Positions 1-64,000 of a stretch of DNA of 64,000 nucleotides are shown here, in pieces. This DNA comes from an uncultured delta proteobacterium (GTDB lineage Bacteria > Desulfobacterota > RBG-13-43-22). The translations under genes were made by a program, and so were the position numbers. Position 1 is the first letter of the stretch. Every line of letters starts with the position of its first letter. The notes under the pieces were generated by a model. The model had not been told where the DNA came from. It did not search any database and saw nothing but the letters and a program-made list of their open reading frames with translations. The stretch is taken from NCBI GenBank assembly GCA_963790475.1, contig CAWBOS010000015.1, forward strand, positions 256,001 through 320,000. Reading direction: 5' to 3'.

Positions 1-743
1 CCGGATCATCAAGGGGTGTTGGTGCGGCAACGGCAAAATTGCTGGCCAGGGAAGGCTTTAATGTCGTCGTAAATTTCTCGAAGAGCCAAGAAGAAGCGAA
101 AAAAATAGCTGCTGCCTGCGAAGCCCTGGGGGCCGAGACCCTGCTCTACCAGGCCGATGTCGCGCAGGACGCTGATTGTCGCCGGATGGTCGCGGAAGCG
201 GTCAAAAAGTGGGGACGCGTCGATGCCCTGGTGAACAACGCCGGGACTACGAAATTCTGCGCCGCGGATAATCTCGAAGGCCTCAGCAAAGAGGATTTTC
301 TCGATATTTACGGAGTCAATCTGGTGGGCCCGTATCAGATGATAAGGGCAGTAGCCCCGCACATGAAAGAGCAGGGGAAAGGAGTCGTCGTCAATGTTGC
401 CTCCATTGCTGGGGTAATGGCCATCGGAAGCTCGGTGGCCTATATCGCCTCGAAGGCAGCGCTGATTGGCATCACGAAAGCCCTGGCCCGGGCCCTCGGC
501 CCGGAAATCCGCATCAACGCCGTCTGTCCGGGTTTCATTCAGGGCGAATGGCTGAGGGACGGCATGGGCCAGGAGCTTTATGACGCGGTGAAGAATCACC
601 TGGAGACCACCTTACCGTTACGCGCCACCTGTACGCCTGAGAAGGTGGCCGAAGCCATCTTCCTATTTATACGCGGGGCCGATCTGGTCACCGGGGAAAC
701 ACTGCTTTTCGACGGCGGTCAACATCTGGGAAAGCTTATGTGA
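1..743 (+). CDS. SDR family oxidoreductase (FabG-like), 5' end outside window
   Basis: GSSRGVG (TGxxxGxG), NNAG and YIASK (YxxxK) motifs; frame is open from the window start. Confidence 0.9.
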   Translation, partial: GSSRGVGAATAKLLAREGFNVVVNFSKSQEEAKKIAAACEALGAETLLYQADVAQDADCRRMVAEAVKKWGRVDALVNNAGTTKFCAADNLEGLSKEDFLDIYGVNLVGPYQMIRAVAPHMKEQGKGVVVNVASIAGVMAIGSSVAYIASKAALIGITKALARALGPEIRINAVCPGFIQGEWLRDGMGQELYDAVKNHLETTLPLRATCTPEKVAEAIFLFIRGADLVTGETLLFDGGQHLGKLM

Positions 744-781
744 TAACTCGCGGACATTTTATTCAAAACATCGTTAGCCAA

Positions 782-903
782 CAACCCATCACTTCTGACG
801 AAAATGACGTTATTAAATATCGTTGCGGTTCGAAGATTAGGAACATCACCAAGGAAACGGAAGCTATTACCAACGGTAACGGTGCAGTCTGATCTGCCCT
901 TTA
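782..903 (+). repeat. Dispersed degenerate repeat, copy R1
   Basis: Shares ...GAAGATTAGGAACATCACCAAGG..CGGAAGC...ACCAACG with copies at 4010, 5886, 8034 and 12930. Confidence 0.85.
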
Positions 904-935
904 CCCAATAGGTTATTTAAGCTTTATGAAATATT

Positions 936-944
936 TGGTATAAT
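936..944 (+). promoter_or_regulatory. Putative extended -10 promoter (TGG TATAAT) for USP gene
   Basis: TGnTATAAT about 50 nt upstream of ATG 994; GGAGG SD before the ATG. Confidence 0.45.
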
Positions 945-993
945 GACTCGGAAATTCGCAGTTTAAATTCGAAGAATATTAAAGGGAGGACTT

Positions 994-1443
994 ATGATTT
1001 CAAAGATTCTTCTACCGACAGACGGTTCCAAGGCAGCTCAAAAGGCAGCCCGGTATGCAGTTAACCTTGCAACACAGTTAAAGGCCTCCGTAATTATCCT
1101 GAGCGTTATCGATAACCGTTCATTGGTAAGCCAGACCGTTGTTGCCGCGGAGACAGCAATGCAGGTTATACAGCCTATCGAGGATTATCTGCGGGAGGCG
1201 GCTAAAGGTTATGCCGGAGAGATAAAGAAGTTGTGCGACAAAAACGGTGTCCAATCAAAGACCGTCATAACTATAGGGCATCCTGTCGAAGAGATTGTCA
1301 AAGAGGCCAAGAAGTCAAAGGCAGATCTCATTATCATAGGTTCTCATGGAAGAAGCGCTTTAGCCGCTGCGGTCCTCGGCAGTGTTGCCTATGGTGTAAT
1401 CCACAACGACACAAAAATCCCTGCCCTGGTGGTAAAGCAGTGA
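994..1443 (+). CDS. Universal stress protein (UspA family)
   Basis: ILLPTDGS N-terminus and DLIIIGSHGRS...LGSVA motif. Confidence 0.92.
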   Translation: MISKILLPTDGSKAAQKAARYAVNLATQLKASVIILSVIDNRSLVSQTVVAAETAMQVIQPIEDYLREAAKGYAGEIKKLCDKNGVQSKTVITIGHPVEEIVKEAKKSKADLIIIGSHGRSALAAAVLGSVAYGVIHNDTKIPALVVKQ

Positions 1444-1523
1444 TCTATTATGAAAAGGTCGTTATTAACTATCTCTAGGGTCACCTGAACTTGCTAAAGA
1501 CCACAAAAGCAGGAGGTTCGATT

Positions 1524-2144
1524 TTGCGACAGATATGGGCTGCGATTTGTCTTACGACCTTCCTTCTGGTGGCCTTGGCGAACGCGGCTGACCAAGCTCA
1601 GAAGGAGGATGCCGCCAAGGGCAAAGCGAAAGTATTAGAGGAGAAGGCCACGCCCGAGGGAAGCAAGAAGCTACCTACTCCGGCCCAGATCATCACTAAG
1701 CCCCAAGCGCAGTCGGTCGATCCGATCGGCGAAGAACCATTGGATGATGCGATCACCTGTCTTGCCCGCACCATCTACTGGGAGGCCAATCGCAAGGATG
1801 ATGCCGAAATGGAAGCCATCGCCAATGTCGTTATGAACCGGCTCGGTCATAAGGGCTTCCCAATCACCATCTGCGGAATTGTCAAGCAAGGCCACGAACA
1901 GGGTACCTGCCAGTTCTCGTGGTGGTGCGATGGCCGTTCGGATGATGCAAAGGAGGATGAAGCCTACTCGCACGCCAAGGAAATCGCCCGCAAGGCCCTC
2001 AACCGGCAACTCAAGGACCGAAGCGGTGGAGCTTTGTATTTCCACAATCGCAAAGTAACCCCAGATTGGTCAAACGAATATGTCAAAACGGCTGAGGTCG
2101 GCGAGCACGTCTTCTACCGGCCTGGTGGCGGCAAGGCCAAATAG
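1524..2144 (+). CDS. Cell wall hydrolase, SleB/Hydrolase_2 family, with signal peptide
   Basis: CLARTIYWEA, VVMNR, CQFSWWCDG, ALYFH, GEHVFY motifs; TTG start after AGGAGG. Confidence 0.88.
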   Translation: MRQIWAAICLTTFLLVALANAADQAQKEDAAKGKAKVLEEKATPEGSKKLPTPAQIITKPQAQSVDPIGEEPLDDAITCLARTIYWEANRKDDAEMEAIANVVMNRLGHKGFPITICGIVKQGHEQGTCQFSWWCDGRSDDAKEDEAYSHAKEIARKALNRQLKDRSGGALYFHNRKVTPDWSNEYVKTAEVGEHVFYRPGGGKAK

Positions 2145-2189
2145 GCCCTGTCGGTCGGTTTCGGCAAAGCTTCCGGCAAATTTCAAAAT

Positions 2190-2227
2190 ATAGCAGCCTG
2201 ATTACCTTTGAACCTTTATAGAAACAG
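2190..2227 (+). repeat. Dispersed repeat, partial copy R2 (3' tail only)
   Basis: ATAGCAGCCTGATTACCTTTGAACCTTTATAGAAAC matches R5 tail ATAGCGGCCTGATCGCCTCTGAACCTTTATAAAAAC. Confidence 0.7.
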
Positions 2228-2283
2228 GCATCGTCCCTTTTTTTTATACTTTGAACTGAAATCCATCAGACCAAGGACTAAAA

Positions 2284-2634
2284 ATGAAAATTACACGCAT
2301 CTACACGGGGAAAGACAATCAATCACATTTTGAAAATATTGATATCTACCTGAAAAACGGTGGAAAAGGCGGCTTTATGTCCGAATTAATGAAGGCCACC
2401 GGGGTTATCTTTCGGGAAACCGACGGCTCGTATAATTATGATTTTCACAATGCACCCCGGCGTCAGTATGTAGTAAATCTGGAGGGCGAAGTAGAGATCG
2501 AAATCGGCGACGGGACGAAACGGATCCTCCATTCCGGTGACATCCTTCTGGCCGAAGACACCACCGGTCAAGGGCACAAAAGCCGTGCTGTCGGCGGCAA
2601 GCCGAGGAAATCTCTGTTTGTTACCTTGGACTAA
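2284..2634 (+). CDS. Cupin-like protein
   Basis: DFHNAPRRQYVVNLEG...GDILLAEDTTGQGH cupin pattern. Confidence 0.8.
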   Translation: MKITRIYTGKDNQSHFENIDIYLKNGGKGGFMSELMKATGVIFRETDGSYNYDFHNAPRRQYVVNLEGEVEIEIGDGTKRILHSGDILLAEDTTGQGHKSRAVGGKPRKSLFVTLD

Positions 2635-2670
2635 AAACGGGCCTTGCCCTTAGTTTTGGGAGTTTTCATT

Positions 2671-3973
2671 ATGATAAATGAAACGGTTGAAATCCTTTCC
2701 GAATACCTGCAGATCAATACCACAAATCCCCCCGGCAATGAGGCTAAAGCCGTACGGTTCTTTGCGGAAATATTCGACCAGGAAAAAATACCCTACCAGA
2801 CCTATGAGTCTAAACCGGGAAGGGTTTCCATAAAAGCCAACCTGACCGGCTCCGGCAAAAAAGGGCCGATTATTCTCCTTAACCATATGGATGTGGTCTT
2901 GGCAAACTCTCAACGAATATACTTTCGATCCTTTCGGCGGGAAAATAATAGACGGATATATATGCGGGCGCGGGGCGCTGGACATGAAGAGCATTGGTGT
3001 CATGCAGCTTATGGCCATTTTGGCCATGAGACGGGAGGAGGTGTCCCTTAATCGTGACCTGGTATTTCTTGCGGCTGCCGATGAAGAGACCGGAGGGTCG
3101 TTAGGGGTCAAGTACCTGATGGAGAATTACCCGGATGATTTTAATGCCGCCCTGGTTTTAAATGAAGGGGCGCACGGACTTTCCAATATGGTTCCGGATA
3201 AAACGGTCATACTTCTTGCCACTGGAGAAAAGGGACCCTGCTGGCTTAAGCTAAGCTGTAAAGGACCTTCCGGTCATGGCTCTACGCCGCATGCCCGGAA
3301 TGCCTTGGTGAAAATGACTCAGGCCCTGGCCAGACTTCTTTCAGCAGAATTGCCGGTCATTATTACCCCGATAGTGCACGAATATTTCAAAAGGCTTTCA
3401 TCGGAATGGTCATTCCTGGGTCCATTTAAAAAGGATGGCCAGCATAAAACGTTAGCCCGGGTGCTGAAGAAAAGCGGAATGCTCAAAGTGCCCCAGATAA
3501 ATGCCATGGTAAGAAACACGATTAGCCTTAATATCTTAAATGCAGGAAATAAGATCAATGTCATTCCCGATTACGCCGAAGCACAACTGGATATCAGATT
3601 GTTGCCGGGTCAGGACATTAATGAGTTCGTTGCCTTTGTAAAAGAAAAACTTGCCGATGATGACCTGAAAATAGAAATACTATTAGCCTCCGGAGGAAAT
3701 GAGTCTGATACCAACAATGATGATTTTATAATTATTCAGAATGCGGTTAATGAACATTTTAAAAATTCCATAATGCTCTTCTATCTCATGTCGGGAATAA
3801 CCGATTCTCGATTTTTCAGGGAAAAAGGAATCACGGCTTATGGCTTTTGTCCTATTTCTATTCCTGTAGAGCATTTAAATATGATTCATGGAGTGGATGA
3901 AAAGATATCTGTCGATAATATGATTAAGGGAACTGAAGTTTATATGGATATAGTGAAGAGACTTTGCACATAA
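2671..3973 (+). CDS. M20/M25/M40 metallo-hydrolase; +1 frameshift near 2908 (probable sequencing error)
   Basis: HMDVV, GRGALDMK, DEE, GHGS, TDSRFF and IHGVDE motifs split over two frames. Confidence 0.85.
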
Positions 3974-4009
3974 TATAGCGAGCCGTTCGTGCAGAACGTG
4001 CTTCGCAGA

Positions 4010-4124
4010 CAACCCGTCGATCCTGGCGAAAATTACGTTTTAATCATCTCCGCAGTTTAAAGATCAAGAGCATCACCAAGGGGGCGGAAGCTTTCACCAA
4101 CGCCTCAAAACCTTCACAAACGCG
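4010..4124 (+). repeat. Dispersed repeat, copy R3
   Basis: CAACCCGTC...GAAAATTACGTT...AAGATCAAGAGCATCACCAAGGGGGCGGAAGCTTTCACCAACG. Confidence 0.85.
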
Positions 4125-4159
4125 AATATCTCCTGAGGAAAGTCCAAACCTGTTCGGAA

Positions 4160-5392
4160 TCAAATCTTTCTGTTAGGTATCATCATCAGGAATAGAATAG
4201 AAAGTCCCGCCAATATGGCATAGAGTTGAAAGGCCATCGTGTAACTGTGATACATATCAAATATCCAGCCCGCGAAAACCGGAGCAATAATGCCTGGAAT
4301 AGAAAAAGCTATGGCCATCATACCCCGAATAGAGGCGAAGGATCGGACCCCGAAATAGTCGGCCTGAATCCCAGGGAGAAGGGGAACCGTAGCGCCGAAG
4401 CCGGGTCCGTAGAGGAGGACAAAGGGGATAATCATCCAGGGGCTGCTTATATTGGCATAAATGAAAAAACCGACCGCCTGCATGGCTGCCGAGATCATCA
4501 GAAGACGTTTCTTACTGTAAGTATCCCCCAGCCACGAAATAAAGAGTCTGCCAACGAGGCTCACCAAAGCATAGCCGGCCATGGCGAGGGCCGCCAGTTT
4601 TTCCGATATGCCGGCATTGATCAGGTGAGGCATTTCCTGCACGGGAATTGTACTGAAGGCGAATTGAACGCAGAAGGCAAAAAGAAAAAACATCCAGAAA
4701 GCCCTTGTTTTCAGGGCTTCCTTCAGTGTAAATCCCGGTTCCCCTTCTTGAAAGTTAGCGGAATCCGTAGGATTCCCTTCCAGTATGATCCCATCCGGCT
4801 GCATTCCATAAGATTGAGGCCGGTCTCTTATGAAAAAAGACAAGGGAATGCCAATCACCAAGATAAAGGGGCACAGCAGAAACATGGTCTCACGCCATCC
4901 GACAGATCTTATCATCATGGCTATGATAGGCGTCATCAGGCCGGAGACGCCCCATCCGGTAGTCAGTAAGCCAAGGGCTAAGGACCGCCGTTTCTTGAAC
5001 CAATTGGCTACGGCCGTATATTGAGCGATACCCGCAGCCATCGTGAATCCTAACGATAAAAGCACAAAACCAACATAAAAAGTCGTAAGCGTAGTCATTC
5101 GACTGAGAAGGAACAGGGAAAGCCCCATAAGGATTAGGCCGACGAAGATACATTTCCTGACGCCGGTGCGATCGACGAAAATACCTATGAGGGGCTGAAA
5201 AACTCCACCCTCGATACTCCTCAGAGAGAAGGCGAAAGATATGGCCGCGCTACCCCATTTCATTTCTGAAGATATAGGATTAAAAAAAGCCGTAAAGCCA
5301 TAGAGGGCCGTTCCCCCGGTTATGACCAGCAATACGAAAGAGGCCAGGACTATCCACCAGCCGTAAAAGAGACTTTGCATTTTTTTGAGCAT
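4160..5392 (-). CDS. MFS transporter (MCT/OFA-like)
   Basis: About 12 hydrophobic segments; FYGWWIV N-terminus, WFKKRRSLALG, DYFG motifs. Confidence 0.9.
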   Translation of the reverse strand: MLKKMQSLFYGWWIVLASFVLLVITGGTALYGFTAFFNPISSEMKWGSAAISFAFSLRSIEGGVFQPLIGIFVDRTGVRKCIFVGLILMGLSLFLLSRMTTLTTFYVGFVLLSLGFTMAAGIAQYTAVANWFKKRRSLALGLLTTGWGVSGLMTPIIAMMIRSVGWRETMFLLCPFILVIGIPLSFFIRDRPQSYGMQPDGIILEGNPTDSANFQEGEPGFTLKEALKTRAFWMFFLFAFCVQFAFSTIPVQEMPHLINAGISEKLAALAMAGYALVSLVGRLFISWLGDTYSKKRLLMISAAMQAVGFFIYANISSPWMIIPFVLLYGPGFGATVPLLPGIQADYFGVRSFASIRGMMAIAFSIPGIIAPVFAGWIFDMYHSYTMAFQLYAILAGLSILFLMMIPNRKI

Positions 5393-5885
5393 TTAATTCA
5401 TTAACTCCAAATAATAAGAATGGCTGAAAGGCATCTTCGATTCAATGGCCGTTCAATGTTCATCCAGATTTCATAAGATGATCATTCAACCATGTATTTA
5501 AATTTCTTGTCCCCCGACGTTGCGATGGAACCGGCTGGCATCTTCCTGATACGACTGCGCGATCCCACAACAATCGGGGAAATGTCTTTTTTCTTTGCTG
5601 TTGAAATTTAGACCTTCGCAGAAATATTTTTTGAATTATTAAGGAAGGATCTAAAATCCTCAGAGGGAGTTCTTTATAGACTCCTCGAGGCCGATTAAAG
5701 TTATTATAATTTTCCCATGGAGTCAATCGCTTGTTTAGATCTTTATCATCCTATAGTCAAAGGCTCAGAAATCTCCCGCCCATAAGCGCTCGTGGATCGC
5801 GCCACTTTTCCTTTGAACAAGGAAGGCAGAGGAAAGCAATTGATCGTTCTCACTTTTTTCCCGCTCTTTTTATGTGTCGAATGGC

Positions 5886-5960
5886 TCACTTCTGATGAAA
5901 AGGTCGTTCTGAACAATCTCTGCGATTTGAAGATTGGGAACATCACCAAGGGGGCAGAAG
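5886..5960 (+). repeat. Dispersed repeat, copy R4
   Basis: TCACTTCTGATGAAAA...GAAGATTGGGAACATCACCAAGGGGGCAGAAG. Confidence 0.85.
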
Positions 5961-6004
5961 ATGGGGCGGACAGAGTTGCGATAGAAGGTTTGGAAGATGC
6001 GAAT

Positions 6005-6733
6005 CTAAAATCGTAATGTTTCCAATCCACTGAGGACATCCACAAAGCGATAAGCGAAGTAGTCGGGGGTCACATTTTCATGGGATTTGGCTCCCTGGTT
6101 GGAGTTGATGTAGATGGCCTTGATGCCGAGCCGGCTAGCCCCGTAAATATCCCGGTACATGTCGTTGCCCACGCAAATCACCTCGGTCGGCCCGAGCTTC
6201 AATCCGTCGAGGGCTTTCCCCATAAGCCTGGTATCCGGTTTCCTGAATCCGAAGTGCGAGGAGATGATAATAGGGTCGAAATAGCCGTCCAGTCCTACGG
6301 CCTTTATCTCCGGCAGGGCGTAACAGGACTGGGCATCGGAAACGAGGGCCAGGCGGTAGGCAGGGCTTAGCTCGTCAAGCACCTTCTTCACGTCGGGATA
6401 AAGCTGGAGACGATTCCGGGATATGCCCCGGTAGATTTGGGCAAGAATCAAGGCTAGTTTACGACGTTCATGGGCTACTTTTATGCCTTCCTGCTCGAGG
6501 AAAGTATTCCAAATGGCCTCTACGTCTATTTCCGGGTATTCCTCACCGCGTATTTCTTTTTGTTGCTTCATGATCTGGTAGTATCGCTCCCGCACCTCCC
6601 ACCGATGCCGATATACCCCATGGTAGGTCAGATAATGGGAGATTCCGCGGTATATGTCATCCCTGGACTCGTCGGTCTCGATATCGATTAAGGTCCCATA
6701 AAGATCAAACAGAATTCCCTTGATGGCCTTCAT
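6005..6733 (-). CDS. HAD family hydrolase
   Basis: FDLYGTL motif I, RKPD, VGNDMYRDI. Confidence 0.9.
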   Translation of the reverse strand: MKAIKGILFDLYGTLIDIETDESRDDIYRGISHYLTYHGVYRHRWEVRERYYQIMKQQKEIRGEEYPEIDVEAIWNTFLEQEGIKVAHERRKLALILAQIYRGISRNRLQLYPDVKKVLDELSPAYRLALVSDAQSCYALPEIKAVGLDGYFDPIIISSHFGFRKPDTRLMGKALDGLKLGPTEVICVGNDMYRDIYGASRLGIKAIYINSNQGAKSHENVTPDYFAYRFVDVLSGLETLRF

Positions 6734-6737
6734 ATAT

Positions 6738-7736
6738 TTACCTCAATGTTGTCCTTGCTTCATCCAACAACTGTCGTCGGTAATGATTGGTAATCCATGA
6801 ATTACGCGCGATGCGAAGCAGGGTTATCCCCATGTGAAACGGAACGCGGCGGGTGATGGATCGGAAGGCGCTCTCCCGGTCGGGAAAGTGACCGGCATAC
6901 TCCCAGAGAAAGTGACCGATATAGGGTTCCGCCGGCCATTTGTCGCCAGTATATTGCATAAAAAAATGCTTGATCTCGGCGGCTACCCGTCCCAGGTCGA
7001 AGGCCCGGTCAGCCATTTTCATGCGCTCCAGGTCTATGGCGATCACCCATGGGCTATCGCCGAAGAGGATATTGGAGGGAGTCACGTCGCCGTGGACAAG
7101 GACCTGGTTGTCCTCCCACATAAATCCCTTTGCCCGCCACCGTTCCTTCAGACGGTGGAAATCCTCAGCCTCATCCCAGCCGATGTGACCCCAGTATTTT
7201 AATTGATCCATAATCCGGTCGAAGTAGAAGCAGTCCCGGTTGACGTCCACCCGGTCCCCGGTAGCAGTCCTGTTGTGCAGAGTGGCGAGAAAGTAGGCCA
7301 GGCTGGTGAGCTTCTCAAAGAGGGCCTTCCTCGCGCCTTGCCGGATCGCCTTAACGATAAAGGTGTCAAGCGGCGTCCCGTAGCAGAACTCCTCAATCAG
7401 GACACAGTCGAGCTCAGCATTGCGACCGAGAGGACGGGTTATGTAATGGGGGTATCCGGTAAAGCCGATACTTCGCAGATAATGGAGATTCTTGAATTCC
7501 CGCTCCATGTGATGGCAGGCTGTTTCCGGCGAGCGGCCTGTGATACCGGCAAAAAACTTACCGACAATGCGCGTCCGGGTTCTTATATCTTCGTAGAGGT
7601 AAACATGGTTGGATGCCTGAATCCCATACACCCGGAAGTCGGGGGAGAACCCGTCGACACCGAGCTGCGCCAGGATGTCATAGCGAAGATACCCATAAAG
7701 GGGATCTTGCTTGGGAAGATGTCCGAGATATTTCAT
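6738..7736 (-). CDS. Aminoglycoside-phosphotransferase/choline-kinase-like protein
   Basis: LVHGDVTPSNILF and IDLE kinase motifs. Confidence 0.85.
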   Translation of the reverse strand: MKYLGHLPKQDPLYGYLRYDILAQLGVDGFSPDFRVYGIQASNHVYLYEDIRTRTRIVGKFFAGITGRSPETACHHMEREFKNLHYLRSIGFTGYPHYITRPLGRNAELDCVLIEEFCYGTPLDTFIVKAIRQGARKALFEKLTSLAYFLATLHNRTATGDRVDVNRDCFYFDRIMDQLKYWGHIGWDEAEDFHRLKERWRAKGFMWEDNQVLVHGDVTPSNILFGDSPWVIAIDLERMKMADRAFDLGRVAAEIKHFFMQYTGDKWPAEPYIGHFLWEYAGHFPDRESAFRSITRRVPFHMGITLLRIARNSWITNHYRRQLLDEARTTLR

Positions 7737-7795
7737 GAAAGCTCTATTCGACCACAGGACATTGCATGGATAACCAATTAATTTTTATAGCAAAT

Positions 7796-7824
7796 AATAT
7801 AAAGAAAAAAATCCGGCCTGTCAA
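7796..7824 (-). promoter_or_regulatory. Sigma70 promoter TTGACA-17-TATATT for the kinase-HAD pair
   Basis: Consensus -35, 17-nt spacer, near-consensus -10, 60 nt upstream of ATG 7736. Confidence 0.6.
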
Positions 7825-8033
7825 TACGAATGACAACACTTTTCCTGAACTCATTCTGACAACAGGAAATGCAATCGTGTTGATGTTCTCTGCCAATAAA
7901 CAAACCAAGGGACACTCCCCATATTTTAATGACTACTAACTATTCGACGTGAAGCGGGACGTTCCTGCACAGGAATCGGAGAACATATTACCGATATGAG
8001 GCAGGCCGGACGTAGGGAACGGGCTTAGATGAT

Positions 8034-8169
8034 AACCCATTCCTTCTGATGAAAATGGCATTTATTCCTATCTCTGCACTTCGAAGATTGGGAACATCAC
8101 CAAGGAGCGGAAGCCACCACCAACGGGAAGATAGCGGCCTGATCGCCTCTGAACCTTTATAAAAACGGG
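8034..8169 (+). repeat. Dispersed repeat, copy R5 (most complete)
   Basis: AACCCATTCCTTCTGATGAAAATG...CGAAGATTGGGAACATCACCAAGG...CCAACGG...GCCTGATCGCCTCTGAACCTTTATAAAAAC. Confidence 0.88.
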
Positions 8170-8205
8170 GGCTAATATAAGATTACAAGACATGCTTATC
8201 GAATT

Positions 8206-8460
8206 CTATTCCCGGCCGTCCGGAGTTATTCCTGACGTCTCAACCCTTGGAGGAGGCTCCAGACGAACGTGTTTCACGGCTATGAGAATGAGTCCGACTC
8301 CCGCCCAGAAAAGCGACAGCGCGCGGCGGATGATGGTCAGTGACAGAGCAAGTCCGGCACTCCAGCCAAGCCCGGCGAAAACCACCAGATTCGTCGCTTC
8401 ATATGTTCCGAACGAGGCTGCGGCTATGGTGATGTGAAGCGGGACTTTTGTGAGAAACGC
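8206..8460 (-). pseudogene. C-terminal fragment of a flippase-like (LPG synthase TM/UPF0104) membrane protein
   Basis: SFGTYEA...GLG...ALSLTIIRR...FW pattern; no N-terminal part upstream. Confidence 0.5.
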
Positions 8461-8769
8461 GCTTATCCAAGAACCCTCCACTTTGAGTAAAATCTCGTTA
8501 TTAACAATTCCAATGGCTGGAAGATGATAAACCGTGAAAGTCTAAACTTTTTCTTGCTGACAACCTTTAACCAAAGGAGTGTCCATGGAAGAACGAGAGC
8601 CCATTTCTTTAAAAAAAGAAATGGGTTTTTTTTGAGCAAAAATAAAATAGGAAACATGGAAAAGATAGATTGGTTTACCCCAGCGCTCACTTTTTAACTA
8701 ATCGTTGAGAAATAAAAACTTCTTTTCGGATATCATAGTGTTAACACTTAGCCTGCGGGGGATGAAATT

Positions 8770-10125
8770 ATGAATGGTCTGGATGAAAACAAGAGCGGAA
8801 TAGGCGAGCAACCTAAAGATTTCTGGTCTTATTTAAAGCAAAAGGAACTGGATTTTTTCCCTTCAGGGTCTTTGAGATGGTGGTTAGTGGCCATTATTAC
8901 CATTGCCTGGGCCACGGAACAATTTGAGAGATCCCGGCTTTCACCGGTTCTAGTCTATTTTCTAAAAGATTTCAACATAACCTTAAAATTCTTCGGTCTG
9001 ATGAATCTGCTGGCCATCATTGCTTCGTCCGTAGGAGCCTATACCCTTGGCACCATCGCCGACCGATACGGAAGGCGGCATGCCATTGTCTGGCCCATGC
9101 TAATTTATCTCGTCATTCTGGCCGGTCTGGCCTCGGCCCCCAATATTTGGTTATATGTCAGTCTATCTACTATTGGGGCTTTTTTGATTATGGGCACGTC
9201 TGCCTCAGTTAATGCGGCCATTCGGGATATCATCCCCCGGACAGGAAGAGGTGTGGCCTTTGCCTTCATCAGTCTGGCCTGGACTTTGGGGGCTTTTATG
9301 ACTCAAGGTGTAGCGGCGGTCACAACCCCCATCTGGCCCGGATGGAGGCCACAACACTGGATCGGGCTGGTCATTTCACTATTATTGACTGCATTGGTCT
9401 ATATATATTATCGAGATATATCCATGAGGATAAGGGGTCAGATTGTCGACGATCAACTGGGGGCCATAAAAGCCGGACTGGAGGCCCACGGCATCAAAGA
9501 TATTGAGGCCCTCAGAAACTCTGGATCGATCATTTACAAAAAATTTCATATCTGGATGATCGCCGCAATCCTTATGACCTGGGGGACTACCTACACCACT
9601 TTTACGGCCTTTTTACCAACTTATCTTACTCAATGGCATGGTGTTCATCCGGCCAAGGCAGCGGCCTTGGCCACTTGGTTTTGGTTGCTGGCCGGATTCA
9701 GTATTTTCCTGTCCGGTTATATCTCGGACAAAACTGGCCTTCGCAAACTCACTCTGTCGGTGGGTTCATTGATTACTGGCTTACTGGTCATAGTCGGAGC
9801 TACGCTTCCCAGGAATACCAGTTATCCAACTTTAGTTATCATGTGGCTTTGTGTGGCCGCTATCGCCGGATTCATCTATCCCTCCTGGTGTGCCATTCTT
9901 TCGGAAAACACAGAAGACATCAATCCCTTCAGTGTTGGCCGGGCCTTTGGTCTGGCCGGTGCCCTGACTTTTCTCACCGGTCTGATTCTGGCCTTGATTT
10001 TGCCGCAGGTAGTAGCCCGGGCCGGCTGGGGAACTTGGATGATCTATGCCGGCGGCTTTGCCATCAGTAATATCTTTTTCATTTCATTTGCTAAGGAACC
10101 TTGGCTCAAGGTACGGCGGCTCTAG
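8770..10125 (+). CDS. MFS transporter
   Basis: GTIADRYGRR motif A, second GYISDKTGLRK repeat, about 12 TM segments. Confidence 0.9.
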   Translation: MNGLDENKSGIGEQPKDFWSYLKQKELDFFPSGSLRWWLVAIITIAWATEQFERSRLSPVLVYFLKDFNITLKFFGLMNLLAIIASSVGAYTLGTIADRYGRRHAIVWPMLIYLVILAGLASAPNIWLYVSLSTIGAFLIMGTSASVNAAIRDIIPRTGRGVAFAFISLAWTLGAFMTQGVAAVTTPIWPGWRPQHWIGLVISLLLTALVYIYYRDISMRIRGQIVDDQLGAIKAGLEAHGIKDIEALRNSGSIIYKKFHIWMIAAILMTWGTTYTTFTAFLPTYLTQWHGVHPAKAAALATWFWLLAGFSIFLSGYISDKTGLRKLTLSVGSLITGLLVIVGATLPRNTSYPTLVIMWLCVAAIAGFIYPSWCAILSENTEDINPFSVGRAFGLAGALTFLTGLILALILPQVVARAGWGTWMIYAGGFAISNIFFISFAKEPWLKVRRL

Positions 10126-12109
10126 CCCATCTTCCGCAGTTAGAAAGCATGGAAGACGCGATATCAAATAGTTACGACAAGAATTAGGGCATTTTCTTCA
10201 CTACATTTTCAATAATTTTTGGTTTGTTGGGGAGCAGAATTTTCAATCTCTGAAGCAGCACTTTGAGTTCCTTTGAGGGAGTAGCCACCATTCTGAGCCG
10301 GAGGGTTCTCTCCCGCGCCGGTAGTAGCACATCCAAAGATTTCAATTCCCGCAACTCCTCCAACAGCTTTCTTGGGGCGGTACCGAGTCCCGAGGCTTTC
10401 ATCCATTGCTGGAGCGTTCGCCACATAGTCAGCGCCAAGAAGCAGACCAGGATATGAGCCTGGGTCCGTTCCTGTTTTTGATGGAAGATCGGTCGCATTC
10501 CCAGATCATGTTTCTCGGTACGGAATGAATCTTCCACTTCCGTCAGTTGGATGTAGGTATTCCATAGGACTTTCGGGTCACTTTCGGTCCAGTTGGTGCG
10601 CAGGATGTAGCTACCGCCGGTCTCCAAGGCCCACTGTTGCCGTTGTTCGTTCTTCTTGACTTCTAGGGAAAGCGGTGCGTCTTTTCCGGTACCGGTCTCT
10701 ATGACTGTAATATTGAACAACGAGGCCGCACGTTTATTTTGTTCCAGCAGTCGCCCTATTCTCCGCTCGACTTTCTGCTTGTCTCGGAGCTTGCCGGTTT
10801 CGGCCTGGCGGGCCAGGTGATCCAGTTGGCTTTCCAGTCGGGTCAAAAAGTGGTTTAGAATGGCGTTTTCTTTCTCCTTCCGGCCTTGAGACCGGCACAG
10901 GACAAAGATTTCATCCGTTCCTTCCGGCGAGCAACAGAGCTTGACCTCAACACCAGGTTGGACCGCTTCCCAGTTCTGTTCGAAAAGCTGCTGCTCAAAC
11001 TTCTTCAGCATCACTTTTGGGGTGCCGACCAAATAGCGGGCACCGACTTTGCGCATAAACTCCAGATTCTCCTCACTCACCATGCCGCGATCCATAACCC
11101 AGATCCGGTTGGCTTGGCCGTATTTGGCCTCCATCATCTGAACCATCTCTTGGGTCGTCGTGACATCCGGTCGATTGCCGTCAAAAACCTCAAAGGCTAT
11201 GGGAAAGCCCTCTCGGGTGGCCACCAGGCCGATGCAGACCTGGGGACAATCTGGACGACTGTCCCGGCTGTAACCCCTCTTGGCCTGGGCATTGCCCTTG
11301 GCGGTCCCCTCAAAATAGGTGGAGGTTATGTCATAAAACAAAAAATCAAAGCTACTGCCGAACAGTTCCCCATAACGCTCCTGAAGGTGACGGCTTAAGG
11401 CATCCTTGTGGGGAAGCAAGGCATCCAGGGCACGATAAAGCCGATCCTCATTGATCTTATAGTCGGCCACTCCCAGCAGATCGTCTAAGGCCGTCTGGCC
11501 ATACCAAAACTCGGCCATCTGTAATTCCGACGATGGGGCGCAAAAGCGTCCAAGAACTAAAATAGACGCCATGATCGACCAAGGAATCTCTTCCCGGTTG
11601 GAAGGAATATGATCTCGGCAGAACCTGGCAAGCCCCAGTTTGTTCCACAAAAACAACCCCAAATAGACATCGCCGAAGCCTCTGAGTCGCTCGACGCTTA
11701 CGCCATGGATATTGACCGTGGCCCAAGATGGGGGGTCTTCCCCCTGCTCAAACAGTTCAGGTCCAGGTAGAGGCTTTCCGGAAAGAATCCGTCCGATCTC
11801 CTCCCAACCTATCCGCTCTTCCCGATCAAGGCCAGGAAGTTTCCCTATCGTCGCCACTACTCGCTGACGGGGCCCTCGGGCAGTACGGACCGACTCAACT
11901 AAAAGCCAGCTCTCGTACTCCGCTCCACCTTTCTTTTTGGTCGCACGCCGGAGATACATAACCCCATTATCTCCGTTCCCACAGCACCTGGCAAGGGGGT
12001 GGTCTTCACTACATCCAATTTTCAAAGATCAGGACTTGAAATCATTTAACAATTCCTAACAATTCATCACGTTTTTCTTGATTTTTTCTCCAAACTGCGG
12101 AAGATGGGC
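10125..12109 (-). mobile_element. IS1634-family insertion sequence
   Basis: 17-bp TIRs GCCCATCTTCCGCAGTT (10125-10141) and AACTGCGGAAGATGGGC (12093-12109), each flanked by TA. Confidence 0.9.
10184..11959 (-). CDS. IS1634 family DDE transposase
   Basis: FYDITSTYFEG, GYSRD, VMDRG, EDSFR, LGMRPIFHQ motifs; likely start MYLRR at 11959. Confidence 0.92.
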   Translation of the reverse strand: MYLRRATKKKGGAEYESWLLVESVRTARGPRQRVVATIGKLPGLDREERIGWEEIGRILSGKPLPGPELFEQGEDPPSWATVNIHGVSVERLRGFGDVYLGLFLWNKLGLARFCRDHIPSNREEIPWSIMASILVLGRFCAPSSELQMAEFWYGQTALDDLLGVADYKINEDRLYRALDALLPHKDALSRHLQERYGELFGSSFDFLFYDITSTYFEGTAKGNAQAKRGYSRDSRPDCPQVCIGLVATREGFPIAFEVFDGNRPDVTTTQEMVQMMEAKYGQANRIWVMDRGMVSEENLEFMRKVGARYLVGTPKVMLKKFEQQLFEQNWEAVQPGVEVKLCCSPEGTDEIFVLCRSQGRKEKENAILNHFLTRLESQLDHLARQAETGKLRDKQKVERRIGRLLEQNKRAASLFNITVIETGTGKDAPLSLEVKKNEQRQQWALETGGSYILRTNWTESDPKVLWNTYIQLTEVEDSFRTEKHDLGMRPIFHQKQERTQAHILVCFLALTMWRTLQQWMKASGLGTAPRKLLEELRELKSLDVLLPARERTLRLRMVATPSKELKVLLQRLKILLPNKPKIIENVVKKMP

Positions 12110-12629
12110 TAATTCTACCCGTATTAATTATTTTGATCGGCCTGGTCAAGGAAACATTGGCAATTTAATCGGCTGTAACAGGAATTGGTTTATTTTCCTG
12201 TTAAAGGTTTAATATATGAACAGACTCTATAGTCGAATCTTCGGGATGGCTACTTCGTTCGTTGATAGGGTTCATACCAATAATTGTGGCTTGAAGTTAT
12301 TTAGGTCAATGAATAATTGGTTTACGGGACCGGAAGGTTAAATGAAAAAATAGCTTCCTGAAATCCCTAAATTATGTTTTTAAAAAAATAAAATATCTTA
12401 AATGCTAATCGTTTACCAACGTTTCCTATTTACTGGTCCCGTTCCAAAAAAAATCTACTATTACTATTCCCAAATCATTTATAATGTGGTTCATTCAATA
12501 ACCAAGTTAGTAAGTTAACATGTCTCCAGTTTTGCCACTTTACACTGGTGAGAGGCGGGAACGTTGAGGAATTTGATGAGCCCGGTTTCTGAAGGAGGAA
12601 CATCCCGCCGACACGTTAATCGGAGTCGA

Positions 12630-12900
12630 ACCATAACGAATGATGTGATAACACCGGGTTTGCGCTCGACCGCGGTAGGCCTTTACAACTTTATTGCTCA
12701 AATAATTGGTTCAACCGGAGGAACCATTTTTGTAGGTACCGTTTCTGATAAACTTGGGGGGTGGAGTGTATGGACTACAATGGGGCCTGATTTCTACCTT
12801 GCCTATAGCCGCTCTATCCATAGTTGCCAGCCTGATTATGACAAGATTCTATTCGGCCGAAAGTGCCAGGATCAGCGATGAGCTAATGGCAGAAAAATAA
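12630..12900 (+). pseudogene. 5'-truncated MFS transporter fragment, with frameshift in G-run near 12760
   Basis: DVITPGLRSTAVG...GTIFVGTVSDKLGG, continuing LQWGL...ARISDELMAEK* in the +1 frame. Confidence 0.65.
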
Positions 12901-12929
12901 ATCCGCAGGTTTTTTCTTAGGGCAAACCT

Positions 12930-12996
12930 CAAGGGACGGAAGTTATCATCAACCGTTATGGCGGCACCTGATCCTCTCTGTAACTTTAGTAAAAAC
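12930..12996 (+). repeat. Dispersed repeat, partial copy R6
   Basis: CAAGGGACGGAAGTTATCATCAACCG...CCTGATCCTCTCTGTAACTTTAGTAAAAAC. Confidence 0.75.
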
Positions 12997-13037
12997 ACAC
13001 GCTGTCTCAGTCTCGGCAGGACAGCAATAGATAATCC

Positions 13038-13460
13038 TCAGGGATCGATCCGGGCTGAAGCACTGCCGCTCAACACGACAACGCCGTTTTGATTGATCGT
13101 CTCCACTTTAAGATCAACAAAATATTTCCCCTTTTCTTCCCGGATGGCCTCTATGGTGGCTTTGGCCTCCAAGTCATCCCCCGGCCAGACCTGATTGGTG
13201 AAACGGACTCCATACTTAGTCAGCCGGCCGTCTCCCACATAATTGGTGAGCATCTTGCCCGTCATGCCCATGGTCAGCATCCCATGAGCGAACACCGATG
13301 GATACCCGGCCACCTTTACCGCAAAAACCTCATCCGTATGAATCGGATTATAATCCCCGGAAGCGCCTGCATACTGGACGATCTGGGTGCGTTTCAAGTC
13401 TTCGACAATGCGTTCGGTATGGACATCCCCAACTTTTAGCTTGCTTGCTTTTAGTGCCAT
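13038..13460 (-). CDS. MaoC family dehydratase (catalytic, HadB-like)
   Basis: YAGASGDYNPIH and AHGM hydratase-2 motif. Confidence 0.9.
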   Translation of the reverse strand: MALKASKLKVGDVHTERIVEDLKRTQIVQYAGASGDYNPIHTDEVFAVKVAGYPSVFAHGMLTMGMTGKMLTNYVGDGRLTKYGVRFTNQVWPGDDLEAKATIEAIREEKGKYFVDLKVETINQNGVVVLSGSASARIDP

Positions 13461-13480
13461 AACTTAGGTCCTCATTATTA

Positions 13481-13631
13481 TTGATGGACATGTAAAGCGT
13501 CCATCAACAGGCCGAGGACGATTAAGTCCCGGCCTGGGGTGAAGGTGGAACCGCTTGAATTTACTTCAAGTGGCGGGAGAGGGAAGCCCTTGCCCGCCTC
13601 GTGAAAAGTTGCCTTTCGACTTTTCACGAGG
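13481..13631. repeat. Multi-hairpin MITE/REP-like intergenic element
   Basis: Consecutive inverted repeats, including TTGATGGAC/GTCCATCAA and CCTCGTGAAAAGT/ACTTTTCACGAGG. Confidence 0.6.
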
Positions 13632-13634
13632 TAA

Positions 13635-14132
13635 TTATTGTTGTTCAACTGCTCGTTCGGTTTGGACACCTACCCCGCGTGCCGTAACAACCAATTCCCC
13701 TTTTTGATCCCGGAATTCGATAATGGTTTCGGAGAAGACCAGTTTTCCGGATCGACGTCCCTCTTTCTCCCACTTTTTACCCGGTTTAATGGTTGCCGTG
13801 AGTACATCACCCGGCCGCAAATGGCGGTGGTACTCGTAATGTTGCTCCGCATGAAGGCCACGTCCCCCGCCTCCGGTATCACCGCTTGATCCCGCTTTTA
13901 TCCCGGTCGGCTCTTTTCCGGATCCGAACCAGGGCTGACCGATCTTGGGACGCAGGAAATAATCAGGGTCAAATTGGGCACTCGCCTGAATAAAGGTTGG
14001 TGGGGCTATGATACCGCCCGGTTCCGCGGTCTTGGCAAATTTCTCATCGTAATAAATCGGGTTGCCATCACCAATGGCCCTGGCGAACATCATAATGTGG
14101 CTTGCTTCGACTGGAAATTTCTCAATAGCCAT
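13635..14132 (-). CDS. MaoC dehydratase N-terminal-domain protein (HadA-like)
   Basis: FARAIGDGNPIY, APPTF, LHAEQHYEYHRHL hot-dog motifs. Confidence 0.85.
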   Translation of the reverse strand: MAIEKFPVEASHIMMFARAIGDGNPIYYDEKFAKTAEPGGIIAPPTFIQASAQFDPDYFLRPKIGQPWFGSGKEPTGIKAGSSGDTGGGGRGLHAEQHYEYHRHLRPGDVLTATIKPGKKWEKEGRRSGKLVFSETIIEFRDQKGELVVTARGVGVQTERAVEQQ

Positions 14133-14437
14133 ATTCCTTCTCCCTGTGAATGGTTTGATGCTTTAGAATATACTCCAAAAATTCTTTTTTTCAATAAATT
14201 TGATAATTCTCCATACCGGGACGAAGTCTTATATAGAAAAGTTTAAATCGAACCGGGAAATTTCTACAATTCGGGAAAATAGCCACGGCCGCGGCCGTCG
14301 GGGTCAATTCCAGAGACCATAGAAAATATCCGCATTTTTTTCTTTTTGTTTTCTCATTCCCAACCCTTTTATTTCAAGATTCATTTATCTTATTAATCGA
14401 GATTAAGACATTTTCACGCAGGAAGCCTATAAAAACT

Positions 14438-14465
14438 GGGGCCATCCCTGGTTTTGGATGGCCCC
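14438..14465. terminator. Hairpin, putative terminator
   Basis: GGGGCCATCC/GGATGGCCCC 10-bp stem downstream of the small minus-strand ORF. Confidence 0.5.
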
Positions 14466-14488
14466 TTGCTACGTGGATCGTAGATAAA

Positions 14489-14734
14489 TCAGGCTCCCGG
14501 TGACTCACCTCGTAAAATTGCCCACTGTTTAACAATGCCAATCGGATGAATACCCCCTCGAGTGAATCTTTTTTCGGCGGCTATTTTCTTCGCAGCTCGC
14601 GGCGGGCATGACGGAGCCTTTAGTTGCCAAACTCCGTCCTCAAACTCGGCGACTTCATCGATGTAGGCTTTCCCCCAGTCTGCGATTTCGATAGTATCAT
14701 CTCCAGCTAAGGGGTGCCAATAAGAAAGCTTCAT
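14489..14734 (-). CDS. Hypothetical protein (81 aa)
   Basis: ATG-initiated ORF with protein-like composition and a downstream hairpin; no recognised motif. Confidence 0.4.
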   Translation of the reverse strand: MKLSYWHPLAGDDTIEIADWGKAYIDEVAEFEDGVWQLKAPSCPPRAAKKIAAEKRFTRGGIHPIGIVKQWAILRGESPGA

Positions 14735-14797
14735 TGTTTTATTGTTAATATTTTACCCGTGGGCGGAAGAAAAATCAATCAATAGTGAGAGGAGGGA

Positions 14798-14880
14798 TCA
14801 GGGTCGGTCTTTGACTTTTGGTATTTATCGGGCTTTGGCCTAGCAGACCAAGACCATTATACATCAAGGACCGACCCTGA
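14798..14880. repeat. REP-like inverted repeat pair
   Basis: TCAGGGTCGGTCTTTGA ... TCAAGGACCGACCCTGA. Confidence 0.65.
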
Positions 14881-14888
14881 AGATTTAT

Positions 14889-16670
14889 TCAACGGGCAAA
14901 ATGGGTGGCCTGACCGGCCACGATGATCCAGGTGACCAAAAACGCATTTATAAATGAACCCACAAACACATGTCCGGTTTGACGAAAGAAATAGGTCGAA
15001 ACCAGGGCTACAATAGTAAAGATCGGAAGAAACTGGAACATCACAATGGAGGCCAGATGCAAATCCGGAATGGCCAGAGTTCCCCCATTAAAGAGGGGCA
15101 TATACATGATGAAAAGAAATAGGAAGTAACCGCCGATCATGAGTACGATGTTGATCAGCATCTCCCTCCAACCGGTCAAATCGCTTCCGTCTCTCCGACC
15201 GCGCCGCAATTCACCGTGGAGCACCAGACCGGAAATCAGAAAATAAAAAGCAAAGGGGATAAGGTAAGTTAAAAACATCTTAAAATGAAGGACCGACATC
15301 GGTTTCACGGCAAAGACCCAGATGCGGAAATCCGTTTTGAAGGCCCAATCAGAAAAAGCCAGGGACAGATAAGCCCAAAAAACAACCACGATCGCCAACA
15401 GAATAGATTTCCAGAGCTTGCGTCCGGCATGTTCTTTCCAAGCGAAGCCGTAATTGACCAAGCCTCCTCCCTTTTTCTTGTTCGCGATGAAATGCCAGAG
15501 GAGAAACAAAACCAGTGAGATCGCGCCGACCGCCACGGCCCAGAACATTATAGTAGTGGTTATCTCCTGCCTCCAGAGCCAACTTTTCTTGGCAATGCCC
15601 TTCCCGTTAAAAGCCCAGGCCAGGACATACAGGGGTAGGGGAAGAAGAATAGTGATCACTGCTCCCACCCACCAGCCCCAGCCGGAGGTTGGTTTTCGTT
15701 CGGCAGGGGTTTCGTTTAATTCATCGAAAAATGGGGTTCGCATTAGACACCGGCCCACAGGGAAGAGGAGGAGGACCATTCCGATCAAAGCAATCAAGGT
15801 CCCAAATTCTTTCCAATACCAGATCTGGTTGGATGGCGGCAAGTTATTCCCACCTTTTAAGGTGGTTTGCATCCATTCAATGGCATTCCCGATGGCCTGC
15901 CTTGAAAAATGAACCCGGGGATGGATCGTGCTCGGCTGATAAAGTTTTCTGGCCGTACCGTTCTCGATCGAACCGTAGAGCTTACCGACCACCACCGGCT
16001 CGGTAGTTCCAAAAACCTTTTTGAGTTTGTCGGTATTGACGATATTAACCGGAACCGGCGAGCCCCACATAAGACCGGAAAACTCATCATATTTGGAGAA
16101 GATAAGGGCCATGTTGCGCGGAAAATCCGCGGTTCCATCCGGAGCCCCTAAAGTCCCGGTTGATGAACTGGCCAGGATCAGGGATTTATATCCGTCTTTA
16201 TTGGCAGCGGCGGCTATCACCGATGCCCAGCCACCCATGGAATGACCTTCCAGACCGATATTATTGAGATCAACGATGTCCAGGGTCCGCAAATACTTCA
16301 GGCTATCCAGACCGCCGAAACCGTTGGCAAAGGCCGGGGGATCGGAAAAACCGTGTCCCGGTTGATCAGGGGCCAGAACGACATAACCGCGTCTGGCAAA
16401 TTCTATGGCAAAACCGTCTTGGGTTTCTCGGGAGTTGATATATCCATGGGTAGCGACGATTCCGGGAGCCGGATTCTTTTTGCTCACCCCTTTTGGCACA
16501 TAAAGCAAGGCACTGACTAACTTACCGTCACCCCCCATAAACCGTAGATCCCTGACCTGAATCCCACCACTGGTCTGGATGAAATAAGCGAGCAAACCTC
16601 CACCCAGGATAAATACTAAGGCTAAAATCAATAAACTGGTCAACGGCTTCTTCTTAGCTGTTTCGTTCAT
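14889..16670 (-). CDS. Membrane-anchored alpha/beta hydrolase with multi-TM C-terminal domain
   Basis: HGY oxyanion motif, GHSMGG nucleophile elbow, N-terminal TM and hydrophobic C-terminal half. Confidence 0.85.
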   Translation of the reverse strand: MNETAKKKPLTSLLILALVFILGGGLLAYFIQTSGGIQVRDLRFMGGDGKLVSALLYVPKGVSKKNPAPGIVATHGYINSRETQDGFAIEFARRGYVVLAPDQPGHGFSDPPAFANGFGGLDSLKYLRTLDIVDLNNIGLEGHSMGGWASVIAAAANKDGYKSLILASSSTGTLGAPDGTADFPRNMALIFSKYDEFSGLMWGSPVPVNIVNTDKLKKVFGTTEPVVVGKLYGSIENGTARKLYQPSTIHPRVHFSRQAIGNAIEWMQTTLKGGNNLPPSNQIWYWKEFGTLIALIGMVLLLFPVGRCLMRTPFFDELNETPAERKPTSGWGWWVGAVITILLPLPLYVLAWAFNGKGIAKKSWLWRQEITTTIMFWAVAVGAISLVLFLLWHFIANKKKGGGLVNYGFAWKEHAGRKLWKSILLAIVVVFWAYLSLAFSDWAFKTDFRIWVFAVKPMSVLHFKMFLTYLIPFAFYFLISGLVLHGELRRGRRDGSDLTGWREMLINIVLMIGGYFLFLFIMYMPLFNGGTLAIPDLHLASIVMFQFLPIFTIVALVSTYFFRQTGHVFVGSFINAFLVTWIIVAGQATHFAR

Positions 16671-16752
16671 GATGCCTCCTTAATATTAAATTGTAATAAG
16701 TGGTTGTGTTTTAACCTCCTTTCTCTTGGGACTCGATTTTATTATCCAAAAG

Positions 16753-16822
16753 AAAAAGCCCGGATAGAAACGACCACTGCCTTTAAGTGTTCATTTACTA
16801 TCAGGGCTTTCTCTTTATTCTC
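16753..16822 (-). promoter_or_regulatory. Putative GlpP antitermination leader (terminator plus binding motif), copy 1
   Basis: GAGAATAAAGAGAAAGCCCTGATAG...CTATCCGGGCTTTTT; 24/25 nt identical to the glpA leader. Confidence 0.7.
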
Positions 16823-16978
16823 TCACCCCGAAAGTTCGAATAATGAAATTTTCTTTTAAAGAGAACTGTTATATAGAATAGCCGTACAAGTCAAGGCTTT
16901 TTTTTGAAGAAAACTTTTTCGAATTGACAGCTTTTTCTCTTTACCGTATCGGCGTCAAGCCAGATTTTACTCCTTTTC

Positions 16979-17548
16979 CTAAAGATCAAAGAGATGGGAT
17001 GCGGTAGTGGAAACCCCGACTGCCCCGGAAGTCAGGATCTCCCGGATCTCTTCCTTCTCGGTGATCAACCCTCCGGCGATGATCGGGATTGAAGTGAGCA
17101 TCCTTATTTTTTTCATAATCTTGGGGAGGATCAAACCGGGAAGGATCTCTACAGCGTCAGGTTTTGACTTCTCCACAGTGCCAAGCCCGCCCACCAGAGA
17201 TTCCGAATCTAAAACAAATACCCTTTGAATAGCAAAAAGCCCTTCTTTTTGGGCACTTTTGATGAGATTGCCGCGGGTGGTGATGATTCCGTTTATTTGA
17301 CTTTCTTTAGCCAGAAATCGGATCCCCGGAGCATCTTTCCCGATTCCCTTTATGAGATCAATATCGACCAAAACCAGCTTCTGATGGAGTTTTGCCTGTC
17401 GCACGATTTTTGGGAGATCGAAAATGGTTCCACCCAGGATAAAAAGAACATTGGTGTGTTCCAAACTTTGAAATCGAAGATTTTCAATGTCCCTGATGGC
17501 TGCTATCACCGGTCTGCTTTTCAGAGCCGACAAAAAATCCATAGGCAA
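16979..17548 (-). CDS. glpP: Glycerol-3-phosphate-responsive antiterminator
   Basis: PVIAAIRD, VDIDLIKG, GIITTR, IQRVFVLDS, VEILPG, PIIAGGLI, GVSTT motifs; adjacent to glpK. Confidence 0.92.
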   Translation of the reverse strand: MPMDFLSALKSRPVIAAIRDIENLRFQSLEHTNVLFILGGTIFDLPKIVRQAKLHQKLVLVDIDLIKGIGKDAPGIRFLAKESQINGIITTRGNLIKSAQKEGLFAIQRVFVLDSESLVGGLGTVEKSKPDAVEILPGLILPKIMKKIRMLTSIPIIAGGLITEKEEIREILTSGAVGVSTTASHLFDL

Positions 17549-17681
17549 TCTCCCTTCCAGTATTTTTGATGCTCCATATCAGATCGTTAGGAGGTGTCCT
17601 TACTTTCACCGCTAAAGCGGCTTCCGTATTAAAGCTTAACAACTATTGTTGCTCTTTGTTGTCCTTTACTGGCGGTATCCT

Positions 17682-19163
17682 TCATTCTATCCAGTCGAAA
17701 GTCCGCGAGACGGCCTTTTTCCATCCGCCATAGAGTCCTTCCCGTTTCGAGGCCTCCATTTGGGGGTTCCATTCTTTGTCTCTGCCCCAGTTGAGACGCA
17801 ATTCATCCAAATTTTTCCAAAAGCCAACGGCCAGCCCGGCGGCATAAGCGGCGCCCAAGGCCGTGGTTTCCGCCACCTGGGGACGGATAACCGGCACGTT
17901 CAGCATATCCGCCTGAAATTGCATCAACAGTTCGTTGAAGACCATACCACCGTCCACCTTGAGGGCCTTCAGCCGGACGCCGGAATCCTTTTCCATGGCG
18001 TCAAGTACTTCTCGGGTCTGGTAGGCGGTGGCTTCCAGCACGGCCCGCGCAATGTGCCCCTTGTTGATATAGCGGGTCAGGCCTACGATAACCCCCCGGG
18101 CGTCCGATCTCCAGTAAGGAGCGAACAGTCCGGAAAAGGCCGGGACGAAATAAATTCCGCCGTTGTCTTCCACCGTACCGGCCAACGCTTCAACGTCGGC
18201 GGATTTGGCAACCAGGCCCAGGTTGTCGCGCAACCACTGGACCAGGGCCCCGGCAATCGCGATTGATCCTTCCAGGGCATAGACGGCCTTCTGAGGACCG
18301 ATCTTGTAACCGACAGTGGTCAGCAGTCCGCTGTTGCTGGGCACCGGGAGTTCGCCCATGTTTAACAGCATGAAACAGCCGGTCCCATAAGTGTTCTTGG
18401 CCTCGCCGGGATTAAAACAGGTCTGCCCGAATAGGGCCGCTTGCTGGTCGCCCAGATCACCCCCCACCGGCACGCCCCGAAGAATATCCTTCGCCTCCCC
18501 ATAGACTTCCGACGATGAACGAATCTTCGGAAGCATGGCCCGGGGAATATTCAGCAACTGCAGGATTTCTTCATCCCAGTCAAGACTGTTCAAGTTCATC
18601 AGCAGAGTGCGCGAGGCATTAGTTACATCGGTGATGTGAACGCCGGTCAGATTCCAGATAAACCAGGTATCAATATTTCCGAAAAGCAATTCGCCGTTCT
18701 CGGCCTTTTTTTGGGCACCCGGGACATGGTCCAGGATCCATTTTATTTTAGGCCCGGAGAAATAGGTGGCCAACGGCAGGCCGGTTTTGCCACGCAGACG
18801 GTCCTGGCCGCCATGCCTGGCCAGCTCCTGGCAGATGAGGTCGGTGCGGGTGTCCTGCCAGACAATGGCATTATAAACCGGAACGCCGGTAGACTTCTCC
18901 CAGACCACCGTTGTTTCACGCTGGTTGGTCACCCCGACGGCCGCAATATCGCTGAGGGAGACACCGATTTTTGTCAAGGCTTCGCGGATCACTTCCCGGG
19001 TGTTGTTCCATATCTCCAGGGGATCGTGTTCCACCCAGCCCGGTTGAGGAAATATCTGCCGGTGCTCTTTCTGCGCCAACCCGGCGACCCGGCCGCTGTG
19101 ATCAAAGAGGATGAACCGGTTGCTGGTCGTTCCCAGATCCACTGCACCGATGTATTTGGCCAT
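17682..19163 (-). CDS. glpK: Glycerol kinase
   Basis: [38 protein letters not shown]; start at MAKYIG. Confidence 0.97.
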
Positions 19164-19267
19164 GGTTTGCTCTCCTAAAAAAAAAATATAGTCTGGAGTT
19201 ATGAGTTCGGAGTAAATAGTTCGGAGCAAAACCTAATGACTCTGAACTCCGAACACCGAACTCGCAT

Positions 19268-20875
19268 TTACTGATTTTGAAGATGCTCCGCCAGATAGGT
19301 ATAGATATCCTTTACGCTCATATCAATATCTTCTCCCAGTTTAGCACAACTCAGATGAATCCGGCATTTGGGACAGGCGGTAATCAGTTCTTTGGCGCCG
19401 GTTTGCTGCGCTTCTAATAGACGTTCGGTCTGGATGGCCTTGGAACAACTGGAGCATTCCGTCCAGGCGCTTGTCCCGCAGCAAAGGGCATTTTCCCGGT
19501 TCCGCTCCATCTCTATGAGTTCTGTTCCGGGAACAAGTTTTAATAATTGCCTTGGCGGTTCATAAATCCCGGCCCCCCGTCCCAGTCGGCAGGAGTCCTG
19601 ATAGGTGATTACCCCCCCGGAAGACGGTCGCAGCTCCAATCCGGCTTTCGGTATTTCTCGAGCGAAAAATTCGGTCAGATGAACCACTTCAAAGGGCAGT
19701 TTCCCAAAGTATTTAGGGTAAGAATACTTAAAAGTCGCGTACCCCTCCGGGCAACTGAACAAAACGGTTTTGGCTCCGGAGGCTTTAATGACCTCCAGAT
19801 TCCATAAGGCCAACTCGCGGAAGGTATCCTCTTCCCCGCACCAGAGGGCATCGTGTCCGCAGCACCTTTCGTCATTGCTGATGACCGGCTCTATTCCAAT
19901 TCGGTTCAGCAAGGTCAGTGCACTCCGGGCGCTGTCTAAAGGTAAAATATTCAAATAGCGAAAGGTGATATCGAAATACGGCAGGCAGCCGACAAAAAAG
20001 AAATAGTCCCCCTTTGATTTGAAATGACCTGCCTTTTCCGCCCAGGTTGTTCTTTTCTGCGAAAGGGGATGTCTATGCAGACGGGCAATGACCTGTTGAA
20101 TCCCATGATGGCTTTCCATGGGGACATTCCCGGTTTTCCGAGCCCGGTTTCGAAAAGTACGGTTGAATTCCGCGATATCGATCCGGGCCGGACAGCGCGT
20201 ATTGCATTGGCCACACCCCAGACAGGACCAGACCTCGCGGCTCTGCAGAATCTCGTCATCGAGCCCCATAGCGGTTTGATTAATGATCCGCTTGGGGGAG
20301 AAGCGGGGATTTTCACGGTTCACCGGACAAGTCGCGTTACAACTGCTGCATTCCATACAAGCGGCAATCTGCTCTTTGCTCAGTTGGGGCGGCCCGTTTT
20401 CAAACACCTGGTAATCCGGAGGCACTACCCCGGAGAGATCCCATTTTCTATAATCTTGAAGGGGTTTTTCTTTCAGCCCTTGGAGAAATTGAGTAAAATC
20501 CTGGATCTCCCTGGCGAACTCGGCCCCTTCCGAGGCGGAAATCCATTTGACCCTGAGCCGACGTTCTTCAATTCCCAAAAGCCGCAGATACCCCTGGGTT
20601 TCTTCGATCACCCGTTGGCATTTCACATTACCTTCCAGGTAATGGCAATCGCCGATGTGTCAGCCGGCGACCAGGACGCCCTGGGCACCTTCGGCAAAGG
20701 CCTTCAGAAGGAAGCCGGAATGAATCCTTCCCGTGCACATCAATCGAATCAAGCGCACATTCGGTGGATACTGGATTCGTGAAATCCCCGCCAGATCGGC
20801 CCCGGCATAGGCGCACCAGTGACAGACAAAGGCGAGAATTTCAGGCGGATCGGTTAAAGGCATGCATGGCTCCAA
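19268..20875 (-). CDS. MvhD-HdrD-like fusion selenoprotein (Sec UGA at 20660-20662)
   Basis: MvhD CHWC/RLMCTGR/G-U-HIGDCHY in frame with two 4Fe-4S and two CCG domains; SECIS-like hairpin after the UGA. Confidence 0.85.
20626..20644 (-). promoter_or_regulatory. Bacterial SECIS-like hairpin
   Basis: CATTACCT-GGA-AGGTAATG stem-loop starting 15 nt after the in-frame UGA. Confidence 0.7.
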
Positions 20876-20934
20876 AATTCATTCTTAATTTTTCTTTTCC
20901 GAACGAATCGAAATTGAAAACTTTAACAACCTTA

Positions 20935-21136
20935 TTCACCGCAAAGGCGCGAAGGACGCAAAGAAGGATTATTATTGATTGCCGGTAAGGGGCCGGCAAT
21001 CAATAAGCTTCGCCTGCACCTTCCGGTAATTATTTGGCCGGGGGCCGATGTCCCGCCTTGGCGGGATTCAATGCCGCCTCTCACGGGATTGAACAATATA
21101 GATGGTTTTCTCTGCGTTCTTTGCGTCTGCGGTGAA
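20935..21136. repeat. Nested-palindrome intergenic element with ~9-mer repeat arms
   Basis: TTCACCGCAAAGGCGCGAAGGACGCAAAG / CTCTGCGTTCTTTGCGTCTGCGGTGAA arms; internal 14-bp stem. Confidence 0.7.
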
Positions 21137-21149
21137 AAACTCTTCTCAA

Positions 21150-24100
21150 TCACGAACGAAAGGCCCTGATCATGCCCTCAATCTGATCGTCCTGAAAATG
21201 AGCCGGGGAGACCGCGCCCGTGGGGCAGACCACATTACAGGCCCCGCACCCCGTGCACAAACTTTCATTGACCACAGCCCTTTTCCGTCCCTCCTCATCT
21301 GTCTTGGACTTTTATGGCCTCAAACAAACAGGTCTTCTCGCATTCTCCGCAGGCCCGGCAGAGATCCATATCCACCTGGGCAATCATCCCCTCGGCAGTC
21401 ATCATTTTTTTGGACAGAACCGTCATGGCCCTGGAGACGGCCCCTCGGGCCTGGGTGATCGATTCAGAGGCGAATTTGGGACCTTGAGCCAGACCACACA
21501 AATAAAAACCCGGTTTGATGAAATCAAGGGGCCTGAGTTTCGGATGGGCCTCCATGAAAAAACCATCCTGATCCAGGGGGAGCCGCATAGTTTCCGCCAG
21601 CTTCTGACCTTCAGGGTTTGGACGAATAGCTGAGTTCAAAACCAAAAGGTCCGCTTCCAACCGGACAGGCATCCGAAGTTGTTGGTCAAAAACGGTCAAG
21701 CTTAGCCTTTCCTCTTCGATGCTCACTTCCGGTTTTTGATCTCTCACATACTGGAAAAAGCGGACCCCCTTGATCCGGGCCTGTCGATAATAGGACTCGC
21801 GAAGGCCGAAGGTGCGCAGGTCACGATATAAAATAGAAACCTGCACCCCCGGATTCAATGATTTCAGTTTCAAGCTGTTCTTCACTGCCCCGGTGCAGCA
21901 CACACGGCTGCAATAAAGATGATCCGGTTCCCGGGAGCCCACACACTGAATCATCACCACCCGCGAATATTTTTTAATTTCCTCCGGTCTCAAGGCCAGA
22001 AGGGATTCAAAAGTCTTGCGGGTGATGACCCGCGGGTGACTTCCGTAATGATATTCATCCGGTTCATATTCCCGGCCGCCGACGGCGACTATGGTCACCC
22101 CATGAACGATTTCCCTGGATTCATCCCCGGCCAATATCGTCGTTGTAAAATGACCGCAGGCGCCCTTGGTCTCGACCACCTGGGCATTGGTGAAAACAGT
22201 AATCAAAGGTTCCTTGTCAACTTTACTGATCAGGAGTTCCACATACTCGGCCGGATTGGCCCCATCTTCGGTGAAATAAAGGTCACGTGCATTCCCCCCT
22301 AACTCATCGGTCCTCTCCACTAACACCGCCTCGTATCCCTGTTCGGCGATGGTTAAGGCGGCGGTCAGCCCGGCCAGACCCCCACCGACTATCAAAGCCC
22401 TTTGAACGACCGGATAGGTCGTTTCCGGCAAGGGGTTCAACAGTCGGGACCGGGCGATGGACATCCGCACCAGATCTTTGGCCTTTTGAGTGGCAGCCTT
22501 CGGATCCAAACGATGTACCCAGGAATCATGTTCGCGAATATTGGCCAGGTCGAAAAGATAGGGATTGAGTCCCGCCTGCCTCAAGGTGCTCTGAAAAAGC
22601 GGTTCATGGGTCCGCGGCGTGCAGGCCGCGGCCACGATACGATTAAGCCCGTGTTCGGCGATGGCTTTCCTGATTTCGTTCTGTTGATCGGTGGAACAGG
22701 CGAACATGCAATCCGCGGCATAGACGACATCAGGAAGACCTCGGGCATACTCAGCCACCGCTTTGACATCCACCACACCGGCAATGTTGATTCCGCAGTG
22801 GCAGATAAAGACACCAATTCGCGGTTTTTCATGGGACACATCTCTTTCCTTCGGTAGAGGGCCGGCTTCAATCATCATTTTGCCTCTGACCTCGGAAAGC
22901 AGGGTCATCGCCTTGGCCGCCGCAGCGCTCCCCTGCTGCACCGAATCGGGAATGTCTTTAGGACCCTGTAAACTCCCGCAAACATAAATCCCTTCCCGGG
23001 AGGTATTGACCATATCCAGGGGATCGGAAACACAAAAGCCGTGGTCATCGAGTTCCAGGCCCATCTTAAGCGCCAGGCTTTTTGCCGAGGGATGGGCACA
23101 GAGGCCGACCGAAAGGACAACCATATCATAAGTCTCTTCCTGAATAAGACGGCTGGAATCTACGTAAGTCAGGTTCAAGGTGTCCTCTTCCGGATTAGGG
23201 ACAATACGAGAGATCATCGACCGGACAAATCGCACTTTATGTTCGGTCTCCGATCTCTCATAGAAACGATCAAATCCTTTTCCGTAGGCCCGAAGGTCGT
23301 TATAGAAAATAGTGGTTTCGGTCCCGGACTCCTGTTCCTTGGTGATCAAGGCCTGTTTTACCGCCGACATGCAGCATACCGAAGAACAATAGTCTTGTCC
23401 GATATGGCTGTCTCTGGAGCCCACGCATTGAATCCAGGCCATTCGCCGGGGTTTCTTTCCATCGGAAATCCGTTGAATACGACCGCCGTAGGGACCGGCG
23501 GCGGATAGTATTCTTTCATATTCGAGACTGGTAATCACATTGGGCCAGCGGCCATAACCGTATTCCGCTTTGCGCCGGGCATCAAAGGGTTCTACGCCCC
23601 CGGCCAGAATAATGGCCCCGGTTTTCAAAAGGATGGTTTCATCCTCCTGTTCAAAATCAACAGCTTTGGTTGGACATATTTTTTCACAGATACGGCATTG
23701 ACCTTCGGTGAAGTAGCGGCAAAACCGCTTATCAATGGTATAAACCAGGGGGACCGCCTGGGGATAGGGAATGGAAATGGCCCGGCGATGATTCAAGCCC
23801 AGATTGAAAGAATCGGGGACTTTCATCGGGCACTTTTCCGCACAAAGGCCGCAGCCGATACATTTTTCAGGATCGACGGCCCGGGCCTTTTTTTTAAGGG
23901 ATAACTGAAATCGCCCGGCATGGCCTTCCAACCCAAGCACCTCGGTAAAGGCCAGAATTTCAATATTGGGATTTTGGGTCAGCTCAACCAGTTTAGGACC
24001 CATCATGCAGGCCGCACAATCATCGGTAGGAAAGGTCTTGTCCAGTTGGGCCATGATGCCGCCCACATTGGGCTTCTCCTCCACCAGATGGACTTTAAAA

Positions 24101-24192
24101 CCCGAGTTGGCGGCATCCAGGGTCGCTTGAATACCGGCGATGCCCCCGCCGATGACAGTGATGGAGCCGATTTTTTTGGAATCCTTATTCAA
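21150..24192 (-). CDS. hdrA: Heterodisulfide reductase subunit A-like (duplicated-type, ~1013 aa); +1 frameshift near 21305
   Basis: GGGIAG and GGGLAG FAD sites, LDKTFPT, two QCVGSR...YCS..CC motifs; final ferredoxin CTGCGACNVVCP lies in the +1 frame. Confidence 0.88.
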
Positions 24193-24265
24193 ACCAGTCC
24201 TCTTTTAAATACCTTTTTACCTGATCCGAAAAAGTCGAAGCTAATGAAAGCTGAATCAAACCGTC

Positions 24266-24508
24266 CTCTCGCCCGCTCCCCTCGGTCACTTGAGCACACA
24301 GAGATCGCAAAGAAAACCTTCCTATCTGGTCTGATTTCCTGAGAGGGGAAATCAGACCACCATTCTCGGCCTATGGCACCTGAAATTCCGGCCAGTCTTC
24401 TTTGGAGAAAACATCTTTTCGGCTATAGCCGAATGAGACGTCTTGAACAGAAGCGGCCTCTCCCCGCTTCCGTTCTAACTCTGTGTACTCTGGGCGCTCT
24501 GTGAGAGA
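24266..24508. repeat. Nested-palindrome intergenic element
   Basis: GAGCACACAGAG / CTCTGTGTACTC arms; internal TGGTCTGATTTCC/GGAAATCAGACCA stem. Confidence 0.6.
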
Positions 24509-24519
24509 TAAAATTTTTT

Positions 24520-25386
24520 TCATGAAGGACCTAACAGCCCCAATTCACGCAAGAGGGGCAATGGATCGGTAATATGCTTGGAAAGCCCTTTTTTCACGCC
24601 CTCCACCCCTAAGGCCAATCCGATCAACTCGGTAAAATAATAAATAGGAAGGGGTGATTCTTCTCTCGAAGCACTTCCCGCCCTTTCAAGGTGCATATCC
24701 AGATTGGCCTGACACATCTGGCAGGAAACCATAACTCCCTGGGCGCCGACCCGCCGAGCCATATCCAAAATTTTTTCCACTAGACTCAGCTCAACACGCC
24801 TCAAAGAAAGGGCCTGTGAGGCACCGCAGCAATCCGTTTTATAGGGCCAGGGGATTGGCGTCGCCCCCAGATTGGCGACAATGCGGTCCAGGGCTTGGGG
24901 ATCTTCGTAATCTGTAGCCCCGGTGATCTCCGGCGGCCGGTTGGCCATGCAACCGTAATAACAGACTACCTTTAACCCCTCGAGGGGCTTCCGGATTTTT
25001 TTGGCCACGGCTTCCAACATCTTTTCCGTGGCAAAAAAATTGGCCAGATCCCAGATGGCAGGAACCGAATGCGGCAACGTTATTCCCAAGCGATTATTTT
25101 GATCCTGCTGTAAGGTGTAAGAGGCCCTCTTCAAACGATTGAAACACATGGGACAGGGAACCAGCATTTCTGAATGGGGCATTTCCGCTGCCAAGGTCAA
25201 GGTCCTGGCGGCCAGGGCAACGCTGACCCGGCGATCAAGGCTGTGGGCTGCAGTGGCCCCGCAGCAGTTCCAATCCGGAATTTCATCCAGTTCAATGTCC
25301 AGAAAATCGCAAAGACCGGCGACGGATTCGGCATAATCTTTGGCCGTTCCTTTGAGAGAACATCCCGGATAATAAGTAAATTTCAT
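24520..25386 (-). CDS. hdrB: Heterodisulfide reductase subunit B
   Basis: YYPGC, WNCCGA, CPMC, YYGC, DCCGA, CQMC (two CCG domains). Confidence 0.9.
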   Translation of the reverse strand: MKFTYYPGCSLKGTAKDYAESVAGLCDFLDIELDEIPDWNCCGATAAHSLDRRVSVALAARTLTLAAEMPHSEMLVPCPMCFNRLKRASYTLQQDQNNRLGITLPHSVPAIWDLANFFATEKMLEAVAKKIRKPLEGLKVVCYYGCMANRPPEITGATDYEDPQALDRIVANLGATPIPWPYKTDCCGASQALSLRRVELSLVEKILDMARRVGAQGVMVSCQMCQANLDMHLERAGSASREESPLPIYYFTELIGLALGVEGVKKGLSKHITDPLPLLRELGLLGPS

Positions 25387-25391
25387 CAGAT

Positions 25392-25970
25392 TTATTTCCC
25401 CGGACTGCTTTTACTAAAAATTCGGTTTATCTCTTTTTTGTTTTTGTTCTTTGAAGGCCGAAAGGGCATTCGGCCTTTGGAAAACAACTTCCATCCCAAT
25501 CCAAGTTCCGCCACCAGGGTGCGGTCTTTCCACTTACCGAGGAGCTGACCGCTTTTCAGCAGATAGGTCGGCAGGAGGGTAGTTTCAAACACCCGGCCCT
25601 GTTTCTTGATTTGTTTTAAAAAGCTTTGATGCCATTGTAAAACCTGAGGCTCCGGGCAGGGAATATTTTCCCGAACGGCTATTTCCTTGAGTTGATCCAT
25701 GAGTTCGGCGATCCGAACCTCATTAGGACAGCGGGTGGTACAGGTTTCACAAGCCGCGCACACCCAGATGGTTTTGCAGTTCAGCACTCTTTCCCGCTGA
25801 CCCAGGATCACCAGGCGGATAACTTCATCGGGAAATAAGTCCATGGCAAAAGCCACCGGACAGCCGTTGGTACACTTACGGCATTGGAAGCAGGCCCCGG
25901 CTTGAAACGGCCCTTCTTTTTCCAAGGTTTCTAATAATCGATAATCTGGCGATAAGGTTTCCTGCACCAT
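25392..25970 (-). CDS. hdrC: Heterodisulfide reductase subunit C
   Basis: CFQCRKCTNGCP and CAACETCTTRCP; upstream of hdrB. Confidence 0.88.
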   Translation of the reverse strand: MVQETLSPDYRLLETLEKEGPFQAGACFQCRKCTNGCPVAFAMDLFPDEVIRLVILGQRERVLNCKTIWVCAACETCTTRCPNEVRIAELMDQLKEIAVRENIPCPEPQVLQWHQSFLKQIKKQGRVFETTLLPTYLLKSGQLLGKWKDRTLVAELGLGWKLFSKGRMPFRPSKNKNKKEINRIFSKSSPGK

Positions 25971-26004
25971 ACTGATTCCATGTTATTTAATTAATAAATC
26001 ATAA

Positions 26005-26089
26005 ACATAATTTTTGCCGCGACGAGACCGGCGAATGCAGACCAAACGACCGATTTTTGCCGGACAATTGTCGTCCAGCAAAATTATGT
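26005..26089. repeat. Short MITE-like element
   Basis: ACATAATTTTTGC ... GCAAAATTATGT terminal inverted repeat. Confidence 0.5.
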
Positions 26090-26127
26090 GTGGGTCCGTG
26101 TCAAAAAAATACTTCTTAAAAAATATA

Positions 26128-27426
26128 TTAATGGTTCTCTCTTTTCACAATTTCGATAAAAGCCTTGACCGCCCCCAAGGCCGTGGCCACAGCCAGCCCG
26201 GTGCCGCATTTCTCCCTTTTCCAATCCTGATGAGCCAGAATGGAACCGGCTGCAAACAGGGCAGAAAAGGCCGGTGTTCCATGACGATTCAGCGGACGGA
26301 AATGTTCGTCGATCTCCACTCCGGCCTGGTTTATCGGATGTCCCTGTCGGTCAAAAAAATCATCCCGGTGCCACATTTTTCTGCTCTCGGGTTGGTAAAC
26401 ATGGAGATTGAATATCGTTTCCCGAATAAATTTTCGATCAGCGGCCAACCCTCCGCCGAAAAATCGGCCCGTGGCCAGGATGACCCCAGAGGAAATAATC
26501 GTCTGCTTTCCGGTGGTCCTGTCGATTCCGAGCTCAAATGCTCCACCCGATCCCTGTCGGGCTTCAACCACTTTTTCTTGGGAAAAATAGCAGGGCCTTA
26601 TTTCACGCAGCCCCCGTTCAAAGGCCTCTTTCAGACGAAGCCCGGGAATAGAAGGGGGCATGGTCGGAATTTCAAAGACCGGAACGCCGAGCAACTCCGT
26701 TAAATCAGAAATCACCTTTGAGGATTGATACAATCCTAAAACGGCAGGAAGTCCGACGCATTTTGCTCCTTTAATCTCCGGCCGTATCACTCGGGCCAGC
26801 TTCTCCCGATTGCCCCCCAGAACCAGGGCATTGGCCATATGTTCCGGCAATACTTCCTCCCGGTGTCCTTTTCCAGGAAACATAACCCGGGCAGTTCGCA
26901 ACCCCGGCCATCGGTCCTTCAAATTTTCAGCAATCAAACCGGCACTGAACCCTTTGAGTCCTTTGAATTCGACGATCAGGCAGGGGCGCTTCTGCGCCAA
27001 GGCCTCCACCCCTGCCCACATAGTCCGAGGCAGGCAATAGGTTGTCTTGACCGTTCCCAAAGGGGTAACGATTCGGACATTGCCAGCGGGATTCCTGGAA
27101 TAGGGAAGCCCTACCCCGTCCAAAAAATCCAATAATTCGTCAAGGGCTTCTTGAATTTCTTTTTTTGGTGTCCGGGCATAGGGGTGTCCGGGTACATCCC
27201 TGGCCAAGGTTTCAATTCCGGCCCAGGGATCATCCCCTTGCTTCCCTTCTCTTATCGGATGAACGCTGAATAAATCAAAAAAACCGCTGGCTAATCCGAT
27301 TTCACTGGTGTGGCCCACCTGGGCCACTGAAAGACCCCTGTTAGCGGCGAAGAGAGTAGCCGCCATACCGGCCATACCGGCTCCGATGATGGTTAAATCG
27401 ACTTTTATATGTTCTGCTTCGGACAT
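26128..27426 (-). CDS. glpB: Anaerobic glycerol-3-phosphate dehydrogenase subunit B
   Basis: IIGAGMAG, LPAVLG, EIPTMPPSIPGLRL, LATGRFFGGGL, LFAAGSIL. Confidence 0.92.
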   Translation of the reverse strand: MSEAEHIKVDLTIIGAGMAGMAATLFAANRGLSVAQVGHTSEIGLASGFFDLFSVHPIREGKQGDDPWAGIETLARDVPGHPYARTPKKEIQEALDELLDFLDGVGLPYSRNPAGNVRIVTPLGTVKTTYCLPRTMWAGVEALAQKRPCLIVEFKGLKGFSAGLIAENLKDRWPGLRTARVMFPGKGHREEVLPEHMANALVLGGNREKLARVIRPEIKGAKCVGLPAVLGLYQSSKVISDLTELLGVPVFEIPTMPPSIPGLRLKEAFERGLREIRPCYFSQEKVVEARQGSGGAFELGIDRTTGKQTIISSGVILATGRFFGGGLAADRKFIRETIFNLHVYQPESRKMWHRDDFFDRQGHPINQAGVEIDEHFRPLNRHGTPAFSALFAAGSILAHQDWKREKCGTGLAVATALGAVKAFIEIVKRENH

Positions 27427-27528
27427 CTTATGAAAATTTCTAGCATTTATCTTCAGTTTGAAAATAGAGCATTCAAGGCTATGGCCTCTAATCTGAATTC
27501 TGACTCCTGGATTCTGTATTCTATAATT

Positions 27529-29109
27529 TCACTCCTCCAATTCTAATCCGAACAACCCGCAGTGCATGGCCTCCAACAGTTCGGCCTGTTGAAGCTGTTG
27601 GCCCCAGAGGATTGGACGCAGCCCTTTCCACCGGCTGCGGACAAATTCCCTGAGGCTGTCCAAGGACTGTCCGACATCAGACTCCCCCCGATCAAACAGG
27701 TAGGCGGTCAGACGGGGCCCGCAAAAAGCACCCTGGCAAGGGCCCTTGCCGATTCGGCTGCGCAATCCGATTCCCTGAAGGTCTGCTTTTTCCCCCTGGT
27801 TACGGATGGAACCGGCAATCGAATCAACGGCACTCCTGGGAACCATCTCACACTCACAGAGAATAATATCCTCCGGATCATGCCCTTTCATCCATATCTT
27901 GGGAGCCGAGGCGGGTTCAGTCCACCGGCCGGGCTGGGATGCCGGTAACGGTTCGGTTCGGGTAAGACAGGGTTTTGAGATTCCCAGGTGTTGACAAACC
28001 AGGTCGGCTGTCTTTTCGGCCATTAGTCGATAAGTGGTCAGCTTTCCCCCGCTGATGGTGATAAAGTTCTCGACACCCTGTGGGCCGTGATCCATGAGGG
28101 TAAAACCACGGCTGACTTTGCGATCATCCCCCTCTCCCGGTAAACCAATTAACGGCCGCACACCGCAATAAGCCCGAATATAACGGGTTGTCTCCAAGGC
28201 CGGGATCATGGCCCCGGCATCTTCCACCATCAAATCGATTTCTTCAACAGTCGGATAGGCCTTTTCCGGACTTTTTATTCGAATAGAGGTGGTGCCCAAA
28301 ATGGAAACCGTCCCCCCCGGAACCAATATGTCGGCATTAGAAGGAGGTCGTAAACGGTTTATAACCTTTCGGGCCAATCGATCATGGGTAATTAACAGAC
28401 TCCCTTTGGAAAAGAGAACCGGAATGGGAATTCCTGCCAGACCGGCCACCAGACCGGCCCAGGCACCGGCGGCATTAATGACCACGTCGGCCTCGACCAG
28501 AATCTTCTCCTCCGTTCGGGTGTTTTGTAATTGAACAGACTTTATTTTGGATGCGCCGATATCAAAAGCTCGAACCTCGGTGTGACTTAACAGGCGGGAG
28601 CCAAGCTGCTGAGCCTGGGCCATATTGTCCAGAGATAATCTAAAGGGATCGATGGCGGCATCCTGGACCTTATAAGCGGCGACGATCAGTTCTGAAAGGA
28701 CCGGCTCCAATTGACGGGCTTCTTTCAAATCAAGCGCTTGAACGGGAACACCGGAACGGTCGCACATTCCCGGAAAATCGGCGACAAAATGCTCGTCATC
28801 TCCCTGAACGGCCACGAACAAACCACCGGTATCTTCGACACATTGGGCGGTAAGGTTTTTCAACAACTTTCCTTCTTCCCGGCACTCCCTGGCCGCCTCA
28901 GGATCGGAGAAGGCATAGCGGGCTCCGCTATGCAAAAGTCCATGGTTTCCCCCTGAAGCACCGGCATTGATGTCTTTTTTTTCAACCACAAGGCACTGAA
29001 CACCGCGCAGGGCCAGGTCCCTCGCCAGACCGGTACCGGTAGCCCCTCCCCCGATGATGAGCGCCTGGGTCTTTATCAGACGATTCTTTGAACTAAGACG
29101 ATCTTCCAC
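27529..29109 (-). CDS. glpA: Anaerobic glycerol-3-phosphate dehydrogenase subunit A
   Basis: IIGGGATG, NHGLLHSGARY, GGKLTTYR, C-terminal BFD-like CECE/CQG..C; GTG start chosen downstream of the leader terminator. Confidence 0.93.
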   Translation of the reverse strand: MEDRLSSKNRLIKTQALIIGGGATGTGLARDLALRGVQCLVVEKKDINAGASGGNHGLLHSGARYAFSDPEAARECREEGKLLKNLTAQCVEDTGGLFVAVQGDDEHFVADFPGMCDRSGVPVQALDLKEARQLEPVLSELIVAAYKVQDAAIDPFRLSLDNMAQAQQLGSRLLSHTEVRAFDIGASKIKSVQLQNTRTEEKILVEADVVINAAGAWAGLVAGLAGIPIPVLFSKGSLLITHDRLARKVINRLRPPSNADILVPGGTVSILGTTSIRIKSPEKAYPTVEEIDLMVEDAGAMIPALETTRYIRAYCGVRPLIGLPGEGDDRKVSRGFTLMDHGPQGVENFITISGGKLTTYRLMAEKTADLVCQHLGISKPCLTRTEPLPASQPGRWTEPASAPKIWMKGHDPEDIILCECEMVPRSAVDSIAGSIRNQGEKADLQGIGLRSRIGKGPCQGAFCGPRLTAYLFDRGESDVGQSLDSLREFVRSRWKGLRPILWGQQLQQAELLEAMHCGLFGLELEE

Positions 29110-29184
29110 TACCACCCCAAAAAATAGAAAAATATTTCTCGAAAAATTTCCCGCATCGAGTATTCTTGAAGATCTTGGATCAAC

Positions 29185-29256
29185 AAAAAAGCCCTGATGG
29201 ATGACGAGCATACCCTCGGAACGCTTATCACCTATCAGGGCTTACTCTTTATTCTC
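29185..29256 (-). promoter_or_regulatory. Putative GlpP antitermination leader, copy 2
   Basis: GAGAATAAAGAGTAAGCCCTGATAG...CCATCAGGGCTTTTTT terminator between the promoter and glpA. Confidence 0.75.
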
Positions 29257-29300
29257 GTGCCCCAATACATCGTTAAATAAAATTTCCTTTTACTGCATGA

Positions 29301-29329
29301 AATGTAAGTAAAATTGACTTTCATGTCAA
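29301..29329 (-). promoter_or_regulatory. Sigma70 promoter TTGACA-17-TACATT of the glp-hdr operon
   Basis: Consensus -35 with 17-nt spacer upstream of the leader. Confidence 0.6.
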
Positions 29330-29387
29330 GAATTATTTTTATTGAGAAAGGACCGGCTTCCTTCAACCCCTTTTGCCGGACGAGATA

Positions 29388-29417
29388 AAAAAAGGGTTAG
29401 AGGAAACCTCTAACCCT
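29388..29417 (-). terminator. Rho-independent terminator after tRNA-fMet
   Basis: AGGGTTAGAGG-TTT-CCTCTAACCCT followed by a T-run. Confidence 0.8.
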
Positions 29418-29428
29418 GTGTGTGTTTT

Positions 29429-29505
<77 letters not shown>

Positions 29506-29521
29506 ACAGCCTTAAATTTTA

Positions 29522-29551
29522 TTTATAACATAAATTTATTAGAAGTGTCAA
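29522..29551 (-). promoter_or_regulatory. Sigma70 promoter for tRNA-fMet
   Basis: TTGACA and TGTTATAAA just upstream of the tRNA. Confidence 0.55.
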
Positions 29552-29570
29552 TCCTTTTCTGAATTGCCAA

Positions 29571-30035
29571 TTATTTTTCGCTGGCCTCTTCCTTTTTCCC
29601 CTGCCCCGGCATCATGCCTTTCACTTTGTCCAGGGCTTCTCCGGCCCTGCTCTTTTTCTTTTTGGTTTTTTTGGCCTCTGGACGTCCTACCAATTCAATC
29701 ACCGACACCGGAGCGCCGTCTCCTTTTCGATAACGGAGTTTGGTGATCTTGGTATAACCTCCGTTTCGTTCTAAAAAGCGGTCCTTGATTTCGGCAAACA
29801 GTTTATGGACCATCTGCGTGTCCTGTATATATGCCAGGGCCTGCCGGCGGGCATGAAGATCCCCCTTCTTGGCCAGGGTAACCATCCGGTCGGCTTCGAT
29901 CCGGAGCTCTTTGGCCTTGGCCAGAGTGGTTTCAATGCGTTCATGCTCAATAAGGGAAGTGACCATGTTACGCATTAAAGCGTTGCGGTGACTGGCAGTA
30001 CGACTCAATTTTCTTCCAGCGCAATTATGTCTCAT
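29571..30035 (-). CDS. rplQ: 50S ribosomal protein L17
   Basis: MRH..GRKLSRT; follows rpoA. Confidence 0.97.
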
Positions 30036-31044
30036 TATCGTTTTCCTTATTTTCTTCTAACGGGGGAGGAGCATCAAAACCCTCCAGCTTCATCCCCAAA
30101 TGCAACCCCATTTCTTCCAATATGGCTTTGATCTCATTCAGCGATTTTCGACCAAAGTTTTTTGTTTTCAACATTTCCGGTTCTGTTCTCTGGACCAGTT
30201 CCCAAATATGCCGGATATTGGCATTTTTGAGACAATTGGCCGATCGGACGGAAAGCTCAAGTTCCTCTACACTCTTATATAAATTCTGATTAATTTGTTC
30301 TTCCGGATGAATGACCTCCATCCGCTCCGGCTCTTCGACCACCTCTTCAAAATTAATGAATGGGGTTAACTGCTCCTTCAAAATTTTGGCCGCTATGGCT
30401 ATCGAATCTTCCGGAGTAATGCTGCCGTCAGTCCAGATTTCCAAGGTCAGTTTGTCATAATCCGTGATTTGACCGACCCTGGCGGTCCCCACAATGTAGG
30501 TAACCTTTTTTATCGGAGAAAAGGCACTGTCTAAAAAGATCGTCCCTATGGGGACGTTTTCCATTTTATTCCTCTCCGAGGGAACATACCCCTTCCCCAT
30601 TTTAACCATCATTTCCGCTTTTAATCGACCGTCTGCGGAAAGTGTAGCGATAGGAAGATCGGGGTTAAGAATCTCCACCTGGGGGTCACAAATAAGATCC
30701 TTGCCCCGGACCAGCCCTTCCTTAGCGGCATTGAGCTTAATGGTCCGCGGCTCATCCCCATGCATTTTTAAACGAACCGCCTTAAGATTCAAAATGATAT
30801 CGGTGACATCTTCCACCACACCGGGGAGCGTGGAAAATTCATGGAGGGCCCCGTCGAATTTAACGGAGACAATCGCCGCCCCTTGAAGTGAAGAAATAAG
30901 GACCCTTCGCAGGGCATTTCCCAAGGTAATCCCAAAGCCTCGTTCCAAGGGTTCGCAGATGAATTTCCCGTAGAAACGACTGTGGTCTTCCGGATCCACT
31001 TCCAGCCTTTTGGGCTTTATCAGTTCTCGCCAGTTCCGATACAT
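30025..31044 (-). CDS. rpoA: RNA polymerase alpha subunit
   Basis: [19 protein letters not shown]. Confidence 0.98.
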
Positions 31045-31081
31045 AATCTCTCCTTAATCTTTTCCAAAAAGAGGTGTAAAT

Positions 31082-31708
31082 TTACTTGGAATAGAGTTCG
31101 ACAATAAGCTGTTCTTGAATAGGCATGGTTAAATCTTCCCGAACCGGTATAGATTTAATGACTCCTGAACAGTATGTTTTTTCGAGTTCTAACCATTGTG
31201 GAATTCCTCTTCGGGCAACCGCCTCCATGGATTCGATAATTGACGCAATTTTCTGGCTCTTCTCTTTGACGGACACCGTATCCCCCTTTTTTAAAAGGAA
31301 GGAAGGGATATTGACCCGTCGCCCGTTCACCAGAAAATGATTATGTCGAACTAACTGTCGAGCCTGATTTCTGGAATTTGAAAAACCCAACCGATAAACC
31401 ACGTTGTCCAACCTTCTCTCTAAAAGGGTTAAAAGATTGGTTCCGGTAATCCCCTTTAGACGGTCAGCCCGGGCAAAGGTTCCCCGGAATTGAGATTCGA
31501 GCAACCCGTACATCCATTTAACTTTTTGTTTTTCCCGAAGCTGAATTCCGTATTCTGAACGCTTGCCGCGGCCCTGACCATGTTGCCCCGGCGCATAACT
31601 TCGACGTTCGAAGGCACACTTGTCGGAATAACACCGATCCCCTTTAAGAAACATCTTCAAATTTTCCCGCCGGCACAATCGGCAGACCGAATCTCTATAT
31701 CTAGCCAA
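31082..31708 (-). CDS. rpsD: 30S ribosomal protein S4
   Basis: [25 protein letters not shown]. Confidence 0.98.
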
Positions 31709-31740
31709 CCTTTTCCTCCTATGAATGGATGATTAAGGGA

Positions 31741-32136
31741 TTAAACCCGTCGCTTTTTGGGAGGACGACACCCATTATGAGGGATGGGGGTGACATCCCG
31801 GATCAATTTGACCTGAAAACCTGTCGCCTGCAGGGCCCTCAGAGCCGCTTCCCGGCCTGCTCCCGGGCCTTTTATGAAAACGTCCACCGAACGCATCCCG
31901 TTTTCCATGGCCTTTTTGGCAGCCTCTTCAGCGGCCAATTGGGCGGCAAACGGGGTGCTCTTTCGAGACCCCTTAAAACCTTGAGTGCCCGCACTGGCCC
32001 AGGAAACCACGTTCCCAATAGGGTCCGTAATCGTGATGATGGTATTATTGAACGTGGACTGAATATGGGCTATCCCGATGGGGATATTTTTCTTTTCCTT
32101 CTTTTTTTTAACGGTCTTCTTTACCTCTTTGGCCAT
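31741..32136 (-). CDS. rpsK: 30S ribosomal protein S11
   Basis: [20 protein letters not shown]. Confidence 0.98.
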
Positions 32137-32151
32137 GATTCCCCCAGAAAG

Positions 32152-32523
32152 TTATTTTTTCTTTTTGCCGGCCAGCGTTCGACGCGGACCTTTTCGGGTT
32201 CGGGCATTGGTATGGGTACGTTGTCCGCGGGCCGGAAGTGATTTTCGATGTCTAAGCCCCCGGTAAGTCCCCAAATCCATCAGCCGCTTAATATCCATGG
32301 AAATCTCTCGTCTCAGATCCCCTTCCACCCGGCAGGTACCATCAACCACCTTTCGGATTTGGGCGATCTGGATTTCCGTTAACTGATCGGTCTTGAGGTC
32401 CAAAGGAATTTGGGCTTCCTCTAAAATCTTTTTAGAAGTAGCCCGACCGATTCCATAGATATAAGTCAATCCCACTTCAATCCGTTTATTTTTCGGTAAA
32501 TCAATTCCCGCTATTCTGGCCAA
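32152..32523 (-). CDS. rpsM: 30S ribosomal protein S13
   Basis: ARIAGIDLP (TTG start), [14 protein letters not shown]. Confidence 0.97.
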
Positions 32524-32539
32524 ACCGGTCCTCCCCTTC

Positions 32540-32653
32540 TTATCCCTGGCGCTGTTTATGTTTGGGGTTTTCGCACAAAACCCGGACAACCCCTTTGCGC
32601 CGAATTATTTTACATTTACTGCAAATTTTTTTTACGGATGCCTTTACTTTCAT
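32540..32653 (-). CDS. rpmJ: 50S ribosomal protein L36
   Basis: Manual translation [37 protein letters not shown]; not in the ORF track. Confidence 0.96.
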
Positions 32654-32731
32654 AATACCCCACAAGGTCCAAGGATCAAGGTTGAAGTTTCAAGGAAAAC
32701 CGTATACCGTAACCCTTTGACCGTCTTTTAG

Positions 32732-32950
32732 TTATTTCGACCGATAGGTAATCCGACCCCGATTGAAATCATAAGGTGACAGCTCAACTGTTACCCGGTC
32801 TCCTGGCAAAATTTTTATAAAATGCAAGCGCATCTTTCCGGAGATGTGGGCCAGGACCCGGTGTCCATTATCCAGTTTAACCCTGAACATGGCATTCGGC
32901 AAGGTTTCAACAACCGTGCCTTCCACTTCAATTGCGTCTTCTTTGGGCAT
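32732..32950 (-). CDS. infA: Translation initiation factor IF-1
   Basis: [16 protein letters not shown]. Confidence 0.98.
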
Positions 32951-32955
32951 AATTC

Positions 32956-33724
32956 CTAAAAAAGGTCTGTCCCTTGGCAGGCCTGAGTTAAAATCCGGCA
33001 GCCGTTCTCCGTAATGGCTATCGTATGCTCAAAGTGGGCCGACAAACTTCTATCTTTGGTAACCGCCGTCCAGCCGTCGGCCATTATTTCCACTTCACTG
33101 CCTCCGGCATTGACCATAGGTTCTATAGCTAAAACCATCCCGGGCTTCAAAAGGAGCCCTCGGCCTGATTCTCCAAAATTAGGAACCTGGGGGTCTTCGT
33201 GAAGAGCCTTTCCTATGCCGTGGCCCACAAACTGGCGCACTACCGAAAACCGATGGCTTTCGACATGGTGCTGAACGGCAAAGGAGACATCTCCCAACCG
33301 CCTTCCGGCCCGGACCTGTTCCAAACCTTTGAACAGCGATTCTCGGGTAACCTTAATCAACTGTTCAGCTTGAGGGGATATCCGTCCCACGGCCTGGGTC
33401 AGGGCCGCATCACCATAATAACCTTCTAAGCAAACACCAAAATCCAAGCTGACGATATCGCCGTCCACTAACCTCCGTCCGGAGGGAAAACCATGGACGA
33501 CTTCTTCATTTACAGAAACACACAAACTGAAAGGATAGCCGAGGTATCCTTTGAAAGCCGGGCGGGCCTTTTTTTTTAAAGAAAGACGGTAGGCCAAAAG
33601 ATCCAAGTTCCTGGGTCGTTACCCCCGGTTTGATCCGGCTACGAATTTCAGAAAGAATTTCTGCAACTAATCTCCCCGAAGCGCTCATTTTTTCGATCTC
33701 TTCCGGGGATTTTAACAAGATCAT
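32956..33724 (-). CDS. map: Methionine aminopeptidase; +1 frameshift near 33606
   Basis: [25 protein letters not shown]; N-terminus in the adjacent frame. Confidence 0.92.
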
Positions 33725-33733
33725 CGTTTCCCT

Positions 33734-34375
33734 TTACTTAAGAACCTGGACAATCCTGTCGAATATTTGCTGAATACCGCCCTGCCCGTCAATCGATCGG
33801 ACCAAGTTTTTCTCTTTATAGTACTGGATGAGAGGAAAGGTCTGTGAATCATAAACCTCCAAACGATTCCGGACCGTATCTTCATTGTCATCATCCCGCT
33901 GATAGAGTTCTCCCTGGCATTTATCGCACAGGCCTTTGTTGAGCGGAGGATCAAAAATAGCATGATAGCCCCGGCCGCACTGACGACACGTCCGTCGCCC
34001 GGTCAGGCGTTTGATTAATTCTCCCTTATCCACATCAATGGAAATAACATGATCGATCCCCGAATTCATGGCCGACAGGACCTTGTCCAAAGCCTGGGCC
34101 TGGGCCACGGTCCGTGGAAAGCCGTCCAGGATATATCCATCCCGGCAATCGGCTTCTTTAAGCCGGGCCTGAATAATATCGATTACCACTTCATCCGGAA
34201 CCAAAAGCCCCTTATCCATATATTCCTTGGCCTTCAAACCCAACGGAGTTCGCTCCTTTAAGGCCGCTCTTAAAATATCACCGGTTGAAATTTGAGGGAT
34301 CCGATAACGGTCAATCATCATTTTGGCCTGGGTCCCTTTTCCGGCCCCCGGCGGGCCCAATAGAATTAAATTCAT
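33734..34375 (-). CDS. adk: Adenylate kinase
   Basis: GPPGAGKGTQ, ILDGFPRT, Zn-type lid. Confidence 0.98.
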   Translation of the reverse strand: MNLILLGPPGAGKGTQAKMMIDRYRIPQISTGDILRAALKERTPLGLKAKEYMDKGLLVPDEVVIDIIQARLKEADCRDGYILDGFPRTVAQAQALDKVLSAMNSGIDHVISIDVDKGELIKRLTGRRTCRQCGRGYHAIFDPPLNKGLCDKCQGELYQRDDDNEDTVRNRLEVYDSQTFPLIQYYKEKNLVRSIDGQGGIQQIFDRIVQVLK

Positions 34376-34400
34376 TGATTCCCTCCTTGATCCTTAAAGA

Positions 34401-35713
34401 CTATCTTCTGACTCGACCTAACCCTTTTTTCATAAAACCTTCATAATGGCGGGTCAACATGTGCGATTCAATTTGGGCCATGGTGTCAATAGCCACCCCG
34501 ACCACAATCAACAAGGCCGTTCCCCCGAAATAAAAAGGGACCTTGAAACGAGTAGATCAGTATGGTGGGCAGGACACAAACGGCCGATACATATAAGGCC
34601 CCGCCGAAAGTGATGCGGGTCAATATCCGGTCGATATAATCCGCGGTTCGCTTTCCAGGACGGATCCCCGGAATATACCCTCCGTACTTCTTCATATTAT
34701 CAGCCACATCGACCGGATTGAAGGTCACCGCGGTGTAAAAATAACAAAAGAAAAAAACTAAATCCCACATAAATCAGATAATAGAGCAGGCTGCCCGCGT
34801 TCATATAATTCTTGAAAAAAGCACTCAGCCACTGGATCTGGACGAACTGGGTGATCGTCGCCGGAAACATAAGAATGGAAGAGGCAAAAATGGGCGGTAT
34901 GACCCCCGAGGTATTGATCTTCAACGGTAAATGGGTGCTTTGCCCCCCATAAATCTTCCGCCCCACCACGCGTTTGGCATATTGAACCGGAATCCGGCGT
35001 TGACCCCGCTCCACAAAAACGATAAATCCGACCACACCGACCATCAAAACGATTAACAACAAACTAAAGACAAAATTCATCTCACCGGTCCGCACTAATT
35101 GAAAGACGCTGGACACGGCGCTCGGCATACGGGCCACGATCCCGGCAAAGATGATCAGAGAAATGCCGTTTCCGATACCCCGTTCGGTGATCTGTTCCCC
35201 CAGCCACATGATAAAGGCCGTACCGGAAGTCAGGGTGATCATGGTCATCAATCGGAAAGCCCAGCCGGCATGAATGACCACGGAGGCCCCGCCCGGACCG
35301 GCCATATTTTCCATCCCCACGGCAATCCCAAACCCCTGAAACAGGGAAAGGACCACGGTTCCATATCGGGCATATTGGGTAATCTTTTTCCGCCCGGCCT
35401 CCCCTTCTTTTTTTAATTTATCCAGGTAAGGGATGACCACGGTTAAGAGATCCAGGATAATCGAAGAACTGATATAGGGCATGATCCCCAGGGCAAAGAC
35501 GGACATATGCTCAAAGGCACCACCGGAGAACATGTCAAAAAGGCCGAACAAGGTACCCTGAGCCCTTTTGAAAAAGGCCGCCATGGCTATGGTATCAATA
35601 CCCGGAGAGGGGATATGCACCCCCACCCGATATACCGCCAGCATGGCCAGGGTAAACCAGATCTTCTTTTTCAGCTCGGGAATCTTGGTGATATTTTGGA
35701 TGCCGCCGATCAT
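34401..35713 (-). CDS. secY: Preprotein translocase SecY; two +1 frameshifts (~34760, ~34552)
   Basis: [31 protein letters not shown] and [11 protein letters not shown] across three frames. Confidence 0.93.
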
Positions 35714-35802
35714 TGTTTCTTCTTCTGTTCTTAATTATAAAATTTAGGGAGCTTTATTTCCGCCTTTTGGATTAAGGAATTCCGCATTCCGAAATCCACA
35801 AT

Positions 35803-36270
35803 CTAAATAACTTCCACCGTCCCTCCGGCGGCTTCAATTTTTTGCTTCGCCCCTTGGCTGCATTTGTTCACCTTAACAAACAAAGGGAATTGAATCTCTC
35901 CGTGTCCTAAAAGTTTGACGGCGTCCTTCAAATGCCGAATGACCCCCATCTGGATCAGGGCCGGCACATCTACGGTGGACCCGCCTGAAAACGGTTTGAG
36001 ATCCCGGATATTAATCAGCGTATAACGGACTCTGCTGATGGGAGTAAAACCTCTCTTGGGCAGCCTTCTTTGGATGGGCATCTGGCCCCCCTCAAACCCT
36101 GGCCGAACCCCTCCTCCGGACCTCGAATTCTGCCCCTTCATGCCCCGGGTGGCGGTTTTCCCATGCCCGGAGCCTATTCCTCGCCCTACCCGTTTAGGCT
36201 TTGTTCTGGAACCGGGGGCCGGCGACAAATTTCCCAAATGATATTTCGTGCCTTTTGGCTTTGAATCCAT
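35803..36270 (-). CDS. rplO: 50S ribosomal protein L15
   Basis: RVGRGIGSG, GFEGGQMP. Confidence 0.97.
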   Translation of the reverse strand: MDSKPKGTKYHLGNLSPAPGSRTKPKRVGRGIGSGHGKTATRGMKGQNSRSGGGVRPGFEGGQMPIQRRLPKRGFTPISRVRYTLINIRDLKPFSGGSTVDVPALIQMGVIRHLKDAVKLLGHGEIQFPLFVKVNKCSQGAKQKIEAAGGTVEVI

Positions 36271-36286
36271 CCCTACAACTCCATTC

Positions 36287-36469
36287 TCATTCTTTTACTT
36301 CCACCAGATGGGATATTTGTCGAATCATCCCTCTTAGTTCCGGTGTATCTTTTCGGATTATCGTCTTATTCATTTTGGTCAACCTCATACTATCGAGGGT
36401 TCGACGATGCTTGGGAGGTCGGCCTATTCCACTTCTTCGTAAGGTAATTTGGATCATCTTCTCATTCAT
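36287..36469 (-). CDS. rpmD: 50S ribosomal protein L30
   Basis: Size, spc operon position, RSGIGR. Confidence 0.94.
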   Translation of the reverse strand: MNEKMIQITLRRSGIGRPPKHRRTLDSMRLTKMNKTIIRKDTPELRGMIRQISHLVEVKE

Positions 36470-36475
36470 AGGAGC

Positions 36476-36973
36476 TCACCTGATTTCTGCAACGGTTTTG
36501 CCTCTTTTTTGGGCGATCATTTCCGGGCTGTGTAGATTTCGTAATCCCTGAATCGTTGCCCGGATCACATTGTGGGGATTATTAGAGCCCAAACATTTGG
36601 TCAAAATGTTCTGCACCCCCACGGCCTCCATAACCGCCCGAACGGCCCCGCCGGCGATAATGCCTGTCCCTTTGGAAGCCGGTTTAAGCAAAACCCGCCC
36701 GGCGCCGAAACAGCCGATGACTTCATGGGGAATGGATTGCTCCATCAGGGGAAATTCCTTCATCTCTCTTTTGGCCTTTTCCATGGCCTTGCGGATGGCT
36801 TCGGGGACTTCATTGGCCTTGCCAAGGCCGGCCCCCACTTTTCCGTTTCCATCTCCGACTACGGCCAGGGCACTGAAACTGAAACGCCGCCCCCCCTTAA
36901 CCACTTTGGCCACCCGGCTGATATGAACCACCTTATTGATTAATTGCTTATCCGTTGAGTTGTAGTCTATCAA
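36476..36973 (-). CDS. rpsE: 30S ribosomal protein S5
   Basis: [14 protein letters not shown]. Confidence 0.98.
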
Positions 36974-36986
36974 TATCGCCCCCCTC

Positions 36987-37352
36987 TTAGAATTCCAACC
37001 CGGCTTCCCGGGCGGCTATCGACACGGCTTTTACCCGGCCGTGATACAAAAAACCGTTTCGATCAAAAACCACCTTTTTAATCCCTTTTTCCAAGGCCTT
37101 CCGCGCTAGTAAGGCCCCGACCTTCTGGGCCACCGCCACCTTCCCGGGAACCTTGACCTCCCTGATTTCCGGACTCAAACTGGATACCTGGACCAGAGTT
37201 TGTCCGGTCGTATCGACAATAATCTGGGCATAGATATTTCGGGCACTGCGGAAAACAGAAAGCCGGGGTCTTGTTTCATCGCTCCAGATTTTTTTCCTAA
37301 CCCGTCTTTTTCTTTTCAGATGGGCCATTTTTTTCTTCTTTAAGGATTCCAT
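36987..37352 (-). CDS. rplR: 50S ribosomal protein L18
   Basis: [22 protein letters not shown]. Confidence 0.97.
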
Positions 37353-37366
37353 AATTTCCTCTTTTA

Positions 37367-37906
37367 TTATTTTGAACCTGTTTTCCCGACCTTCCTGCGG
37401 ATCTTTTCTTCCTGATATTTTATTCCCTTGCCCTTATAGGGTTCCGGGGGTCTGAATTTTCGAATCCGAGCCGCTGTCAGTCCCAGAAGATCGCGGTCGA
37501 TGCCCTTGAGGACCACACGGGTTTGTCTTTCCACCTGGGCAGAAATCCCTTCGGGCAGTTGAAAGGGAACGGGATGAGAATACCCGAGATTCAATACCAA
37601 TTGACTGCCCTGGATTTCCGCCCGATAACCCACGCCTTGAATCTCTAAAACCCGTTCGAACCCTTCGGCCACTCCTTTGACCATATTGGCCACCAGGGTC
37701 CGAAATAATCCGAACAAGGCCCTGACCTTTTGGCTGTCATCCTGAGGGCGAATGAGGACCTGGTTTCCTTCAAGCTGTAAGGATAATTGGGGAGGCATAT
37801 TTCGGCTTAACTCCCCTTTAGGGCCTTTAACCGTCAACCCTCCTTCGGTCAGCACAACCTTCACTTCTTTAGGTATCGGAATGGGTTTTTTTCCAACCCG
37901 TGACAT
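37367..37906 (-). CDS. rplF: 50S ribosomal protein L6
   Basis: [14 protein letters not shown]. Confidence 0.98.
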
Positions 37907-37935
37907 AACTTCCTCCTTAATAGCCTCTTATCAGT

Positions 37936-38334
37936 TTACCAGACCGTACAGATAATCTCGCCGCCCACCCCGTGTTTTCGCGCTTCCCGCTCGGTCATTA
38001 CTCCTTTGGAAGTAGATAAGATGGATAAACCCATCCCATTCAAAACCTTAGGGATATTATCTTTCTTGGCATAAGAACGTCTGCTGGGGCGGCTGACCCT
38101 GCGGATATTGGAAAGGACTTGCTGGTTTTTTTCATCATACTTCAGATAAAGGCGAAGCAACCCTTGGCGATTGTCCTTAATGACCTTAAAATTTTTAATA
38201 TATCCCTCATCTTTCAATATCCGGGCTATATGAATCTTAATCTTGGAAGAAGGGATATCCACCTTGCTGAATTTGGCTGAACTGCCGTTTCTAATCTGGG
38301 TCAGCATATCGGCGATGGGATCGGTCATGCCCAT
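37936..38334 (-). CDS. rpsH: 30S ribosomal protein S8
   Basis: [13 protein letters not shown]. Confidence 0.98.
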
Positions 38335-38377
38335 AAATATTAACTCCTTTTTCGATTCCTTTAAAAATGTTTTGCCA

Positions 38378-38563
38378 CTACCAACTGGATTTAACTACAC
38401 CGGGGATATCCCCTTTGAGGGCCATCAGCCGGAAACAGATGCGACATAACCCGAATTTCCGTATATACCCTCGTGGTCGCCCGCATAGGGGACATCGGTT
38501 ATAGGACCTGACCTTGAATTTGGGTGTCCGGCCGGCCTTAATCCTTAAAGACGTTTTTGCCAA
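38378..38563 (-). CDS. rpsZ: 30S ribosomal protein S14, type Z
   Basis: 61 aa, CPLC...CRIC zinc motif. Confidence 0.95.
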
Positions 38564-38761
38564 TGTGTCTTCTCCTTCTTTTTCCCGGTTTGATTCTTAA
38601 TAGACCTTGACTCTTCGATGATTTTATCAACTCCGGCTAATAGGTTCGAGTTCGGTGTTCGGAGTTTAAACTCCGAACTAATGACTCGGAACTAATAAAG
38701 TTCCAGTGATATTTGAATTCTTCATAAGTGCCTTTCTTTAATAAAAGCACTTGGTTTCATT

Positions 38762-39301
38762 CTAATTGCGAAAAGGCATTCCCAATAATTTCAACAAGAG
38801 CCGGCCTTCCTCATCGGTTCCAGAGCTGGTTACGATAGTAATATTCATACCTTTGATCTTATCTATCTTGTCGTAATTGATCTCCGGAAAAATAATGTGT
38901 TCCCGAATTCCCAAGGTATAATTGCCGCGGCCGTCAAATGATTTCGGGGAAACACCCCGAAAATCACGGACCCGAGGCAAAGCGACGTGAATCAATTTAT
39001 CCAGAAAATCAAACATCCGGTCTCGGCGTAAAGTCACCATGCAGCCGATAGGCATATTTTCCCGCAATTTAAAAGACGCAATGGACTTTTTAGCCCGGGT
39101 AATCACCGGTTTTTGCCCGGCGATCAGGGCCAATTCTTCCACCGCATTATCCAGGATCTTGATATTTTGAATGGCCTCTCCCAGACCCATATTGAGTACT
39201 ACACTTTGCAGCCGGGGGACCTCCATGATATTCCGATAATTAAACTCCTGAGTCAACTGGGGTCTAATCTCGTTTTCATAAAGCGTTTTTAATCTGGACA
39301 T
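38762..39301 (-). CDS. rplE: 50S ribosomal protein L5
   Basis: Start at MSRLK; [16 protein letters not shown]. Confidence 0.97.
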
Positions 39302-39323
39302 GCCTTGTTTCATCCTTTCCCGG

Positions 39324-39641
39324 CTATTTATTCTCCAGAATCTCCCCGCATTTTTTACAAATGCGGACCGTTTTCCCATCCGGCTGCTTCTGAGAACCAA
39401 CCCGAACCGGGTCAGTGCATTTTCCACAGATGAGCATCACATTGGAGACATGAAGAGAGGCTTCCTTTTCAATGATGCCCCCTTTGCTGACCTTTCCTCC
39501 GGGACGCGTATGCCGCTTGATGTAATTCACTTTCTCGACGATCACCCGGTTTTTTTCGGAATAAATTTTAAGTATTTTACCGGTCTTGCCTTTTTCTTTC
39601 CCCGAAATAACCATGACCTTGTCGTTTTTTTTCAGTCTCAT
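39324..39641 (-). CDS. rplX: 50S ribosomal protein L24
   Basis: KOW motif, LHVSNV. Confidence 0.97.
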
Positions 39642-39692
39642 TTTTTTGCCCTATCTTGAATAAATCCTATTTTCTTGCTTCACTCATCGTTA

Positions 39693-39832
39693 ACAAGTTG
39701 ATCAAAAATGCCCAGATGCAAGGCGCCCGAAATTCCTCGGCATGAAGGCGTACTTGATGTACGTCGTAATGACGAGGGATAAGGGAAATCCCGCTATCAG
39801 CGGGATCAGGTGGGCGTTTTTCATCAACTTGT
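39693..39832. mobile_element. MITE-like element between rplN and rplX
   Basis: TIR ACAAGTTGATCAAAAATGCCCA / TGGGCGTTTTTCATCAACTTGT. Confidence 0.7.
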
Positions 39833-40200
39833 CAAAGCACTTCTGGCGCCAGTGATATAATTTTCATGAAATTCTTGGCCCTGAGTTCCCGGGCCACCGG
39901 GCCGAAAATTCGAGTCCCGACCGGCTCCCGCTGTTGATTGATCAAAACCGCCGAATTATCATCAAATTTAATATAAGAACCGTCAGGGCGGGAGATCTCT
40001 TTTTTGGTCCGAACCACCACCGCCTTCATCACATCCCCTTTTTTGACTTTGGCATTAGGAATAGCCTCTTTAACGGATACCACGATTATATCCCCGATCC
40101 GGGCATACCGGCGGCGAGTTCCACCCAGAACCCGGATACAAAATAATTTCTTGGCTCCGGAATTATCGGCCACATCTAATTTAGTTTGTGTCTGTATCAT
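39832..40200 (-). CDS. rplN: 50S ribosomal protein L14
   Basis: [19 protein letters not shown]. Confidence 0.98.
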
Positions 40201-40218
40201 CAGGGATCACCTTACCTT

Positions 40219-40476
40219 CTACTCCATTTTCTCTAAAACTTTGCTGACCTTAAATCGCTTCTGCTTGCTCAGAGGACGCGTTTCCGTCAGTAAGACCCGA
40301 TCCCCGATTCGGCATTCATTTCTTTCATCGTGGGCCATAAATTTGGCCTTCCGGCGAATGTATTTCTGGTAAACGGGATGTTTCACCAATCGTTCAACCG
40401 AGACCACCACGGATTTTTCCATCTTATTGCTGACCACCGTTCCGGTTAAGGTCTTTTGACTGCCCCTCTTTTCCAT
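40219..40476 (-). CDS. rpsQ: 30S ribosomal protein S17
   Basis: [17 protein letters not shown]. Confidence 0.97.
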
Positions 40477-40502
40477 ATCTTAAACCCCTTTGGTTTTCTT
40501 GA

Positions 40503-40694
40503 TTAAGCGGCCATCTTGGCACGAATAACGGTCTTGATCCGGGCCAGATCCTTTTTGGTCATCGGAATACGCATGGTATTTTCCAGCAGCCCTGTGGCAT
40601 GTTGAAATCTTAGATTAAACAGGGTCTCCTGTATCTCTTTTTCCTTGGACCGTAACTCCTCGATGGTCAAATCTTTTAATTCGCTGGCTTTCAC
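40503..40694 (-). CDS. rpmC: 50S ribosomal protein L29
   Basis: LFNLRFQ, ARIKT. Confidence 0.96.
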
Positions 40695-41104
40695 AACAGG
40701 CTCCTAAGCACAATTTTGGTCTTGATGGGAAGTTTATGGGCGGCCAAACGCAAGGCTTCATCGGCCACTTCCTTGGAAACGCCTTCCATCTCATAAATAA
40801 TTCGTCCCGGGTGAATTACTGCCACCCAGGCCTCAGGTGCCCCTTTTCCCTTTCCCATCCGGGTTTCAGCCGGCTTCTTGGTAATCGGTTTATCGGGGAA
40901 TATGCGTATCCAGATCTTCCCGCCCCGTTTTATGGACCGGGTCATGGCAATACGGGCCGCCTCGATCTGTTGAGCGGTTAATCGGCCGCATTCCAGGGCC
41001 TGAAGACCGAAGTCACCGAACTCCAGTTCCGACCCGCGAAAAGCGGCTCCCCGCATCCGGCCTTTTTGCTGTTTACGATATTTAACTTTCTTTGGACTGA
41101 GCAT
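40691..41104 (-). CDS. rplP: 50S ribosomal protein L16
   Basis: ETRMGKGKG. Confidence 0.98.
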
Positions 41105-41122
41105 GACAAAAATCCCTCTACC

Positions 41123-41770
41123 TTAAGAAACCGGTATTTCCTTTTCCGCTAATTTTTCCCCTTTAAAGATAAGGACCTTGATCCCGATGAGCCCGTAAGT
41201 CGTCGCCGCTTCGGCGAATCCGTAATCGATAATGGCCCGCAGAGTATGAAGAGGCACCCGGCCTTCCCGATACCATTCGGTCCGGGCCATTTCCGCCCCG
41301 CCCAAACGCCCGGCACAGGCGATCTTGATCCCTCCGGCCCCGAATTTTCTGGCTGCGCTGACCGCTTTTTTCATAGCCCTCCGGAAGGCCACCCGGCGCT
41401 CTAATTGCGAGGCCACATTTTCAGCCACCAACTGGGCTTCCACTTCCGGTTTTCGAACTTCCTGGATATCCAAAATGACTTCCCGCTTAATCTGTTTTTC
41501 CAGGTCCTTTTTCAGACTTTCAATCTGGGCCCCTTTTTTACCGATGACAATCCCGGGCCTGGCGGTATAAATGATAATCTTGGCTTTATTGGCTGCCCTT
41601 TCAATTTCAATCCGGGCAATACCGGCATCAAACAATCTTTTTTTAAGAAAATCGCGGATCTTTTTGTCTTCCTGAATAAGTTGCGCGAAATCCTTGCCCG
41701 CAAACCACCGCGAATTCCAATCCTTGTTGACTACCAGTCGGAATCCTTTTGGATGTGTCTTCTGTCCCAA
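41123..41770 (-). CDS. rpsC: 30S ribosomal protein S3
   Basis: [17 protein letters not shown]. Confidence 0.98.
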
Positions 41771-41786
41771 ACCGATCTCCTTTTCT

Positions 41787-42116
41787 TTAAGCTTCTTCTA
41801 AAAACACTGTGATATGACTGGTCCTTTTTAATATGGGATAGGCCCGGCCCATAGCTCGGGGCATAAAACGCTTTAAGGTAGGGCCGCCATCGATCAACAC
41901 GGTCTTGACCACCAGGGTGTCGATATCCACCTTATTCTGTTCGGCATTGGCAACCGCTGAATGCAGAACCTTCTGAAGTATTCGGGCCCCCTTCCTCGGC
42001 ATGAACTGCAGAATGGAAATGGCGTCCTCCACTTTTCTCCCTTTGATGGCCGGTATGATCACCTGGACTTTTCGGGGCGCTATCCGGATATATTTGGCCT
42101 GGGCTTTTGTTTCCAT
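41787..42116 (-). CDS. rplV: 50S ribosomal protein L22
   Basis: PRAMGRA, KRTSHIT. Confidence 0.97.
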
Positions 42117-42130
42117 AAATTTACCCTTTC

Positions 42131-42421
42131 TTACTTGGCCTTTCCTTTTACGGCGGTTTTTCGATCCCCGGAATGGGAATAAAAAGTTCGGGTGGGAGAA
42201 AATTCTCCCAATTTGTGACCGACCATATTTTCCGTCACATAGACCGGAATGAACTTTTTACCGTTATGGACCGCAAAAGTCATCCCTACAAATTCAGGCA
42301 GGACGGTTGAACGACGCGACCAGGTTTTTATGACTTTCCGGCTCTTGGTTTCCTGGGATTCTTGTACTTTCTTCAACAAAGGTTCATCAACAAAAGGACC
42401 TTTCTTTAATGAACGTGCCAC
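42131..42421 (-). CDS. rpsS: 30S ribosomal protein S19
   Basis: GTG start ARSLKKGPF; [11 protein letters not shown]. Confidence 0.97.
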
Positions 42422-42535
42422 AACTCCCCCCATTTCAATTCCGGATTGCGGAATAATAAGGTGCTGTTTCATCCCTCAATCCGAAATTCTTATTTCAGAT
42501 TGAATTAAATCTTTCTTATTCCGAAATCCGCATTC

Positions 42536-43363
42536 CTATTGTGTTTTTCTTTTTTTAACGATCAATCGATCGCTGGCCTTTTTCTTCCGGGTTTTGAATC
42601 CTTTGGTCGGGACTCCCCAAGGGGTTACCGGATGACGGCCCCCGGAGGACTTTCCCTCTCCTCCACCATGGGGATGATCCACCGGATTCATGGCCACACC
42701 TCGCACCTTGGGTCTTTGCCCCAACCACCGGCTTCGGCCGGCTTTGCCTAACGAGACCCTCTCATGCAAGAGATGCCCGCACTGCCCGATGGTGGCCCGA
42801 CAGGTCAATAAGACTTTGCGGACCTCTCCTGAAGGCAGTTTAATCTGTCCATATTTGTCTTCTTTGGCCATGAGTTGGGCATATGTCCCGGCACTGCGAG
42901 CCAGTTGCCCGCCGCATCCCGGTCTTAATTCGATGTTATGGATATTGGTACCCAGAGGAATGTTGCTGATGGGCAGACTGTTTCCCGGTTTAATGTCAGC
43001 CCGTCCGCTGCTGATCACCAGATCTCCCACCTTGAGTTGATGAGGGGCCAGAATATAGCGTTTTTCCCCATCGGCATAGTGAAGCAAGGCGATCCGGGTA
43101 GAACGATTGGGGTCGTATTCTATTACGGCCACCTTAGCGGGAATGTCTATTTTCTCCCGCTTAAAATCGATTCTTCGATACTGCCGTTTATGACCGCCCC
43201 CTTTATAACGGCTGGTGATACGGCCATAATTATTACGCCCCCCTGTCCGGGGTAATGGTTCTACCAGACCCCGAACCAGTTCTTTGCCCGTTATTTCATC
43301 GTAGGTATCAAAGGTTTGAAACCGTCTTCCCGGTGAAGTTGGTGTACATGTTCTAATGGCCAT
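42536..43363 (-). CDS. rplB: 50S ribosomal protein L2
   Basis: [20 protein letters not shown]. Confidence 0.98.
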
Positions 43364-43392
43364 ATTGCTTCTCCCTTACCAAGGTCCCTTCC

Positions 43393-43674
43393 TTATAGAT
43401 TTTCAATCGCTTCACCCGGAGCCAGCCTGACCAGGGCCTTCTTCCAATCTGCAGTTCTTCCAGCCTTCTTTCCTACTCGCTTCTTCTTCCCCTCCATCTG
43501 CATGAGGTTGACCCGTTGTACCTTTACCTTGAACAGGGTCTGGACAGCCATCTTCACCTCGGAACGGTTGGCCCTTCGGTCAACTTCGAAAGCCACTTCA
43601 TTGATTTCTTCCTTCTTCCGAGTCGATTTTTCCGTTAGCAAGGGCCTTTTTATAATTTGAAAAATATCTTTCAT
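43393..43674 (-). CDS. rplW: 50S ribosomal protein L23
   Basis: PLLTEKS, WKKA. Confidence 0.96.
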   Translation of the reverse strand: MKDIFQIIKRPLLTEKSTRKKEEINEVAFEVDRRANRSEVKMAVQTLFKVKVQRVNLMQMEGKKKRVGKKAGRTADWKKALVRLAPGEAIENL

Positions 43675-44294
43675 TGGCCTAAGGCCTCCTCAATAATCGG
43701 AATGCTGGGTTTAAGCAGAACCAGGCGCTCATATCTCAAGACATCATAGACATTCAACCCGTCAGCCCGGAGGACTTTTACCCCATTCACATTACGGGCT
43801 GATTTTTCCAGGTTCGTGTTTTCCTGATCGGTGACAATCAAGGTTTTTTTCAATTGCAAACGGTCCATGACCTGGGAAAAATTTTTGGTCTTGATCTCAT
43901 CCAGATTAAAATTATCCAGGACCATCAATTGGTCCCCCTGCCACCTGGAAGACAAAGCCATCTTCATGGCCAATTTCTTAACCTTTTTGTTGACTTTGGG
44001 TTCGTAGGTCCTGGGAGAGGGCCCAAAAATAATCCCCCCACCGCGCATCAAGGGGGAGGTCCTGGTACCCTGCCTCGCCCGGCCGGTTCCTTTTTGACGA
44101 AAAGGTTTTTTACCGCCGCCGCGAACTTCGGATCGATCCTTGGTAGAGGAGGTCCCGGACCTCTGCTTAGCCTGAAAGCTTAAGACCATCTGATGGAGTA
44201 TATGGGGATTAACCTCCCGGTTAAAAATATCATCTTTCAGGAAAAGTTCTTCAACCTTTTCTCCAGTGAGGTTATAGACAGTTACCGTTGGCAT
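43671..44294 (-). CDS. rplD: 50S ribosomal protein L4
   Basis: RQKGTGRARQG; start at MPTV. Confidence 0.97.
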   Translation of the reverse strand: MPTVTVYNLTGEKVEELFLKDDIFNREVNPHILHQMVLSFQAKQRSGTSSTKDRSEVRGGGKKPFRQKGTGRARQGTRTSPLMRGGGIIFGPSPRTYEPKVNKKVKKLAMKMALSSRWQGDQLMVLDNFNLDEIKTKNFSQVMDRLQLKKTLIVTDQENTNLEKSARNVNGVKVLRADGLNVYDVLRYERLVLLKPSIPIIEEALGQ

Positions 44295-44419
44295 TTTTTT
44301 CCTCTTTGAAATCCAGGAGTCAGGTCTCAAAATTCAGAATAACTTCTCTTCAGTATCGAAAAAATACTCGGTAGGGCCTTCTGGATTCTGACTTCTGGAT
44401 TCTGACTTCTATGTTTTCA

Positions 44420-45037
44420 CTATTTATAAATAGCCAGGAGATTATTACGGCTCCCGGGTACAGCCCCTTTGACCAGCAGCAAATTACTTTCTGGCCTGAT
44501 ATCCACGATCGACAGGTGAATGACGCTCACCTGGCGATTTCCCATATGCCCGGGGAGTTTTTTGCCTTTTATGACCCGGGAGGGGTAGGCACTGGACCCG
44601 ATGGAACCGGGGACCCGATGGGATGTGCACCCATGGGTATCTTTTCCACCGGAAAAATTCCAACGCTTGACTACTCCGGCGAAGCCTTTCCCTTTGCTGG
44701 TCCCCCGGACTTTCACCTTGTCCCCGACCTGAAAAATGTCGACCCGGACTTCATCGCCCACTTTATAAGACAGGTCTCCCGAGGCCGGAAATTCTTTTAG
44801 ATGGACCATGGGGGGAATCCCTTTTTTCGCAAAATGCCCCTGAATCGGTTTATTAACCGCTTTGGGTTTCGCCGGCATAAATCCCAGTTGATAGACTGCT
44901 CCCTGGCTTTGTTCCCCTTTTTTCTGGACTACTACACAAGGGCCGGCCTCAATGACCGTTACGGCCACAGATTTCCCCTCTTCTATAAATATGCGGGTCA
45001 TTCCCAGCTTTTTTCCTAAAATTCCTTGCATGATCAT
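44420..45037 (-). CDS. rplC: 50S ribosomal protein L3
   Basis: GKKLGMT, SKGKGFAG. Confidence 0.97.
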   Translation of the reverse strand: MIMQGILGKKLGMTRIFIEEGKSVAVTVIEAGPCVVVQKKGEQSQGAVYQLGFMPAKPKAVNKPIQGHFAKKGIPPMVHLKEFPASGDLSYKVGDEVRVDIFQVGDKVKVRGTSKGKGFAGVVKRWNFSGGKDTHGCTSHRVPGSIGSSAYPSRVIKGKKLPGHMGNRQVSVIHLSIVDIRPESNLLLVKGAVPGSRNNLLAIYK

Positions 45038-45073
45038 CTTTCTCTGAAGAAACTGTTTTTAAAAAACATCCCC

Positions 45074-45385
45074 TTACAGTTTTATCTCGACGTCCACCCC
45101 GGCTGATAAATCCAATTTCATAAGGGCATCCACCGTGGCCTGGGTCGGTTCCAGGATATCCAATAATCTTTTATGCGTCCGGACTTCAAACTGCTCCCGG
45201 GATTTTTTATCCACATGGGGAGATCTCAAAACACAGAACTTTTTGATCATCGTCGGCAAGGGTATCGGCCCGGCCACCCGTGCCCCGGTCCTCCGAGCTG
45301 TTTCCACGATCTCAGCGGCCGACTGATCCAGCAGTTTATGGTCAAAGGCTTTGAGTTGAATCCGAATTTTTTGACTGGTCATCAT
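45074..45385 (-). CDS. rpsJ: 30S ribosomal protein S10
   Basis: [19 protein letters not shown]. Confidence 0.98.
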
Positions 45386-45490
45386 ATTAAAAATTCCTTT
45401 TAGGCTGAAGACTGAAGACTGTTAGGCTGAAGGTCGAATAAGGTTTTTTACCTTCAGCCTTCGGTCTAATTGCCTTCAGACCGATTTTTC

Positions 45491-46690
45491 CTATTCAATA
45501 ATCTCCGAGATGACACCGGCGCCGACGGTGCGGCCCCCTTCCCGGATGGCAAAACGAAGCTCCTTCTCCATGGCAATCGGGGTAATCAACGATATATCCA
45601 CCGATACATTGTCTCCCGGCATCACCATCTCCACTCCTTCCGGCAGCGTCACCACCCCGGTCACGTCCGTCGTTCGAAAATAAAACTGCGGCCGATACCC
45701 GTTGAAAAACGGCGTGTGCCGGCCTCCTTCTTCCTTGGCCAGGATATAGGCCTCGGCCTTAAACTTGGTGTGCGGTGTGATGCTCCCCGGCTTGGCCACT
45801 ACCTGCCCCCGCTCTACATCGTCGCGCTTCGTCCCCCGAAGCAATAACCCTAAATTGTCTCCCGCCTGCCCATGGTCCAGGGTCTTCCGGAACATTTCCA
45901 CCCCGGTGCAGATCGTCTTCACCGTCGGCCGGATACCGATTATCTCCACTTCGTCCCCGACCTTCACCTGTCCCCGTTCTACCCGGCCCGTGACCACCGT
46001 TCCCCGGCCCGAGATGCTGAATACATCCTCCACCGGCATCAAAAACGGCTTCTCAATATCCCGCACCGGTTCCGGTACAAACTTGTCCACCGCATCCATC
46101 AGCTCCAATATCGGCTTGCAATTATTACATTCCTCTTTCCCGCAGCCGCATTCCAGGGCCTTTAACGCCGACCCTTTCACAATCGGTATCTCATCCCCCG
46201 GAAATTCATACTTGGTCAGTAACTCCCGCAGCTCCAACTCCACCAGCTCTATCAATTCCGGATCATCGACCATGTCCACCTTGTTCAAAAATACCACAAT
46301 ATAGGGCACTCCTACCTGCCGCGCCAATAATATATGCTCCCTCGTCTGCGGCATCGGCCCGTCATCGGCCCCCACCACCAGTATCGCCCCGTCCATCTGG
46401 GCCGCTCCGGTGATCATGTTCTTGATATAATCCGCATGCCCCGGACAATCCACATGCGCATAATGTCGGCTCTTCGTCTCGTACTCCACATGCGCCGTCG
46501 CTATCGTGATCCCTCGCTCTTTCTCTTCCGGTGCCTTGTCGATCTGGTCAAACGGGACATAACTCGCCATCCCGCTCTTCGATAAACATAAGGTGATCGC
46601 CGCCGTTAACGTCGTCTTCCCATGATCTATATGCCCTATCGTCCCTACATTCACATGCGGCTTCGTCCGCTCAAATTTCTTCTTCGACAT
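45491..46690 (-). CDS. tuf: Elongation factor Tu (copy 1)
   Basis: [24 protein letters not shown]. Confidence 0.99.
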
Positions 46691-46754
46691 CTCCCCGCCT
46701 CCCTTTGGTTAAATTAATTCCTTCCCTCTCCCATAAAAACAGGTTGCTTATGGA

Positions 46755-48833
46755 TTAACCACTTTTTCTATCTTTGATAAGAGATTCGAATACGGATTGA
46801 GGAACCTTTTGATAATGGGAAAATTGGAGGGTAAAAGTAGCTCGACCTTGGGTTAAGGATCGAATGCTGGTTGAATAGCCGAACATTTCGGCCATAGGGG
46901 CCTGACCGCGAACGATTCGGGCCTTACCCCGGCTCTCCAAGCCCTGAATTTTTCCCCTTCGGGAATTCAAATCCCCCATGACTTCCCCGATAAATTCTTC
47001 AGGGGTCACGATTTCCACTTCCATAATCGGTTCCAGAAGAATGGCCTGGGCCTTGGCCGCCGCTTCCTTAAAGGCGATAGATCCTGCAAAAAGAAAAGCC
47101 CGCTCCGAAGAATCCACTTCATGAAAAGAGCCGTCTACCAGCCTGACTCCGACATCGACCATGGGGTATCCGGCCAGTCCCCCACCTTCCATGGCCTCGA
47201 TGACCCCTTTTTCCACGGCCGGGATATATTCCTTGGGAATCACACCCCCGACAATCTTATTTTCGAACAAAAATCCGGCGCCGGCTTCCCGGGGATATAT
47301 CTCCAGCCAGACGTGGCCGTATTGCCCGCGCCCTCCGCTTTGCCGGATATATTTTCCTTCGGCCTTGATCTCCCGGGTAATCGTTTCTTTATAAGCCACC
47401 TGCGGTTTCCCGATATGTGCGGCCACATTAAACTCCCGGGTAAGGCGATCGACTATAATTTCCAGGTGCAGCTCCCCCATCCCGGAGATGATGGTCTGGC
47501 CGGTGTCTTCCTCGGTATGGACCTTGAAGGAAGGGTCTTCAGCCGCGATCCGCTGCAGGGAAAGGCCCAATTTATCCAGATCGGCCTTACTCTTGGGTTC
47601 AATGGCAATCGAGATAACCGGCACCGGAATGTCCAGCGATTCCAGCAGAAGAGGGGCCTTCGGATCACAGAGACTGTCGCCGGTAGTGGTATTTTTCAGT
47701 CCTACCACCGCCACAATGTCTCCGGCCCTCATCTCTTTGATCTCTTCCCTCTGATTGGCATGCATTTTGAGCAGACGGCCGATCTTCTCTTTTCGCCCTT
47801 TGTTGACATTGAGAACCGCCTCTCCGGAAGACAGGCACCCGGAATAAACCCGTAAAAAAGTCAGATGCCCCACATAAGGATCAGACATTAATTTGAAAGC
47901 CAGGGCGGTAAAAGGGGCATCTTCCCGGGCACTGCGTTCTTCCGTTTCACCTGAAGCATTTTTTCCTGCAATGGGAGGGACATCGGTCGGGGCGGGTAGG
48001 TAACGGACAATAGCATCGAGTAAAGGCTGGACCCCTTTATTTTTAAAGGCCGACCCACAGAGCACTGGAACCACCTTCCGTTGTAATGTGGCCTGTCGCA
48101 GGGCCTGAATGATCGTTTCTTCCGGCAGGTCTCGGCCTTCCAAGTAGGACTCCATGATGGCATCGTCGGTATCAGCCAGAGCCTCGATTAATTTCCGCCG
48201 ATACAAGGCCACAGTCTCCTTTAAGTCCTCCGGGATCGGCTCGGCTTCTAAGGTTCGTCCCAGGGTAGCCTGATCAAAAGAATAGGCCTTAAGGGTAATC
48301 AGGTCAATGATCCCCTGGAAGGATTCCTCCTTCCCCAAAGGCCATTGAACAAACACCGGATTGGCCCCCAGCCGTTCTTCCATCATTTTCAGACACCGTT
48401 CGTGATCGGCACCAACCCGATCCATCTTGTTAATGAAGGCCAGCCTCGGGATATGATAGCGGTCCGCTTGCCGCCAGACCGTCTCCGATTGAGGTTCCAC
48501 TCCGGCCACGGCATCGAAAACCGCTATCGCTCCATCAAGGACCCGCAGACTCCGCTCGACCTCGATAGTGAAATCCACATGCCCGGGGGTATCGATGATA
48601 TTGATCCGATGGTCTTTCCAGGTACAAGTGGTGGCTGCCGAGGTAATGGTAATCCCCCGTTCCTGCTCCTGTTCCATCCAATCCATCACCGCCGACCCAT
48701 CATGAACCTCCCCCATCTTGTACGATACCCCGGTATAGTATAAGATCCTTTCGGTGGTAGTGGTTTTTCCGGCGTCAATATGGGCCATGATCCCTATATT
48801 CCGAATCTGTGATAATAAAACCTGCTCAGACAA
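46755..48833 (-). CDS. fusA: Elongation factor G
   Basis: [24 protein letters not shown]. Confidence 0.98.
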
Positions 48834-48877
48834 ACAATGACTCCATTTCCCGTTCCAAACATGCCCTTGGTCATCGG

Positions 48878-49348
48878 CTACCAGCGGTAGTGGGCAAAGG
48901 CCTTGTTGGCCTCTGCCATTTTATGAGTGTCTTCTTTCTTTTTGATGGCCGCCCCGCGGTTATTCGCCGCATCCAGCAACTCCCCGGCCAATTTTCCTTC
49001 CATGGTTTTTTCGGAACGGGCCTTGGCATAATTGATGACCCAGCGTATACTCAAAGAAAGCCTCCGGCTCGATTTCACTTCAACCGGGACCTGGTAGGTG
49101 GATCCTCCGACTCTTCTGGATTTAACCTCAATCACCGGCTTAATGTTTTCGATGGCCTTTTCAAACACCTTAATCGGTTCCTCTTCGCTCTTCTTGCTGA
49201 TCAAATCCAAAGATCGGTAGAGGATCGACTCGGCCGTACTCTTTTTCCCCTGGCGCATCAGAGAATTGACGAACCTGGCCACCAGCAAACTGTGATATTT
49301 GGGATCGGGTAAGATCCCCCTGTGAATGACTTCTCTTTTCCTCGGCAT
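48878..49348 (-). CDS. rpsG: 30S ribosomal protein S7
   Basis: [21 protein letters not shown]. Confidence 0.98.
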
Positions 49349-49456
49349 TCCGACCTCTTTGACTTTTCAAAAATAGTAAATAAGATATTATTTTTTATTC
49401 GATACTATTTGATTCCGCAATCCCCTGCTGATCGCAGGTTCCAAAATCCGAAACGG

Positions 49457-49828
49457 TTATTTAGGTCTTTTAGCCCCATATTTGGATCGGCTGTTTTTTC
49501 GATCGGCCACGCCGATGGAGTCCAAAGTCCCTCGAATAATATGATAGCGAACCCCCGGCAGATCCTTGACCCGGCCCCCTCGAATCAGAACCACGGAGTG
49601 CTCCTGCAGATTATGTCCGATCCCCGGGATATAGGTGGTCACTTCCATACCATTGGTTAAGCGCACTCGGGCGACTTTACGGAGGGCCGAGTTGGGCTTT
49701 TTAGGGGTCGACGTATAAACACGAATACATACCCCGCGTTTTTGAGGACATCCTTTTAAGGCCGGCGCCGTATTTTTCCCTTTAACTTGTTCCCGGCCCT
49801 GACGAATCAATTGATTGATAGTAGCCAT
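49457..49828 (-). CDS. rpsL: 30S ribosomal protein S12
   Basis: [18 protein letters not shown]. Confidence 0.99.
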
Positions 49829-49904
49829 AAAATCCTGCTTTTCCCTCTATTGGATGGTCTAACTGCCTGAAAGCTGAAAATCAAAATATATAAACCGGAT
49901 CGCC

Positions 49905-52900
49905 CTAATTGTCAATCTTTTTTTCGGTCACTTCCTCTAATAATTGCGGCAAGATGATTTTACGATAAACCGGCATTCCCGATCCGGCCGGAATCAATCG
50001 TCCCATAATCACGTTTTCCTTCAATCCCCTCAGGTAATCCTTTTCGCCGGCAATACAGGTGTCCGTTAAAACCTTGGTGGTCTCCTGAAAAGAGGCGGCT
50101 GAGATAAAACTATCAGTGGAAAGAGAGGCCTTGGTGATTCCCTGGAGCAAGGGTTCGGCTTGGGCCGGTTTGCCCCCTTTGGTCAGGACCTCCTGGTTTT
50201 TCTGGGTAAACACCTGCCTTTCCACCTGGTCCCCTACCAGATAGTCCGTATCTCCGGGGTCTTTGATCTTGACCTTGCGAAGCATCTGCCGAACGATGAC
50301 TTCAATGTGCTTGTCGTTGATCTTAACCCCTTGAAGACGATAGACCTCCTGGACTTCATTGACCAGATATTTTGCCAGTTCTTTGATTCCACTGACACTT
50401 AAGATATCGTGAGGATTGGCCGAACCATCCATCAGGGGTTCCCCGGCCAGGATGACATCCCCTTCCTGCACGCTGACATGCTTCCCCTTGGGGATTAGAT
50501 ATTCTTTGGCCTCGCCTACCTCCGGGGTAACGATGACCTTCCGTTTTCCCTTGGTGTGCTTACCAAAGGTGACCACCCCGTCGATTTCGGTAATCACAGC
50601 GTGTTCTTTGGGCTTACGCACCTCAAAAAGTTCGGCCACGCGGGGGAGCCCCCCGGTGATATCCTTGGTCTTGGTGGTCTCCCTGGGGATTTTAGCAATC
50701 ACGTCGCCGGCCAAAACCGGGTCCCCCTCGGAGACCATGACGATGGCCCCGATAGGCAAGAGATAGCGGGCAAAGGAATTGGTATCCGGAAGACGGGCCG
50801 TTTTTCCACCCTCGTCTTTGATGGAAATTCTCGGCCGGACTTCAGCATCCCGATATTCGACAATGACCTTGCTGGATTTACCCGTCACTACGTCCCGCCG
50901 TTCCTCCAGGGTGGCCCCTTCGGTCAGATCCCCGAACTTTACCCGGCCGGAAACCGCGGTTATAATCGGGATAGTAAAGGGGTCCCAGTTGGCCAGAAGG
51001 GAACCGGCCGAAACCTTTTGTTTGTCCTTGACCTTAAGCAAGGTCCCGTAGATAAGGGGGTATCTTTCTCTTTCCCGATTTTTTTCATCCAAAACACAGA
51101 TCTGGCCGTTCCGGTTCATGACTACCAGGTCTCCATCCCGGTTTTGCACGGTATGAAGCTGGACAAATTGAACCTTTCCTTCGGTCCTGGATTGAAGGGA
51201 GGTCTGTTCCCCCCGTTTGCTGGCCACCCCGCCGATATGGAAGGTCCGCATGGTCAACTGGGTCCCGGGTTCTCCGATGGACTGAGCCGCAGTAATGCCG
51301 ATGGCCTCCCCGATATCGACCTGTTTTCCATAAGCCAGATCCCGGCCATAACATTTGGCACAAACCCCTCGGGCACTTTGACAGGTCAACACCGATCGAA
51401 TCATGATTTTCTCTATGCCCGCGTCTTCAATCCGGTCCACAGCCGCCTCATCGATTTCACTGCCGGCGGCAACCAGCACCTCTTCGGTAAAAGGATCTTT
51501 GATATCTTCCAGGGTGACTCGACCCAAGACACGCTCCCCGATGGGTTGAATCACTTCCCCCGCTTCCCGGAGGGATTCGACAAAAATCCCATCGATGGTC
51601 CCGCAATCTATTTCATTAATGATCACATCCTGAGACACATCCACCAGCCGCCGGGTCAGATACCCTGAATTGGCCGTTTTAAGAGCCGTATCGGCCAACC
51701 CTTTCCGGGCCCCGTGGGTGGAAATAAAATACTCCAACACACTCAACCCTTCCCGGAAATTAGCCCGGATCGGGGTGTTGATAATCTCCCCCGATGGTTT
51801 GGCCATCAGACCACGCATCCCGGCCAATTGTCTCATCTGGTCTTTACTCCCCCGGGCCCCGGAATCGGTCATCATAAAGATGGGGTTAAAACTGGCAACC
51901 TGAAAATCCTTATGATCCGGGCCGGTGGACACTTCTGAGCCCATGACCTGCATCATCTTCTGGGCCACATCTTCACTGGCCTTGGCCCAGATATCGACTA
52001 GTTTATTATATTTTTCACCGTCGGTAATCAGCCCGTCGGTGTATTGCTTCTCAACTCTCCGGACCTCTTCTTCGGCCTTTTTCAAGATCTCCTTCTTTTG
52101 AGGAGGAATCTTCATGTCCGAGACGGAAATAGAAATTCCCGATAGAGTTGCATAGTGGTATCCGATATCTTTTAACCGGTCGGCTAAAAGAACGGTCTCT
52201 TTGATGCCGGCTTTCCGGTAACAGTCATCAATCAGTTTCCGAACCTCTTTTTTGGTCATGACCCGGTTGATACGTTCAAAGGGAAGCATGGAGGGCAGCA
52301 CTTCCCCTAAGAGCACCCGTCCGACCGTGGTATCGACCAATCGACCGTCAAAACGGACTTTGATTTTGGCTTGGAGGTCCACCTGTCCGGCATCATAGGC
52401 GATCCGGACCTCTTCCGGTCCATAAAAGACCTTCCCTTCCCCTTTGGCAAACATCCGGTCTCGGGTCATATAATATAAACCCAAAATAATATCCTGCGAG
52501 GGGACAATGATCGGTTCCCCATTGGCCGGTGAAAGGATATTGTTGGTGGACATCATCAGGACCCGGGCTTCGATTTGGGCCTGGATGGATAAGGGCACAT
52601 GAACGGCCATCTGGTCTCCGTCAAAATCGGCATTAAAGGCCGTACAGACTAAGGGATGCAGTTGAATGGCCTTTCCCTCGACCAAAATCGGTTCAAAGGC
52701 CTGAATCCCTAATCGGTGCAGGGTTGGGGCACGATTGAGCAGCACCGGATATTCACGGACCACTTCATCTAAGGTATCCCAAACCTCCGGGGTCTCCTTT
52801 TCCACCATCTTTTTGGCTGTTTTAATGGTAGACACATAACCTTTTTCTTCCAACCGGTGATAAATAAAAGGCTTGAAAAGCTCCAGGGCCATCTTTTTAG

Positions 52901-54005
52901 GTAAACCACACTGGTGCAAGCGCAAATTAGGTCCGACAACAATCACCGACCGGCCGGAATAATCGACACGTTTTCCCAACAGGTTTTGCCGGAATCGACC
53001 CTGCTTGCCCTTCAGCATATCGCTTAAGGACTTCAGAGGGCGCTTATTGGTCCCGGTGATCACCTTACCCCGTCGGCCGTTATCAAAAAGGACATCAACA
53101 GCCTCCTGAAGCATCCTTTTTTCATTTCGAATAATGATATCCGGGGCATTGAGTTCCAAAAGCCGTTTCAAACGATTGTTCCGGTTGATGACCCGGCGGT
53201 AAAGATCATTCAGATCGGAAGTGGCAAATCGTCCGCCGTCTAAAGGGACCAGGGGTCTGAGATCGGGTGGTAAAATCGGTATGACGGTCATGACCATCCA
53301 TTCAGGGCGGTTTCCCGAATCCTTGAAGGCATCAACAACCTTAAGCCTTTTGATGGTTTTCTTCTTTTTGGCTTCCGAATGAGTCGTCTGGATTTCTTCC
53401 CGCAAGGCTATGGATTCGGCTGCCAGGTCCAAGTTTTTCAAAAGGCTCTGGATGGCTTCGGCCCCAATACCGGCCACCACCCGGTCTCCGAATTCTTCTT
53501 TGATCTGGCGGTAACGCTCCTCGGAGAACAGGCTCCGAACCGGCAGGGAGGGCTCCTTGGACTCCAAGACAATATAGGCTTCGAAATAAAGGACTTTTTC
53601 CAGTTCTTTGAGGGTCAGATCCAAAAGGGTGCCTATTTTACTGGGGAGACTTTTCAGGAACCAGATATGGGCTACAGGGCTGGCCAGTTCAATATGTCCC
53701 ATCCGTTCGCGACGGACTTTGGACTGGATGACCTCCACCCCGCATTTTTCACAGACCACTCCCCGGTGTTTCATGCGCTTATATTTTCCGCAATTGCACT
53801 CATAATCTTTGGTCGGGCCGAATATCTTGGCACAAAAAAGACCGTCCCGTTCCGGTTTGAAGGTCCGATAGTTAATGGTCTCCGGCTTTTTCACCTCACC
53901 ATGGGACCATTCCCGGATCTTCTCCGGAGAGGCCAGAGAAATTTTTACGGCATAAAAATTCAACGGGTCTTTGGGTTTGGCAAAGTAGCTGAATAGATCT
54001 TCCAA
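49905..54005 (-). CDS. rpoC: RNA polymerase beta' subunit
   Basis: NADFDGD catalytic motif, zinc fingers. Confidence 0.99.
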
Positions 54006-54156
54006 GATGTACTCCTTAAAAATATGTGTTAACGGACAAATAGGTTTAAAAGAAAGCTCGGAGTTCGGAGTTGGGAGTTATTTACTCATCACTCCCAACT
54101 CCGAACTAATAACTAACAGTAACTAACAGGCTTCCCTGAGCCCTGTTTTTATGATG

Positions 54157-57100
54157 TTAGCTTGGTTCCGCTTTGGGTTCTCCTTCAAGGAGTTCCACAT
54201 TAAGCCCCAGACTCTGTAATTCCTTAACCAGGACATTGAAGGATTCCGGCAACCCGGCCTCCAGCACATTGTCCCCCTTGACGATTTTTTCATACATCCG
54301 AGTCCGGCCGACTACATCGTCCGATTTGACGGTCAAAAATTCCTGCAAGGTGAAGGCCGCTCCATAGGCCTCCATGGCCCAGACCTCCATTTCTCCCAGA
54401 CGCTGCCCGCCGAACTGGGCCTTTCCCCCCAAGGGCTGTTGAGTAACTAAGGAATAAGGTCCTATGGACCGGGCATGAATCTTATCATCAACCAAATGAT
54501 GCAATTTCATCATATACATGACCCCAACGGTTACTTCGCGATCAAAGCGTTCGCCGGTCCGGCCGTCATAGAGGACTGCCTGACCTGTTTCCTTCAGCCC
54601 GGCCAACTTAAGTAGTCTCTCAATATCTTCTTCTTTGGCCCCATCAAAGACCGGGGTGGCCATATGAATCCCTTCTTGAAACTGACTGGCCAGGACAGGA
54701 AGATAATCTTCGGAAAGATTTTCGACGTATTCTTCCACTTTTTTAGACTCGTAGATTTTTCGTATCAAACGCCGGGTTTCCCCGTCCCTCCCCAATGTGG
54801 TCAGCAGATCAGCCACTTTTTTCCCGAGTTCTCTCGAAACCCAGCCCAAATGAGTTTCCATAACCTGTCCTACATTCATCCTCGAAGGGACCCCCAAGGG
54901 ATTAAGGACGATATCTACCGGGGTTCCGTCAGCGAAACAAGGCATGTCTTCGGTGGGAAGGATCCTGGAAACCACCCCTTTATTTCCATGACGCCCGGCC
55001 ATTTTATCACCTACTGAAAGTTTGCGTTTGACGGCCACATAAACCTTGACCATTTTGACCACGCCCGGAGGCAGTTCGTCCCCTCTTTTCAGTTTGGCTA
55101 TCTTCCCCTCGAAGCTCTCTTTGATCAGTACCACCTGCTCCTGATAATCTTTAATTATTTTATCTACTTCCTCTTTCAGTTCTTTTCCCTTGGCGACCGA
55201 GAGTTCCTTCCATTTTTTTACCGGGATCCGGCTTAGCCGCTCGGCGGTAAATTTTTCACCTCGGGAAATGATGACCTTCCCGCTCCGGTCTTCTTTAACG
55301 GTTCCGGCCGATATTTTTCCGGTCAATACTTTTTTCAGACGAAGCAAGGCTTCGCGCTGTACGATCTGGATTTCATCATTCTGGTCCTTCATGATCCGGG
55401 AGATCTCTTCCTCTTCTATGGCCCTGGACCGGGCGTCCCGTTCCACACCTTTACGAGAAAAAACATTGGCGCCGATAACGATCCCTTCGATCCCCGGAGG
55501 GACTCTCAAGGAGGTATCCTTGACATCACCGGCTTTCTCCCCAAAGATGGCCCGGAGCAGCTTTTCTTCCGGAGAAAGCTGGGTTTCTCCTTTGGGGGTG
55601 ATCTTCCCCACCAGAATATCGCCGGGGGTTACTTCCGCCCCGATACTGATAATCCCGCTTTCGTCCAAATTCTTTAAGGATTCGTCCCCGAGATTGGGGA
55701 TATCCCGGGTGATTTCTTCCCTTCCCAGCTTGGTGTCCCGGGCGATCAGTTCAAATTCTTCAATGTGGATGGAAGTAAAGGCATCATCTTTAACCAAATG
55801 CTCGCCCACCAAAATTGAATCTTCAAAATTATACCCCCCCCAGGACATAAAGGCCACCAGGACATTCCGTCCCAGCGCCAGTTCCCCTCGTTCGGTTGAC
55901 GGCCCGTCGGCGATGACCTGGCTCTTACCGACCAAGTCCCCCTTACGAACGATCGGTTTCTGATTAAAACAGGTATTTTGATTTGATCGCTGAAATTTTG
56001 TCAGTTTGTAAATTTCCACATCGGCCCCCAGGGCCTTTTCCGATTCTTTGCCCGAGAGATAACGAACGACGATGCGGTCGGCATCCACATCCTCAACAAT
56101 CCCGTCCCTTTTAGCCAACACGGTTACCCCCGAATCCCGGGCGACCACCTCTTCTATACCGGTCCCGATAATCGGGGCCCGGCAGGACAAAAGAGGAACA
56201 GCCTGGCGCTGCATATTCGATCCCATCAAGGCCCGGTTGGCATCATCGTTTTCCAGAAAGGGGATCAGGGATGCGGCAACGCTGACCAATTGGTTGGGCG
56301 AAACGTCCATCATGTGAATCGGTTCTTCCTCCTGATTGACCATGACGAATTCCCCGTCCCTCCGGGCGGAAACCGTGGCATCCATGATCTTTCCCGATTT
56401 ATCCACCGACACATTGGCCTGGGCGATATTGAGATCCTTCTCATCCATGGCACTTAAAAAATTGACCTCCCGGGAAACGGTCCCGTCCTTAACCAGCAGA
56501 TAAGGGGTCTCAATGAAACCGAATTCATTGACCCGGGCATAGGTACTCAAAGAAACGATCAAACCGATATTGGGACCTTCAGGGGTCTCAATGGGACAAA
56601 TCCGGCCGTAATGGGTAGGATGCACATCCCGAACCTCAAACCCGGCCCGTTCCCGGGTCAAACCGCCTGGTCCCAGGGCACTTAGCCGTCTTTTGTGAGT
56701 AATTTCCGAAAGCGGATTGGTCTGGTCCATGAATTGAGAGAGCTGGCTGGTCCCGAAAAATTCCTTGACCACGGCCGCCACCGGCTTGGGATTGATCAAA
56801 TCATGGGGCATGAGGGTTTCAATTTCCTGTAAAGTCATCCGTTCTTTGATCGTCCGTTCCATACGAACCAGGCCGATGCGATATTGGTTTTCCAACAGTT
56901 CTCCTACGGCCCGAACCCGCCGGTTTCCCAGGTGGTCGATATCATCCACCGGACCATTGGCGTCTTTCAGTTCGATCAGCTTCTTGACGGTCAACAGGAT
57001 ATCTTCCTTGCGTAAGGTCCGCTCCGTTAAAGGGATATCCAGCTCCAATCTCCGGTTCAGTTTAAGACGCCCCACGGAGGAAAGGTCATAGTTTTCGGAA

Positions 57101-58296
57101 TTGAAAAAAAGATTTTGGAAAAAATTATTGGCCACTTCCAGGGTCGGGGGATTACTGGGGCGCAATTTTTTATAAATCTCGATAATGGCCTCTTCGCTGC
57201 TGGAAATTTTGTCCATGACCAGGGTATCCCGAAGCGATGAACTGACGTTAATCCCGTCAATGAAAAGCAGATCAAAATAGGGAATCTTTTTTTGAATTAT
57301 CTGATCCAGTTTTTCTTTGGTCAGGGCCTCATTACCGGCGGCAATGATTTCGCCTGTTGCCGGATCAATCAAATCCTGAGCCAGGAAAAACCCTTCCAGG
57401 TCTTCATTTTTGGCAGCCAAAGAGGAAATCTTGGCCTCTTGAAGCATCTTGATGATCCGTTTATTTATTTTTTTGTTTTTTCTGGCAATGACTTCACCGG
57501 TCAAGGGATGGACAATGTCACGAGGCGCCTTTTTACCCAATAAAAAATCGGGATTGACTTCCCTTTTAAGCTTCCCGTCTTCAATCGTGATCCGTTCTCG
57601 TTCATAAAAGAAGTTCAGCAAATCCTGGTTGGAATATCCCAGGGCCTTTAATAATATGGTGATTGGAAATTTGCGACGACGGTCGATTCGGACATAGACG
57701 ATATTTTTGGCATCAAATTCCAGATCGATCCAGGATCCCCTTAAGGGAATAATCCGGGCCGAATACAATAAACGTCCGCTGCTGTGGGTCTTCCCTTTAT
57801 CGTGATCAAAGAATATTCCCGGGGAACGATGAAGCTGGCTGACCACCACGCGTTCCGTCCCGTTGATGATAAACGTCCCCTTGTCGGTCATCAAAGGGAT
57901 GGTCCCAAAATAGATGTCCTGTTCCTTGATATCCCGGATAGTCTGACTTCCGGTATCTTTGTCCAGATCGTAGACAATGAGGCGGACAGTGATTTTCATC
58001 GGCACTTCGTAGGTCATACCTCTCTGAAGACATTCCCCCACCTCATATTTAACCTCTCCAAAAGAATAACGGACGAACTCCAGGGAAGACATGCCGCTGA
58101 AATCCCTTATCGGAAAAACACTTTTAAATACCCCTTGAAGTCCCACTTTTTCCCGTTGTTCGGGGTCCGTCTGCTTTTGCAGGAATCGTTCGTAGGACTG
58201 TTTCTGCATATCAATTAAATTGGGAATATCGATGATTTTTTCGATACGCCCGAAATTTTTACGAAATCGAACGTTATGGATAGACCGTTCCTTCAT
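54157..58296 (-). CDS. rpoB: RNA polymerase beta subunit
   Basis: [30 protein letters not shown]. Confidence 0.99.
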
Positions 58297-58380
58297 TCTT
58301 GCTCCTTCTTTCGGTATCTAAGGAATTGTTATACCGCTAACCCTTATATGATGACCTATTGGAAGACTCACCTTGACGTA

Positions 58381-58443
58381 GAATCCTCACCTTCCCTTTT
58401 TTTACCCGGGTAACGGAGAAAAAAGAGGGAAAAGTGAGGATTC
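58381..58443. other. Long hairpin in the rplL-rpoB spacer
   Basis: GAATCCTCAC/GTGAGGATTC plus inner TTCCCT/AGGGAA pairing. Confidence 0.55.
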
Positions 58444-58464
58444 AAAGTTTCCTAAAAAACGAAA

Positions 58465-58855
58465 TTATTTAATTTCTACCGTCGCGCCGGCCTCTTCCAG
58501 TTGTTTTTTTACCTTTTCGGCTTCTTCTTTGGAGATCCCCTTCTTTAATGGTGTTCGGCAGGCTCTCTACCGCATCCTTGGCCTCCTTGAGTCCCAGGCT
58601 GGTAATGGCCCGAACCTCTTTAATCACCTGGATCTTTTTCTCACCCACTCCGGTGATGATCACTGAAAATTCCGTCTGTTCCTCAACGGCCTGCGCTTCA
58701 GCGGGAGCTTGCCCCATGCCGGCCATGGCCATGACCGGAGCCGAGGCCTTAACGCCGAACTTATCTTCCAACTCTTTTACCAATTCCGACAGTTCCAAAA
58801 CCGTCATATTGGAAATAAACTCTATCACATCTTCTTTGGTTATTTTCTCAGCCAT
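58465..58855 (-). CDS. rplL: 50S ribosomal protein L7/L12; +1 frameshift in G-run at ~58538
   Basis: [15 protein letters not shown]; C-terminus [23 protein letters not shown] in the +1 frame. Confidence 0.95.
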
Positions 58856-58882
58856 CTTAATAAATCCTCCTTCTTCTTTCTG

Positions 58883-59404
58883 TTAGGCCTCGGCTTTTTG
58901 TTCTTCAATAGCCTTTAAGGTCCCCATAAATTTCTGTATAATTCCGGCCAGGGTGGATACAAAACCCGTCGGCACGGCAATGAGTGAAGATAGTACCTGT
59001 CCCAATAACACTTCTCGGGGAGGCATTTTAGATAATTGACGGATCGCTTCCCCGGAAATGGGCTTCCCTTCCAATACCCCGCCCTTGAAGACAAAGGTCT
59101 CCCGGTCCTTAGAAAAATCCGCCAGGATCTTTGCGGCGGCCACCGGATCCTGGTAACTCAAGGTGATCCCGCAAGGACCGACAAAGAGATCTTTCAGTGA
59201 GGTCATCGGGGTTTCTTGAGCAGCCCGATTAAACAAGGTATTTTTTACTACCTGATACTCATCGCCACCCTGCCGCAGGTCGCGGCGCAAGCGGCTCAAC
59301 GACCCGACATTCAACCCCCGGAAGTCGGTAATAAAAACGGCCTTGGCCTGGGTTAAACGTTGATGGAGGTCGGTCACGATCTTTTCCTTCTCAGCCCGTT
59401 TCAA
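58883..59404 (-). CDS. rplJ: 50S ribosomal protein L10
   Basis: DFRGL, VVKNTL; position. Confidence 0.96.
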   Translation of the reverse strand: MKRAEKEKIVTDLHQRLTQAKAVFITDFRGLNVGSLSRLRRDLRQGGDEYQVVKNTLFNRAAQETPMTSLKDLFVGPCGITLSYQDPVAAAKILADFSKDRETFVFKGGVLEGKPISGEAIRQLSKMPPREVLLGQVLSSLIAVPTGFVSTLAGIIQKFMGTLKAIEEQKAEA

Positions 59405-59479
59405 CGATTGGTCCCTCCTTTCTTTTTAGGTTTTTATCAAGGTTTTAAAGTCCGTGACGACGACGGCTGAGTCCATTTC

Positions 59480-59545
59480 CCCCAGAGTCTCGGCAGGCTG
59501 AAAGGTTCATTTAGGCTTTTAAAGGCACCTGCGGTCTTCGACCCT
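59480..59545 (-). ncRNA. L10 (rplJ) leader autoregulatory RNA
   Basis: AAGACCGCAGG...CCTGCCGAGAC kink-turn-like pairing upstream of rplJ. Confidence 0.75.
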
Positions 59546-59638
59546 AAAACCATATTGTGATAGCTCATAGCTTGTAGCTCTTAGGCTTATAGGAAAAAAT
59601 GGGAAAAATTCCAAAAACTATGAGCTGTGAGCTATGAC

Positions 59639-60358
59639 CTATGAGCTAATTACTATTTTGCCAATATCTTTAACAAACGCCGTATCTATTTTGATCCCTG
59701 GCCCCATAGTGGTAGAAATGGTTACGTTCTTCAGATAGGTCCCTTTGGCGCTGGAAGGTTTGAGTCGCACCAGGGTATCAAACAAGGACATGATATTAGG
59801 GATCAGTTTTTCCGCGCCGAAAGAAACCCGCCCGACCGGGGCATGAACAATCCCATTTTTTTCGGCCCGAAACTCAATCTTTCCGGCCTTGATCTCCTTA
59901 ACCGCCTTGGCCACATCAAAGGTTACGGTCCCGGTCTTGGCATTGGGCATCAACCCCCTGGGACCTAAGATCTTCCCGATCTTTCCCACTGTACCCATCA
60001 AATCCGGGGTGGCCACGGCCTTGTCAAAATCTGTCCAGCCGGCCTTGATTTTTTCAACAATCTCTTCCGCCCCTACGAAATCGGCCCCGGCCTCCAGGGC
60101 TTCCCTCTCCTTTTCCCCTTTGGCAAAGACCAGAACCCGGGTGGTCTTTCCCGTCCCGTTGGGTAAGACGACGGCCCCCCGCACCATTTGATCGGCATGT
60201 CGAGGGTCGACCCCCAATCGAACCGCCAGGTCCACGGTTTCATCGAAGCGGGTAAAAGAAGAGGATAAGGCCAACTGAATCGCTTCTTCCAGGGGGTAGC
60301 GTTTGGTTCGATCCACCTGGTCAACGGCTTTTTTATATTTTTTCCCTCTATCTGACAT
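59639..60358 (-). CDS. rplA: 50S ribosomal protein L1
   Basis: [16 protein letters not shown]. Confidence 0.98.
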
Positions 60359-60386
60359 AATGTTCTAACCTACCTCTCTAAGAATC

Positions 60387-60809
60387 TTATCCAATCTCAA
60401 TCCCCATGCTGAGCGCTGTCCCTTCAATGATCTTTTTGGCAGCGTCCAGGGTATTGGCATTTAAATCAGGCATTTTTAGTTTTGCGATTTCTTCGATTTG
60501 GGTTGGAGTGACTTTGCCGACTTTATCCCGATTTGGTATTTTGGAACCCTTGGCTATCTGCGCGGCCTTTTTTAACAATATCGATGCCGGCGGGGTTTTG
60601 GTGATAAAGGTAAAGGACCGATCGGAAAAAACAGTGATCACCACCGGGATAATCATGCCTTCCTGGCCTTGGGTTCGGGCATTAAAAGCCTTACAAAACT
60701 CCATGATATTAACTCCGTGCTGACCCAGGGCCGGACCTATCGGCGGAGAGGGATTGGCTTGGGCCGCTGGTACCTGAAGTTTAATATAGCCGACGATTTT
60801 CTTAGCCAT
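60387..60809 (-). CDS. rplK: 50S ribosomal protein L11
   Basis: [17 protein letters not shown]. Confidence 0.98.
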
Positions 60810-60931
60810 TATTTATGTTCTCCTTCGTTTATCAAAAAAGAATTCAGAAGTCAGGAGCCAGAAGTCAGAATAAAATCTTGATAGAAACAACCCCTTATTC
60901 TGGCTTCTGACTCCTGAATTCTGATCCTGCT

Positions 60932-61462
60932 TTACATCTTCGCCACTTGAACAAAGTCGAGTTCAACAGGGGTGGCCCGGCCGAAGATACTGATTAAGAC
61001 CTTGATTTTCCCCTTATCCGGTTTGACCTCTTCAACCACTCCGTTAAAATTAGAAAAAGGTCCATCGATCACCCGCACTTCGTCACCCTCTTCAAAAAAG
61101 AATTTGGGTTTTGGTTTAATGGCCCCTTCGGCCATTTGTTCGATGACCTTCATTGCCTCATCATCGGGTATAGGAACCGGCCTGTTTTTTTCTCCAATAA
61201 ATCCGGTTACTTTAGGAGTATCTTTGACCAAATGCCAGGTCTCATCATTGAGTTCCATGCGGACCAGGATATAACCCGGATAAAATTTTCGGGAGGAAGT
61301 CTTGCGTTCCCCCTTGACCAATTCCACCACCTTTTCAGTGGGAACCAGGATATTGGAAAACAAATCTTCTTTCCCCAAGGATTTGATATGCTCTTCCAAG
61401 GCCATCTTAACCTTGTGTTCAAAACCGGAATAGGTATGAACGATATACCATTTGTGTTCCAC
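60932..61462 (-). CDS. nusG: Transcription factor NusG
   Basis: [31 protein letters not shown]. Confidence 0.98.
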
Positions 61463-61482
61463 AGGCCCGCCTTTTTATATTA

Positions 61483-61869
61483 TTATCTTTTTAAGATTAT
61501 CGCGACTGCCTTGGACAGCCCTATATCCAATAATCCCAGAAAAAAAGCGACCAGAACGGATAAAATAATCACCATGCCGGTTGCCGCGATGGTTTCTTTT
61601 CTGGAAGGCCAGGTTACCTTTTTGAGTTCAACGCGAACCTCGCGCAAGAAATCTTTGACCTGACCTATCCATTGGATTTTTCCAACCCATTTGGTGGCCA
61701 ACCCTTCTTCCGGTCCTTCTTTAAGGGCCGGTTTTTTAAGATTTCCCTTATCGTTCCCTTTGGGCACAATCGAAACTTCATTTTCTTTTCCCGGTCCGTC
61801 CACCTTATTCAGGGACTTGGTTTCGGGTTCGATCATTCCCTGCTTCTTTTTCGTCTTGACCTTCTTCAT
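61483..61869 (-). CDS. secE: Preprotein translocase SecE (N-terminally extended)
   Basis: ELKKVTWPSR followed by a TM helix. Confidence 0.92.
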   Translation of the reverse strand: MKKVKTKKKQGMIEPETKSLNKVDGPGKENEVSIVPKGNDKGNLKKPALKEGPEEGLATKWVGKIQWIGQVKDFLREVRVELKKVTWPSRKETIAATGMVIILSVLVAFFLGLLDIGLSKAVAIILKR

Positions 61870-61910
61870 ACAATACCAGGGCCTCTTAGATTTTAAATTC
61901 CAGATAGTAT

Positions 61911-61987
61911 TGGCAGGCCAGGAGGGATTCGAACCCCCAACACCCGGATTTGGAGTCCGGTGCTCTAACCATTAGAGCTACTGGCCT
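61911..61987 (-). tRNA. tRNA-Trp (CCA)
   Basis: Cloverleaf AGGCCAG...CCGGA-CTCCAAA-TCCGG...GCCA. Confidence 0.96.
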
Positions 61988-62014
61988 GTAAGACCAGATA
62001 ATCACCCCTTGGAC

Positions 62015-62164
62015 CTATTTGGTTTCCTTGTGCGCAGTATGGGTCTGGCAAGAAGGACAATATTTTTTGAACTCTAACTTATCCGGGGTTTTCTTTTTAT
62101 TCTTGGTAGTGGTGTAGTTCTTTCTTTTACATCCGGTACATGACAAAATGACTATATCTCGCAT
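62015..62164 (-). CDS. rpmG: 50S ribosomal protein L33
   Basis: Manual translation [49 protein letters not shown]. Confidence 0.96.
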
Positions 62165-62272
62165 GATTGATCCTTTATATAAACAGACTGAAGGTATTTA
62201 GGCTGAAGGCTGAAGGTAAATCTTTTTAATCCTTTTCGACCTTCGGTCTAATTGCCTTCAGACCGATTTTTC

Positions 62273-63472
62273 CTATTCAATAATCTCCGAGATGACACCG
62301 GCGCCGACGGTGCGGCCCCCTTCCCGGATGGCAAAACGAAGCTCCTTCTCCATGGCAATCGGGGTAATCAACGATATATCCACCGATACATTGTCTCCCG
62401 GCATCACCATCTCCACTCCTTCCGGCAGCGTCACCACCCCGGTCACGTCCGTCGTTCGAAAATAAAACTGCGGCCGATACCCGTTGAAAAACGGCGTGTG
62501 CCGGCCTCCTTCTTCCTTGGCCAGGATATAGGCCTCGGCCTTAAACTTGGTGTGCGGTGTGATGCTCCCCGGCTTGGCCACTACCTGCCCCCGCTCTACA
62601 TCGTCGCGCTTCGTCCCCCGAAGCAATAACCCTAAATTGTCTCCCGCCTGCCCATGGTCCAGGGTCTTCCGGAACATTTCCACCCCGGTGCAGATCGTCT
62701 TCACCGTCGGCCGGATACCGATTATCTCCACTTCGTCCCCGACCTTCACCTGTCCCCGTTCCACCCGGCCCGTGACCACCGTTCCCCGGCCCGAGATGCT
62801 GAATACATCCTCCACCGGCATCAAAAACGGCTTCTCAATATCCCGCACCGGTTCCGGTACAAACTTGTCCACCGCATCCATCAGCTCCAATATCGGCTTG
62901 CAATTATTACATTCCTCTTTCCCGCAGCCGCATTCCAGGGCCTTTAACGCCGACCCTTTCACAATCGGTATCTCGTCCCCCGGAAATTCATACTTGGTCA
63001 GTAACTCCCGCAGCTCCAACTCCACCAGCTCTATCAATTCCGGATCATCGACCATGTCCACCTTGTTCAAAAATACCACAATATAGGGCACTCCTACCTG
63101 CCGCGCCAATAATATATGCTCCCTCGTCTGCGGCATCGGCCCGTCATCGGCCCCCACCACCAGTATCGCCCCGTCCATCTGGGCCGCTCCGGTGATCATG
63201 TTCTTGATATAATCCGCATGCCCCGGACAATCCACATGCGCATAATGTCGGCTCTTCGTCTCGTACTCCACATGCGCCGTCGCTATCGTGATCCCTCGCT
63301 CTTTCTCTTCCGGTGCCTTGTCGATCTGGTCAAACGGGACATAACTCGCCATCCCGCTCTTCGATAAACATAAGGTGATCGCCGCCGTTAACGTCGTCTT
63401 CCCATGATCTATATGCCCTATCGTCCCTACATTCACATGCGGCTTCGTCCGCTCAAATTTCTTCTTCGACAT
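62273..63472 (-). CDS. tuf: Elongation factor Tu (copy 2)
   Basis: Protein identical to copy 1. Confidence 0.99.
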
Positions 63473-63622
63473 CTCCCCGCCTCCCTTTGGTTAAAAATTT
63501 AATCCTCTAGGTTGAAATTATTGGATGGCCGGCTCCGCCTGGGCGGGCTGACCTTTTGTGTGATAATTTTGCCTTCGTTTTTATCGTTGTCAGCGCTTCA
63601 ACTGAATATCAAAAAATTATTT

Positions 63623-63699
<77 letters not shown>

Positions 63700-63755
63700 C
63701 CTGTTCTTTATTGGCCTATTTATCCTTTTGGATTCGACAACGCCTTTAATTTTTT

Positions 63756-63832
63756 TGGAGCGGGAAACGGGATTCGAACCCGCGACCCTCAGCTTGGAAG
63801 GCTGACGCTCTAGCCAACTGAGCTACTCCCGC
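63756..63832 (-). tRNA. tRNA-Gly (TCC)
   Basis: GCGGGAG...TCAGC-CTTCCAA-GCTGA...CTCCA. Confidence 0.96.
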
Positions 63833-63958
63833 TTTTTGTGGTTGAGGAAAAGAGAACCTATGGCTGTAGTTTTAACAATACGGCTCTACTTACCCTATCT
63901 CCTACACCCTTTCCCATTGCCGGGCCTCCCGTCAATGGATACCATACCCTTTCTTGGC

Positions 63959-64000
63959 TGGTGGAGGGGGGAGGATTCGAACCTCCGAAGGCATGGCCGA
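63959..64000 (-). tRNA. 3' part of a tRNA, probably tRNA-Tyr (runs off window)
   Basis: GGAGGTTCGAATCCTCCCCCCTCCACCA with long variable arm; conserved Tyr-Gly-Thr-tuf order; anticodon not visible. Confidence 0.75.

Follow-up and report, generated by a model that had tools for sequence, protein, structure and literature searches.

A glycerol-3-phosphate dehydrogenase operon with an Hdr module in the place of GlpC: a possible confurcating route for glycerol electrons

In Bacillus subtilis, the glp regulon is controlled by GlpP through antitermination at leaders that precede the glp genes and have an intrinsic terminator at their end. The closest described counterparts of the redox proteins considered here are the anaerobic glycerol-3-phosphate (G3P) dehydrogenase GlpABC of Escherichia coli and the methanogen complex MvhAGD-HdrABC (PDB 5odc). 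In FngABC of Pyrococcus furiosus, the G3P-oxidising subunit belongs to the GlpA family, and the reduction of a mid-potential acceptor by G3P together with reduced ferredoxin is presented as demonstrated (PMC13689815, 2026); the main text of that paper does not mention an association of GlpAB with Hdr. Among sulfate reducers, the HdrABC/HdrL-MvhD proteins of Syntrophobacter fumaroxidans (Sfum_0819-0824) are proposed to confurcate electrons onto DsrC (PMC5947623), and in Desulfobacterium autotrophicum HRM2, the location of glpAB next to the gene for the membrane-bound HdrF has been read as electron transfer to Hdr (PMC2702500). For sulfate reducers, a supplementary figure legend in PMC11505543 names glpK, heterodisulfide-reductase-like genes and glpBA, and this justifies the caution of the initial annotation of the present locus, namely, that comparative surveys might already record gene arrangements of this kind.

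When examining a stretch of 64,000 nucleotides from an uncultured delta proteobacterium (the window), we found by gene calling and profile searches that all genes of a glp-hdr cluster are present and co-directional, close to where the initial annotation had placed them and in the order that it gave, glpA, glpB, hdrC, hdrB, hdrA, mvhD::hdrD, glpK and glpP; they lie behind a promoter and a leader with a terminator (Table 1). Upstream, rplQ and rpoA were identified by Pfam, and the tRNA-Met gene and the terminator hairpin mark the end of this rpoA-rplQ unit; the same tRNA-Met gene adjoins glpA in the relatives L051, L053 and L065. An IS1634 transposase is encoded 5 kb away from the cluster.

Table 1. 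Features of the glp-hdr locus and its flanks in the window
Feature	Position	Strand	Evidence
tRNA-Met (CAT)	29429..29505	-	ARAGORN, Rfam
11-bp terminator hairpin after tRNA-Met	29393-29417		terminator scan
sigma-70-like promoter, TTGACA-17-TACATT (10/12)	29301..29329	-	conserved CTTGACA box
glpA leader with terminator hairpin (stem ~29189-29243) and T-run	29178..29303	-	fold, conservation
glpA	27529-29211 (ORF); 27529..29115 (probable start)	-	TIGR03377, 570.5 bits (cut-off 552.8); DAO domain
glpB	26128-27426	-	NF003725, 584.7 bits (cut-off 345)
hdrC-like	25392-25970	-	Fer4_8, Fer4_17; TIGR03290, 60 bits, below cut-off
hdrB-like	24520-25386	-	PF02754, two stretches
hdrA-like	21295-24192	-	5odc_A, HdrA2 model
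last 41 codons of hdrA, other frame	21150-21275	-	comparison with relatives
hdrA/mvhD::hdrD spacer with dispersed repeat of ~205 nt	20876..21149	-	blastn, depth
mvhD::hdrD fusion, 535 aa	19268-20875	-	domain matches, translation with TGA=U
glpK, glycerol kinase	17682-19229	-	TIGR01311, 743.2 bits (cut-off 590)
glpP, G3P-responsive antiterminator family	16979-17548	-	PF04309, 197.5 bits
second leader and terminator copy, 5' of next gene	16744..16869	-	direct repeat D1
alpha/beta-hydrolase domain fused to C-terminal half	14889..16670	-	Abhydrolase matches, residues 37-185

The cluster has only one promoter and one leader of the GlpP type, both before glpA, and is closed by glpP, and the terminator scan found no strong terminator inside it. 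The CTTGACA box of the promoter is kept in all 8 aligned leader sequences. The leader is conserved 5' of glpA in 6 relatives and folds with -40.1 kcal/mol (z -3.18; 0 of 200 shuffles equal it), its stem being 96% paired across 8 sequences compared with 27-52% for a slid stem, which makes it a candidate target of the GlpP antiterminator. Because the ATG at 29211 falls within the leader terminator, translation of glpA probably starts at the GTG at 29115 or 29109. Genome-wide, only two strong matches to the leader model R1 were found, the glpA leader and the copy before the adjacent hydrolase gene (102.2 bits, E 2e-19). This gene is probably co-regulated with the glp-hdr operon; its product combines the hydrolase domain with a C-terminal half of ~8 hydrophobic segments, in which (residues 280-593) no Pfam family was found. 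The long spacers of the cluster are dispersed repeats that are missing from related strains. The one that precedes mvhD::hdrD yields 67 blastn matches in its own genome, itself counted, the depth over it rises to 141 in run X3, and a contig of run X4 omits 103 nt within it; it is a dispersed repeat and not a separate regulatory region. The gap between hdrB and hdrA is only 40 nt in the relative L011. Part of the best explanation of this layout would be that glpA to glpP form one G3P-inducible operon governed by a GlpP-type attenuator.

GlpA, the FAD subunit of anaerobic G3P dehydrogenase, carries the C-terminal CxC...CxxxxC motif of the BFD type (2Fe-2S). The HdrC-like protein has two CxxCxxCxxxC motifs, that is, 2x[4Fe-4S], and the HdrB-like protein, encoded after a gap of 5 nt, has two CCG domains with the full five-cysteine signature in each (positions 9, 41, 42, 78, 81 and 142/146, 186, 187, 222, 225). 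Three features go beyond the initial annotation: the tandem duplication of hdrA, the displacement of its end and the in-frame TGA of mvhD::hdrD. The two halves of HdrA share 33% identity over 307 residues (E 3e-34), and the protein matches PDB 5odc_A in three permuted stretches (E 2.2e-193) and scores 933.9 bits with the HdrA2 model, below the cut-off of 1100. The N-terminal half consists of a flavoprotein core with an inserted 2x[4Fe-4S] domain. The C-terminal half is made up of the cluster domain of the HdrA N-terminus, another flavoprotein core and the initial half of the C-terminal ferredoxin domain; the protein has two GxGxxG motifs. The second cysteine motif of the ferredoxin domain is encoded by the last 41 codons, which an additional base near 21302 shifts out of frame. 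In four relatives, the end of hdrA is in frame and this domain is intact; in a contig of run X3, from a related strain, one base is missing at 21302 (depth 8.06 of 10.3), whereas the near-identical run X1 has the frameshifted form of the window at a depth of 4. The frameshift may thus impair the ferredoxin-side domain in this genome. In the HdrA of the same-genus L053, Pfam detects a GltD-like insert (Fer4_20 and Pyr_redox_2), and the HdrA of L065 has an insert of equal size and position, as seen by tblastn only.

The mvhD::hdrD fusion is a single reading frame only when the TGA at 20660-20662 is read as selenocysteine, residue 72 of the MvhD domain, in the context VLVAG-U-HIGDCHY. This TGA is kept in three relatives and is a cysteine codon in a fourth, the genome encodes SelB (390.6 bits, above the cut-off), and an 8-bp hairpin lies 18 nt 3' of the UGA. 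The MvhD domain is followed by 2x[4Fe-4S] motifs and two GlpC/HdrD-like CCG domains with invariant cysteines. Among the cluster proteins, this HdrD domain has the best GlpC score (PRK11168, 81.8 bits), in agreement with the suggestion that it stands in for GlpC, but the score is below the cut-off. The absences noted in the initial annotation, of a stand-alone glpC, a hydrogenase, flx and an evident membrane subunit, likewise hold within the scope of the searches. GlpC was not found above the TIGR03379 cut-off anywhere in the genome (best 80.2 vs 279.9 bits), nor was another GlpAB partner; no hydrogenase gene is present in the cluster; and no cluster protein has a 19-residue window with a Kyte-Doolittle mean above 1.8, the few windows of 1.6-1.8 including the two GxGxxG dinucleotide-binding stretches of HdrA, so that the sequences give no hint of a membrane or quinone link. 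A canonical DsrC, named in the initial annotation as a gene to look for, is encoded in the genome (C-terminus CKMAGLPKPTGCV), as are DsrAB and POR-type genes; a MIP-type glycerol facilitator was not found in the genome.

The association of glpAB with hdr genes, proposed from the window alone, recurs in other genomes. Among ten genomes sampled from the genus, an uncultured one of sulfate reducers, all five that carry GlpB have it, and the five GlpB-negative ones are also without an mvhD::hdrD orthologue (best E 1e-43 to 1e-54 vs <= 1e-218). Counted by locus, it was found in 5 of 32 on genome contigs and 7 of the 21 from metagenomes, one of the latter with a GlpB identity of only 52%, and an additional MAG carries it as well. 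Across the phylum, no hdr module was found beside glpAB in the other 70 of the 75 loci examined, where GlpC-like or membrane CCG proteins occur instead, with a GlpC-like gene flanking glpAB in 37 of the 60 first loci and 9 of the 15 further loci. In both the HdrD tree (7 rows, support 100/100) and the GlpB tree (9 rows, support 95/96), the linked copies group together, with the same deep split. A physical and evolutionary link between glpAB and hdrCBA-mvhD/hdrD is supported by conserved synteny, by the agreement of the trees and by the fact that, within the genus, the two occur together or not at all. As this linkage is limited to one genus-level lineage, recent common descent could account for part of its conservation. 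Every linked locus that extends far enough retains the tandem HdrA and the selenocysteine MvhD. In L009, hdrCB are absent and the remaining module is kept; the composition of the module is therefore not fixed, and either CCG site may be the entry or the exit. Orthologous hdr modules, 46-66% identical, occur in other families without glp genes, each then with a second hdrA and mvhD, which in L115, the one such locus annotated downstream, are followed by hydrogenase-like ORFs that would encode a [NiFe] enzyme (N-terminal sequence motif only). The Hdr module of the glp operon thus looks borrowed, with a hydrogenase-side orthologue seen in this one annotated locus. The mvhD::hdrD gene does not correspond to the hydrogenase-side MvhD of the non-glp clusters, which weakens the analogy in which MvhD is the donor entry.

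We tentatively favor, with a confidence somewhat short of even, a soluble G3P dehydrogenase in which a complete Hdr module replaces GlpC and works by confurcation. GlpA would oxidise G3P, and the electrons would pass through GlpB and an iron-sulfur/CCG protein to the HdrA flavin, the GlpC-like HdrD domain fused to MvhD being the first choice for entry from GlpB and HdrCB the alternative. There, an electron pair from G3P and a pair from reduced ferredoxin, supplied 1:1 with G3P by 2-oxoacid:ferredoxin oxidoreductase later in the glycerol pathway, would be delivered to acceptors near -300 mV. DsrC, or another protein that offers a disulfide or trisulfide, would, at a guess, fill this role in the present genome and be reduced at the CCG sites of HdrB and/or HdrD; in the two sister strains with the GltD/NfnB-like insert in HdrA, NAD(P)+ might be an additional acceptor. 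At the potentials given in PMC13689815, -190 mV for G3P/DHAP and about -450 mV for ferredoxin, G3P is too weak a donor to reduce ferredoxin together with a disulfide, so confurcation, which is thermodynamically feasible, would be the most likely chemistry and fits better than bifurcation. If so, the operon would point to a new route for glycerol electrons into sulfur and ferredoxin chemistry.

Bifurcation, the candidate scheme of the initial annotation, would mean that electrons from G3P reach the HdrA flavin through MvhD::HdrD and part there, one climbing to ferredoxin and the other descending to a disulfide at HdrB. The wiring does copy MvhAGD-HdrABC, with MvhD, HdrA, HdrC and HdrB with complete CCG sites, and the ferredoxin domain of HdrA is intact in relatives; yet the potentials in PMC13689815 require a downhill acceptor near +70 mV at standard conditions. 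The reaction would run only at extreme G3P/DHAP ratios and if little of the ferredoxin were reduced. The known thiol/disulfide couples, like that of sulfite and sulfide, lie far below +70 mV, and we know of no sulfur acceptor of sulfate reducers that is as high as this. We consider this scheme very unlikely; the initial interpretation is thus partly supported, in that the wiring is real and bifurcation, as written, is not supported. G3P can reduce sulfite-level acceptors unaided, so the HdrD domain and/or HdrCB could simply take the GlpAB electrons and reduce DsrC or a thiol carrier directly, with no energy coupling and with HdrA and MvhD as a wire or a side link to NAD(P)/ferredoxin pools. 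The variety of CCG proteins paired with glpAB in the phylum (GlpC-like, or NarI-like membrane protein plus HdrB-like) and the loss of hdrCB in L009 are compatible with such a plain replacement of GlpC, which, however, leaves unexplained why linked loci retain a tandem HdrA of such size, which has two flavin sites, and the selenocysteine MvhD, as well as the NAD(P)-type insert added to HdrA in sister strains; we regard it as unlikely.

It is also conceivable that the hdr module is independent, serving perhaps a hydrogenase whose genes lie at another site, and entered the glp operon by chance in an ancestor of this lineage, GlpAB using another acceptor. The orthologues without glp genes, beside a hydrogenase in the one annotated locus, the variability within the genus of the region 3' of rplQ-tRNA-Met, the IS1634 transposase nearby and at least 8 other tandem-hdrA loci in the genome are compatible with this scenario. 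Nevertheless, we deem it highly improbable given that no GlpC or other GlpAB partner was found in the genome, that the hdr genes lie between glpB and glpK behind the sole leader, that each of the ten sampled genomes of the genus has either both glpAB and the hdr orthologue or neither, that gene order persists down to 52% GlpB identity, and that the GlpB and HdrD trees agree. Finally, the operon could be decaying and partly non-functional in this genome, the frameshift cutting off the second cysteine motif of the HdrA ferredoxin domain and repeats having entered three spacers. The frameshift recurs in X1 and is absent from the related strain of X3, but the depth of 4, possibly from the source sample, is compatible with an assembly or read error, all other reading frames of the cluster are intact, and the displaced 41 codons stay open, with a GTG 13 nt after GGAGGG that could permit separate translation; decay is, in our judgment, rather unlikely.

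Compared with the described systems, the confurcating GlpAB-Hdr enzyme that we propose combines familiar parts in a different way. GlpA and GlpB belong to the same families as the E. coli proteins, above the NCBIfam cut-offs, and E. coli GlpC consists of 2x[4Fe-4S] and two CCG domains, like the HdrD domain here; by contrast, HdrC, HdrB, tandem HdrA and MvhD::HdrD are encoded here in the place of a GlpC gene. None of these Hdr proteins reaches its NCBIfam equivalog cut-off, and they are homologues of the methanogen HdrA, HdrB, HdrC and MvhD with the expected cysteine motifs. The donor module, however, is GlpAB rather than hydrogenase, with a donor potential ~220 mV above that of H2; HdrA is a fused tandem with two cores and redistributed domains; and MvhD contains selenocysteine and is fused to a second CCG protein. 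As in the B. subtilis glp regulon, a GlpP-family protein (PF04309) accompanies terminator-ended leaders before glp genes, whereas the genome is that of a Thermodesulfobacteriota member and the leader, a candidate GlpP target, has a sequence of its own. FlxABCD-HdrABC and HdrABC/HdrL-MvhD, as described in PMC5947623, likewise combine soluble HdrABC and MvhD without hydrogenase in a DsrC organism, and HdrL-type NAD-binding inserts are found in HdrA of the sister strains here as well, but their donor genes are of the Flx or NAD(H) type, none within a glycerol operon, in place of GlpAB. In HRM2, likewise a sulfate reducer, glpAB adjoins the gene for a CCG protein of the Hdr type, according to PMC2702500; HdrF, however, has transmembrane helices and comes without HdrA or MvhD. 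An arrangement like that of HRM2 is present in L056, L058 and L064 (NarI-like membrane domain and 2x dicluster, plus an HdrB-like protein). In PMC13689815, the reaction demonstrated for FngABC is of the type proposed here, although FngB and FngC are unrelated to GlpBC and Hdr, and the present system would be an Hdr-based counterpart of that ferredoxin- and NAD-dependent G3P oxidoreductase.

All features between 16.9 and 29.5 kb of the window are co-directional on the minus strand, with rplQ and rpoA upstream, and the ORF calls agree with the family and domain searches on the gene order proposed in the initial annotation, glpA-glpB-hdrC-hdrB-hdrA-(mvhD-hdrD)-glpK-glpP, which is therefore correct. 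The ATG at 29211 that opens the glpA ORF lies within the stem of a leader terminator, so the true start is most likely the GTG at 29115 or at 29109. The region that follows rpoA-rplQ-tRNA-Met has no synteny in six other genomes of the genus, and an IS1634-family transposase gene (10184-12025; 331 bits, above the cut-off) lies some 5 kb beyond glpP.

Genes and signals of the glp-hdr operon (nucleotide positions in the window)
Feature	Position	Strand	Remarks
tRNA-Met, then 11-bp terminator	29429-29505; 29393-29417	minus	
Promoter-like TTGACA-17-TACATT	29329-29301	minus	
glpA, as ORF	27529-29211	minus	TIGR03377, 570.5 bits (cut-off 552.8)
glpB	26128-27426	minus	NF003725, 584.7 bits (cut-off 345)
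HdrC-like gene	25392-25970	minus	
HdrB-like gene	24520-25386	minus	
HdrA-like gene, 965 codons	21295-24192	minus	
mvhD::hdrD	19268-20875	minus	one frame with TGA read through
glpK	17682-19229	minus	TIGR01311, 743 bits (above cut-off)
glpP	16979-17548	minus	PF04309, 197.5 bits

The GlpA protein combines, like its counterpart in GlpABC, a flavoprotein with a C-terminal CxC...CxxxxC motif of the BFD-like 2Fe-2S type, which here reads CECE...CQGAFC, and the adjoining glpB encodes a protein that scores above the cut-off of its family. By contrast, the whole-genome profile search detected nothing above the TIGR03379 cut-off for GlpC (best match 80.2 bits against 279.9), and the best candidate scores highest as an LdhH-, GlcF- or TfrB-like protein, below every cut-off. 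As judged from these profiles, the system belongs to the GlpAB families but lacks GlpC, in agreement with the earlier statement that there is no stand-alone glpC. As to the further suggestion that the HdrD-like domain of the mvhD::hdrD fusion may stand in for GlpC, this domain is the nearest to GlpC in the cluster, with a PRK11168 score of 81.8 bits, below the cut-off of 278. The other absences noted at the outset were likewise borne out. A hydrophobicity scan of all cluster proteins revealed no membrane-helix-type segment, hence no evident membrane subunit, and gene and domain calls among the cluster ORFs revealed none of the usual donor genes (MvhAG hydrogenase, formate dehydrogenase or Flx), the place of which is taken by GlpAB. 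E. coli GlpC itself is also devoid of a membrane-helix-type segment, according to the accessible part of PMC13689815. No MIP-type glycerol facilitator (PF00230, MIP/GlpF) was matched in the genome.

Among the Hdr proteins, HdrC contains two CxxCxxCxxxC motifs, and HdrB contains two CCG domains with five cysteines each, matched by PF02754 in two stretches, with scores below the equivalog cut-offs of the HdrB and HdrC families (TIGR03288, 116 against 345 bits; TIGR03290, 60 against 160 bits). HdrA aligns to the methanogen HdrA (PDB 5odc; overall E 2.2e-193) in a rearranged order, with residues 13-377 corresponding to 148-508, residues 455-633 to 2-180 and residues 863-961 to 505-600; its halves are mutually 33% identical over 307 residues (E 3e-34), and each harbors a GxGxxG motif. 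All HdrA domains are detected, yet distributed over a tandem of two cores, and the HdrA2 model yields 933.9 bits against a cut-off of 1100. At least eight further tandem two-core hdrA loci, most of them followed by mvhD, are present in the same genome (contigs C6, C10, C12, C13 and C15), all at most 53% identical to the copy in the window; glpAB is single-copy, and the Hdr complement of this genome is unusually large.

Within the C-terminal ferredoxin domain, the hdrA frame stops at 21295, between the two cysteine motifs, and the second motif is found in another frame (21150-21275). The gene is uninterrupted at this point in four relatives, so the window carries one extra base. Contigs from a near-identical sequencing run (X1; 61% of words) carry the form seen in the window, at depth 4, and the contig of a related strain (run X3) omits one base at 21302 (depth 8.06 of 10.3). 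Run X1 may come from the source sample, and the extra base may be either genuine or an error caused by low coverage.

The mvhD::hdrD fusion forms a single frame only if the TGA at 20660-20662 is read through, to give VLVAG-U-HIGDCHY. This in-frame TGA is present in the window and in the related loci L009, L011 and L012, its place is taken by the cysteine codon TGC in L010, and the genome encodes SelB (390.6 bits against a cut-off of 242). With both the TGA/Cys alignment and the machinery in place, we read the TGA as a predicted selenocysteine codon. An 8-bp hairpin begins 18 nt past the UGA, although the 76-nt fold does not rise above shuffled sequences (z -1.0) in a stretch where coding constraint also acts. 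The part that follows the TGA matches the MvhD-type 2Fe-2S connector (PF02662, 30.2 bits against 22.3), and the read-through protein scores 109.4 bits with the VhuD model (cut-off 215) and 182.7 bits with the C-terminal part of HdrA2. The SelB search also retrieved two EF-Tu-like ORFs of 399 aa (45491-46690 and 62273-63472; 197.1 and 197.0 bits); the pair represents the tuf duplication commonly seen on either side of the region with the ribosomal protein, rpoB and rpoC genes.

Between the promoter and glpA, a stretch of 126 nt folds into an extended terminator hairpin that has a T-run (-40.1 kcal/mol, z -3.18, none of 200 shuffles equal). This leader also precedes glpA in six relatives, and a second copy (16744-16869) precedes the next gene of the window. 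Across eight aligned sequences, the stem positions pair in 96% of cases, against 27-52% when the partners are slid, with two-sided changes at only three pairs. In a search of the 6.34-Mb genome with a covariance model, these were the only two copies detected (124 and 102 bits; E value of 0.08 for the next forward-strand match), and an Rfam scan of the window returned four tRNAs only, so that the leader matches no curated family. Taken with glpP at the operon end, the leader terminators look like GlpP-type antitermination, that is, a G3P-type attenuator. Antitermination by GlpP is known from B. subtilis. The gene behind the second leader (14889-16670) encodes a protein of 593 aa, in which an alpha/beta-hydrolase domain at the N-terminus is joined to a C-terminal half with about eight hydrophobic segments, for which no Pfam family was matched. 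Given its position behind the only other glp leader copy, it is probably regulated by G3P, and it could be a glycerol-releasing lipase or esterase.

Inside the operon, a terminator scan found no strong terminator, and the hdrC-hdrB gap measures 5 nt. The long spacers were considered as marks of separate transcription units, a reading that was rejected because they are dispersed repeats: the glpA-glpB (27427-27528), hdrB-hdrA (24193-24519) and hdrA-mvhD (20876-21149) spacers have 16, 18 and 67 blastn matches in the genome, query included. The last of these carries an element of about 205 nt with copies genome-wide at about 70-81% identity, over which the depth of run X3 jumps to 141. The repeats look like a MITE- or REP-like family. 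Contigs of related strains skip them (320-332 nt at 24204-24539 and 103 nt at 20965-21069), and the hdrB-hdrA spacer of L011 is 40 nt long.

The linkage of glpAB with hdrABC-mvhD, for which a synteny search had been recommended, is present in other genomes of the genus and in metagenome contigs. A GlpB scan of one genome per species yielded 32 loci, with the complete order in L010, L011 and L012; L009 has glpA-glpB-hdrA-mvhD::hdrD-glpK, with hdrC and hdrB absent and a 226-nt gap (11027-11253) free of N; L013 ends within hdrC; and the remaining 27 contain glpAB, in some cases together with glpK, and no match to Hdr proteins that reaches 60 bits. In an even sample of the phylum (401 genomes), GlpB was found at E values of 1e-20 or below in 84, and 75 of the 85 GlpB places outside the window were fetched, leaving out the 10 weakest or fragmentary ones. 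The hdr-linked order recurs in genomes G384, G070, G138 and G286 and, split across two contigs (L054, L125), in G031; these five comprise every GlpB-bearing genome of the 10 that represent the genus in the sample. The five GlpB-negative ones have no mvhD::hdrD orthologue, with best E values of 3e-43 to 4e-54 versus 3e-218 or below in the five positives. In metagenome contigs, hdrC directly follows glpB in 7 of 21 loci (L147-L153), including one (L152) with a GlpB identity of only 52% and the whole order through glpK.

Phylogenetic analysis of the HdrD domain placed the seven glp-linked sequences in one group (100/100 support) among 11 unlinked orthologues, and the nine hdr-linked GlpB sequences likewise formed one group (95/96) among 19 others; both trees share a deep split that separates G031 and L152 from the rest. 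Unrooted and built from kindred sequences as they are, the trees point to one origin and joint inheritance rather than independent recurrence. As far as searched, the arrangement is confined to one uncultured genus-level lineage of Thermodesulfobacteriota. Parts of the stretch occur in sequencing runs labelled as freshwater sediment, sediment, wetland, soil and groundwater metagenomes; the detailed comparison covered four runs (X1-X4, from freshwater sediment, sediment and wetland), with small shares except in X1.

Elsewhere in the phylum, glpAB keeps other company. A GlpC-like gene, coding for about 400-450 aa with two Fe-S motifs and two CCG domains, is the neighbour of glpAB in 33 of the first 60 loci by motif scan and in four more (L068-L071) by tblastn only. 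In three loci (L056, L058, L064), the neighbours are an HdrB-like gene and a gene in which two dicluster domains are fused to a NarI-like membrane domain. In the remaining loci, no such gene lies within 4 kb or the contig ends too early. In 15 further loci, an HdrD-like match lies beside glpB in nine and HdrA in none. In genus g133 (L059, L060), a tandem hdrA-mvhD located 4 kb away from glpABK was considered as a second case of linkage and rejected, because the hdr genes belong to a convergent unit with an frhB-like gene and a [NiFe] hydrogenase. In these loci (1-7500), tandem hdrA, mvhD, an FrhB/FdhB-like gene and the [NiFe] small and large subunit genes are co-directional, and glpA-glpB-glpK is convergent to them with no CCG gene within 4 kb.

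Orthologues of mvhD and hdrD, full-length or adjacent and 46-61% identical, occur in many families with no glpB nearby. We fetched 11 such places outside the glp lineage (L114-L124), in several of which hdrC-hdrB-tandem hdrA-mvhD-hdrD precedes a second hdrA and a further mvhD; in L115, from the sister genus and the one locus annotated farther downstream, genes for the small and large subunits of a [NiFe] hydrogenase come next, a call made from N-terminal sequence motifs only. The large-subunit gene of L115 (within 2654-4949) is represented by two ORFs that overlap (2654-3493 and 3312-3995), which may reflect a selenocysteine codon or a frameshift. Elsewhere the block has no glp genes beside it and, in L115, is accompanied by a hydrogenase, which suggests that in the present lineage one copy came between glpB and glpK.

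In L010/L053 and L065, hdrA is interrupted by 1.4 kb; an insertion element was considered as the cause and rejected, since in L053 Pfam identifies a GltD-like domain pair in a single frame. The G138 HdrA (L053, 2860-7314; 1484 aa) carries this Fer4_20 and Pyr_redox_2 insert at residues 159-553, and tblastn places an insert of equal size and position in G286 (L065, 12526-16818); the site corresponds to the stretch between residues 155 and 165 of the HdrA in the window. The same insert was found by tblastn in the non-glp orthologues L114, L117-L119, L121, L122 and L124. It is absent from the 965-aa HdrA of the window, which thus does not qualify as HdrL, and from the remaining linked loci that extend far enough. 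By its domain matches, the insert is a GltD/NfnB-like NAD(P) module, a natural presence/absence polymorphism.

How electrons from cytoplasmic dehydrogenases working near -190 mV (lactate, G3P) reach sulfite reduction is an old open point in sulfate reducers. The candidates usually named are DsrC and Hdr-like proteins, on which hardly any biochemical work exists. In the mechanism that we propose, GlpA would oxidise G3P and, as in GlpABC, GlpB would pass the electrons to a CCG/Fe-S protein. We favour the HdrD domain as the docking partner because it shows the nearest likeness to GlpC in the cluster and is kept in L009, the locus without hdrCB; the fused MvhD domain would hand electrons from HdrD to the HdrA flavin. 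Against a view of MvhD as the point of entry, the non-glp clusters have another MvhD, not that of mvhD::hdrD, at the hydrogenase end.

The initial annotation proposed that this machine bifurcates electrons from G3P. The relevant potentials are -190 mV for G3P/DHAP, about -450 mV for ferredoxin and -320 mV for NAD (values from the accessible part of PMC13689815). From these it follows that splitting G3P electrons between ferredoxin and a second acceptor requires an acceptor near +70 mV. We know of no sulfur acceptor with so high a potential. A pair from G3P together with a pair from reduced ferredoxin would stand at about -320 mV, which suffices to reduce NAD(P)+ and plausibly also a protein disulfide. 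G3P and reduced ferredoxin arise in a 1:1 ratio when glycerol is oxidised to acetyl-CoA. The genome contains POR-type genes, as well as dsrAB (615 bits) and, in answer to a check proposed earlier, a DsrC with both C-terminal cysteines. For Syntrophobacter, confurcation by HdrABC/HdrL onto DsrC has been proposed (PMC5947623, in the part available). Of the original interpretation, the wiring stands, with its parts and conserved linkage, but, judged by the redox potentials, the direction of coupling is probably the reverse. We regard a soluble reductase of DsrC or another disulfide that would depend on both G3P and ferredoxin, with an NAD(P)-linked form in insert-bearing strains, as the best reading, a serious possibility that falls somewhat short of probable.

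Besides bifurcation, three other explanations rival such a reductase. The complex could be a plain wire from G3P to DsrC. The hdr module could also have hitch-hiked into the glp operon, a view that has on its side the existence of the block without glp genes and has to be set against the joint inheritance suggested by the trees. Finally, the system could be decaying in this genome, as the broken hdrA frame might indicate if real; the frame is intact in relatives. A bolder form of the favoured reductase, namely, a soluble GlpAB-HdrCBA-MvhD::HdrD supercomplex that would be the first Hdr-type flavin-based confurcating enzyme with an organic high-potential donor, passing electrons from G3P and reduced ferredoxin to DsrC, or to NAD(P)+ in the insert-bearing form, seems to us rather unlikely. 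If true, it would fuse two of the five known bifurcation families (GlpA/FngA and Hdr) in one machine and provide sulfate reducers with a membrane-independent path from glycerol to sulfite reduction.

In the literature searched, we found no described GlpAB-HdrABC enzyme, and the supplements of PMC11505543 and PMC13689815 may show related gene orders. The expectation that similar arrangements may already have been noted proved justified: the available part of a 2024 species description (PMC11505543) lists for Desulfovibrionales, with no analysis of function, clusters of glpK, heterodisulfide reductase-like genes and glpBA, and glpAB adjoins the membrane-bound hdrF in D. autotrophicum (Strittmatter et al. 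2009, PMC2702500, in the portion available). Schut, Poole and Adams (October 2026, PMC13689815), in the accessible part, report the purification of FngABC, a GlpA-family enzyme of fermenters that handles G3P with reduced ferredoxin and in which FngB and FngC are unrelated to GlpBC and Hdr, and propose bifurcation by GlpABC to quinone and NAD; 118 of their 4,273 GlpA-type loci are without GlpB or GlpC, and the main text, as far as available, makes no mention of Hdr neighbours of GlpA loci.

The operon described here sets GlpAB genetically inside the classical bifurcation module HdrABC-MvhD, with an apparent G3P-type attenuator in front. The modularity of the Hdr core is apparent from the hdrCBA-mvhD::hdrD block, which is combined with GlpAB here and occurs elsewhere without glp genes and, in L115, beside a hydrogenase. 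The defined, small set of soluble proteins makes the link between G3P, ferredoxin and DsrC (or NAD(P)) directly testable, and the natural pair of variants with and without the NAD(P)-binding insert predicts different acceptors. Compared with HdrABC-MvhD, the likeness is overall, but HdrA is rearranged, the family scores are below threshold and the donor is different. The system combines two known kinds, GlpAB and HdrABC-MvhD, in what appears to be a new combination.
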